In this document: positions 1-64,000 of the stretch, piece after piece | Numbering within the stretch: position 1 is the stretch's first letter | Layout: every line of letters begins with the position of its first letter | NCBI GenBank assembly: GCA_030265395.1 | Contig: JARFYF010000052.1 | Location: 84,808,900 to 84,872,899 of the forward strand | Direction: 5' to 3' | From: Rhina ancylostomus | Taxonomy: Eukaryota | Length of the DNA stretch: 64,000 bases | The notes under the pieces: model-generated | Seen by the model: only the letters and a program-made list of their open reading frames with translations | Databases searched by the model: none | What the model was told of the DNA's origin: nothing | Made by a program: the position numbers and the translations under genes

Positions 1-256
1 AGAGCAGCTGAGAAGCTGGGCATTCTGCAGCAAGTGACTCAACTCCCAACACCTCAGAGCCTTTCCAACATCTACAAAGCACAAGTTAGGAATGTGATGG
101 AATACACTCTGCTTGTCTGGATGAATGCAGCTTCAACAATATTCAAGCAGCTTGACATTATCCAGAGCAAAGCAGCCCACTTGATTGGTATCCTGTACTG
201 GTACCAGTTTAAACATTCCTTCTCTCGGTCACCACAGCTGTAGTATGTACTATCTA
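1..256 (+). mobile_element. Decayed LINE (CR1/L2 supergroup), C-terminal ORF2 fragment; continues at about 1570
   Basis: Translates KLGILQQV...IYKAQVRNVMEYTLLVWMNA...LDIIQSKAAHLIG, typical of the post-RT region of non-LTR elements. Same family as 18960-19888. Confidence 0.75.
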
Positions 257-1565
257 CAAAAACAAGAACAAAGATCAGAGAAGCAAGGAGTAGGCAATTT
301 AGACCTTTCCACCTGTAATATTCAGAGAAATCACAGCTGGTCTTTTATCTCAGTGCCACTTTTCTGTACGAAATCTATATAATTTGTTGATTCCCTTAAT
401 GTCCAAAAAGCTATTAATCTTGAATATACTCAGTGACTGACCTTGCACAGCTTTCTTAGGTAGAGAATTCCCAATACCCAATATTCACTACCTTCTGTAC
501 AGGGAAACTTCTTCATTTCTCAGTCCTGAATGGCTAACCTCTTATTTTGAGACTGTGGCCCCTAGTTCCAAATATCCCAGTCAGGAAACATGAACTCTCC
601 ACCTACTCTGTTAAGCCCCCTTCAGAATTTGGTACATTTCTGTGAGATCACCTCTGATTCTCTTTAACTCTAGAGAGTATCACTCAGTCTGCTTAATCTC
701 TCCATATCAGACAAACCTTCAATCCCAGGAATTAATACGGTGAACCTTTGCTGCACTCCCTTGGTCACAAAAGTATCCTTCTTTTTATTCTGCCAATTAC
801 AACCTCAAAGATCTAATAGATGTCAAATATAATTTCTCTTTCAAAAATCTGTGCTGACTTTGCCTAGAATAGAAACAGGAAATGCTGGAAACAGTCGGCA
901 GATTTAGGCAGCACCCATGGAAAGAGAAACAGATGAATGGTCTTTGGCCTGAAATGTTAACCCTGTTTCTCTTTCCAGCATCTGCAGCTTTTGATTTTCA
1001 TTGACACAGCCCAATGCAAATTAATTTCTTAGTGCCCTGTTACACTTCCTTAATAATAGACACTAACATTTTCCTGTCACTGATGTCAGGCTAACTGGTG
1101 TGCACTTCTCCATTTTCTCTCTTCACCACCTCCCCCCTCCCCATCCCTTTTGTTAAAAAGTGGACTTACATTTGCTACCTTCCAATCTATGGGAACTTTT
1201 TTCAAATCTGTGGGATATTGAAAGATGACATCCACTAACCCCATAGCTGCCTCTTTCAAAACCTTGGGATGTGGGTTCTCACTTCTTTGGGATTTACTTC
1301 TTTTCAGTCCCATTAATTTCTCCAGTATTTTTGTTTTATTAATATTAATTTATTTGAGTTCTTTATGTACCCTACACCAGTTTTTCCAGAGATTTTCTGT
1401 ATTTATTTCAATGAAGATAGACACAAAATATTTCTTTCGTTTCTTCGCCATTTCTTTTAAAATTCCTTCTGTTTTGGTCCGTAATGGACCAACATAACTT
1501 GTGCTTATCATTTCATTTTTACATATCTATAGAAGTTTTTATAATCTGTTTTTAAATTTAATTGG
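257..1565 (-). mobile_element. Decayed CR1 LINE inserted into the older LINE
   Basis: CR1 3' end at the left. Minus-strand peptide HPKVLKEAA...VPIDWKVANVSPLFNK is the CR1 pre-RT motif. Confidence 0.8.
868..1000. mobile_element. Short fold-back unit built from Penelope-like element termini
   Basis: Perfect 14-bp inverted arms GGAAAGAGAAACAG (919-932) and CTGTTTCTCTTTCC (963-976) surround a hammerhead-like core. Confidence 0.7.
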
Positions 1566-1569
1566 AGGT

Positions 1570-1865
1570 ATTTGCATCAGCTACTTTGAGATTTGTGGGA
1601 CAAGGGTAGCAGGTGCATGCAGACAACATCACCTATAGGTCCCTCCACCAATCATGCTCCATCATGAGTTGGGACTGTATCACTGTTCCTTTATCATCCC
1701 TGGGAATAAATCCTGAAACTCCTCACCCAAAAACACATTGCTCTATCTTCACCAGAACAAATATAATGGTTCAAGACTCAGCACTACCTTCTCAAGGGCA
1801 ATCAGAGACTGGAAACAAATGCTGGCATTGCCAGTGATAAATAGATCCCTAAAAATGAGTAACTT
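1570..1865 (+). mobile_element. 3' end of the LINE that begins at 1-256
   Basis: Tail ctcaagggcaatcagagactggaaacaaatgctggcattgccagtga is homologous to 19815-19888. Confidence 0.7.
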
Positions 1866-2439
1866 TTTTTTCCAGGATCTGATGTTGGCAGAAAGAACAT
1901 GTTATCTTAAAAAGTGTTAAACCCAGTACATGAGGAAGCCAAGATGTATCCAAGTATTTGAGTTCAACTTTTTATGCATTATCATGAATACATTTGCATA
2001 TTACTCATTGAAAACATTTACACATGAAGTGAACTTAAATTAATGTGGACTAATCATAAATAACTAATTATTTATTCAACAAATAATCATTGAAGGAGTT
2101 GACAAACATACCACAATAGAGAATTTCTACAAATCTATAGGAAAGCAGTCATCCATATTGCCTTTAATGTTTTTCAAAGTAGGGAAAGTATCTACAATAC
2201 CTTTATAGTCCAACTCCTTTCCTATATGCTCAAAATGTTATCATGAAAGTTGTCCTCCTTTAATTTAAACCGTTGGTCCTGGTAAACATCCTATAGATGG
2301 CCTCAGGATTAGCTTGCTGTTGGCTACAACAAATGAGGTGTGATTATGTGAGCTGTGCTCTTGGTGTGCAGGATTGTCGGAATGAATCATAGATGGAATA
2401 GACAGTGTCTGCAACCCATCTAGCATGGCTCCACGCCAT

Positions 2440-3960
2440 GAGAATTCTACTTGCAGGACTAATCCACTGGATGCATTGTTTCAATCTGTTCTTGGTCAGC
2501 AGAATTCATTTCTTCCTACCTTGACTCTATACTATTTTTCCCTTGTTAGATTCCTTCTGAATTATATTTGTTATATTTCTGAAGCTCTCCACCATTTTCA
2601 CAGTTTCCAGGTTTCTGACTCCTTCTGTCTCATTTTCACCATGCGTATTCAATCTGCACCTCTCTGCCACACAAGGATACCCTGAGGGCTCTTGTTTTGC
2701 CCCCGGCTGATCTTGTTCTCACACTTCCTGCACCTGCTGTCATCCCTATCCTTCCACCCAGAATAAGGAAACCCACCTTGTTCTGTCCCATAAGAAGACA
2801 TGTCCAATGGATCATCTTTGCAATTTTTGAAAGGAGCATTCTGTCCACAGCTGCCTGGTTCAGTCTTCCATTCATGCCCGTCCCACATTATCTTTGCATG
2901 GAGTTGTAAACTGTGCACCCCCTGCCCTTTTACCTTTGCCTTTTCCNNNNNNNNNNNNNNNNNNNNNNNNNNNNNNNNNNNNNNNNNNNNNNNNNNNNNN
3001 NNNNNNNNNNNNNNNNNNNNNNNNNNNNNNNNNNNNNNNNNNNNNNNNNNNNNNNNNNNNNNNNNNNNNNNNNNNNNNNNNNNNNNNNNNNNNNNNNNNN
3101 NNNNNNNNNNNNNNNNNNNNNNNNNNNNNNNNNNNNNNNNNNNNNNNNNNNNNNNNNNNNNNNNNNNNNNNNNNNNNNNNNNNNNNNNNNNNNNNNNNNN
3201 NNNNNNNNNNNNNNNNNNNNNNNNNNNNNNNNNNNNNNNNNNNNNNNNNNNNNNNNNNNNNNNNNNNNNNNNNNNNNNNNNNNNNNNNNNNNNNNNNNNN
3301 NNNNNNNNNNNNNNNNNNNNNNNNNNNNNNNNNNNNNNNNNNNNNNNNNNNNNNNNNNNNNNNNNNNNNNNNNNNNNNNNNNNNNNNNNNNNNNNNNNNN
3401 NNNNNNNNNNNNNNNNNNNNNNNNNNNNNNNNNNNNNNNNNNNNNNNNNNNNNNNNNNNNNNNNNNNNNNNNNNNNNNNNNNNNNNNNNNNNNNNNNNNN
3501 NNNNNNNNNNNNNNNNNNNNNNNNNNNNNNNNNNNNNNNNNNNNNNNNNNNNNNNNNNNNNNNNNNNNNNNNNNNNNNNNNNNNNNNNNNNNNNNNNNNN
3601 NNNNNNNNNNNNNNNNNNNNNNNNNNNNNNNNNNTATCCAGGTACACAAATAGTTCTTCCACTGAAGCAGCAATTTACTTGTACTTCATCCAATTTAGCT
3701 TTTGCTGCTCGTGATGTGGTCTTTTCCACATGGGAGAAACCAAATGCCGAATGGCTTACTGCTTTACAGAATGCCTCGGTTCAGTTTGCTAAGGTTCGAG
3801 CTTTAATTTTCCATCCCACTCCAATTCTGATCTCTGACTTTGACCTCCAAGAAAGTCTCTTGTCAGATGAAGAAAAGGCATCTCATTGTCCAATGAAGCA
3901 CATTACAACCCCAAGAGCTTCACATTGAATTCAACTGGTTTAGATAACCAGCCTTTCCAT
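2440..3960 (+). mobile_element. Decayed Penelope-like element (RT C-terminus and GIY-YIG region), spanning a gap
   Basis: After the gap: KQQFTCTSSNL followed by a frameshifted ..GETKCR.. GIY-YIG remnant, homologous to 33780-34100. Confidence 0.7.
2947..3634. other. Largest assembly gap (others at 12790, 15968, 24893, 28638, 36018, 38625, 41576, 45433, 46061, 57046, 62635)
   Basis: Runs of N. Several are exactly 100 nt, suggesting placeholder gaps of unknown size. Confidence 0.99.
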
Positions 3961-4097
3961 TTTGTATCAGAACTGTCTAGTAACGTTAACACTTGCTTTT
4001 CTCTCTTCCAAAAGATGCCACTTGATCTACGAAACATTTCAAGCAGTATTTTTTATCCCAAAGTTCCATCACTTTTTCCCTCTTCATAAAGAAAATC

Positions 4098-4823
4098 TTA
4101 CAACATAGAAGGCCATTTGGCTGTCGAGTCTATGCTGGCTCTCAGAGTGATCCCATCTGCATCATTCCTTCACATTTCCCTGTAATCTATTCTCTCCCTT
4201 CAATGCCCATCAACTCCCCCCTGATTTTCCTGCCTCCCACTTACACCAGCGGGTAATTTACAGCAGCCATTTAACCTACATGCTCTCTAGTCCGGCGTTC
4301 TGTGGTCTGGAAACTCCCATGGTCTGACCTGCTTTGAATATGTAGTACAGATCTATACTAAATAACTAATTCTAACTAAGATCTAATGAGGATCTGTACT
4401 AATCCGTAGCTAATTAACCTACCAGTGGAGCTTTTGTGATCTCAGCCAACAGTGATTTCAGCTAACAGTGTTTCTGACTTGCAGAAACATTGGGTTTCCA
4501 GACAGTTCTTGGAACATTTACAGTATGTAACCTCAGGAGTGTCTATACTTAAAAAGAAAACTTTGCCTGCTCAGAGGAAGGTAATTAGAGGCAACTTCTG
4601 TGGTCCAGATTTTCTGTGGTCTGGCACCAGTCAGGTCACAAGGGTGCTGGACTGGAGAGTTTCAACCTGTAGCTCATTTCTGAGATGCATGAGGAAACTG
4701 GAGACCTAGGGGGAAGCCCATGCAATCACAGGGAAAACAGGCAAATTCCACACAGACAACAATGGAAGTCAGAATCAAATCCACTGCAGTTGTGACGCGG
4801 CAGCACTAATCACTGTGCCACCA
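4098..4823 (-). mobile_element. HE1-like tRNA-derived V-SINE with CR1-type tail, interrupted by a DNA transposon
   Basis: CR1-like tail at 4100-4140, V-domain (gaggaaactggagacctagggggaagcccatgc) at 4690-4750 and tRNA head at 4770-4823. Homologous to 22820-23065. Confidence 0.7.
4279..4669. mobile_element. Non-autonomous Tc1/mariner (Tigger-like) DNA transposon
   Basis: TA dinucleotides on both flanks. Right end reads CAGGTTGAAACTCTCCAGTCCAGC in reverse complement versus left CAtgCTCTCTAGTCCGGC. Internal ctgtggtc(c/t)(a/g)g subrepeats. Confidence 0.5.
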
Positions 4824-4829
4824 CATTGC

Positions 4830-5155
4830 CTCTTCTCCTTCTGTTTACTTCTCCTCCAGACAGATCAACAGCGATTAACAAGCCTTCATCATTGTTTCTC
4901 AGCCGGCTCCAAGTCTACTTGTATCATTCAGTTTCTTTTCATCCCTACCTATCACAAACATTCCTTTTCTTCTCTCTCTCTACTCTGCAACTTAAAACAT
5001 GTTTGATCGCTAGCATTTCCTAGTTCTGATGAAAGCTAATCATCCTGAAACATTGACTCCATTTCTCTGTTCAGCGATGCTGATGGCCAACTGAGTACTT
5101 TCAGCATTTTCTCTTTTCCTTTCAGACTTCTAGCCTCTTCAATGTTTCCTTTTTG
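4830..5155 (+). mobile_element. Penelope-like element terminus containing a hammerhead-like motif
   Basis: AGTT-CTGATGA...GAAA-CATT-GACT at 5022-5058, followed by the common ctgagtactttcagcattttct terminus. Confidence 0.7.
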
Positions 5156-8100
5156 ATCAGTTCAACAATACTGTGTGACTGTGTTGGACAATGAATTCTA
5201 GGAGATAATGCTGCTGAGGACAGAGTTGCACTGACAGAAGTGGAATCTATCACTTATGTACAAACCAGGTATTGATGCAAATTATTAAACGGCTGCAAAA
5301 TGGCATTAAAAACAAATAGGTGGATCACTAGCCTGAATGTTAGATAATTTGGTAATTGGCTCTACTCATGATCTTGTGGATTATTGACAACTGTTTAACA
5401 TTACAGTGAAACCAATTTTGCAGTGAAGAATTGTTGTACAGAAGCAAGACTGTTGATCCACTAAACCTGATGTGTTAAATCTGTGCCATTATCACTTCCC
5501 ATTCTTTTCTTTCACTTAATCTTATTCTTCCTGCTTCCCATATCCTTTAATATTCATCTTTTGTAAGCATTGCATGTCCGTTGATCTTGTGGGAGGGTTT
5601 ATTTATTGTCTATACTTACTTTCCCCAAGCATTCAGACCAACATACTGATCAGTCATATTTACCAAATTTCTATGTACTGCAACCTTTCTCCACCACATT
5701 CTCTGTATGATGTGAGCCAGAAAAGTAAAAGCTTCCTGCCTTTTATATATAGAATTATAAGTGTCTGACCTTGCAATTTGTTTATTAACTGGCTGTATTT
5801 TACTTGCAGTTAAGGCATAATTTTATCTCATTTATTGATTTGTTGTCCAGTTTGCTGCAGACAGTTTATTATCCCTTCACGTTTTATATTTATGATACAT
5901 AATTTAACCTAGTTTTATAATGTCATCATCCCTGTATCTCTCAGGCAACGTGTGAAGTATAAAAAGAGATACACCCAAGGAGACTGAAGCCCATTGGCAT
6001 GCATCTCTGTATTATAAAAATTCTTGTTGATTGTAAGCCCTGATCCCCTCTTGAATACTCATTCTCTGCATTGGTATTTCCACCAAAATCATTTCAGGCT
6101 GTAGATCACTATCTGAAAAGTTCTGATCTGTAGGAAAGTAACAGAAGTACACAATCTTTTTTGGTAAAAAGTTGTGCAAAACTGGCCAATTTACAGACCA
6201 AGAAGCATTCATGACAGGGGGAGCTCTTTCCCCATTAAAGTTAACTTCCCAAACTCATGTTACAAGTTAGCAGTGTTCTGAATTGGAAAAACCTGACTCC
6301 TGAACAAGTCAGACTCTGTAGAGTGGTTGCAATGCGAATATGAAGCTTAATACAATAGTGCATGATGTGTTCACTCATGAAATTTGTGTGCCATCATTTA
6401 TTTTCCATACCTCAGTTAAATCAATAGCACTGATTGGTATAAAATGGAGGGAAAAGGTTGTATTACTTTAAGTGAGCCTCTGGTTGCACACAGATAATAT
6501 TCGATTTTGAGTGGCTGTTTAGAATTGAAACAGAATAAAAAGTAAATGACACAAGGTGGAAAACAAAATGTAGAACACGAGTAGTGGTGTTATGGTATTA
6601 CTATTGGAAATAACGATCGTCTTATCTATTTTCCATCAAATATAATGAAGAAAAAGAGCCTAGGGATTTATTTTTCTAAAACTATCACTATTGAACCAAT
6701 ATTGCACGTCTTCTTGAAAATACCCAGATCAAAGTGAATTAATTATGCTGTCTTTATAATAACAATAATAAACCAGCAGAATTAAGACTAATTGAAATTA
6801 CCAGTTTTTTGTTTGTGCCCTGTTTGTTTAAGGCACCAGAACATTTAAACTCAATTTTTGTTTTGTTGCTATCTGAGCATTCACATTTCTGGTCAACCAT
6901 GTGGCACGCAGTAAAGGAGTGGTGTTGACTAAAGGATTATCCGCCACTTTATGCAAGGCAGTAGCTATTGTTGCACTCACATAGTATGGGTCACTAGTGG
7001 CTCATCCATTCATGTGAATGTGTGCGTGACAGAGCTTAAAGAAAAGTTCTGTTATCACTTTAAGTCATCAAGTACTAAACCTTGATTATGAAGGCAGACA
7101 GAAAAATTGTCCTCAGATTTCCACTGAGGCAGATGCTTATAGGATTAATGTCAGTTGAATGGTTCTTTGATTTGCCCTCTATTTTTTGATGGCACATGGA
7201 GATTAGAAACTGTTTTACAGTCACTTTAAAGTAGTGGTACTCTCCAAAAGCCAATACTTTGGGATGGATTCATTCAGGGGAACTGCATTTAGTGTGCATT
7301 AAATGGTAATTATCAGTCATTGGTTTGAATGGTCATGCAATGTCTGAGAAAGTTAACCCATTCTGAGAGCAAAATGAAATGTTATTGATCTGAAACATTA
7401 ACTCTGTTTCTCTCTCCACAGATGCTGCCTGGCTTGCTGCATATTTCTAGCATTTACTGTTTTTTTAGAAATTAAAATCAGAATAACCTAAGAGATTTTA
7501 GATCCTGTGATCTGCCATTTGAACTATAATAATTTTCACTGGTCCTTTATTTCCCTTATTTGTGACTTTTGCTATCAATAAGTTCTTGCCATAAATAATA
7601 TAATCAGTAGATAATATTGATTAATAGCACAGTTTTAATTACAGGTGCAGATTCTCCCATGTATGCTAACAAATAAAACCTGTGTACAAATTTCTGTATA
7701 AACTTTGCTGATATGGGAATGAGCCACTAATTATGGAATGGCATGGAAAACAGGAATCCTGTCTGTTTGTAAATAAGATTGGCACTCTCAATCACAACCA
7801 AGCCAACACAGGCAATTAAACAAAGAAAATTATACCTGGAAGTGATTCCATGACTCTAATCTAACCTTGAGATTCAAATATTTATGAACGGCTTGAGCTT
7901 TGCTCCCATGGTTTATGATTCCATCTGAAACTTTAGATTACAGACCTATAATTTCAACATAATTATCTATTTAATATGAAAATGAAGCTTCAGTGATTTA
8001 TTTAGGACATCAGATGTGAAGATTTTTTTAAATGTTGACATCCCTTGAGAATAAATAGCTATGGATGATATATGCGGGCCAAGAAAATCCTAATTGCCCT

Positions 8101-9030
8101 CCATCCTATTTGTTAAATCGCTTGTTATCTGCCAAGGTAGTGCTGGCACTCCATTGTTTGTGAATTACTGAGAGAACAATAATCTCTAGGGATCTCGCCC
8201 TGATTTTTATTTAGCGATAAGTCGCGGCAAGTGCCTCTGTGGACACTCGACAAGCGCCCTTTTTCTCTGAATGGAAGAAGTCATGTTGCTATCGCTTGGC
8301 CTTGCTCACATATTAGACAGAGCTATTTGACTGGAACACTGTGAATAATCCGAATTCAAGACAAGCCTTTGGCACAGCAGGGGAGAAAACGAGAAGAATC
8401 CAATGTTTCTACTCCTGACACCTGAGGTGGGCAAAATACTGCTTCAATCAAGTAGGAGTTTGACTGACATCCTGGCCGCAGGGAGTAACGCAAAATTGAA
8501 TTAATACCACGTTATTAACATCTATGGGTCAGCATTACTGAAAAATTGTTGGAAAATTGGCAGCTGATACCCGGGGAACAGGGGTATTTTATCCAGTACG
8601 TTACAACGTACTGTCTAATCGGGCTGTCTGAAGAAGACAGAATGGGTTGATTTAACTCCAGCACAGATGACCAAGCGCAAAGTGAAGGTAATAGGGTTAG
8701 AGTCAGGATCGTTGGTACTGAAATGCTCCATCTACACCACGTTTACCAGAATTAATAGACACCGGAATATTATTAGGACTACATTTATCTATATCAAGAA
8801 CAGTCCTTGGATCCACTTATCTATTGAGTGATTACCCATAACCTTTCATTTGCAGCCTTTATGCACCCAAGGTTTGCTGGGTCCCTTTGGGAGTTCCTGA
8901 CTAATGAACGAGACCAGGTTAAACCCCACCGGTGGGGTTCTGTGAATGAGGACGTTCTCTATGGCGATGGTATATTGTCCCGTGCAATAGTTTCCATCCT
9001 TCCCTCGTGAAACCATCCCTCTCGACTTAC

Positions 9031-9316
9031 CTAAATTAGCTTTGAAACTACGGACGGTGTTTCCATCCTTGAACTGGTAGCCAGCTTTATTGTACTTGTC
9101 ATAGAGCATCAGCATGTGCTCCGACATTGTGTCCTGCAGCAGGTCTGGTGTGTTGGAGGTGGCGGGGCTCTCCTTCCGGGAGGAAGCTGTCGAATTCTCA
9201 CCCAAGCCAGAAATTGCTCTTAGCCCGCGGATATGTTCTTTCAGCAGATCCGAGAACGCCGCAGTTAAACAGGTCCATCCGACGCACACAAACACCAGCG
9301 CTTGAAATCTGCCCAT
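9031..9316 (-). CDS. bmp3: Bone morphogenetic protein 3, first coding exon (signal peptide and start of prodomain); remaining exons not in window
   Basis: ATG at 9316 in strong Kozak context (AGG ATG G). Translates MGRFQALVFVCVGWTCLTAAFSDLL...LLQDTMSEHMLMLYDKYNKAGYQFKDGNTVRSFKANL(G): a hydrophobic leader plus the QDxxSEHMLxLYDxY and GNTVRSF motifs of BMP3 (GDF10 has VAVHM instead). The 286-nt phase-1 exon ends at a consensus donor AG|GTAAGT (9030-9025). Adjacency to cfap299 supports bmp3 over gdf10. Confidence 0.93.
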
Positions 9317-9800
9317 CCTCTTTAAAACTGCGCACAAATCTGGAAGTCAGTCGGGCAGTCAGTAAAAGAAGAGTTTGCTTTGGTTATTTTTATATATATC
9401 GGAAAGTTCCAAGGCTGTCCTGTTGAGTTGCGTGCTGCTCTGGAGTGGCTGCAGGTATCTGACTGGTGAGAGGATGACTTTCCCCAGAAGGTCTGGAGTG
9501 TGTGTGCGGCTGCTTCGCACAGATGCCGTTAGGCTGTAGTCGCCGCTTGCTTTTACTCCTGTCTCTTTCGGACTCGGCTGTTCTGTGAGTGCAGACGCAC
9601 TGTGTTATGTGTCCTAGCACAGGGCAGAGCTTCGGCCCGACCAATCACACTGCTTCACTCCCTTAAATCAAATCAGACTTCAAAAAGCCAACTACATCTC
9701 AGATGTCGAGAGGTGATAGATCAAATATTCAGATCCTACAGCTCAGTGTAAGCCAGTCTACGAATTGTTACACGGTACTAATTGGCTGGTACGGGAACGA
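9317..9800 (-). promoter_or_regulatory. bmp3 5' UTR and core promoter region
   Basis: CpG-rich. CCAAT elements at 9641-9645 and 9781-9785. No minus-strand ATG for about 380 nt upstream of the start codon. TATA-like TATATAAAAA near 9386-9397. The transcription start itself cannot be fixed from sequence. Confidence 0.6.
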
Positions 9801-11457
9801 GCGATACATACTTGCAAATCTGTCCTGAAAGATCTGACACTGCGCCCACAGATCTCTGACTATTTAATATGAATCTCGGAGGGCGGTGGGATGTTTGAAC
9901 GATCATTATTACACTCGGAACAAGTACTTCAGTGTTGACTTATCCAGTAATCGGGAGTCCGTCAGCCTCTTTTACATCAGTTTCTGTGGATTGCAGGAAG
10001 TTGGAAATGAGATTCATCAATCTGCACACTTCCTGGAGTCTTCGCCAACATCCAATTCTAGCCAATCAATATAAACATTTTTTATGGGATACAGGGAGGA
10101 GATGAAGCGTGTTATCAAAGTTTTGGAAATCAGCAAAGGCCAATTCATCTTTCCATTCACTTTATTTATGGTTAAATATTTCATGCGAATTACGAACCAT
10201 TATTATGGCGAATTTTTATCCACCGTCTGCAAGAGGCAGTTAACTCGCACCCGATCCCTAATCATGTCCTGAATTAAACTCGTGTGCAACGCAGATGAGG
10301 AATACAAACTCGTATCATTCACACTTTACACGTTATGCTGGTTGACATTTCCCTTTAACAAAAGAACCACCTTCGCCCCTTCCAGTGAGATTATTGACAT
10401 TTAATACAATCTAAATCCTCTCTGACTCATCCTATAAATAATAACGTAGATTAAGAAAAAAATATTTCAACAAAGGTACACGGAGAATCGCGTGTCTTAT
10501 TCCGGGCTTTGAATGTGATCTGCCTTCTGTTCAGCAGTGAATGGCGTTAAGCGGACACATCCTGTAGAGCTCCCAACCCGGACACAACACCACATGTCAC
10601 ACACACTAAATAAAGATAGGAAGAAGACTTTAAATACCTTCTTTCATGAGCATCCATGAGTAACTAATGATTTCCCGTAAACATCCAATGGCAACATCTA
10701 TATAAATCCATTCAGACGTGTTTATTTCTTTAACCGAAAGGTTTAAAATAACTAAATGTCAGATTTATTTTAAAATAGGAAAAAAAGTCATACTTTAAAT
10801 TTATCAATAACCAAAAACGCTGCATGGATTATTTGCTGTGGAGTAACTAGTGTTTCCATGAACGCAGCTGTGGGTACCTACCTAAAGCTCACATTGGAGA
10901 GAGCACATTGGGAAGAATGAATCCAGATTATTCAATTTAATATGTCCGCTTCAGTATCAGGTAGCGTAAAACTCTAAGGTAGAAAAGCGAATACATGACA
11001 GAGTTCTTTTCATGTTGCGGAGGTCGGAGGTACAATGTACTAATCTCAGTTTATTCTAAATCCATCTGCGGTACACGGACAAAGGTACAATGCTGCATTG
11101 TGGTTGTTTTCTGTATTTACCAGTTTAACTGATTTGCCATCAGATTTAAGTTACGCCAATTTTCCCAGGACGCATTTCACAAATCCCCAAAAGGTGAACA
11201 CTTGCCAAGAATTGACAGATTTACCTTTATGCTTAATCTGACTTTACTCTTAATCAGTTTTTCATTCCTGCCATTTGAATGACTACATTACCTCCTCGCC
11301 ACCTACCCAACAGATCTCCCCCTGAACTGACCTCACCAGAAATTGACTCACGGCGCTGCTTTCACACTTGACCGACGCTTCGGTTTTGCGGTTGCACAGG
11401 AGTTGAAGGATTTGCCCGATTAACTATTAACCATCTGGGCCATGCCAACTTCTCGCA

Positions 11458-11780
11458 GCTACCATTGGGCAGCAGGTACAGAAGCCTGAAGTCCCACACC
11501 ACTAGTTTCAAGAACAGCTGCTTCCCTCCAACAATTCGGTTCTTAAACCAACCTGCACAGCCTTAATCACTACCCTACTATGACCATTTTGCACTACTCT
11601 GGACTTTGTTTTTTATTCGTTCTAATTGTGTTCCTTCTTGTACAATTTTGTAGTTATGTTTTTCTTGTGAATGCTGTGTATCTAATGCAATGTGCCTGTG
11701 ACGCTGCTGCAAGAAAGTTTTTCATTGCACCTGTGCGTACATGTGCTTGTGCATATGACAATAAACTTGAGTTTGACTTT
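11458..11780 (+). mobile_element. Rex1/Babar-type LINE 3' end
   Basis: Translates LPLGSRYRSLKSHTTSFKNSCFPPTIRFLN (Rex1 LPSGRRYRS...SFFP motif). Ends gacAATAAActtgagtttgact. Confidence 0.75.
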
Positions 11781-14349
11781 TTTTCAGATTCCTACTAAAT
11801 TTCCATTGATCTTCACTGTCCTGAGTGTGGACTAAATTTTGCTACAATGTGTAACGATAGGATTCCGTCCGACCACACATGTTTGCTTCATCTTCATCAG
11901 AAGGCACTAAAATCTAACAACTGAAAGAGCGACAAAATGAAGATTAATTTCTCAAGTCTCAATCATAAATTAGAGTTGCTAACATTATTATTTCCGATAG
12001 TTCCTCAGTCTAACTGTAAAAGTGGGGTATCTTAGCCCAAACCCCAACAAGTGCAGCCTGACAGCACAGCTGCTGAAACGGTACCGAGGGTGTTCATTTT
12101 AAAAAATGTGTTCAGTTCGGCGGGGAAGCCGCTCAAACAACGGAGAGGCCACGGGTGGCAATGGTGCGATGTACGAAAGAATGTGCTAACACCGCAATGT
12201 ATGGAATCAGCAACAGTGACTGTATTGAGCAAGCGACACTAAGAGTGTTAAAGAGTTTTGCATTGTGTTCTTCTTTTGTACACTTTTTATTTATTATGTA
12301 TAACGTTTATTTTTCAAAGACAAAAAATATTCGGTTTGCAGTGAGAGGGTTAATAAGCAATCTTAACTGTTTCAGAAAATCTTCTCTGGTATGAAATGAT
12401 TAATAGGGCAGGGCGCACTCCTCAGATATTGGACAAGTGCCCAGGGCACACTGTTAAGTTGCAACAAAGTCAGAAATGGAAGGACATGCACAGCACACCA
12501 ATTAGCAATTCAAGGAGAAAGGTTGACGTTTTGGGCAAGGTCCTTGCATGGGAGCTGAACTCATGAATTGACGGTCAGAGACGAATCGGCCTGCAACATT
12601 GCCAGTATTATCTGTCTTCATTCAGAGTGCAAGGGTTCCTTTGTTTTATTATCCTTTCCAAAATGTTGCCTCCGCCAACCCAGTACTGAAACTTGCAGGT
12701 GGTTGTAGTGACGGATTCTGCTGCAGGACTACTCCAAATTTATACTAAAATTCAATAAGGGTTTTTTTTCAATCTTTTTATTAGGTTCTNNNNNNNNNNN
12801 NNNNNNNNNNNNNNNNNNNNNNNNNNNNNNNNNNNNNNNNNNNNNNNNNNNNNNNNNNNNNNNNNNNNNNNNNNNNNNNNNNNNNNNNNGTTTTTTTTCA
12901 ATCTTTTTATTAGGTTCTTTTTTAACTGTGGAAACCAACAGTATTTGGGGGGGGGGGGGAAGTTCAATCGATTCCCTCATCAACGGCAACTGGGAGAATT
13001 ACTGATCTTTCAGTGTAAGTCTCCAACTTCAAAGTGGGACGAGTGAAAAATACTCGCATGTTCCCTGCAATGTTATGGAAGCTCAACGCCAACAATGTAA
13101 GGCATCGCTAACACCAAGAGACGGACGTCGTCACGCAAGCTGAAGGTTCTTTCAAAAAAAGTATTGAAATAATCTCTATTCCACAGAAGACTTGGACAGA
13201 ACCCAGCTAATAACTGCATGAATGTTGCCAAATAAGGCCCAACACAGCCTTGGATAGTATTATTCCACCTTACACACTCCCAGTGCCACATATAAACCGT
13301 AAAGTCAACGGAATGGATCAAGAAGTTCAATCATGTTTGCAATGTTGTGTGATGACCTGCAGCTTTGGGCACGCACCGCTGATACCATGATACAAAAATA
13401 CCACGGAGAAGTAAAGCTGTTGGGAACTTAACTCGTAAGGGGATCACATGGCACAACTGATGTTAAACAAACTGGAAAGGAGTTATTTGCAAACACGGGA
13501 GTAGGTGATTTTAGAGAATGTCAGTCAGGTTCTGGGGCATAACAGGAAAGTGATATAGAGGCTCAGCTACAAAATAAGACAAAGGGGAAATAAGGCCTAT
13601 CTATTTTTAAAGTCAGAGAAACGATGATGTGCCGAACTTTGAAACCTGCCACTGTTTAACTGTGCCTCAGGGATCTTGCATGACCGGTCAGGACTGACAC
13701 TGCCCTCTGCTGGATGCGAGCAATGACTCGCGAATGCCGCAGGTAAATGGAACAAAACTCGACCAATTGCAATCTAGGCTGAATCCTCATGATATCATCA
13801 TCAGCCAATCATGTCGTGAGAAGGTGGGTGGGCGGGCGTGCGGCGGTGGCGATGTGTGGTTATGGTGGAAAAGCCCCGCCTGTGTTTTCTTAAAATTGGG
13901 GCACAGCAGTGTTCATTGCTTGTTTGCAATACATTTCAGATTGCAATACATTTCAGAAAGTTTAATTTGGTGACTATGCTGCCCAAATTAGAGTTATAAT
14001 GATTGGGCAATGAGTCTGTTAATCAAGTTAATGACCACACCACTGTGAGTGACTCAGGTGTAATTTATGCAACTGATTTTCGTGTAACCATCCTTCACTC
14101 ATTGCATTTTCTGAGAAATTGCCCTGTTTTTATTTGGAGAAAATGCTGTAGTTTGTATCCTCACTCTTGGTACACTGGCGGCAGAGATTTGTTTGAACTG
14201 TGAAAATTGACCCGGTTTGCTGTACAATAGACAGTTGCTATGACTCATTCACCCTGCCTCACCTCCAACTCACCGACACAGTGTTGGTAATTAATACTCT
14301 GTTTCAATAAACAAACCACATTGAATTTGGGAATAACAACTCCCATGGA

Positions 14350-16190
14350 GAGGTTTAGGACTGGAATACCAGAGGTTAGGATGGTGACAGCTGAAATTAT
14401 AGCAGCCAAAGACAGGGCAATTAAATTAAGAGTTGATCAAAGGCCAGAAATGGAGGAGTGTAGATAACTTGGAGAAATGTAGGACTAGAGAGGTTACACA
14501 GAGAAGGGGAGGTGAGGATGTGGAAGGATATGAAAACAAGTTTGACAACTTTAAAATCATGCCTCCGTTTAATTGTCTATTAGATAACCAAACATGAGCA
14601 TTATAGGTGAATGGAACTTGGTATAAGTCAGCACTTGGGCAACAGAGGTTTGTTTGACTTTAAGCTTATTGAGAGCAGATGAGGGGCACAGGCCAAGAGA
14701 GTGTCAGGATGGTGAAGTCTGATGGCAGCAAAGGCATGGATGGGGGCAGAGCATGGTAACTTGGGAGCTGCACCATTCACAGAAATGCCATCACAGTGAG
14801 AGATACAATTAATTGAGCTCAGTAATGAAAAATCCCAGAGCTTTTGATCCTAGCATAAATGCTGGGATTGACTAGCTGTTAATCTCTGTGCTGATTCACC
14901 AAAGTTAGCACAGTTAACAGTGGTTCTCAATATTAAAAAGAAAGGGGAACATGGTGACTGCCAAAGTGCAGAGTTGCAAAAACGAGATCAATGGTTGTCA
15001 GGTCTCCCAGAGCATCGGCATTCTAATTGACTCCCTTTTAGATGTAACAAAGACATTGATCGGGGTTTCAGCAAAGGGTTTGTTGCTCAGGGGTGGAGTC
15101 AGATGATGTCACTGAATTGGATGGCTCAATACATGCTCCACAGCTCTTCTTTGAGTCAAATATGACAGCAAATGGGGTTTCATGTGGTTGTCAGAGAGAT
15201 AGACAGGATTGGTGGCTGGAGAACAGAGTTTGTAAATAGCGTTGAGACAATGGCTTTAGTCTTCTCCATGTGCTACAGGAAGCAATTCCTGTTCATGCAG
15301 TATAAGATATCAGAAATCCAGTCAGAAGCTTTAGACTCAGTGGGGGAGTTGAGAGCTAGTGGTGGGAGAGATCTGCTTGTCAACAACTAAAAAAGAGCTA
15401 TGTTTTTGGGTGATGTTTCCCCTGGGGGCAGTGTGTAGATAATGATCGGGAAGGTATGGAGCCCTAATAAATGAGGGGTACCTGAGGTAATGGGGTTATC
15501 ATGTAAAGCAAAACCATTGCTTCTGATTCCCTGTCCATGATAGGAGAGAATGGAATCAGGTGAGTGACGTCCCTTTAAGCAGGATGAAGGTGAAGAGGGA
15601 TTGGAGAAAGGCAGTGTGGTTAACAGTGTCAAAGGCTTCAGGAAGATCAAGAAAGCTGAAGAGAGATAGATTACCTTTGCAACAGTCTTGTTGATAGTCA
15701 TTAATGCCTTTGATAAGAGCCTTCTTGTTACTGCGCAAATGGAGGAAGCTCGAGGTCTAGGAAAGGTCGGCATGAATTTGGGAAGCTGTTACATGTTTAA
15801 GCACTTTGGAAAGGCAGGCTGGAATTGCAACAGAAGTTTATGAGGGGGCCTGGATGGTTTTCTTTTGAGAAGCAGATTGAAGAAAAGGAAGATAATGCCT
15901 GGAGGAGAGGGAACAGCCAATACAGGCTAACAGGAGGACTAGGAAGGGAACTAGATAATCAATAGCTNNNNNNNNNNNNNNNNNNNNNNNNNNNNNNNNN
16001 NNNNNNNNNNNNNNNNNNNNNNNNNNNNNNNNNNNNNNNNNNNNNNNNNNNNNNNNNNNNNNNNNNNNNNNNNNNNNNNNNNNNNNNNNNNNNNNNNNNN
16101 NNNNNNNNNNNNNNNNNGCAGGAATAGGGTTGAGGGGCCAAAGGGAGGGCTCATAACAAGATGAGTTTGGAGATGCACAAGGGGAGATTA
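14350..16190 (-). mobile_element. Decayed L2 LINE, RT region and downstream
   Basis: KALIKGINDY...LSLFSFLDLPEAFDTVNH resembles the L2 motif ETALxKVxND...LLDLSAAFDTVDH. A degenerate GVPQGS...IYTLP motif follows. Possibly interrupted at about 14770-15060. Confidence 0.8.
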
Positions 16191-16959
16191 GTTGGTTTCA
16201 CTCAAGTGGAATTGTCTCTTCCAATCAGATCTGGTCAGTGATGTTCAAAACACAAAGCAAATAAGGAAGGAAATACAAACACCAACAGACACAAATTCTC
16301 TGGTGTTAAATAATTTCAAAAATAGAATAATCAAACTCCTGACATCTGAGAAATGAATGATTATGAAATATAAATATAGCATGAGAAAAGTCTGGGAAAC
16401 TAATTTAGTAGGCTGGACAAATCAATAGCTATGATACTTTTCTGTGCAAAATATATTACTTGGGTGGTTTCACGCCATTAGTTGAGTTAAATTTATTCAT
16501 TTGGATGCAAACTTTCAAGGGTGGAATGAATCTTAAATTAATCAAAGGCTTTACGTGTTTTTCCCACTAATGGCCTCCATGGTCCAAAGAACAGGAATAC
16601 TAGGGCTTTGATTTGGTGAAGCACACATGGCTAAAAATGTAATATAAACATATCACAGAGGAAAGGATTGTCCTCATTAGAGCTGGTTCAATTATTCTTT
16701 TCACTACAATGTTTGTTGAACTGGTTTGGAATTAGTGTGTTGTTCTGCATATATTTAATGAGTGAAGGCATGACAATTGCATTATGTTTGTTGAATTAAT
16801 TTAGTAGCTCAGTTTGCTAAACTTATAACATCACAAAATGGATCATTATATGGTAATTCATAACCACAGAAAGATTTGAGCATATTTTGTATATTATCTT
16901 CAGGTAATGGCAGATTTCACAGCTATTAAATAAGAAACTTCAAGCCCTGGGGAAAGGTA

Positions 16960-17310
16960 AAAAGCAAAAGGTGCAGGTGCTGGCAATCTGAAAATAAATA
17001 AAGGGAAATTCTGGAAAAACTCAGAAGGTCAGACAGCATATATGGATAGAGAAAAAAAACTTGACATTTCAGGCCAATTCCTTCTCATCTGAATTAGGAC
17101 GAACTAGAAATTGAACATAGTTTAAGAGAAGAAGGGATGAGGGTGTCTGAGGTGAAGTGGAAATTAAGAGAGACTGAAGTGGTAGAGGTGCCAACTGACC
17201 AAAGGTGGTGAAGCTAATTGAAGCTGATCTGTCTGGAGCAAAAGTAAATAGAGGGAGGTGACTGAGGTAAGAGGAGAGGAGAAAAAAATGCTGCAACCAT
17301 GAAATACAAA
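16960..17310 (-). mobile_element. Penelope-like element terminus
   Basis: Terminal motif gtgcaggtgctggcaatctgaaa...ctcagaaggtcagacagcat plus a hammerhead-like core at 17058-17095. Confidence 0.7.
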
Positions 17311-17319
17311 ACATCATTT

Positions 17320-18250
17320 CTCAACATCAATTTCCTGCACTGTCTCCAGTTCCCTTGATTCCTGTAACATCCAGAAAACTATTGATCTCTGATCTGAATG
17401 AACTTAAAGACTGAGCTGCCATAGCTTTACAGGTTAGAGAATTCCTATGATTCACCAACCTCTGAGTGAAAACATTTCTCTTCATTCAGTCTTGTAATGT
17501 CTGCAATAATAATGATGTAAAATACAGTTACCTTTCAAGCAACATTCAATGGTATGTTATATTTTCACCTTCACACACTGTACTGTAAAGTGAAAGGAAT
17601 ATTTTAGAAATAGATTTCATTTTGTAAATAGTTTTGCTATTGGATCAAAAATATCTCATCCATGCACATTCAAATGACATCAATGTAGCTCTAGTTTCTT
17701 TGTAGTTTCCATATTAGTTATCCTAAATACCCTGAAAACTTAAATTAAATCTACCTTAATCTTCTAAATTCTAGAGAATACAACCATAGTTTCTGTAATC
17801 TCTCCTCATAATTTAATATATGGAAGCCGAATATCCTTCTGGTAAATTTAAGCTGTATTTGTGTTCTGTGCCATTGTATTCTTCCAAAGCATGGTGCCCA
17901 GAACTGGTCACAGTGTTCCAGGTATATTCTAACCAAGGCTTTGCATAGCTGTAGGATAACTTCTGTTGTTCTCCAGTCCCTAACATATATAGGCCAGCAT
18001 CCCCTTTGCATTGTTGATTATTTCATGAATTTTCCTATGACGTTTTAACAAACTTTTAACGTGAATGTCCAGGACAGTTTGGAACTCCACTTCTAGCTGT
18101 ACACTATTTAATTCCGCATTTCCCATGGTTTTCCCAATTTACTTTATATTAATTTCTCTTTGCAATTTAATGCTTCTCACAATACAGTTTATAATGCAAC
18201 CCATCTTTGTATCATTCACAAACTTAGATGATGAAACTGAAGGCAATGTC
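17320..18250 (-). mobile_element. CR1 fragments
   Basis: EVILQLCKALVRIYLEHCDQFWAP...YEERLQKLWLYSLEFRRLR. Confidence 0.8.
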
Positions 18251-18959
18251 TTTATCTCACTTGTGAATAGATACAGACCCTTGTGCGATATTTTTCATCG
18301 AAGACCTGCTCATTGCCCTCAACCTTTCTCTTCTGCTCAGTTCATGTCCTGGTCTCAGAGTGGCTGCATAGTGCAGTGCAAGGCCTCTCCCTGAGCAAGT
18401 GGCTGGCTTCTGTTACAGAATGGTTTTGGCATCTGGTGATGTGCTGCCCTTATGCTCAATGGCTATCAAAACCATCACCGAAATTGAATGCTTGCAAGCA
18501 TCTTTGATGTGCTGGGAGCTGGTCTCTGAGTGTGGTCCAAAGGCACACACACTACTAGCAATCATATGGTCTGTAATATTCAAAAACACCTGGGAACCAT
18601 TAAAACATAAGAAGAATATTTTAAAAAAAATACTTGTATGCCTTTAAGAACAATTAAACACATTTAACTAACGGAATTAAAACAAATGAAAGGATCTCCT
18701 GTTCTCCGGGTAACTGTTTCTCCTCATTAATCTCAGTGGGGATGTTACTCTTGCATTAGGTTTAACCTGTGTCAGGTTCAGCAGGCAGATTTCTCAGTCT
18801 GAGACTTGGGAAAACTGCATATGTTTGTTCTGCCTGATGGACTCCATGGAGAGATAGGTGACAGGACAGGGCAGCTTCCATCAAGACCAGTGTTAGAATT
18901 CAGGGCTTCCAAAAAGTCTGCCCCAATTCATCAATTCATGAAGTTCTCACCTCCAGATA

Positions 18960-19888
18960 CTCCACCATTCACAATGTACAAATCACGAGTGTAGTGGAAA
19001 ATTCTCCACTTGCCTGGATGTGCATTTCCGACAACACACAAGACCATCAGGACAAAGTGGTCCATTTGATTGCACCCTATCTACTCCACTAAACTTTCAT
19101 GTCCTCTGCCACCGTTTGCATATGTCTGCAGGATGTACCATCAACAGAATGCACTGCACTTACTCACCTTGGCCACTGCTGCCACTTCAAAACCCCACAA
19201 CATCCAATGAGAAGGAAAAAGCCAGGAAATGTGTGGGAACATGCCACTCAATGTTAGATATTATCCCCATCATGAAATATATTACTGATCCTAAATGATT
19301 ACTGGATCTACATCCTGAAACTCCTCGCCCAAAGCCTGTAAGGGAGGACCATAGAGTCATAGAGCAATACAGCACAGATACAGGCCCTTCAGTCCAACCA
19401 GTCAATGCTGATCATATTGTCCAGCTAGCCAGTCCCAATGTCGTGCATTCGGCCCATGTCCCTCCAGGTCCCACCCCTCCATGTACCTATCCAGGTGCTT
19501 CTTAAATGATACTATTGTACCTGCCTCAACCGCTTGCTCTGGCAGCTCGTTCCATATACTCATCACCCACTGTGTGAGAAAGTTGCCCCTCAGGTCCCTT
19601 TTAAATCTTTCCCCTCTCATCCTGAACCTACACCCCCTAGTTTTGGACTCTCCTACCGTGGAGTAAAGACTGTTACCATCCATCTTATCTATGCCTCTCA
19701 TAATTTTAAACATTTCTGTATGGTCGCCTCTCATTCTCTTATGTTCCAAGGAATAAAGACATAGCCTTGCCAACCAAGGACTGCAATAGTTCAAGAAACC
19801 CTCACCTTATTATATAAGGGCATTTAGTGATGGGCAATAATGCTGGCTCTGCTAGTGACGCCCACATCCTGAAAAGTGAATAAAAATA
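18960..19888 (+). mobile_element. LINE 3' part (same family as 1-256 and 1570-1865), split by a CR1 insertion
   Basis: Homologous to positions 60-250 and 1760-1860. Tail gatgggcaataatgctggctctgctagtgacgcccacatcc...gaataaaa. Confidence 0.7.
19351..19775 (-). mobile_element. CR1 3' end, relatively young
   Basis: LYSLEHKRMRGDHTEMFKIMRGIDK...RGNFLTQWVMSIWNELP, with a (ctctatga)n tail at 19351-19365. Confidence 0.9.
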
Positions 19889-21579
19889 CTGTACACAGAG
19901 TGCTACAGGTCAGAGTAAATAGGAATGCAGATTCTTTTTAATACTTCAGTTCCATGGTCTAACTCATTGAAAACTGCTGGTAATATTAGAACATAAATAT
20001 TGCTGTGGCTATTGTTATTTTACAACAGCTCTGTGCAGTCATGCCAAATTCCTCTTTTGACAATTTTAGTTAAGGCATTCGTCTCTCTAGAATAAAATGA
20101 TTGATACCTCCAGTAAAATAATGAGAAGGAAACTTAATCAAGGGCTTGTGCAAGGGGAAGCAAACAGGTGCACAGGTCCCACAATAATCAATTGAAACGT
20201 TTTACAACAAGAGATTATAGATGCATGCATATTGGGCCCACAACATTAAGGACACAGAGGTTTGTCCTTCCAAAACCTATCAAATTTATATTCTTGCACT
20301 TATCACTGTATATAAGTAGATGAATCACCTTTATAGTAAATATCAGAAAACTTCAATTTTTATAATGTTTAATACACATTCTAGATATATTTATGTTGAT
20401 AAAGCAATGCTTATCATTCTTTACTCAATGTTTTGCATGGGTAATTATATTATAGCCAATAGAATTTGCTATAGTCTGAGCCAATTGGGATCAAACGTTG
20501 TTCACTTTATTTTCAATTTTGCTTTTTTTTTGTCTTAGTTTACCAGCTTCTGTTACTTTCATATTCTCCCTTTGTTTTATCAAGAATCCACAATCAGCAC
20601 AGCAGGAAAATTAAATCACAGGAAAAAACCCAACTAAACAAACAAAAACATCATAAAAGATTGGCAGTGAAACAAAATATGAGATCTTCCACATGTAATA
20701 AAATGGACAACGTTAACCTGCTTACACAACAGAGGTAGTAACATCTATCAATGTTTTTTATTGCTTCAAGAAAAGAAAAATTGATATAGGCTCAATGGAG
20801 CTAAGAAGCTGGGTCAGGGGAAGTAGAGAACTGTTCCAGTAATGAATATCACTAAAAGTCTGCACACCCTTAATTTGTTTATATAAACATAACAAGCATT
20901 TTAAAGTTAAACACTGCACAGTTCAAATTTCCAAGCAGGTTACTATTTCCTAACTATTCCTAAAGGGAATAAAACAAAATGTTCTATGTCATCCATTGGG
21001 ATTATAAATAATCTTCAGCCAATGCAGCACAGAGTGCAGAAGAATATTTAGCCAGCCTAGTTCAGCCTGAGAGTGCAGATACTTACACAGCCATATCAAA
21101 GTTATTAAGAACTAATTCAAGCATCAAAAACAACAATCAGAGCTGCACAGTCACGCACGTCTCCTGCAAATTATGATGGCCTTTCTTTGAAAGTATTTTC
21201 CCCCATTTCCCAAAGCAAGAAAAAAAAGAACAAAGCACTAGTTTTTGTAATATTTTAGCTTTATTTTTGAACATTATTTAAGGATATTCAATGCAATGGA
21301 ATAATTATAAATCATATGTATGTTTAGTTTCATTCTTCACCTCATGAAGGCATTGTGAAAGGGTATTAGAGCTAGAGAGTTGTACAGCATGGAAGTCAGC
21401 ACTCCTGCCAAACTCCTCCTTGCTGACCATTCTTTAAAGGACTTTAATAGCAGCAAAACCACCTGGTGGACCAGAATTTAATTGAACAATGTCTTTAGCA
21501 ACAACGATTGTTGTGGGAAAATGCTCTAATCCGTGTTTTTTAATTTTCCTGTTGAAAGGTCTGGCTGTGACTTCAGACA

Positions 21580-23250
21580 ATGTCAACATCCTCTTTTCCC
21601 TATCAAGCAGAATTAATTGCTCTCCATCTTTCCCTTTAACATTTTGAAAACTTTGTTCAGATTGCCATCTAACCTTCTAATTTTCAGGGAAAATAACTCC
21701 GTTTGTGTAATCTTGCATCATAATTGAGCCCTTTGGAGTTCAGATAACATTCTGGTAAGTCTAAATTATGCTCCCTCCACAGACAAGACATCCCTTTTGA
21801 GGTGTGATGCCCAGAATTGCTCAAAGCATTCCTAGTGTGGTCTCAAGGCTTTGAGTATTTGCAGCATATTTCCAGCCAATGTTACTTCTGATCTCTTGGA
21901 ATAAAGGACAACATTTCATTAATTTTCCTGATTTTTGATTTATGCCTGTACGCTTTAATGATCCAACTACCTAAATCTCTCTCAACCCCTCTGCATTCAG
22001 TTTCTTCCCATTGAGAATGTACTCTAATCTGTTCTTTTAGATCCAAAGTCGATGTCCTCACTTTTGCCAATGTTGAAATCAATTTGCAGCTGCAGTCTGA
22101 AACATTTATTCAATTTGTTAATATCTCTTTGTTGCCACCTATCTCAGTGTCATCAGGGAACTTGGTTACTTGGCTTTACATCCCAGCATCTACGTTTGTT
22201 GATAAATATGTGAATAGGATGGCCTCTAACACATCACTGTAGTTTGCCACAAGTTGCACCTGTCATTTTGGCAATGGTCTGGCATGCCCTTTATCCCTAA
22301 CCCCTACCTATTGTTAGGCCAGTTTCACAGTTAGCTGAATAATTTTCCCTCAGCACCTTTAGTTTTATTCTTAGTTAACAACCTCCCATGTAGAAGTTAT
22401 CAAATGCCTTTCAGAAGGCCATATAAATAGCACCCATAGGCATTGACATGTTCGCTGTTTTAATTGCCTCTTCCGGTTCCTCAATTTTTATATGTGACTC
22501 TCTGATCAACTATTAATTATAGACTCTGGTAATTTTCCAACAGCAGATGTTAGTCTAACTGATGTATAGTTCCCCTTCCATTCTTAAATAGTGGAGCCAT
22601 ATGTGTAATTTTCGAACTTAAAGGTATAGTTTATGAATCAAAAGAATTTTGGTTGATTATTGTTGGGCCATCTGCAATGTTCTCATCTACTTCCTTTGAT
22701 ACCCTGAGACAGAAATCTGTCTCTCTTCAAAGCCATTATTTTCTTCATTGCTGCTAATTTGCTAACACTTATTGAGTCATTCAGCATTGATAAAAAGGCC
22801 TTCTCACTTGATTCTTAACTGCATACCCATCAACTTCCCCCAGGTACTATCATCCACCTACGTACAAGCAGCAATTCAAAGTGGCCAATTAACCTACCAA
22901 CCAGTATGTCTTTGAGCTGTTGCAGGAAACCGGAATACCTGGAGGAAACCCTAATGGTGACGGGGAAAATATGTAAACTTCACACAAAAAGCAGTAAAGG
23001 TCAGGATTGAACCCTGGTTGTTGGAGCTGTGAAGCAGCAGTTCTATTAATTGCACCACTTTGCCCGTAATTATGCAGTGACTTTGGCCTTGATTCAAATT
23101 TAGTTTCCTTGGGGAGTCTGGATTTTATCCTTTTGTTCTATTGTGGAAACTAATGCAAATAAGTATCTAGTGTGTCATGCATAATATTATCACTGTTGTT
23201 TTTTGAAAGGGATGCTTTCCTTCAAGCATCCTCATTTTCCTAATGTAACT
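21580..23250 (-). mobile_element. Old CR1 ORF2 remnant
   Basis: Degenerate RT motifs, e.g. atcaaatgcctttcagaaggcc = DFxKAFD on the minus strand, plus C-terminal FWxP/ERL motifs. Confidence 0.7.
22820..23065 (-). mobile_element. HE1-like V-SINE inserted in CR1
   Basis: V-domain ggaaaccggaatacctggaggaaacc and B-box (GGTTCAATCC on the minus strand). Confidence 0.8.
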
Positions 23251-25139
23251 ATAAACATTTTTGTGGTATCTTTGTTATTCCTTCCATGTTTCTTTTTATA
23301 CTCCCTTTTTGTAGAGCAACTGGTAGTCTTGATATTCCACTTAAAGGAGTCCAGCTGGGAAGTGAAGCCTTCCTGAAGTGCCCAGCTCTTTGACCAGAAA
23401 AGCTGCTGACTGAGATCCAGTGCCCACTGAGATCCAGTGGGTCCATTGAAATCAATGGCAGGAAAAGGCTGTCCACAGAATGTCATGGAAAAGTTAATTT
23501 CCTTTTTATAAGATTTCATTGAGTTAGTTTAATTGTTTTCAATGGTGTGCAAATGTTTCTAGATGTTTTGATTTTTAGTTGTCTTAATGTTTTAATATCT
23601 TTGTAGAGTATTTTTGGATGTTTGTGACAGTCAAGGACATTCACAAACTTTCATTTTAAATGATAGCTCTGGAAGCCAGTGTGGCAGGAAGCTGCCAAAG
23701 CCTTTTTAGAGGCTGAACCTGATAGTTATATTTAGAGACACCCTACATTATGGTAGCCTCAGTCAGCTGGGACTATTCTGGGAGAAAGAGATGCACTACA
23801 GGCAGGTGACCAAAGAGCTTGCTCTCCATTGGAAAATCCCTTCCACTGTTTCCTGACACACTTCCTTTCTTGTTATCTTCACCACAAACTGTCTTTTTTC
23901 ATTTTTCTATGTTTTGGTATCTTATGATGTTCATTACTACCTTTTTCACAATTGTATCACCTGCTCCCTAAGTCTGTATCCTACTAAATTCTTTTTCACT
24001 ATCTCCCACTCATTGTCTTCTCATGGCATTTTCCACACTAACAGAGTTTCCATGTATTCTAAACACAGTCCCTGTTTCAATTCATTGAAGTCATCCACAC
24101 TAAGATGTATACTCTTTCTTGTTCTCATTGACTACTGGGGTGGGGGTGGGAAAGAATTCTGTAATGCCCTGATCCATGACTGCCACATTTAGCACAGTCC
24201 CATTCATCTGAATGGATCACCAACCTTAATTAAAAAGGTAATGCGCTATCTAGAGGGCTGGCCACCTGCTCCACTTAGGGGATAGTTGCAGAGCTGAAGC
24301 TTCATGGTGATTAGGAGCAAGGGCAGAATGGTGAGAGGGGTTGCAGATTGGGTCGATACAATCTGGTCTGTTATGATTATTATTAGATAAATGTTCCAAC
24401 AAAATTTGGCTGCTAATGAAATCTAACTTATTCCTTGTTATTAAATCTAAAATGGGCCTTTGATATATTGATGAGGCAAACTATCGTGAACACACTCAAG
24501 AAATCCACTACCTTTTAAGAGCTATTCTGCTTATCCCAATCTAAGTTGACCATAATTTCTCATTAAATTCATTCTGCATTTATTATATGCTGGTCTAATT
24601 TCTTCATTAATACATTCTGTTACCTCACAGCTGCTAATATGGTACCTGGATACAGCTACCTTGTTGTAAGTCCATTTGTAATTCTGCATTCTATCCATTG
24701 AGCTGGATTGTGCTGAGTCTGACCATAGCCATCCCATGCACTACCCTCACAGTCACACCAACTTCTTGCAACTGGGCAGCTCCTGTGGGTCATGAGGTTT
24801 GACTAGACCTCAGGCAGTAGGAAGTAGGTTCCCACCCATAGAACATAAATAAACTTTGAGATAAAGAAAAATAAATTAAAAAAAATCCAACCNNNNNNNN
24901 NNNNNNNNNNNNNNNNNNNNNNNNNNNNNNNNNNNNNNNNNNNNNNNNNNNNNNNNNNNNNNNNNNNNNNNNNNNNNNNNNNNNNNNNNNNNNNNNNNNN
25001 NNNNNNNNNNNNNNNNNNNNNNNNNNNNNNNNNNNNNNNNNNNNNNNNNNNNNNNNNNNNNNNNNNNNNNATCTGTTCCAATCTCATTTTTATTAGCTCT
25101 CATCATCGAAGGTATTCCATCCTTTATCATCAGTAATGG

Positions 25140-25730
25140 ATTGCAAGAGGACACAGATAAGCTAGCAGAATGGGCCAGTTAAATTTAATAGAGGAGCATG
25201 AGTGATACGTTTTGGCCAAAAGAATTAGGAGAGGCAAAAGAGATTAAATGGCACTGTAGTAAAGGATGTACAGGAACCAATGGACCTGTGTGCATGTATG
25301 CATGTATCCTTGAGGGTTAAGGACATGTTAAGTAAGTGGTTTGTAGAGCTCAGGGTTTGCTGGCTTCATAAGTAGAAGTTTGGAGTAGACATTATGCCGA
25401 TCCTTTATCAAACACTGTTTATGTCATAACTGAAGTAACATATACAGTCCTGGTCACTACACATTCAGAAGAATGTGAAGGTCCTAGACGTTGTGCAGGA
25501 GCAATTGATTAGAATGATTCCAGAGATGAGGAATTTCCACTGTATGGTTAGATTGGAGAAGGTGAAGTTTTTCTCCCTTGAGCAAAAGAGGCTGAGAGAT
25601 TTAATAGAGTGTACAAGCTCATGACAAGTTAAAATGATGAAAATAGAAAAAAGTTGTTTCATTCTTCTAAGACTAGAGGACATCGATTTGAAATGAAGAG
25701 CAAAAGATGCAGAGGAGATGTGAGAGTGAT
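25140..25730 (+). mobile_element. CR1 ORF2 3' fragment
   Basis: LQEDTDKLAEWA..., RLEKVKFFSLEQKRLRD motifs. Confidence 0.75.
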
Positions 25731-25989
25731 TATCACCTGAAACTATCAGTTCTCAGTCCTGTCTACCTTGCAGCTGTGCCTCGGGAATGGTTACAAGTAC
25801 TCCACTTTAATTTCCAGTTTGTCTCATATTCTGTCCATTTGTATAAAGAAAGTCTAACTGGGCCACACACCCTAACTTGTCCTTCTGTTCATAAACTTTT
25901 TCTGTTGCTGCTAGTTTATGTACATTTCCCCCCCTTTAATTGCAGTAAAGAATACACAATTTCTAACTATTGCTGTGCTCTCCTCATTT

Positions 25990-26400
25990 TAAGTTAATCT
26001 CTTCTAATACCTTTCCCAATTGAAACCCTACCTCTCCTATTTGGTAGTTTAAAGTTGCCAATATGATTTCTTTTGCAAGGACTCTGATCCTGTTCCACTT
26101 CAACTGGAACCTGGAACCATTCCACTGGCACAGTCCTTCCTGTCTAGGTACCAATGCCAGTGTCCCATGGAATGGAAACTCCCTTTCCCAAACCACTCCT
26201 TCCAATGTGTCTAACCTCTGTTTACGGTATGCCAGTTTACAAATGGCACAGCTAATAATCCAGAGGATCTAACATCTCAGGTCCTGATTTGTTACATAGG
26301 TTTTAGGTGTGTCAGAAAAGGCTCTCATCTATTTTTTACGATAATATTGATCCAACATTGACCAGAGCAACTAGATCCTCCCACTTCAATTATCTATCCA
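25990..26400 (-). mobile_element. CR1 ORF1 (SGNH esterase-like) remnant
   Basis: Frameshifted ..MGHWHWYLDRKD / LCQWNG..RIRVLA..LN resembles the CR1 ORF1 end GHWxxFWGRxDLYxxDGLHLN..GTxVLA. Confidence 0.55.
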
Positions 26401-27989
26401 GCTGACAAATTTGACAAGAACTATTAATCTTTCTGAATGCCTTCCCATTCAGAAGCATTCCAACTTATTCAAAAAATTAAAAAACTTTAAAAATGCTGAA
26501 ACGTTTTAAACATTTCTAAACATTGGATAGAATTAAGACAAATAAAACACTTAAAATGATTTATAACATTTAAGTAAACTGAATTGATTCAGAAAAAAAT
26601 GTAAATTAGCTAATACATTTGTCATTCACAGAATTCCTAATGTACATCCTGAAGATGTAATGTCAAATCTAAGTGTGGCCTCACCGGGGATCCAGTGTTG
26701 GTGTATAATTGAGAAATTGCCAGTAATTGTCAGCAAGTTCAGGACTTCCATGTTTGCATAGGATAACATGAACTTAGTGGCAACTACATGGAGAAATGCT
26801 GGCAGTTTACCCTGGAGCTGCCTGCTTTTCACAGCCTGAGATGTTCAGGGAGGGACAACATGCATTTCCTGATAAACACATTAAATTACAATTGGTCATC
26901 CATGGATTATTTTAAAAATCTGTAGCAACTATGAGAGTAAACAACAGGCCTCGAGTTAAACATACAACTGAGGATTTAAAAAGAATGCATTATATAGTTA
27001 TATTTGTTTCGATAGCCAATCTATATGCTTCTTTGCTATGTATTACGCTTCAACATTTTCAGTTTTGAATATGTCATTTCCAAACATGAGCACTTCTTGT
27101 TTGATGTAAACTGAGGTTTCAGAATATTTCAGCAACTGTCAATGAAGTGATTAACCCATACCTGTGATTATTAGTGGTCTGAAGCTTCTGCTTTGAAAGG
27201 ATCCAAGTTCCCTCCTCCACCTTTCTACCATAACTTGAGCTGTGGTTAGGCATGACAGATTGGAAAATTGCAAGGCAACAGTAATGCTGCATTCCTCCTT
27301 ATTTCAAGATTTAGCTACCTACTATTTAAAGGGAGGAATGTCCACCTGAAATTTTACAAGTTTTTTGACATTAGGAACTACCTGAAAGATAGAGAATTGC
27401 TATGTTAGGAGTCCCCATTTCTCCAGTTGGGTTGGGTCCAGCAAAGAAGTGGAAGCTAATTTAAACAGTAAGGTGGTTTACCAATCTTCTAGTGAGTGTT
27501 GCTGGGCCCTCTTACTGGTGAGGCCAAACTCTGCACTCTGCACCTCTGAAGAAAAAGTAAGACCTTTTAAAATAAAATGGATTAGAACTTGGCAAAGAGT
27601 GTAAGATGAAGACACGGTGATCTTGAGAACAGATCTTGGCAGCATACATCCTGGCCAAAAGCAGGCAGGGAGCACATTTTCAAATAGGAACTTAAAATGC
27701 ACTCATGGAGGCATGAGTATTTTCTGGTTTGACATAGAAAGAACAAAATAATACCAATAATACATTCATTATGACCATTTGATACTTAATAGCAGTTCAA
27801 AGACACCAAGTATTTTTAAGGCAGAAACATTTTGTAAAGTTGGGAACTCAGGCCAATTCATGGCTGATATTTTCACAAACTATGATGGGATTATAGTTAA
27901 TAATCTGTTTCATTGTTTGAGGTTTAAACACTGATCGAGGTGCACATTCTCTTACATTCATCTTCAAGTGTAGGCAGGATCATAATTTT

Positions 27990-28132
27990 ATGTCCCATTA
28001 GAAAACAGCACTTCTAATTAATACAACATTCCCTCAAAATTGTACTCGAGTAGCTTCATAGATATTTTGCCTTAAGTTCCTGGAATGCACAGCTCTCTGA
28101 CTTAAGGGGCAAAGTTACTGCCTACTGAACCT
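27990..28132 (-). mobile_element. Deu-domain SINE head fragment
   Basis: cagcacttc...cattccctcaaaattgtact and tRNA-like head, homologous to 57930-58045. Confidence 0.5.
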
Positions 28133-29019
28133 TGAGTAACTGTTGGCAAAAGCCCTAACCTCCCACTTCCATCCTGCTATTTCTTTGCTGCTGATATAAA
28201 ATCATGCAAAGGTCAGGTCTAGAGGACACTGATGAATGAAATCCTGGCCTTACCTCCAGGAACATTGCCTACAGATTTTCAGGTCAAGTATATCTACTCT
28301 AACTGAAGGGAAATAAAAGGGTGCTGCTTTCAAGAAAATCTGTTCTGCAGACTTTTCTTGTTTGTTCAAAGACAGCTATTTTCTAAAAATGGTATTATTC
28401 TAATCTTGTGTATCAAGAAATAAATGAGAATAGAAGTGGGAAGTTAAAGGTCTATCTTTGTCACTGTTCCTGCAGGAAGGAGAATGGAAAGACATGATCT
28501 CAGAGGAGCGCATCTATCTGAAGATGTCTGTATAAAGATACAGATGTCACAATGTTGAGCAAGAGCAAGCTCACAGAGAACCCAAATGCAGCACATTGGT
28601 ACAAGACTGGAGTCAGGATACTTCCTCAGGACCAAACNNNNNNNNNNNNNNNNNNNNNNNNNNNNNNNNNNNNNNNNNNNNNNNNNNNNNNNNNNNNNNN
28701 NNNNNNNNNNNNNNNNNNNNNNNNNNNNNNNNNNNNNAAGACATCAAAGGAGCCAAATCGAGGGCCAGTACTCAGAACCATGACAACAGAATCTAATAAC
28801 CATTATTCAAAATCAAATCATCACCTCTTATGTTTCAGTGGTGCAGGTCTTATTCACTACCAGTCTATTTTTGGAAAATATGAAGAAAACAATGCTGAAA
28901 ATATGAAGAAAACGAGCTGAATGCTAGGGCCCTGTTCCTTGTAGATCATGGATGTTTGTATAATGGTTCAGAGCTAGAAATTCACCTGAAAATCAATATA
29001 AAAGCTGAAAATTCTGTAA

Positions 29020-29218
29020 TGGAGACCCAAGACACTGCAGATGCTGGAATCTGGAGCAACAAACGGTCTGATGGAGGAAATCAGTGGGTCGAGCAGCATT
29101 TCTGGGAGGAAAGGCATTGTTGATGTTTTGGGTAGAAACCTTGCATCAAGACCCAAAACATTGACAAAACGTTCACAGATGCCGCTCAACCTGCTGAGTT
29201 CCTCCATCAGACAGTTTG
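29020..29218. mobile_element. Fold-back unit made of two inverted Penelope-like termini
   Basis: Arms 29060-29104 and 29174-29218 are reverse complements with few mismatches. Flanked by an imperfect 18-bp direct repeat. Confidence 0.75.
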
Positions 29219-30110
29219 AAGCTGCAAATGCTGTAAACCTGAAATAAAACCAGAAAATGCTGAAATCACTCAGCAGGTCAGGCAGAATCTGTAGAAAGGG
29301 AAAAGCTTCAGGTCCAGGACCCTTCACCAGAACCAGGAAAAAGCAAAACCAAGTTAGTTTTGAGTATCAGAGAAGGTGAGCTGAGGATGGGGAGAACAAA
29401 GAGAATACCTCTGACATGATGAGACCAAATGACTAAGTAGCAGATTATGTTTCTTCATCTGTTTACTGTGTTGCTAATCATAAGGGCCAGACAATAAACA
29501 TAGAAAAAAGAAAAACTGAGCCAAAATGATGACAGGCAGAAATTGCCAATTCAGATAGAAAAAGAAAGAGTTTAGCTAAAGTTGGAGAATTCAATATTGA
29601 GTCCAGAAGGTTGCAACATGCCCAGAAAGAAGATGAGGTGTTGTTCCTCGAATTTGTGTTGGGCCTCATTGGGAGTGCAGGAGGCCACAGACAGAAAGGT
29701 CAAAGGTGGGAGGGGAATGGTGAATTAAAGTTCTAGGCAATGTGAAGCTCAGGGTGACTCCTGTGAACTGAATGCAGGTTCTCCACAAACCAATCACTCC
29801 AGTTGCTTTTGGTCTCTCTAATGTAGAGGAAGCCACATTGTGAACACTGAATGCAGTGCGCTAGGTTGGAAGAAGTGCAGGTGAATCATTGCTTCACCTA
29901 GAAAAACTGTTTGGATCACTGGGAAAGGAAGCAGTGATAGGACAGGTGTTGAATCTCCTGCAGTCACACAGAAAAGTGGCATATGACAGGGAGTAGTTGG
30001 TGAAAGAGTGGACCACGGAGTTGTGAGGAGAGTAGTCCCTCAAAATACTGTGAGGAGAGAGGTATATGCTTCTGGTGCTAGAACCTTGATGGATTTGGCA
30101 GAAATTCATT
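29219..30110 (-). mobile_element. Penelope-like element: GIY-YIG endonuclease remnant plus terminus
   Basis: Minus strand 29880-29740 translates CTSSNLAHCIQCSQCGFLYIRETK...PELHIA. Hammerhead-like core at 29301-29334. Confidence 0.85.
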
Positions 30111-30869
30111 TAATTTAATTTCAGAGAGTTCTGATTTAGATAGAGGTTGCTACAACTGCTGATTACTGACTAGTAGTTATGAATGAGGTAAAAAGAGATT
30201 TCCTGTGACAATTCTACATCTTCACAATTATTGTTCAAATCTATAAATTGAATGGATATATAAGCCAATTATGTTAAATGGAAAAACTAAACTCTGTTCC
30301 ATCTGTTAGCAAAATGAATGTCACATAAGTCAAAATGATCATAGTAAATAATTTGAAAATTGCAAATTTGATATTTATTGAGATTGTTTTTGGAAACCTT
30401 CCTTTTGAAAACTTGTCCTTTCTCAGCAGATTATTTTGTGGAAGACCTATAGGACTGTAAACCTACAGAAATCTTTTTTACAAAAAGGTTTATAATTTTG
30501 ATATTTAGCAGGGTAACAATGGGTTCTATTTATCAGAGGAAATTAATACCATCATAATTACCGTTGAAGGTCAGGAGGCATTATATATGTTTGACAGGAG
30601 TCTGTAGTATGTAAATAAGGTTGTGGGGCTTAATTAATTTTCTTGAATGCTGCATCAATGTATTGAAGCATCTGGAAATCATCAAACGGTCTTTCAAAGT
30701 ATCCTAAAGTTTCTGCAATAATGTACTTACAGCAGTATTGCAATGAAATCAAGGTCTTAAACATATCAGGCGTCTTTACAATGGCTGGTTTATTAGCATA
30801 ACTCTTTCTGGTTGTTTAATAAGAATCTAAGGATTAAACAATCCTTACCTGCCTCTTTAACTGTCATTG

Positions 30870-31950
30870 AACCGTGGAGTTGTACAGCATGGATAAAGTT
30901 AGTTTAGCTTATTGAGACTGAACCAGTTCTTTCAACAAGAAATCAAGTTAGACTCACACTCCTGATCTTTCCCCAAGTCCATGTATTTTATTCTTAAAAT
31001 GTTTATACAATCCCCTTGTGAAAGCCACTACTTAATCTGTGTGCACTATCTCATCAGACCATGCATTCCAAATCCCAACCACACGGTGTGAGGAGTGTTT
31101 CTCCTTCTGGTTCTTTTGCCAGTCACTTCAGATCTGTTCTCTCTTGTTTAATGATGATCCTTCAGTCTGTTGAATTTGCTTCTCTTCACTTCTTCTACCT
31201 CAATCCTTCATAACCTTAACCACATCTATCAAGTTAGCCAAACACAAAGTGATCCCAACAAATCCATGTCAATTCATTTATGAGTGCCTGTTTGCCCAGG
31301 TGGCTGTTAGATTTCTCCCGCATTGTTGTTACAAAAAATGTACTCTCCATCATGGTTTCCAGCTTCATCCTTTTATCTTTATTTGACAAGTGTTACAACA
31401 TTTGCAAACATCTTCTCCTTTGGCCCCATCCCGGTAAGTAGGAAGGTTTTGAAAATTGTAACTAGCACCTCTTCACCTTCTATTCTACCTTCCCTCAGCA
31501 ATCTAGACTGGGTAACTTACTCATCTGAAGTACCTCCATTCTTCTCAGCTTTTCATCTCATCTACTTTTCTAGTAACATACTGATTTACCATAATTTTAG
31601 CAAAGTCCTTTTTATTAAAAGCCTAAAAAATAATTCTCATTCAGTACCTTAGCCATCCATCAATAGATCACTGTTATGTCTTTAATCAGTCTATCATTCA
31701 CTTTACAATGTTTACAATGCTTGTGAAAAACTTTGATTTCCATTTTATATCAACCACTAATCTATTGTCATGTTTGGTTTCAATTTCATTTTCACTTTCC
31801 TCTGCACTATTCATACCCAGTTTAATACCTTCTGTGATACTGTACTGACATCTGTCATCTGCCCCCTTTTCTGTTTCATCCCACCATTTTCCTGCTTTGT
31901 CTTCCTGAGACCAGTTTTGATTACCCTCCCTTTGTCTCTTGTACAAGTGT
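30870..31950 (-). mobile_element. Old CR1 fragments
   Basis: CR1 3' end at 30870-31240. Pre-RT linker IKxKSKxFxxIV and ANVVTL motif. Confidence 0.65.
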
Positions 31951-32422
31951 ACTCAGACCATCACTTTAAAGGCAACCAATTTTCATAGAGCATTATGGAT
32001 CAGAGGGAAGTGGATTCAGCCTTTTACTAATTCTACTGAGTTCAACCTCAGTTGCATTGTTCAAGGTGTTCTTGCAAGTTGGGGTTAGTAAGCTTTCTTG
32101 GATATGGATGTGCAGGAATGAGGGTAGAAGGCCAGAGAATAGTCCGTACTTTGCTACTCTTCTTTAACCTCCAATAGTGTGGGTAGAATACTCCACAAAC
32201 TGTATTCATTTGGGCAACACCAAAGCATAGCAGGCAAAAAATAAGTTGATTTTGTCAAAAAGCTACCCTGTCCTTGTACTCCCTAGTTGCCACTAATCAT
32301 TTTTATACAATATGGGTAAAAACAGCTATACCTTTCTCCAGCAGTAGGCTAAACAGTTAAAGCAAAACATGAAATAAATAATTAAAATGAGAAAAACGGA
32401 AGATGGATGAAGTCCATGGAAG

Positions 32423-32428
32423 TTTATT
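32423..32428 (-). terminator. Candidate polyadenylation signal of cfap299
   Basis: AATAAA on the minus strand about 95 nt after the TGA stop. Confidence 0.6.
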
Positions 32429-32521
32429 TTTCCCCACAGTTTTTACAATTGGTTAAACATCCCTTTGAGTGAAAACAATTACAGGTACACAAGGGGTCAT
32501 TCTTTCATTGTTCTAAGATGT

Positions 32522-32617
32522 TCAGGATTTTCTTCTTGTGATATGGTCATAGATGACTATTTGGACATAAAGTTCTGTTTCAATTAAATTTCGAGTGGTG
32601 TTATCCCCAGGAGATAC
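32522..32617 (-). CDS. cfap299: CFAP299, last coding exon including stop codon
   Basis: Polypyrimidine tract plus cAG acceptor at 32618-32619. The 96 nt are phase 0, in frame with the previous exon, and translate VSPGDNTTRNLIETELYVQIVIYDHITRRKS*, matching the human C-terminus AQPGDNSTRITILTELYVQAVIFDHISRRKT as recalled. Confidence 0.95.
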   Translation of the reverse strand, partial: VSPGDNTTRNLIETELYVQIVIYDHITRRKS

Positions 32618-33204
32618 CTGCCAAAAAAAATGAAATAGTGGTTAAAAATGCATGGTATGAGCCTAGATAATATTTTAAAGATTAACTTGTCCTTGACTTA
32701 AAAGTTCTTTTATCAGAGTGTTTGCTGATTGTTGTTTAAAGGACACAGAAAGAGATCAACAGTTCTTTCAAGGAACCCATATTTGCTGTGTAGATTTCAG
32801 AGAAAACTCAGCTTGCATCAGTCCTGGTCCATGGAGTTCACTTATCCAAAGACAAGTAATTTCGTTTTTATCCGGACATATACCCCGATTGTGATAAATT
32901 CTACAGTGGAGAGGCTTCTGTAATACACCTGCTTTGAACACGTCAATATTTGAAAATATTTCCTGAATAGGTTCTGAACATATTGCAATTAAGCATTGGT
33001 CTTCCACAGAGACAGCATCTTGTGCTCCCAGTAACTGAAGTTCTACCTTCAGGCCTCTTTCTAGTACTTTCAGAACAAAATGTTATCCTTGACTCAGTGA
33101 TCCCTTCTCCATCACTGTATGTCTTTCCCAAAATCATTCGCCCTCCTGAACAGAATACTACCTCATGGAAACAGACCAGAGGAAGTCAGAATTACATGGA
33201 AATC

Positions 33205-34446
33205 AAAGTACTGCAGAAGCTGGAAGTCTTAAAATAAAACAGAAAATGCTGGAAGTACACAGCAGGTCAGGTTGCATCTGTGGTAAGAGAAACAGATACA
33301 GCATTTCAGGTTGAAGATCCTTCATCCGAACTGGAAGGGAGAGAAAAGAAAGTCATTAAGCTGCAGGGAGGGTGGATGCCTCTGATAGGCTTAAACCAGG
33401 ATGGGGATAAGATGCAAGCAAGGTTATCTGCTCAGTGAGTGAATGGAAGCAGTTAGAGTGAGAACATAGACAGAAGAACATAGAGAAAATAATGTAGGAG
33501 TTGTGAAATGCGGACCTGGAAGACATTCCCAGCAGGTCAGGCTGGGAATGTCCCATGCTCCCAGAGGAAAAGAAGAGGGAAGTAGGTTAAAAAAAAGCAA
33601 GTAAGCTGAGCCACTCTCACAGCTGGATGTCTGATAGAGAGAAATCAAACTACCAAAAGTGGTAGAATTCAATATTGAGTCCAGAAAGCTGCAATGTGCC
33701 AGGACAGCAGATGAAGTGTTGTTTCTCATGCTTGAGTTGGGCCTTGATGTAATAGTGTAGGAGTCCTTTCACTTCTTCACTTTGCACCATCCAGGTGCAA
33801 AACAGCCTTTCCAAGTGAAGCAGTAATTCATATGCACTTCTTCTGATCTAGTTAGTGTACTGCATTTGGTGTTCACAATGTAGTATCCGCCACATTGGAG
33901 AAACCAAATGCAGGGTGGATGACTGCTTTGCAGAACACATTTATTCAGACCAAAAAGGTGATCCTGAGCTTCCCATTGCCTGCCATTTTAATTCTCCATC
34001 CCACTCCCACTCTGACCTGTTGGTCTGCGGCCTTCCGCACTGATACAATGAAGCCCAATGCAAGCTCAAGACACAACACCTTCATCTTCTTTCTGGACAT
34101 ATTGCAGCCTTCTGGAGTCTATAGTGAATTCTCTAACTGCAGGGTATTTGATTTCTCTGTCTGCATCAGTCATCCATCTGTGATGCTGGCAGAGCTTTTT
34201 TTTCTGCTTTTTTTTCTTTTTTTCCTCCTGACCTGCTGGCCATGTCTTCTTGCTCTGCTTTTCACAACTCCTGCATCCTTCTGTCCATGTTCTCACTCCC
34301 TCACTGCTCCCATTCACTCATTGACCAGACAACTTTGTTTACATTATTCCCATGGTCATCCTGGTTTTACCCTCTCAGAGACAACCCCCTTCACCACTCT
34401 CCCTGCAGTTCAACAAACTTCCTTTCTCCCCTCAGTTCTGAGGAAG
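33205..34446. mobile_element. Penelope-like element with inverted terminal structure, in the last intron of cfap299
   Basis: Central plus-strand GIY-YIG remnant VYCIWCSQCSIRHIGETKCRVDDCFAEHI...PELPIACHFNSPSHSHSDL (33855-34043). About 33320-33765 is an inverted copy of about 34020-34446. Confidence 0.85.
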
Positions 34447-36372
34447 TGAATCTCATCCATCTGCAGAATCAAATTTTTTAAGAAACATTTTTATTTTGTA
34501 AATAAATACTTGCTGGTATATGGCCTGTAATTTTCCATATGTACCACTGTAAATATGTGGACATATCATTGATAGTTAAGTAATTTTCCTTTATTATTGA
34601 CCAAAGAGAAGGTGAAAGGCTTGATGGGAAAATAGTCACCTTCTCTATTGTATCTTATGCTACAACGAAGCAAAAACCTATCAACACTTCTCAAATTCAC
34701 TGTGATCCTATTTTATTTCTGATGATAGACATTAAAATATCTTCTGTTGGTCTATGTGGCTGGTGCCACCACACCCAGACTGAATGTGTTTAGTACCAAA
34801 ATTACCAATGGATATTTATGCCAACAGCGTCTCTGTCAGGTACCTTCTGAATTTAGTTGTCACTGAAAGATCATATCCTTCTTCTTTCAGGGGTTTAAGG
34901 ATCCTAATTCAAGGGAGCTTAGGCAGTAATAAAACTGTAACTACAGCATAGAACTGGTGTAGGTTTATCACCCCATCCCCAACTCCATGCGGTTGCTAAT
35001 AATGTTTTGTCACAATTTGCTGTTACAAGCTGGACAGATAATAACAGCCTACCATATATGTGGCAGGTTTAGTTGGAGTTCAGCTGCATCAAATTGTGAA
35101 TCGTGCAATTCATGGGAGAGGCCATATTTATATATTATTTTTAGTGGTGTAAATCCTGCCAGAACTCAGCTGGAACTTTTTTAAGTCTTTGTGCAAATCT
35201 GAGTATTGCTGGTTAGAGCTGAAAATAGCTCAGGAAGTGAGCATTCTTCATATGTATATGCAGTAAACCATGACTTCTGCCAAGTGGTATGGGCCATCAC
35301 ATAATGCAGTCAAAAACATTTGGTCTCAGAATGATGATTATTGTAGCAAATGGAAGAAAAAAAATACATTGTCATGTTGAGATTCTTCTGAGGTTAGAGC
35401 TGTGGTGCAATGCTCTTTGCTTTGGGTAATAAATTAATTTAAACAAGGTTATGTTAAGAATTTTGTTACACATGGTAACCAGAACAATTCTCTCCCATGA
35501 TTGAGGCAGTGTACTGAGTACTATATTGTTTCTAGCTGCACTGTATTTGATTGTCATGCTAACAATGCTCCCTCCCCCGAAAAAATAGTGGGTCTCATTC
35601 TCTATCATTGACATTTTTCATCTTGAGAATTACAAAACATATATTTTTAAATATTATAAAATAATTGTAAACAAAATTTAAACATGCCTCTTGCTAACCC
35701 AAGATCTATGGAACTAGATCATTTTTAAACTTTGACATATTTTGTTAAATAACCTTTATTTTGGAGGAGACCATTACTCTGTTCATTGTCATTCTTTATC
35801 TTGTCACCTCGTTTGCAGCATGTGTGGACATCACTATTTACAGTTAGAACTGTGATATTAATACATGTTTATGTTGCTAAACTATTATGCTATTGCGGCG
35901 ACTGACCTTTCATGAACCGGCTCCCACGATCGCGAGCGTCGTCGGAGGCCCCGACACAAGATGGTGCGGGGCACTCCTTCTTTGTGGGCTAGTGGAGCCC
36001 GCGCGCGGGAAGGTCACNNNNNNNNNNNNNNNNNNNNNNNNNNNNNNNNNNNNNNNNNNNNNNNNNNNNNNNNNNNNNNNNNNNNNNNNNNNNNNNNNNN
36101 NNNNNNNNNNNNNNNNNACTCCTGGGAGTTCCCTATTTTTTGGAGCTGTCCTTGTCTCAATTTGAACAGAAAGCAAAAATAAAATCCTCATTCTTGAATT
36201 CTGGACCAAAAAAAACAAGTCGGAATCTGAAATCTTAACTGGCCTGTTTCTTTCTTTGATGTAGACTGACTATGTGAGTGTTTCAAGTGCTTTATGGTAT
36301 TTTCAAACTCAGAATAGAAAGAAGGTCAAAGCAGGTGGGGGAGATCAGAAAGGAACAACAAAACAGACCTAC

Positions 36373-36502
36373 CTTTGGATCCACATTCATTACTTTTCGA
36401 TCTCTTTTGTTTTTGAAAAGGAGTCCAGAAGCATTGTCTGTGATCACCTGATAAAATGGGCTGGAATTGGATGTGGAGTTCTGGGTGTCCCAGTTGTAGA
36501 AG
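36373..36502 (-). CDS. cfap299: Cilia- and flagella-associated protein 299, penultimate coding exon
   Basis: 130-nt exon with acceptor ttttatggcAG and donor AAG|GTAGGT. Translates (S)[43 protein letters not shown], matching human [44 protein letters not shown] as recalled. Not shown in this frame by the ORF track. Confidence 0.95.
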
Positions 36503-38454
36503 CTGCCATAAAATAAATAAAAACGATTGTGTTGAGCTATAATTGTTCATTCAAATACATTTTTCTAACTATGTGAAATTTGGAGAGCATACAGACTTCC
36601 TACTCAAGACTTTATTTAAACCCAGGTGCTCTCCTCAATGCAGTCCAAGAGACTCCCCGAAGAGAAAATATGAAAAAAAACTGCAGATGCTGGAAATCTG
36701 AAATGAGAGTGCGAGAAACACTCAATATGTCAGGCAGTATCTGTGGATAAAGAAACCAAGTTTACATTTAAGGTTAGAGAACTTTGTCAGAGTTTATATG
36801 TTCTTATTTCAGACTCCCTGAAGTGACAAGCTCTCTATTTAACCACACCATGTGATGGAAGAGAGAGAGTAACAGGCCATGGCAAACTACACATTTCTCT
36901 GTCACAGCTATTTCAAGTATAAAATTAAAAGACCTAAGAATTCTCCTGTTCTGAGGATCAATTATACTCTTGCCTGAGGACAATGATCTATGCTTGTAGA
37001 TGTTGACCTTCCAATTTTATTTTGTGTTGTTCTGCTCCAGAGCAGGTACAGACATGAAAAAAAAGGAGATTGTTAGGAAAGCCTTAGTTCCTGGGCATAT
37101 GTGAAAATAACATCAATTTCCATCAAAACCCTTTGTGCCATTGGATTAATAAGAACTTTCAGTGTCACTGTACAGAATAGACAGAAAAAAATGAAAATAG
37201 TAAACAACTAGGAAATGATGGGACAATTCATTAATATCCCAGTTATTTTACAATGAAGAATGGGGTAGCAGTTTTTTCATATGTTATGCAATGAGCTAGA
37301 ATGCTTTTAGTTTGGTTATTCATAACTATACTTAGCATTGTTGACTCCTGCCAGCAATATGACTCCCAACATGCTTTCATTTTAAAGTTATTGATGGCAT
37401 AAATTGTCATGGCAGGTTAGCAGTATTCATCTCGACTTTAAAATTTGACTTTTCCAGTTGATACTTCAGTCAATCTCCACCATTGTTTCAAGCCTAATTG
37501 ACAATTTCAAAAAGGCTGAAAATTTTTTAGCTGTATGGAGACAAACTCAGTTTCACTTAAAGTCTTGGTCATTGTGTAGTGACATTGAACAGCTGCAACA
37601 GCAATAATATGGCAGTGAACTTGGATTAAGGCAGACAGGTTCTTTAATCCAAGTTCACTGTCGGTGCCTATGTGACGTTTGCTGCTTTTAATATGTTTAT
37701 GTTTTGGTGTGAGACAATGCCTCGGGTATGTGACGAAAAATCTTGCACCTAGGATTTGTGCTATGTTGACAGCTCTGAGCTCTAGGAATAAATCACTTGT
37801 CAGGCTCTTCAGCCAAACAATGTTTGGTGGTTTAAAAATGAGGGGCCAAAGCTACCTTAAAAAGGAATTAATACCGCACTGGATCCAATTAGATGTGTCT
37901 GCATCTTATTAAAATCAGGCCTCAAAATAACTCGAGGAGTATCTCTTCCATTCTGTACTTTACCAAGAACTTAAACTTAGTGCATATTTTTATGAATGCT
38001 TATAGTTTGGGCTTTGGCCATAACAATTTTTTTGTGCCAATTGAGTAACGCACCCCCAACAGTTTTATAAAGATTTGGTTTTTATTGCCTAGAGGAAATG
38101 TTGGATGAATTTAAAAGTTTTTGGAACTAGTTATTTTATTGTACTCAAAGTCCAGCTGAATTCACAATCACATCTGGTGATGCAATATAGTGGGTGAGAT
38201 GACACTGTTGTTCCATCTTACAAGGTTGCTGCTCTTTGCAGTTGATGCAATTTATCAAAGGTAACCTTTTGGATATGAATTCTTGTTCCATCTTGTTACA
38301 CAAAAATTTGCTTGTGACCTTATATATGATAATACTATATATGAAATAGGTTAAAAACCTGTAAAATTGTTGCAATTTGTTTTACAAAACTGCCCATGGC
38401 ACTGTTAGATTAACTGCAAAACCCAAATGGTTCACTACTCTACTTTACGTGAGT

Positions 38455-39425
38455 TTTATTAATGACCTGGATGAGGAGACAGAAGGGTGGGTTGGCAAGT
38501 TTGCAGATGACACAAAGGTCGGTGGAGTTGTGGATAGTGCAGAGGATTGTTGAAGATTGCAGAGGGACATTGATAGGATGCAGAGCTGGGCTGAGAAGTG
38601 GCAGATGGAGTTCAATCCGGAGAANNNNNNNNNNNNNNNNNNNNNNNNNNNNNNNNNNNNNNNNNNNNNNNNNNNNNNNNNNNNNNNNNNNNNNNNNNNN
38701 NNNNNNNNNNNNNNNNNNNNNNNNNNNNNNNNNNNNNNNNNNNNNNNNNNNNNNNNNNNNNNNNNNNNNNNNNNNNNNNNNNNNNNNNNNNNNNNNNNNN
38801 NNNNNNNNNNNNNNNNNNNNNNNNNNNNNNNNNNNNNNNNNNNNNNNNNNNNNNNNNNNNNNNNNNNNNNNNNNNNNNNNNNNNNNNNNNNNNNNNNNNN
38901 NNNNNNNNNNNNNNNNNNNNNNNNNNNNNNNNNNNNNNNNNNNNNNNNNNNNNNNNNNNNNNNNNNNNNNNNNNNNNNNNNNNNNNNNNNNNNNNNNNNN
39001 NNNNNNNNNNNNNNNNNNNNNNNNNNNNNNNNNNNNNNNNNNNNNNNNNNNNNNNNNNNNNNNNNNNNNNNNNNNNNNNNNNNNNNNNNNNNNNNNNNNN
39101 NNNNNNNNNNNNNNNNNNNNNNNNNNNNNNNNNNNNNNNNNNNNNNNNNNNNNNNNNNNNNNNNNNNNNNNNNNATCAGAGGAAGGTTTTTTACCCAGAG
39201 AGTGGTTGGGGCATGGAATGTGCTGCCTGGGGCGGTGGTGGAAGCAGGTATATTGGTCAAATTCAAGAGATTTATAGATAAGTAAATGGAGGAATTTAAA
39301 ATAGAGGGATATGTGGGGGGAAGGGGCTGGATAGTTTTTAGTTGAGGTTTAAAGGTCGGCACAACATTGTGGGCCGAAAGGCCTGTATTGTGCTGTACTT
39401 TCCATGATTCTATGATTCTATGATT
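38455..39425 (+). mobile_element. CR1 RT and 3' end, spanning a gap
   Basis: FINDLDEETEGWVGKFADDTKVGGVVDS; RGRFFTQRVVGAWNVLP; tail (atgattct)n. Confidence 0.92.
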
Positions 39426-42400
39426 AATGTGCTTTAGTGAAGAAAATCTTCTATCTTTATGCACCCTGACTTATACATAGCTAACTCTGATCCCACATCA
39501 AGATGATGAACACACAATAATTCCAGAAGTGATAGGCGTTTGTGCATTAAAAAATACTACAAATATAATGTGACCTGCTGTGGGTCAAGTAAGGGACTCA
39601 CTGCACCTTACTTGGGTAACTGGCGATGGGTAGCAGTTACAGTTCTGCTAATGATATCTATACTATGTGAATGACTAAAGAAAATAATAGGATCCATATG
39701 AAAATTTAACTTGCCTTGATGTGTTGAATCAGTTTTACAGACAAAAGGAAATATTCTAGAAGCAGATGAGGCATTTGATAAAGATAATGAATGTGGAAAA
39801 AACTGTTTCCACTAACTAGTAAGAGAAGCAGAGGGCACAGATTTAAGGCAATGTGCTGTATGATCCTATATTTTATTTTAATCACAATGCTCTGAATTTG
39901 CAGTGAGAATAACAATGAGGCTATTGGAACTTGCCTTTAAAATAGAGGAAATATGACAGCAATTTATGGAAAACATAGAAACAGTTAAATGTAGAAGTTC
40001 AGAAATTGCTGCTGGATCTATCTGACTTCTCCAGCGGTGATCTTTTGCAGTCCTTACTATTGAAATAACCACAAAAGCATCAACTTTCCAAACCTAGTCA
40101 ATAGTAAAAGGATGTGTGGGGAAATTTAAATTTGCCAGCTTTTGAAGGGGTCCACAAATACACTCTTAACGTGGGCAAATGTACAAGTGTAGCCATGTTC
40201 CTTCCAAACTCTGATTTTCATTCTGTAGAGTATTTAAATGTAAGTTAAGTTTTGTGTGTGTGATTGAGGACACTTCAGAGTGATTTGTTGAAGCCCCCCC
40301 ATTGACTGACAACATGAGTGCCCTGTAGAGGGCGCATGATGGAATGGATAGTTTGTCAGAGGAATTTCCACCTGTGAGAAGCTGCCAGTTAAGTGAATGA
40401 AAAATGCTGGCAGCTGAGAGGAAAATTAAAGGTGTCACATTGAACATTTCACTAAAGACAAACAGTGAAATAGGAACAGAATATCTTGGCAATACACATC
40501 AAAACAAGTAGCATTCTAAAGTGAAACATTTATAATCATTTGAATTTGACCTTCTATCGCCACAGCTTTAGTTAATCATTGTATCTGAAATGCTTCCCTT
40601 TCAGATGCTGAATGATCTGGTGTGAATTTCCAGCATTTTGTTTTCAAATTTCCATTTTTGCCTTCTATTATAACAACTAGTAAAAGTGCTTATGAAAATG
40701 ATATGTTTTGGAAACAAAGTGGGAAAACTAAAGATTCCTGCTGAATTGTGGCAGCTTCCTGATATGAGAAGAATGTTATGCACTAAATGCTTTATAATTG
40801 CAGCACATTCTCTGTTCAGATCACAATTTAGCATCTGAATTTCATGCCTGGATCAGAAATTGTGTACAGCGGGATTGTGTAGGAAGTAGTCTGCTCTTGG
40901 ATGAGATGTGCAAGTATCTTGAGAGCACTTCTTTCTTTATAATTCCCACTGCTCCAATGTGTAAAATGCTGACATCCTTACTTTTTAGAGTGGCTCTCAT
41001 GTCAAGTTTCTCCTCTGTATGTTTGAAGATATTGGGCAGGATTCTCCACTGTGGTGCTTGGGGACAGAAACCATTATCTTAACAGAGTGCATAGATAATA
41101 GGCCCATCCAATTTCCTGTTTAATCATTCAGCTAACCAGAAAATGGTGTGAGCTCCACATATGCATACAGTCTTCCCTGCCATTTTTCTTCTGTGTTCTG
41201 CCCAAGCACTGTTTTACACCTGAGTGTTAGAAGGAAAATTACTCAGTGCTCAATACTTGAAGCAAAAAAACAAACTGCTGGGGGATCTCAGTGGATCGAG
41301 TAGTATCTGTGAAGGGAGAGGAATTGTAGACGTTTTGGGTCAAGACATTTCGGATAAAGAGGAAATTCTGTTTTCACAGCGTGAATCTAATTTGTGTTCA
41401 TTAATTTACAATATGATGACATCACTGGACTGTAATCAAGGAAATTATGGTTAGTTTTTCATTTCCTAGGCCATTAGTATTTAAATAGGCTATGTTTGAG
41501 ATCAACAAGCTCAGCCTAAAATCCAGGAAACCTACTCCATCAGTTCCACAATCTCCTTCAGAAGTATTGCTTGATNNNNNNNNNNAGAAGATGTGGGATT
41601 TGAAAAACACAATTTAGAAACTGTCAGCACTTATAGCAGACCTATTTATGACTCGGAATGGAAGCTGGATGGACAGAGAGCTGAACTTAGTGTCATGTTG
41701 GTCTGTTGGGCTCAAGGGACTTAATTACCTGATTTCTTTGACTAATTGGAGGGAAGGTGTTTGTGCAATCAGCTTGTGTAGGAAGTGGTAAGTACAATGA
41801 AATTCTGTGTTTGAATGAGGGTGTGCAGTTCTCTTGAGAACATTTCTTCAGTATAACTGCCACTGAGACAAGAACATGATGTTCTGATGTTCTTACTTTT
41901 CAGAGTGTTTCTCATAGCTAAATGAACAATGAAACATCTTTGTCAAGCTTGTCCCTGGTATTTCTGACTCTCCGTGATGCTGCCTGACCTACTGTTTCAG
42001 CATTTTCTGTTTTTACTTCAGATTTCCAACATATGCAATATTTTGCTTTTTGTCACTGCTTACAACAGGGCTGAAATTGCTTTCACATTTGTTTTCAAAA
42101 AAATTACTTTCACTCTTGCATTCAAAAAATCTACATGGGCTGCTGGGCTTTAAAACCAGTGAAACTGACATTTCAGTCACTTGGTTGGCATTTGCAGATG
42201 GCCATGGGTCAATCTGGGCAGGGGAATTGGATGCTGTGAAGGAGGAATCATTGCCTTGGGAATAAGCATGAAGCAGCATTTTCTGTTTTGGTCTATAAAC
42301 TCCAGGGTGCAATAAGCCGATATGTAAGCTTTTATTTATAAAGAAAAACTCCTGTGGACCAAATAATTACTCTAACCAAGAATGGATGATCTGTGCAAAT

Positions 42401-44209
42401 ATGGACAGGCATTCTGTGTTAGGCATTGCAAATCTTTAGCAACCAACGTAGAGGATCTTCAGAATGTTTTGTTGAAAACAGCCCATGGCTTTGATGTCTG
42501 TCACATATGTAGAATATTGCAAGAAACATTGGGCTACAATAAGGCAATAACATGTGTTTGCCATCGGCAGCTGTTTGCATCAAAGGTCCATTATTGACAA
42601 ATTTTGAAACCATTAACACCACACTTTGGCAAGGTTGTAATGTGGTTTAAGAAGGTTTGGAGATTGAAACTGTTAAGCTCCTGACATCATATTCCACATG
42701 TTGTCTCCAGGTGTTACATTCTCTTTGAATAGCGATGCGGTCTAGTTCACATACTGGCGTGTAGTTTATTTTAACTCTCCCCCTCACTACGGAGTTCTGA
42801 TTTTTCTGAAGATTTGATCTTTAATTTAAGGTTTGGAACATTGTAATTAAAAATGACGGTGAAAATTATCAGCCTTAGTTACCAGAGGAGCAATTTTGAC
42901 CTAAAGAATCCTTTGGAGAGGGGTCTAAATATGGATAGATGGGAATGTGGTTAAAATTGAATCAGCCATGATCTTTTAAATGGAGGAACAGGCTCAAGAG
43001 GCTGGATAACCTACCCCATCTCCTAACTTGTATGTACAATACGTTAGCATTTTATAACCTTTTCCCCAATCTTCCATAAAACTTTTATTTCCTGATATGG
43101 TTTGGTACGTTGTCCAGGTGTCTATTTTCTGTTTCCAAGCACTGAAGTTTGTGTGGCAGATTTATTTTGGAATAAGGTAGAACTGAATCCAATGTTCACA
43201 GATATAATTGAATTTCAGAAGGATCTGTCATACAATCATCAGGACAGTTACCTCCTTACTTTACAGTTACTTTATTCCCCAAGAATAGGTGCCTTTGATT
43301 CAGTTCCTAAAATTTCTATCATTTCATATGAGATCAGCAAACTTAACAAATGTAAGAATCTCCTGCTTCTGTCCTAGTCACTTCATGAAATTTATTTTTA
43401 AGTGACTCATTGAGGTAGCTTTCTATGTGCACATTGTTGAAAAAATATAACAATTTCTTTTGCCATGTAGGCAATTTCTTTTGCCTACTACATGAAAAAT
43501 ACTTATATACAAAACTATGGTCAGAATTTGACCCTAAGTGGTTAAATATTTTACTCTAATGAACTTGAGTAATTTCCATTATTTTCAATGGGAACTGGCC
43601 AGCCAATTTTGGCTTGGTACTTTAGATGAGAATTGATACATATTAGTGTAATATCAAGAAGTACATTCATATAGGACACATCAAACAAAAAACAATTTGT
43701 TCCAAGTACAGAATTCCATTGGACCAAATCATTTCCCATTCATTCTCGTCATAGAAAGTTCCTGATTTAAGCACAAGATTCACCTCAGTTATTCATTTTT
43801 GCACAGCTGAGCCCACTGAATCTATCTTTTGCCTAACTTTGGTTGCATGCAATCATCTGTCTTCTTAACAAATTTTATTTGCTGGTGAAATATCTGAGAG
43901 GGAAATCATTTGTATGAGAAAGGTTTTGAAGCTCTTTTAAGAGCACAATGCAAGTCATGATCACTTAAGTCACTTTGAAATGCATTGTGTCTCTTGATTT
44001 TGAACATATGATGGCAAGAATGAATGGCACAGGGGTGAAATCACAGAAACTGCTGTCGTCCATTTGAAGTATTAATCTATACAATGACATTTGCAACATT
44101 GCAACAATATTGCAATGACATTTCATATTTCTGCAGTATGGCATTTTTTTTTCTATATCTGCTCATGAGAGTCTCTCACTGTTTCCTATCTGCACCAAAG
44201 GATCACACT

Positions 44210-44780
44210 TGGGATGATTAGTAGAGAGTAGTGTATAAACACAGGTTATGTTATACTTTTATAGAACATTGGCTTATGCTTCACCTTGTGCTGGGCCCAG
44301 TTCTGACATCACATTTCAAGCATGTCAAGGTCTTACAGAAAGTGCAGAAGAAACTTACTAGAATGGTACCAGGGACAAAGTACTTCAAATATTTGGATAG
44401 ATTGGAGAAGTTGGGGTTGTTTTTCTAACAGCAGAGATGGTTAAGAGAGAATTTGATAATGCAAATAAGGAGAAACTCTTTTCAGTGGCAAAGAAGTTTG
44501 TAACCAATGGTCACAGCCCTAAACTGAGTTGCAAAAGACCCAAAGAAAACATGAAGAAACAGGTCTTCATAAAAGCAAATGTTGTGACCTGCAATGCATT
44601 GTGAAGAAAGGTGGCAAACACAGATTCACTGATAATAATGGCTAAAGACTTGTACAAATGCTTGAAATGAAAATGGCCAGGACCATGAGGAAAGAGTGTG
44701 ATTAAATAGATAGATAAAATGAGCCAGTAAAGGCACATTGCAACAAATGACTTACTTCTGTGCTGCATCATTCTATAATC
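44210..44780 (+). mobile_element. CR1 3' fragment
   Basis: LQKVQKKLTRMVPG...YLDRLEKLGLF. Confidence 0.8.
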
Positions 44781-45264
44781 GGTGTTTGGAACATAAGTAC
44801 AATACCCTGAGGATTCCAATTCAGGAAAATTTAAAATACACAGGAAAAAGATCCTGTATGATGGATTGTGATTCCATCACAATATTTTGTTAAGCTTTGA
44901 AGATTTGAAACCATGTAATCAAAAAAAAGATTGCATTGTTTGAGCATTTCAACCCTATCATAGTTCAAACAGAATCTTAATAATAGCCATGACAGACATG
45001 GATTTTCTCATTATTTCATTCCAGCCAGGAGATTCTGAACAGAAATCCTCATTATAACACATGTTTAAAAGGACTAACATTGTAGTTATATAAGACTTTT
45101 TAAAAAATTAATGTCTACATAGACTGCGTAGGTGGCTCCTTCAGGATTCAGTAGATTTTGAAGTCATTTCTTAATATTGCTTTCTCCATAAGTCAATTTT
45201 ATCCATTACATTCAGTAACTAAAATTTGATCATTTGTTAATTTCTACATATACCACTTGAAAAT

Positions 45265-45730
45265 CAAGATCCAAGAGAACTGCAGGTGCTGCAAACTGGA
45301 GCAAAATAAAACAAACTGCTGGAAGAACAGGCCGAACATCATCTGTGAGGGGACAGGAATAGTTTACTTCGGGATTGAGAGTGGAGAAGGAAGATAACTG
45401 GTATAAAGAGGAGGAGTCAGAATGGAAGTGGGNNNNNNNNNNNNNNNNNNNNNNNNNNNNNNNNNNNNNNNNNNNNNNNNNNNNNNNNNNNNNNNNNNNN
45501 NNNNNNNNNNNNNNNNNNNNNNNGGAGTCACTCTATATCTCCATCACTCTCCACTAGCATGGTCTGAACTGCTGGGCATTTTCTCTTTATACCAGCTATT
45601 TTTCCTCTCCAATCTCAATCCTGCTGCTGGGTCCTGACCTAAAACATTGACAATTCCTTTCCTTCCACTGGAGGAACTCAACGGGTTGAGCAGAAGTTAT
45701 GGGTGGGAAAAGAATTGTCGATGTTTCATA
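45265..45730. mobile_element. Penelope-like termini in both orientations around a gap
   Basis: Same terminal family as 29020-29218 (ctgcaggtgctgcaaactggagc; ggaggaactcaacgggttgagcag). Confidence 0.6.
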
Positions 45731-48700
45731 AGGGGTATGGGATCAGCAGTGATCATATTGAATGATAGGGCAGGCTAGAAGGGCAGAATGGCCAATTCCT
45801 ACACCTACTGTCTATGTTTCTGTGTAGAAAAGGCACACTTGCCCAGAAATTCACCCTTAGTTGATGTGAAAAGTGTATTTTATGTGCACTAATTCTAAAT
45901 CGGTGGGAAAATCATAAAATTGAGACATCTTGCTTTGATAAATCATTACTGTTGTTCTCTCTCATTTAAAAATGCTAAAACATAAGCCAGGCATTTATAG
46001 TTGGCAGTTACCTTCAGAGCTTATAGCTTCTGTATCATTTGCATGCTGACCATTGGGAAGNNNNNNNNNNNNNNNNNNNTGCAGCCCCCTGGTGTTCTAT
46101 TTTCCTTCTCCATCTTTGTCTCCATCAAGAAACAAGAGGGAAAAGAAGTGCCTAAGTGTTGCTGACTCTCTTGTTTCATCTTCGTGTCACTTTGGCAGCA
46201 ACACTTGCTGACTGAGGAAATGTAATGTGTGAAAAGTATTGGGACGACTTTCTGGCTGAGGTGATGTTTTTGGTTCTCCTAGATTACATGCCAACTGGTG
46301 GGTGGAAGCCATCAGGGACCATAACACCTAATGAACCAACTTACCCCCTCCTGTCTTGCATTTATGTTTTTTCATTTGCTCAAATGATAGCACAAGAACT
46401 ACCCAGACTACCTCAGTCATTGCCAGCAAGCTTGAAAGGACAAGTACCAATTTCCATGAAGGATTTGCCAGCGATCTGTAAGCTTGCACATTCTGGCCGA
46501 TGTGGGAGAACAGCAGCCAAACCCCTTGACCATGGCAGTCATGGCTGATGCTGAAGCCTTCTGAGGTTTGCAATTGTGGCCAAGTTTTCTGCCTCAGTTC
46601 TGAGAACAGGGCTCCGCCAAAGGCCAAGCCGGCACTGGGTGGGTGAGTGTAACATGATAATGATTTGGCCAATCAAATTTGGGTCTTCTGAGGCCTGGAC
46701 TAGCACAGCACATACTTCCATTAACTATAATTAAAGACATCAGAGAGGAACGGAATCAAACACACTAATTAAATAGTTATGAGCCAGTGACGGATGAGAT
46801 CTGGTACAAATCATTTGTGTGTTCCATCTTGGCAAGTTTTTCCCAGCAAACAGTGCCAATTTAAAGTGGCCACAGTGCTGGCACAGCTTAAGCAGCCCAA
46901 ACCAAAAACAATACATCATCAGTGGAGATCTTATGAAATTAAACAGTTTATGACTCAAAGCAACATATTTTGGATAAAAAAACTATCAGATGTCAGTTTG
47001 CATAAAGTAAAGCCCTGAATAGGTGATAAAATGGGATTTAGGCATGTAAGTTGTTCAATAAATGCAAAAGTGACCAGTTATGTTGGGCTTCATTGTGAGA
47101 TCAAAATAAAAGACAAACATGGATAACAGCATTTCAACAAACTGCAATGAGATGTTTGATGACAACTGCAATATTTGTCATTTTGACACTGTTACTCTCC
47201 ACACCAGCCCCATCCTACCTCTGTTTTCCCATTCCTGATGTGCTGCCAGTATGCAGCAACATTTAAAAAAAACATGTGGAGCGGAAGAAATGGTTGGACT
47301 TGCGGTTACTGAGACGAGATGCGTCAAGGGTGGAGTTTTGAGGGAAAGTGCAACTGTTGAAAGGACAGGGACAACAGTTAAGATGGAGAGAGAGACTTGA
47401 GTATTGGCTGGCATGGTGGTCAGGACAGACATTGGTTAAGTTTGTGTATAATGGGGTGTGGGCAGTAAACATCAGGTGAAACGAAACTGGAGATTGTTGG
47501 TCAGGAAGGACGGGGAGTAGCATTTACATCATAGCATGGAAGGGGCTTAATGAATTGGAATTGGTTTATTATTGTCAATTGTACCAAGGAAATGGGCAAA
47601 GGGATGCAAGGAGGCAAACAGCAGAATCAGCTGCCTGAAGGGTTCATGTCTTGGCCAGAAAGATTGAGGGAAGAGGAAGAATGAAATAGTGTTCTGTGGA
47701 TATATTTAAGGAGATGAGGTGATCTTCCCCCTTCAAAATGACCCCAGATAACTGGGCAGTTTTGACGGATGTTGGGTGGGGAGAGGGGCAATGTTCAGAA
47801 GAATTAGATATGGTCAAGTCATGAAAGTAATCAATGGGTTTACATCATAAACACACGTGTGTACCCCTTGAACTGAAAAGGAATGAAGACACAAACCACA
47901 TCATGTGAAACAATTGTCAGGGGATACGTTTTAGTGTCAATGAGTTAAATATTGAGATTCCACATCTTGGAAATTCACCTGTCATTTTCCTCACCCAATC
48001 TACTGCAGGAAGCAGTTATTGCGCCTCCAATTCTTTGTGGAGTGATCAAAAGTAGAGTCACAACCAGAGTGCTGGTGGGAAACATTTTTATCTTTTGCTT
48101 TTAAACTTTGATCTCTGCTGGTTAGTGAAAAAATCTTTCATCAGTCCTTTTCAGAAGAATTTGAAGACGTGGGTCAGATGCTGATGAGCAGTCCTCCAGC
48201 CATGCTTCAGAGTGCACAGATGTAGAGCACAGCTTCTCCTATGCTGCTATGCAAGTAAGCTTGAAAGCCAGCCGCCTCCTAGTGATTTGATAACGGCGCA
48301 TTATACCAATCCACCAGGAAGCTTTTTGCTTCCCCTTCACTGGCATCCTTCAAAGTTGATCAGGACAAAGCCCACATTAAAAAAAAATCTGAAGTATAAT
48401 AAGGAACAATCCATCAAGTTTAGATCAACCTGAAGTGAATAGGGAAGAATGAATTAGCTGCCAATCTATGCCATTTCTTTACTTGTGCATCAGTCTCCTG
48501 TCAAAGTTACAGCAGACATTTGGGAGAACCTGGGGAAAATTTTAGGCTGGTAATATACTCAGAACAGATCAAATTGTCAGTGAAGAACATGGCCTACACT
48601 CCAGAAATTTCGTGGGTTTCCACTAGTTTTGGAGTAATTCAGCTTTTTCCCTTTTAACTGGAAAGTCCAGAAGATCTACCATGAGAACACAAGGACCAGA

Positions 48701-50124
48701 AATTTATTACATCTTCAAGTACAATCACATTTTGTTTGGTAATATTTTCAAATATGTAAGCTTCATTATTTGAAAAATGTAACAAAATGCATTTCACAAA
48801 TGCAGGTCTAAAATCACATTAAAGCACAAAATTAGCACAGTATTTCAATGTGTTGTGAATTGGACAGTTCAGATGAATAACTGAAACCCAAGAATTTCCT
48901 CTCAGATGTGTGCTTGGGCGAAATATAAGATTGGACTGGGTGCGGCCCTCAGGAAGGAATACTCAGCAGGCGAGCCACTGTGACAAATCATCTGAGAAGG
49001 TTAGAGAATGAAACTGCGTGCAATAATATGCAGAGAGCATGTAGGTTAACCATAACGCTTGGAACAGTACTAAATTAGCAAACATGCTGGTTACTTGTTT
49101 GGTTTTGGCTCCTCTAAGTTGGGATAACATTTCAAATGTTGTTACTAGTTTCGTGTCTCAGGGCTGGAGAGAAGAAACTTTGGCAGACTTTAAGCGACTG
49201 TGCTGAAAAATGCAGAAGGTAAGGTTGGAGTTGGCTGTCCAACTCTTCACTGATCAATTGCTGATGTCCATTGTTTAGGTTCATTTGAGGTAAAGGGTGA
49301 AGTGCTGGTACATCAGTGCCTGTGGAAATTTGCCCTGACAAGAGTCAAGGGTTTCCAAGGAATAACTTGACAATTCCTTTTTTAAAAAAGGGCTATTTGA
49401 GCGCAGTAACAATAAAAATAATCTTATCAGGGATTCAGAATTTGAAGAATTTCTTAGCCATCACTCTTGTATTTTATGATATTTGCTTTATGAGATTATT
49501 TTCCATGAAATGCTCCCACCCATCATTATTAGCTTTATAACATTTATTCACTCTAACCTTCCAACATGTTTTGTGAACATCTAACAAATTGGTTATAATG
49601 TTGTAAAGTGCATTTTATGATCATAACTGTGGCTGAGTGTTGTCATTTTGTGAAGAGGTTCATTTGAGTACCTTGAATTTTAAATCAAAGGTAAAACATG
49701 CTCAGAACAGCATGATTCTAGTATTTATTTATTTTTTAAATCATGATTGTGGCTCTGGTTTCAGTTTCATAGTTAAATCAAGTTGGATTTGGCCCACCGC
49801 CCAGACTTGGTGCCCCATGCACAGCACCCACCCAGACTCACCTAGGCAGAAGACAGGGGTTTGATTGAACTAGCTATCCACACCAGCTTTTACATACTGC
49901 TTGAGTCTGCCAATGAGGGCCTGAAATGCCTTGCTGCAGGTCTACCAGGTGCTGATAGTCGGCTCTATTAGCTTCCTGTATTCTGCAAAGCTAAGTCTGG
50001 GTGGATGGTGAGCAGGAACATCACATCTAGGCAACAGTCCAAATCCAGCTTAGTTAGACCCAGAGTTGGCATTCAACTTTCATGTGTCTGTGAGAAGTGA
50101 GAAGTCCCGAAGATCACCCAAAAG

Positions 50125-50480
50125 CAGCAGCAACAGCAACAACAACAGCTACAACTTGTGTTACATAGTGCCTTCAATGTGGCAGAACCACCACAGCCAT
50201 TTCACTGATGCATCATGAATAAAAAAAATGAACTTGGTAGGTTTTCAAGGTATGTTTTTAGAAGTAGGAAGACGTGAAAGAAGTGATGGAGAGAAAAAAG
50301 GTTGAAGCAAGGAATTCCAGAAGTTAAAGTTTGGTGGTCACCACCAATGGATGAGCAATTAAATTTGGTGTGATGGAGATGCATGCAGATATCTTGTAAG
50401 GCTGTAGGGCTGGAGGAGATTACAGACACAGTGGTGGGGGAAGAACCTGGAAAGGTTTTAAAACAAGACTGTGAATTTAG
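50125..50480 (-). mobile_element. L2 LINE 3' end with (CAA/CAG)n tail
   Basis: caacttgtgttacatagtgccttcaatg next to the microsatellite, typical of L2 3' ends. Confidence 0.6.
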
Positions 50481-50489
50481 AACAGTATG

Positions 50490-51300
50490 TTACAGAACCT
50501 ACCTGTGTTCAGTGATTGGGATAAAACCAGACAAATGGAGTTTAATATGGGGAAGTGTGAGGTCATGCCCTTCAACAAGAGGAATCAAGAGACATATTAT
50601 TATCTAAATGGAGAGAGAGTGAAAATGAGTGAAGTTCAGATGGATCTTGGTGATCTAATGCATGAATCACAAAATGTTAGCAGGCAGGTCCAACAAGTAG
50701 TATACTTAAGAAAGCAAAAATGGCATGTTGGTCTTTATTACGAAGAGGTAGGGAGATCTTGTTACAGTTCTAAGGGATGTTAGTGAGGCAATTCCCAGAA
50801 TACTGTGCACAGTTTTGGTCACCTTATCTAAAAAAGAATGTAGTAGCATTGGAGTCAGCCCAAAGAAGATTCACCAGGCTAATTCCTGGGATGAGAGTGT
50901 TGTCCTATCAAGAGACACCAGTTTGGGTCTGTATTCCTTGGAGTTTAGAAGTTTATTCAAGCATATAATATCATAATGGGTAGATCTGAGATGTTTTCAC
51001 TAGTGGGAAAGTCATAAATAAGGGGACATAGCTACAAAATAATGGTTGGTCATTGAGGAAATTATTTTCTCAGAGGGTAGTGAATCACTGGAATTCTGTA
51101 TCCCTGAAGGTGGAGTAGAGGCCATTGTCATTAGAAATATTAGAAGGTGGAGACAGATAAATATTTGGTGGTTCGAAAAATTGAGGGTTATATAGAACTG
51201 GCTCAGAAGTGGAGTTGAGGCCAGTATAGATCAGCCATGATCATGTTGAATGGCAGGCAGGCTTGTGGGGTTTGGTGGCCATTTTCTTGTGTTCTGTGTT
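50490..51300 (+). mobile_element. CR1 3' portion
   Basis: QMEFNMGKCEVM; EYCAQFWSPYLKKNVVALESAQRRFTRLIPGM. Confidence 0.9.
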
Positions 51301-54300
51301 CCTCTGGTGTTCCAGCCAATATTTATCACCCAACATTATTCGGTCATTTTTGATTTTAGTGGGATTTGCTCTGTCCAGATTGATTGCACCTTTCACTTTG
51401 TAACAGTTACTACACTACAAAATGCTTCACAGATATATTGCCGTCATGCTTTTGGATCATGTGAGTTTTTGAAATTTGCTATATAAATGCATCACATTTT
51501 AATTGCATTTTAGCAGATAGCGAAGTACAATTCATTGGGTGGAATTCTCAATTGTTTATGATCTTATAAGACTCCCTATCTGTTATTTGTAAATAATATG
51601 CTCCAGATACATATTAATGTCATGGACAGAAATCACTGGCTTTCTTCTAAGGAGGTCTTTCATTGGTCAGTGAAACCTAAAAGCCATTCATAAATTGTTT
51701 ATTTGCAATTGCTGACTGAAAATGTTTCTGTGAACAAATAGTGGAGACCAAGTCGTTTAAGTAATTGCCAGTGTTTTTGCAAGATTTCAATTAATTAGCT
51801 TGATGCCTCTTCATATAAGCCACATCCATGATAATTCTAGAAATGTTTAATTAGAAACTGTAAGGGACCAGTCAATGGTCACAACTCTAGCACAAACAAG
51901 GTGAAGTGTTAAATGGAAAGATGAGGTAGAACAAGAAGTGGCGGGTAGATGATAACTAAGGTTTTCTTGGAGATCGTCCTGTGTTATTTCATTGCAAGGT
52001 GGAGGAGCTCTTGCCTTTGTGCGTTGACAAAGTTCCTGCTGCACTTCTGTAAAGTTTTGATGCAGGATCACCTCCAAGGAAATTCCTCATCTTGAAGTGG
52101 GTTACAGTGATACATATTTATAGGTATTTCTCAATTTACTAATTTTCAGTTTGCAATTTTTTTGCAAAAACAGATTAACTCCTTGGTACTTGTCTTTGAT
52201 TTATGAATCTATTTCTCCCCATAATGAAAAAGCATGCTGCTCTGTCCATGGGTATACACTGTGCCAAGATACCTGCAATGTATTTCAATTTATAAAATTT
52301 CACTTGACATAAAACTTTCCAGGAATGCATTTCTTTCAAGTAATGACTGTATTTCATATTAAAATGTGTATTTTTATTAGGTATAGGAGACTGACCAGTG
52401 GGCACAAACAGAGTTCGTTGCTACTGGGATGTGGTGATCGTTGGCAAGGTCAGCACTAATGGCCTATTAATTGCCTTAAGAAAGTGGCGGTGAGCCCACA
52501 TGATCAAGGTGCTTGCTAGGCTATTTAGGAACAACTAAAATTTAATAATATTGCTTGGCTCTTGAGCCTTATATAAGACAGTCTGAAGAAGAATGGCATC
52601 TTCCTTATGAAAGGATATGAGTGAATCAAATGGGTTGGAGAGCCATAGAGTGATACAGCACAAAACAGGCCCTTAAGCCCAATGAGTCTGTGCCGACCAT
52701 CAATACTAATCCTATACTAACCCATTTTATTTTCCAGATAAATTATTGTTCAAAATAAACAGTTTGTTTCATGGCTACAATGACTGATTTTTAATCCAGA
52801 ATTAAATAATTGAATTTAAATTAAATTGCTACTATGATGGAAGTTAAACTTATATGTTTGGATCAATGATCCAAGGTTCCAGATTACTAATTTAGGAATA
52901 TAACAACTGTATTACAGATCCCTAATTTTTTTATAATTCATTTATAGGGTGTGGACAATCCTGCAAATCTAAGGTCTATTTCAATATTTGTCCTTGGTCT
53001 TGGTAAGCTACCTTCCTGAAGTACTGCAATTCATGTATTTGCAAATAAGCTCCTAAAAATTTCAAATGTTTTGAGTTTAGAATTTATTCAATTCATGTGG
53101 GGAGAGTTATTCTAGGCAGAATGTATTTTTTGCAGTGGTTCTGGTATCAATTGGATAGAAAATGTATTTTTTAAACTGATATCCAAGCCTCTGCAATCAA
53201 TTAATCAATCAGCTTTTAAATTATTTAAATTTCATAATAAGTTTCATTTTAAGTGTCTTTTCTTTCAAAAGACACTGACAGCTTTCCCGCTTATGGTAAT
53301 TTCTGGAAGGATTTACATGATCATTGGCCATATACTGACAATGCTTGTTGTGTCCGTTATTAATTCACTTTCTGACAGCAGCAAACACTACTGACTGAAT
53401 TTACTGGTTGAAAACAATGTCATAATAAAGACGCCTCTTATTTACTGAAGATTTGGCCTCTCAGCCAGATTTCATCGCTCACTCTCTAGATGATAGAGGA
53501 TGCCAAAAAAAAGGAGAGACAAGAAAGAAACATTAAAAGACAAGAAAGAATACTGAAGGATATACAAAAGTCAAAACTGAAGATTAAAAGATAATAAAAG
53601 CAAAAAACCCTTTTGAAGGAATGGCAAAAGACTGAAGAAATAAGACAGATTTATTAAATTTAAGCCCATTATTTCACTGTAAAAATGCAAAGAAAAATTG
53701 TTACAATAATCATAGTTGAGCACTCTGAAAATCTTCACATAAAACAGAATAAACTGTAAAAAATGGAACAAAGAATAATCAGATGGAAATTGAATCCTTA
53801 AAGTTATAATTAGTAACACCACAAGAGATCAAATGAAAAAAGTTTTGAGACCGTTATACTTTTGATGTTATGCTTCAAAATGTCATGTTTTGTGTTCAAG
53901 AGGAAAGTGAAATACTGTATATTTTCTGCTTCCAATATTCCTGGTACGAGCAGGTGACAATTCATAAGATACATCCTCACTCCGTTATTATTATTAGGAT
54001 CATTATTATTGTCAATATTGTAAGAAAGGTCATATTTCAAACCAACTGATTTCTGGATACAACTCAATTAATAGCCATGTGTTTGATTTGCAAAATCTGT
54101 TGAAACAGTGTATAAATATACTAGACTCACTGATAATATAACCAGAGTTATCTTATCGTAAGGCCATAGAGTCAGTGGAATTTAATATAAACCAGGAATT
54201 GTGAATCCAGTGTTACTGGAAAGTTTGAGAAAAGATGGCTTAACAAAACTGTTAAAAAGGACAAAATTGCAAATTACTTGACATGGTTATAAATGCCCAC

Positions 54301-55349
54301 AGTTCTATATTTGTACATTTTAGCTGAAGTTATACACATTTGGAATAGTTTTTTACCTGTCCAAATAATATTTGATAATACTGTCATTTGTCGCATCAGT
54401 TAATTTCAGTAGGTCACCGTGATGAACCAAAGGGCTCGTTTCTGTGCTGTGTGATTCTATGACTCTATGGTTTCTTCTCAATAATGTTTCCTAATAGAAA
54501 TTAGTTTTCAGACTTCCATAAAACTGTGATATAAAATCAATGGAGTAAAATCTTTAAGTACCACCCTTAACCTCTTCTCTCTGCAACTGCAGATTGGTGC
54601 ACTGTAACTGATACCTCTCTTTTCTTATCCTAGCCTTATTCTTTTGTTTCACTTTGTACTCATATAGGAAGCAAGCTCCAAAATGTGACAAAAATATCTA
54701 ACCCTGTATGAAATTAAGAAACTGTTGGATAGGTACATGGAGCTGAGTAAAACAGAAGGCTATGGGTAAGCTTAGTAATTTCTAGAGTAGGGTCATGTTC
54801 AGCACAGCTTTGTGGGCCGAAGGGCCTGAATTGTGCTGTAGTTTTTCTATGTTCTATGTGTTATGAAATAGAGAATATACAGGTAAATCTTTTATTACAT
54901 AGGATGTAATCAAAGTATATAGCTTGTAGGCATTGAAAAAGAATGAAATTTGAATCTCTAAAATTTACATATGAAAGAACTATAAATCACCATAAGACCA
55001 TAAGATATAGAAGCAGAATTAGGTTATTTGGCTCATCGAGTCTGCTCTGCCATTCAAGCATGGCTGATTTTCTTTTTTTAACCACATTCTCCTGCCTTCT
55101 CCCTGCAACCTTTAACCCCTTACCAGTCACAAATCAGCTATATTTGCAAAACAAAACATTAATAAACATCCAGCTCACTTCTTCAAAAATCAAAATCCAT
55201 CAGATGCTGGAAATTTGAAATTAAAACAGAAAATACTGGAAACTGTCAGCTGTTCAGGCAGTGACTATGGAAGTTTCAGGTTGTCCGGTATCTTCTGTTT
55301 TTACTTCAGCTCACTTTTCAAAGAATTTGATTGTACTGGCTAGGATACA

Positions 55350-55820
55350 GAACAGGTTCATCAGGATGTTATGAGGGATGAAGCATTTCAGGTATGAGGA
55401 GACATTGGATAGACTGAATTTGTTTTCCATGGAGCAGAGGAGGCTGAAGGGTAACTGAATGAGGTTCACAAAATTATAAGGGGGCACAGATAGGGTAGAT
55501 CATAAGAAGCTTTGCTCCATAGCAGAGATGTTTAAAACCAGAGGGCATAGATTTAAGGTAAAGGGTAAGTGGTTTAGCGGGGATCTGAAGAAATTTTTTT
55601 TTCAACTGAAGGTTGGTTGGAATCTGGGATGTATTCCTGAGGGAGTGGTGGAGGCAGAGACTCTCATAACATTTCAGAAATATCTAGATGGGCACTGGAA
55701 TTGCTAAGCATAGAAAGCTCTGAACCAAATGCTGGAAATGGGGTTGGTATAGAAAGGTACTTGGTGATCAGCCAAAGGGCTTGGTTTCTAGTTGTATGAC
55801 TCTTAACACTATGACTCTAA
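55350..55820 (+). mobile_element. CR1 3' end
   Basis: RFIRML...LNLFSMEQRRLKG...TRGHRFKVKG; tail tatgactct. Confidence 0.85.
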
Positions 55821-57679
55821 ATTATAGTTTTGTCCTTCTATACAGCATCGATAAACAAACTTTTTTTTCCTTCCATTCAGCAAAATGAAAAAATGCAGCT
55901 GCTGGATTCAAATGTTAAATTATGGCACTACAGTCATCATGATTTACAATTTTATTTTCTGATTTAGAAAATTTCAAAACAATGTTTATATTTCTACATA
56001 ATGTTTATAAAAGTTTATGGTCATACTTACAGAGAGGATCAGTATCTAAAACTTGGCTTTACAAAGGGTAAACATCATATTTTATTGATTATTCCATACA
56101 ACTTCCTTATTGTAATCTTCCTCGTATTTCATCTTCGTAAAATTTTGGTATGGTTGTGCTAAGATTAACCAAGGAATATGTTCCAATACTGGGATATTTT
56201 CATTGGAGAAAAAGGCAGCAGTGACATAATTATATTTACTGGTTTCTTACTGCATTGTCAATAAACAGCAGTAAAATTTAAAGCTTTCCTTTTGCTGTAA
56301 TTAACACAATTTTCTTGGCCTTCATAGACTGGAAATTTACAGGTTTTTTTTAATGTTTTGGTGCAATGTTTATTTTTATGAGGTAATGTTGGAAGTAGAA
56401 TATGTTTTCTGACTGCTTCTCGCATCATGTCAAATCTCTGTAAAAGAAGCTTCCATATGCCATTGCTCAGGTCATGAAAAGGCTTGTTAATGCCATGATG
56501 ATATCAAGAAAATAAAGTGAATGATTTTCAACAGTACTAGAGAGTAAAGTGTCAAGCTACTGAAATCTTTTCAAAATGACTGTTGCTAGCAGTGGACTTA
56601 GCCTGACTGCCTGCCAAAGATGTCATTTAAACAGTCTAGTCCTATTACTATGGTACCCATCAATTTACTGACACAACACCAAGTACTGGCTGAAGATCAC
56701 AGCATTAGGAAGCTAGCTATACTTAGCATTCTGTTACAATTCTGAAGCAATGTTCCTGATGTGTCAATGGAATAAAAAAGTATATTGTGATAAAAATTCT
56801 TCTTGCTTTGTACATTTAGATCTCAGGAATCATAATTGTTTGCTGCATGCTCCATAGCTTTGCTTTAACACTACCTTAAGAATCTCTCAGTGTGGATCAA
56901 GAATAACATAATCCTACTGATACTGAAACAACAATTTAATCTGATGTCAGGTTTGTCAGGCACTAATGGAGATACAATCCAATAAGCACTCGAGCACCAC
57001 AATTTCTGTAACATTCGTTGCATATCCACAAAATAAACAGTTCATNNNNNNNNNNNNNNNNNNNNNNNNNNNNNNNNNNNNNNNNNNNNNNNNNNNNNNN
57101 NNNNNNNNNNNNNNNNNNNNNNNNNNNNNNNNNNNNNNNNNNNNNAGTTCATGACAAATTTTGCCGTTTTTTTTCCAGTCATTTTCAGTGCCTACCTTTT
57201 GCTGAGCTTTCTTGGTTCTCATGAAAAAACTTTACAAAACATGAAGTTCAAATCAAATACAGTGCATTTCTTTAAATTATATGGTGTGTAAATGTCATCA
57301 ATCTGCATTGCCATGGGGCTGTTTTGTGGTTCGTTTTTGATGTGTGAAATTTAAACCATTTACTTTTTCAAAATAATTCCCTTGTGGAAATGCAAAAATT
57401 GTCAAATAACTAATAGCCTGCTCTGTAAGTCACCCATGTCATGCTCACTTTCTGATATTTCCAATGCTACTTGCATGGCATCAGATGGAACTCTTTCTTG
57501 AGAAAACGTTCAAACTCCTTCTGCTGGACATTTCCTTTGAATGAAGATTAATACGACATTAGGACTTGGCCAGGAATATAGGCTCTAGAACCAGGCTGTA
57601 CTTCCATTTTTAATGAGTATGACAATTACTACTTTGTTTGAATATTGTCTTCTGCTGCTACTGAAGGTAAAAGAAGTGA

Positions 57680-58045
57680 ACTTATGCAACAAATTTCACA
57701 ACCTCAGAATGTCTCAAAGTTCCTGTGAAGTGAAATTACTGTTGCAGTGCTGGGAAAGGTGGTGCCAAGTAATGCACAGTACTGTTCAACAAATTACCAA
57801 GTTACTGTATCTGTTTTTGTGACATTAGTTAAGGGATAACTTAAGAACAGGTCACCATGTCCTTCGCCTTTCTTCAAATAATGTACTGGGATATTTTATG
57901 TCTGCCTGACAGAAGGCAGGGCTTTTGACAGGAGTGTCTTTTTTGTGCTGAATTAATGCATCAGCTTTAATGATTTACTCAAGTCCTGGAGTATGGCTTG
58001 AACAAATGACTTGCTGTCTCAGAGACAATGCTACTAAAACCGAGG
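57680..58045 (-). mobile_element. Deu-domain tRNA SINE (SacSINE1/AmnSINE1 superfamily) with L2-type tail
   Basis: Deu core tcttcaaataatgtactgggatattttatgtctgcctgacagaaggcag; tRNA head at 57980-58045; L2-like tail at 57680-57730. Confidence 0.65.
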
Positions 58046-59539
58046 AGGCTGAGACCAGACCTGGCAGTGTCCCTGGAATGCAACATTACATAACATGAAC
58101 ATTTTGTAACTAGCTTACACTTTTGCAGTTCTCCACTTCCTGAGCCAATGATAATTAGGACAAATTTTATTTTAAAACATGAATGGTTCTTGATATTTTT
58201 GGTCTACACCGGTGTAAATTTATTTCAGCAGATTATATATTATCTTGTCCTGAAAACAGAAGGATAGTACAAAAAGCATATGAGCTGCAACAAGATATTA
58301 CAGCTGCATAATTTTATGAGCATTCTCATGCTATAATTGAAATGCATATTCCTTGTGGAACCCCCTTTAAGAATTCATGCTGGGTTGTAAAACCTTAGTA
58401 ACTTTAAGAACAACATACAACCTAAGCATCTTCATTCATATGAAAGATTCTTTGCTTGGCCTCTATCAGAGCAGAACTGAATCTGTTTAAGCTTCTGATA
58501 CAGTTTAGCATGTTCAGCAAGGATGAAAGGGCCAGCAAACAGAAAATTCTTCCTTAAGCGTTTGTGGCAGGTGCTCGTCATGCATAACGATCCTGTTGGC
58601 TTATCTTAGCAGAACTGTTCAAACCAGACATCTTATATGCTTCCACGCATTGGCAATGCAGACAATCCTGACACTTTCTACTAATGTACTCAGTTGTGCT
58701 GCACTGGACTCCAGTTCAGTGACTGGATGCCAATGTGTGCCATTATATAGCCTGTTCTCCTTCACTAAGCAAGGTTGACATGGCCTCATCTGTGAATTTG
58801 GCATGCCTCTGTCTGGCATTCTTCAGCAAAATTACTGTGGTAACAGCTGGCTTGCATTACACTATAACTTTAAGTGCATCATCTTTGCATTTATCTAGTG
58901 CTTCTCTGCATTAGTTAACATGATTATATATGTGTGTCAAGACACGGCTTTTAGTATGGCTACCAAAATCAGTCATCAGATATCAATTAAGCATCTTTTT
59001 CAGTAGCCTGCAAAAATCCAAATTAATATTTCATTAACCATTTGAAATCCAACATTTCAAAGTTTATTTCAGTTGAAATGCTAGATTAGCTAATAAAACA
59101 TAATTAAAGGGTTGGGGTTTCTGCATGTGTACCACAATGTCTTTTGTGTTCCACATCTAAGCTTACAGCACAGAAGGAGACTATTCATCCCCTTTCATAC
59201 GTACCAATATTCTGCCAGAATAGTGAAAACCAATCCTAATCAAAACCAGTCCTATTGCACGCTGTCTCACCATGGTCTTCTATATTCGTCTACTTCAAGG
59301 ATATTTCATGTATCCACTAAGATAAAACATTCTGTTCCCTGCTTAAATCCCCATCCTTCTTGCCCCTTGCTGTTAATTCTAAATTGATAACCGTGCTACC
59401 TCAACCAAAGGAAATTGATTTCCCCTGTTCATCCCATCAAAACTCATAATTTACAAATTTCTATTAAATATTCTCTTAGTCTCCTCTCTCCATAGTTTCA
59501 ACAGCTTGTTTCACCTTATAAATATAGTTCCCCCAACTA

Positions 59540-61361
59540 TATTCCAACCCAACTCATCCATGCAGACTGAGATGCTCATCTAAGCTGGTTCCATTTGCCC
59601 ACATTTGGCACATATCCCTCTAAATTTTTCCAATCCATGTACCAGCCCAAATGTCTTTTAAATGTTGTTATTGTATCTGCCTCAACCACTTCATATGGCA
59701 GCTCATTCCACGTAAGCACCACCCTTTGCGTGAAGAAGTTGCCCGTCAGGTCCCTTTTAAATCTCTCCCCCTCACCTTAAACCTCGGCCCTCCAGTTTTT
59801 AGTTACCGTTCCCTGGGCAAAAGACTGTGTGCATTCACCTTGTCTGTTCCCCTCATGATTTTATACACCTCTATAAGGTCACCCCTCAGTCTCCTACGCT
59901 TCAAGGAATAAAGTCCTAGCCTGCCCATAACTCAGGCCCTTGAGTCCTGGCAACATTCTAGTAAACCTTCTTTGCACTGTTTCCAGCTTAATGATGTCTT
60001 TCCTATAACAGGGTACCCAAAACCATACATGATACTCCAGGTGCAGCCTCACCAATATCTTGTACAACTGCAACATAGGTCCCAACTCCTTTACTCAATG
60101 TCCTGACTGATGAAGGCAAGCATGCCTTCTCCACCACTCTGTCTACCTGTGATGCCACTTTCAGGGAACTGTGTACTTGTACGCCTTGGTCCTTCTGTTC
60201 TACAACACTCCTCAGGGCCCTACAATTCACTGTGAAAATCCTCCCTTGGGCTGACTTCCCAAAATGCAACATCTGGCACTAATCTGAAATGAATGTCATT
60301 TGCCATTCCTCGGCCTACTTACCTCGCTGATTGAGATCTCCCTATAATTTTTTATATCCTTCTTCACTGTTAATGAATACCACCTATTTTAGTGTCAACT
60401 GCAAACTTAATAACCATGTCTTACATTCTCATCCGAATCATTTATGTAAATGGTGAATAACAATGGGTCCAGCACTGATCCATGTGGCACACCAGGAGTC
60501 ACAAGCCTCCTGGCTTGTCTTTGCTGTCCTCCTTAAACATAGGTAAAATATTAGCCACCCTCCAGTCTTCCAGAACTTCATCTGTGGTGGAAGATGATAC
60601 AAATATCTCTGCAAGGGCCTCCGCAATTTCTTCTCCGCTTCCCTCAAGGCTTGATGATGCATCCGGGGGATTTATCCTCCTTGCTGAGCTTTAAGACCAC
60701 CAATACCTCCTCTTCTGTAAGTGGTATATGGTCCCAAGACATCACAACTCAGTTTCTTCAGTTTGTTAGCTTCCATGATCTTCTTCACAGTAAAAACTGA
60801 TGAGAAATATTCATTAAAAATCTCATCCATTTCCTGTGGTTCCACACATAGATAACCATGCTGATCTTTAAGGGGACCTATTCTTTCCCTAGCCAAACTT
60901 TTACTCTTAATATACCCATAAAATCTCTTCGGATTTTCCTTAACCTTGCTTTCCAAATCAATTTCATGCCCTCTTTTTGCCCTCCTGATTTTCCTCAAGT
61001 GTACTCCTAAATATCTTATACTCATTGAGGAATTCGCTTGATCTTGACTGCCTAAACCTGATATATGCCTCCTTGTTTTCCCTGACCAGAGCCTGAACAT
61101 CCCTCATCAACTAAGGTTCCCTAAAATTGCCAGCCTTGCTTTTCACTCTAACAGGAACAGGCTAACCCTGAACTCTTGATATTGCACTTCTAAAAGCCTC
61201 CCACTTGCCAAATATCCCTTTACCTATCATACCCAATTGACCTCTGCAAGTACTCACCTAATGCTTCCAAAATTGGCGCTACTATAATTTAAGACCTTAA
61301 CTTGTGGACCAGACTTATCTTTATCCATAACTATTTTAGAACGAGAAGAATTATGGTCACT
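59540..61361 (-). mobile_element. CR1 ORF2, 3' portion of the host element (with an internal deletion near 60510)
   Basis: SDHN at 61361-61350; KVKENPKRFYGYIKSK...IGPLKD; LQLYKILVRLHLEY...FWVP...QRRFTRMLPG. Confidence 0.92.
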
Positions 61362-61611
61362 GAAGACCACAAGGGAGAGGACTCTTTGGGATAGGATTTA
61401 CGAGCATTTGGAGAAGAATAGTCATATTAGGGATAGTCAGCATGGCTTTGTGAGGAGCAGGTTGTGCCTCATGAGCCTAATTGAGTTTTTTGAGGAGGTG
61501 ACAAAGCAAATTGATGCAGGTAGAGTGGTGGATGTGGTGTACATAGACTTCAGTAAGGCATTTGACAAGGTTCCCTATGGTAGGCTTATCCAGAAAGTCA
61601 GAGGCATTGGA

Positions 61612-61917
61612 TAAGATAAGATGAGTTTTCTTTATTAGTCACATGTTCATTGAAACACATGGTGAAATTCACCTTTTGCGTAGAGTGTTCTGGGGGCAGC
61701 TCGCAAGTGTCACCACACTTTTGGCACCATCATAGCATACCCACAACTTCCTAATCTGTATGTCTTTGGAATATGGGAGGAAACCAGAGCACCTGGAGGA
61801 AACCCATGCAGACAAAGGGAGAACATACAAACTCCTTACTGACAGTGGTTGGAATTGAACCTGGGTTGCTGGCACTACAATAACATTATGCTAACTGTTA
61901 CACTACCATGGTTACCC
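61612..61917 (-). mobile_element. Full-length tRNA-derived V-SINE with (CTTAT)n-type tail
   Basis: A-box (TGGTAGTGTAACAGTTAG) and B-box (GGTTCAATTCC), V-domain, AATAAA and tail. Removing it rejoins the CR1 sequence ggcattgga|tccaaggagac. Confidence 0.88.
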
Positions 61918-62733
61918 TCCAAGGAGACTTGGCTGTATGGATTCAGAATTGGCTTGCCCACAGAAGGCAGAGGGTGGTAGTAGATGGAGAGTATTCTGCC
62001 TAGATGTCAGTGACTAGTAGTGTTCCACAGGGATCTATTCTGGGACCCCTGCTCTTTGTGATTTTTATAAATGACATGAATGAGGAAGTGGAGGGGTGGG
62101 TTAGTAAGTTTGCAGATGACATGAAGGTTAAAGGTGTTGTGGATAGTGTAGAAAATTGTCATAGGTTACAATGGGATATAGACAGGAAGCAGAGTTGGGC
62201 AGAGAAGTAGCAGATGGAGTTCAATCCGGAAAAGTATGAAGTGATACACTTTCGAAGAACGAACTTGAAGGTGGAGTACAAGGTTAATGGCAGGATTCTT
62301 AGCAGTGTGGAGAAACAGAGGGATCATCGGGTCCAAGTCCACAGATCCCGTCAAAGTTGCCACTCAAGTTGGTAGGGTAGTTAAGAAGGCATATGGTGTG
62401 CTGGCCTTCATTAGTTGGGAGACTGAGTTCAAGAGCTGTGAGGTAATGTTGCAGCTCTATAAAACTCTGGTTGGTCCACACTTAGAGAACTGTGCTTAGT
62501 TCTGGTTGCCTCATTACAGGAAGGATGTGGAAGCTTTAGAGAGGATGCAGAAGAGATTTACCAGGGTGCAGAGGAGATTTACCAGGATACTGCCTGGATT
62601 AGAGAACATGTCTTATGAGGAATGGTTGAGCGAGNNNNNNNNNNNNNNNNNNNNNNNNNNNNNNNNNNNNNNNNNNNNNNNNNNNNNNNNNNNNNNNNNN
62701 NNNNNNNNNNNNNNNNNNNNNNNNNNNNNNNNN

Positions 62734-62934
62734 NGTCGCCACGCTTCCGGTGCCGACATAGCACGCCCACAACTTCCTAACCCGTACGTCTTTGGAATGT
62801 GGGAGGAAACCGGGGCACCAGGAGGAAACCCACGCAGACATGGCGAGAATGTACAAACTCCTTACTGACAGCGGCGGGAATTGAACCCAGGTCGCTGGCA
62901 CTGTAATAGCGTTACACTAACTGCTACACTACCG
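62734..62934 (-). mobile_element. Younger copy of the same V-SINE (tail lost in gap)
   Basis: Colinear with 61708-61908 but retains its CpGs. Confidence 0.88.
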
Positions 62935-63341
62935 AGAGGTAGAAAATGCTGACAATAACAGGTTGGGCAGCATCTGTGGATAGTCCGAGGTATTGTGGAC
63001 AGAGTGAACAGCCAGCACGTTTTCCCCAGGGCGGCAATGGCCAACACCAGAGGACATCAGTTTAAGGTCAGAGGAGGAAAGTTTAGGGGAGATGTCAGAG
63101 GTAGGTTTTTTTACACAGAGAATGGTGGGTGCCTGGAATGCACTGCTGGGGGTGGTTGTAGAGGCTGATACAATAGGAACAGTTAAAAGACTCTTAGATA
63201 GGCACATGGATATGAGAAAAATGGAGGGTTATGGCTGTGTAGGAATGAAGGGTTAGATTGATCATGGAGTAGTTTTATATAGATTGGCACAGCATCATAG
63301 GCTAAAAGGCCTGTACTGTGCTATAGTGTTCTATGTTTTAT

Positions 63342-63905
63342 AGTTGCAAAGTGCTTCTCCACTGATACTTCAGTCACTTGCCCAACCTTGTTCCCAAAGA
63401 GGAGGTCCAGTGTTGTCTCCCCTCTAGTAGGGCCTTTTATGTATTGATTAAAGAGACTTTCGAGGGCACATTTAACAAATTCCACCCTGTCCAAGCCCTT
63501 TGCACTATGGGTGATCCAGTCAATATTATTAAAGTTAAAATCTCCCACAAATCTGCAATCTCCCTACACATCTGCTCCTCTAATTCCCTCTGACTGTTGG
63601 GGTCCTATAGTATGGTCCCATCAAAATGATCATCCCCCTTTTTCTGAGTTCTACCCATAAAGCCCCAAGAATACCCTCTCCAAGCACTGTTGTTATGTCT
63701 TCCCTCATCATCCCCTTCGTCTCTTACTTGTACTTCCATCAACCTGTGGCATCTTTACCCTGGAACATTGAGCTTTCAGTCCTGTCCTTCTCTAAGTCAT
63801 GTTTCTGTTAGGGCTATAATATCCCAATCCCCTGAGCCGATCCATGCTCTGAGTTCATCCACGTTACCTGTTAAGCCTATTGCATTTAAATAAATGCAGT
63901 TTAAC
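63342..63905 (-). mobile_element. CR1 ORF2 endonuclease, 5' portion of the host element
   Basis: LNCIYLNAIGL..DELRAWI..DWDIIALTET; MGDFNFNNIDW...PTRGETTLDLLF...GQVTEVSVEKHFAT. Confidence 0.92.
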
Positions 63906-64000
63906 GCACCTTCTGTCTTTATCAATAACTATGTTGAAGTAGAATTGTCTTGGTCAAGTAAAGGCGAATCCTCTTGCCGACGTGTAACCACAGCTAACCT

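Follow-up and report, generated by a model that had tools for sequence, protein, structure and literature searches.

A decayed minimal hammerhead motif in the 3′ end repeat of a probable Penelope-like retroelement of the ray Rhina ancylostomus

Results

The main outcome of this analysis, which covered a 64-kb stretch of the Rhina ancylostomus genome (hereafter the window), is that the motif at 5022–5058(+) is very probably a decayed minimal type I hammerhead, situated in the 3′ end repeat of a 5′-truncated EN+ Penelope-like retroelement (PLE), likely of the Neptune type, and that this copy is inactive. AGTT and GACT form a helix I of 4/4 pairs, one of them U-G, which is within the 4–5 bp of minimal hammerheads (min-HHRs). 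Between them lie a CTGATGA box, 14 nt, a GAAA box, then CAT and T; both boxes are unaltered, and U16.1, H17 and the CUGANGA/GAAA boxes of a min-HHR are thus all present. Helix II, where at least 4 bp would be expected, retains 2/5 pairs; the predicted fold is not a hammerhead, the probability of hammerhead pairs being at most 0.01. Furthermore, the tetranucleotide 15.1–16.1 reads ACAU and not the palindromic ACGU, and a homodimer would contain two C-A mismatches. Judged from these predicted structures, the copy is likely inactive. Its core is the best among 16 aligned copies (1/13 core positions changed), and it differs from the majority sequence described below at 7/37 positions, the range in the six best copies being 4–11. 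Most likely, it is one of many dead copies and happens to look the best.

Two features adjoin the motif. A pyrimidine tract plus AG stands immediately before the first core box at 5010–5025 and 33330–33345, as well as in loose ends of sequencing contigs, and resembles a 3′ splice site placed where helix I begins; in Drosophila Penelope, an intron end is reported at that same place (PMC4209133). Immediately to the left of the motif-bearing element is a short SINE-like repeat (4691–4758).

How far such a motif exceeds chance depends on the descriptor used. Box pairs alone are at chance level, with five in the window versus 4.3 ± 2.2 in 200 dinucleotide shuffles, while adding U16.1, H17 and a helix I of 4 bp to the boxes leaves two sites (5026 and 46212) versus a shuffle mean of 0.01. 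The second site, 46207–46245(+), has hammerhead-like boxes and wobble-rich helices, lies outside the repeat family described below, and is likely a chance occurrence. In a search without filters, using a covariance model of 27 min-HHRs none of which came from the window, 5021–5059 ranked first (17.4 bits, E 0.0086) and was the sole significant match; the second-best match had an E of 0.31, and the 24 matches to E 10 include no other family copy. The model was derived from metagenome contigs (120 matches, 99 distinct, 37 past a pairing filter, 27 used), and covariation among these 27 outside motifs is circular since they were chosen by that filter. An Rfam search of the window returned no hammerhead at E ≤ 10 (three matches, none relevant), and none of 118 metagenome loci with min-HHRs, which belong to other organisms, matches the tail of the ray family.

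The motif belongs to a dense repeat family. Self-BLAST and iterated nhmmer (E ≤ 0.05) identified 20 copies of a 90–150 bp repeat in the window and none in the reversed window, i.e., one copy per 3.1 kb (61,814 non-N bases), with local identities of 67–88% between copies (Table 1). None of the 16 aligned copies contains an intact hammerhead, as the preliminary description of this DNA had stated, and the motif strings that it quoted were all found where it had placed them. Several qualify differently on inspection, however. The relic at 29334–29301(-) has an intact helix II and a deletion after GAA. The AGTT-CTGAGGA reported at 34434–34444(+) is there, but a deletion cuts the motif after this first box and the remainder is gone. 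In the short head-to-head pair, the plus arm (930–998) has a core with helix II 4/5 and AUGU, without the 5′ strand of helix I, and the minus arm (933–862) begins just past the cleavage site; the CAG at 930–932, which had been read as the start of the plus-strand box, falls inside a perfect 15-bp inverted arm, of which the inverted partner may be the source. Four head-to-head pairs occur (862–998, 29026–29217, 33197–34470 and 45271–45670), i.e., the truncation with an inverted copy that is typical of EN+ PLEs. Among 15 non-seed matches, 14 begin within a span from 5 nt ahead of C3 to 49 nt past it, a figure to be read with the tendency of local alignments to begin late on diverged copies. Many copies also share a 3′ end ~120–130 nt after C3, which we infer to be where reverse transcription starts. 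Self-comparison of the window revealed no head-to-tail tandem units and the aligned copies hold 0/16 complete motifs, so the window copies lack the layout that defines non-LTR retrozymes. For the element at 5022, self-comparison matches 4835–4867 to 17257–17225, and no target-site duplication of at least 7 nt was found around 4835–5156.

Table 1. Host exons, the motif and copies of the repeat family in the window
Feature	Position	Strand	Remarks
BMP3 exon 1	9029..9316	-	GT donor; 94% identical to sawfish protein
Last two exons of DUF4464 gene	32525..36504	-	36504-36373, 32617-32525
Decayed minimal type I hammerhead	5022..5058	+	helix I 4/4, helix II 2/5, ACAU
5′-truncated 3′ end repeat (pseudo-LTR fragment) holding the motif	4835..5156	+	left edge approximate
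Longer copy	29210..29930	-	GIY-YIG ORF end 29930-29578, ~250 bp spacer, relic 29334-29301, tail
Copy with ORF end	33197..33775	-	ORF end 33775-33656, relic 33332-33297; arm of head-to-head inverted pair
Inverted partner	33789..34470	+	best GIY-YIG remnant, 33852-34103
Subfamily A copy	16958..17257	-	relic 17095-17058; helix I 3/4, helix II 2/5, AUGU
Short head-to-head pair	862..998	both	+ arm 930-998, - arm 933-862
Subfamily A stub	7374..7466	+	starts inside first core box; ACAU
Heavily decayed copy	3636..4068	+	GIY-YIG remnant 3682-3944, diverged end repeat
Subfamily A stub	36674..36790	-	CA at core positions 7-8, G12 lost
Subfamily B head-to-head pair	29026..29217	both	A for G12, TGC at 7-9
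Three subfamily B pieces	45271..45729	both	45410-45271(-), 45526-45670(+), 45729-45666(-); mutually inverted; assembly gap
Subfamily B stub	41232..41351	-	ACGT, A for G12
Short subfamily B fragment	12500..12550	-	ACGT, A for G12, TGC at 7-9; misses the family cut-off (nhmmer E 0.47)

Other repeats and arrangements deserve mention in their own right. In two long copies, part of the tail motif recurs ~200 bp 5′ of the hammerhead, at 33510–33545(-) and 34225–34260(+). At 29026–29334, a subfamily B fold-back pair and a subfamily A copy meet tail to tail, the pair adjoining the A copy's 3′ end, which may reflect insertion beside older copies. Decayed LINE-type RT fragments, presumably CR1-like, are found at 19400–19800, 38440–39470, 50480–50780 and 59600–63340.

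The Penelope-like origin proposed earlier is borne out by protein remnants. Three copies extend 250–330 bp upstream to decayed GIY-YIG ORF ends, where the ORF of an EN+ PLE would end, and a GIY-YIG profile built from RT + GIY-YIG ORFs outside the window matches 33852–34016 (2e-11) and 29930–29718 (6e-8), with no match in a reversed control. When its stop is read as X, the 33852 piece matched 561 proteins, led by five from skate, sharks and a stingray; 4/8 scanned relatives have RVT_1 and, after it, a GIY-YIG domain at the C-terminus, and 5/6 of those inspected have a CX2-5CxxC linker, a remnant of which (one Cys lost) survives in the window near 29950. Because of the GIY-YIG ORF ends, this linker, and the 5′ truncation with inverted copies, we assign the window repeats to the 3′ end repeats of an EN+ PLE, a sequence-based assignment that is likely correct, with Neptune as the likely type; the linker being common to Neptune and Nematis, the clade call is one of linker plus domain order and not of an RT tree. 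The window yielded neither a full-length element nor any RT portion of this family, and the 5022 copy is without an ORF remnant of its own. Pfam gave no match on four decayed ORF pieces, nor did a word-indexed protein search with the X-read GIY-YIG piece.

Relatives of the element turn up elsewhere. Five predicted skate, shark and ray proteins (P0013–P0017) have unrelated N-termini and terminate in pieces of this element's GIY-YIG domain, which are either exonised or mispredicted. A metagenome contig (L044:260–3406) carries an intact 1049-aa RT + GIY-YIG ORF, and its minimal hammerhead (323–349) and the start of the frame overlap, an arrangement shared with the Anolis element.

Although every copy in the window is broken, the ancestral motif can be reconstructed, as had been claimed. 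A majority sequence taken over the six best subfamily A copies forms 9/9 pairs around CUGANGA/GAAA and includes the bulged base, as in min-HHRs; as a monomer, this sequence is predicted to form helix II with a probability of 0.98–1.0 and helix I with one of only 0.27–0.56. Sequencing contigs agree. At 80% or more, 8,740 (run X1, which contains the window locus without differences), 8,260 (X2) and 11,930 (X7) contigs aligned to 33150–33800; those of four runs restore U4 at 33327 (4485/4739 of the depth in run X1), and loose ends from 202–259 contigs per run supply a paired helix II, GAAA and the 3′ strand of helix I. At 930–979, where 1,564–2,737 contigs align in runs X1, X4 and X7, loose ends supply the pyrimidine tract and the 5′ strand of helix I. 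The family is shared by contigs under four species labels (Rhina ancylostomus and three related species). Dividing summed depth by single-copy depth gives values of roughly 35,000 in the tail and 6,000 in the 3′ half of the motif, to be taken as orders of magnitude because depth is not copy number. The very high copy number of ribozymes that had been proposed must be reworded, since what abounds is relics. The covariation test suggested for helices I and II was negative on the 16 window copies (51.8% paired versus 51.6% shuffled; 304/500 shuffles reach the score), which is what neutral decay from one or two masters predicts.

The ancestor put forward in the preliminary description did not stand as written. 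It is a composite of pieces drawn from two subfamilies, since both of its ACGT witnesses are subfamily B: ACGT is indeed present at 12525 and 41329, but it follows CAAA instead of GAA, in minus-strand subfamily B copies in which G12 is A. In subfamily A, position 11.1 is T and 8/9 copies keep G12; subfamily B has A at 12 in 5/7 copies and TGC at core 7–9 in 3/3 readable copies: 29146(-), 12548(-) and 45625(+). Subfamily B represents either a variant of the core or a master whose ribozyme was already dead when it spread; its core pattern gave one viral and 31 prokaryotic matches in 596 Gb, close to the ~22 estimated for chance.

The suggestion that an ACGT palindrome had undergone CpG decay fared better. 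States at 15.2/16.2 in 15 copies are CA 6, TG 4, CG 3 and other 2, and in eight subfamily A copies TG 4, CA 2, CG 1 and TC 1, three of the states having been read by eye because the gapless alignment shifts those rows by one column. In a crude model, ancestral CG with fast decay has lnL -24.5, versus -32.0 to -38.2 for the alternatives. The subfamily A ancestor thus appears, from these states, to have carried an ACGU palindrome, which persists as ACGT in a single subfamily A copy, 3636..4068(+). Core position 7, taken as U in the earlier ancestor, was more likely C. Contigs breaking at 939–941 (247, 330, 327) have CA at core 7–8 in 8/9 rows, and those reaching 932 (181, 278, 306) fit TG, a split that suggests an ancestral CUGACGA; alternatively, CA at 7–8 would mark a separate CA subfamily and not CpG decay. 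If position 7 was C, CpG decay probably strikes the core at up to three sites. The literature searched yielded no description of CpG decay in hammerhead cores.

Several copies reside in host introns, as had been proposed, with the qualification that the one at 5022 lies on the strand opposite its host gene. No later BMP3 exon is present in the 64-kb window, so we infer that 1–9028 is BMP3 intron 1, which would place the 5022 copy antisense within it together with the other core-bearing copies (4/4 antisense). The copy at 33332 lies within the last intron of the DUF4464 gene, in sense orientation. We take that gene to be CFAP299; its exons and BMP3 exon 1 are on the same strand. Since sense copies occur both in this last intron and upstream of it, the four antisense BMP3 copies do not amount to an orientation bias.

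Discussion

The reading that best accounts for these results is that the 5022 motif is the inactive relic of a min-HHR in a PLE end repeat. Going by published work, a tandem transcript of the parent element would contain two motifs whose ACGU sequences pair and thereby make helix III, with cutting after GUH that was probably protein assisted. Reverse transcription would have begun ~100 nt 3′ of the cleavage site and in most cases ended early, leaving stubs. After insertion, host methylation would mutate the CpG at 15.2/16.2, probably also at 7/8, and in subfamily B at 11.1/12, and would thereby remove the palindrome and disable the core faster than the flanks.

The alternative that survives best, though unlikely, is that the 90–130 bp stubs constitute a non-autonomous SINE- or retrozyme-like family, copied as its own short RNA by Penelope enzymes. 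The clustering of 14/15 starts from -5 to +49 nt of C3, the single 3′ end of many copies and a contig depth on the tail ~35-fold that on the ORF end would all suit such a family, and retrozymes derive from PLE end repeats and are present in one chondrichthyan (bioRxiv 10.64898/2026.07.22.740005). However, copy lengths form a continuum to 700 bp that runs into the GIY-YIG ORF, start points are spread and partly reflect late local-alignment starts on diverged copies, self-comparison of the window shows no head-to-tail units, and stubs that start within the core could not self-cleave.

A bolder proposal, which we hold to be very unlikely, has two separate parts. First, ACAU and AUGU copies, the two CpG-decay products, are exact complements (4/4 pairs), and such copies on the same strand of one intron could rescue each other as heterodimers that cut host pre-mRNA. 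If true, host pre-mRNAs of cartilaginous fishes would be cut wherever an ACAU and an AUGU copy share one long intron; this presumes tens of thousands of family copies or more. Second, subfamily B could be an undescribed variant core that spread, in which case an extra or substituted C after G8 would have been compatible with mobility.

That the 5022 copy is under selection as an active or structural RNA near BMP3, like the intronic hammerheads of amniotes, strikes us as extremely improbable. Domesticated intronic hammerheads do exist (PMC6155905), and this copy combines the best core of 16 (1/13 changed, helix I 4/4) with the sole significant model match; yet the best among 16–20 copies is expected to look good, its 7/37 differences from the majority resemble those of its siblings (4–11, six best), helix II (2/5), the non-hammerhead fold and an ACAU without self-pairing speak against activity, and it is antisense to BMP3. 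Finally, chance resemblance within a repeat of another kind has a practically negligible probability: box pairs alone are at chance level (5 versus 4.3), the unrelated 46212 site passes a loose descriptor and Rfam is empty, but the PLE end-repeat position, the bulged A before helix II, the palindromic ACGU and the paired majority are those of the published motif.

The decayed PLE hammerhead that we favor changes no current view, the 5022 relic being real but ordinary. It extends Penelope min-HHRs to a ray, in which relics are dense (1 per 3.1 kb in the window), and the family is a handy large sample for determining where Penelope reverse transcription starts and stops. It also points to a plausible route of host disarming: because the catalytic core is CpG-rich, methylation would mutate it first.

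Earlier publications already cover the motif class, its end-repeat position and how abundant it is in the genomes of fishes and amphibians. Min-HHRs lack helix III and cleave weakly, as dimers only, through their palindrome (PMC4209133; PMC6765202), most PLE motifs are single, truncated element ends (PMC4209133), and min-HHRs are reported in fish PLEs of the Xena, Poseidon and Neptune groups and number in the thousands in coelacanth and in Xenopus (Cervera and de la Pena 2014, PMC4209133). Published whale shark work lists Penelope elements, the second supplement file of PMC4209133 contains no shark or skate names, and we found no description of elasmobranch Penelope min-HHRs in the literature searched, a selection sparse in subscription papers.

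Compared with the min-HHRs described in PMC4209133, the ray motif is likewise type I without helix III, with a 4–5 bp helix I, a palindromic 15.2–16.2, an unpaired base before helix II, an end-repeat position and mostly single truncated copies. It differs in its ray host, in a helix II of 5 bp that subfamily A closes by A/G-U and not by G10.1-C11.1, and in that all window copies are broken. Neptune and Nematis EN+ elements have the CX2-5CxxC linker and are heavily truncated at the 5′ end, next to an inverted copy (Craig et al. 2021, PMC8557442); the ray family shares with them the C-terminal GIY-YIG, linker, truncation, inverted copy and hammerhead in a pseudo-LTR, the difference being that no RT was seen in the ray window. 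Non-LTR retrozymes (bioRxiv 10.64898/2026.07.22.740005) also have a PLE-derived type I hammerhead and occur in one chondrichthyan genome, but they are head-to-tail with complete motifs, whereas the ray copies are dispersed or inverted and incomplete. In the Anolis Poseidon element PAc, hammerhead cleavage was shown and needs the element protein, the motif itself being dispensable for insertion in vitro (Frangieh et al. 2024, PMC11167929). PAc, too, has a minimal hammerhead in its end repeat, although it belongs to another clade. Reverse transcription in PAc starts at a fixed distance downstream of the motif (PMC11167929), a property that would explain the shared 3′ end of the copies in the window.
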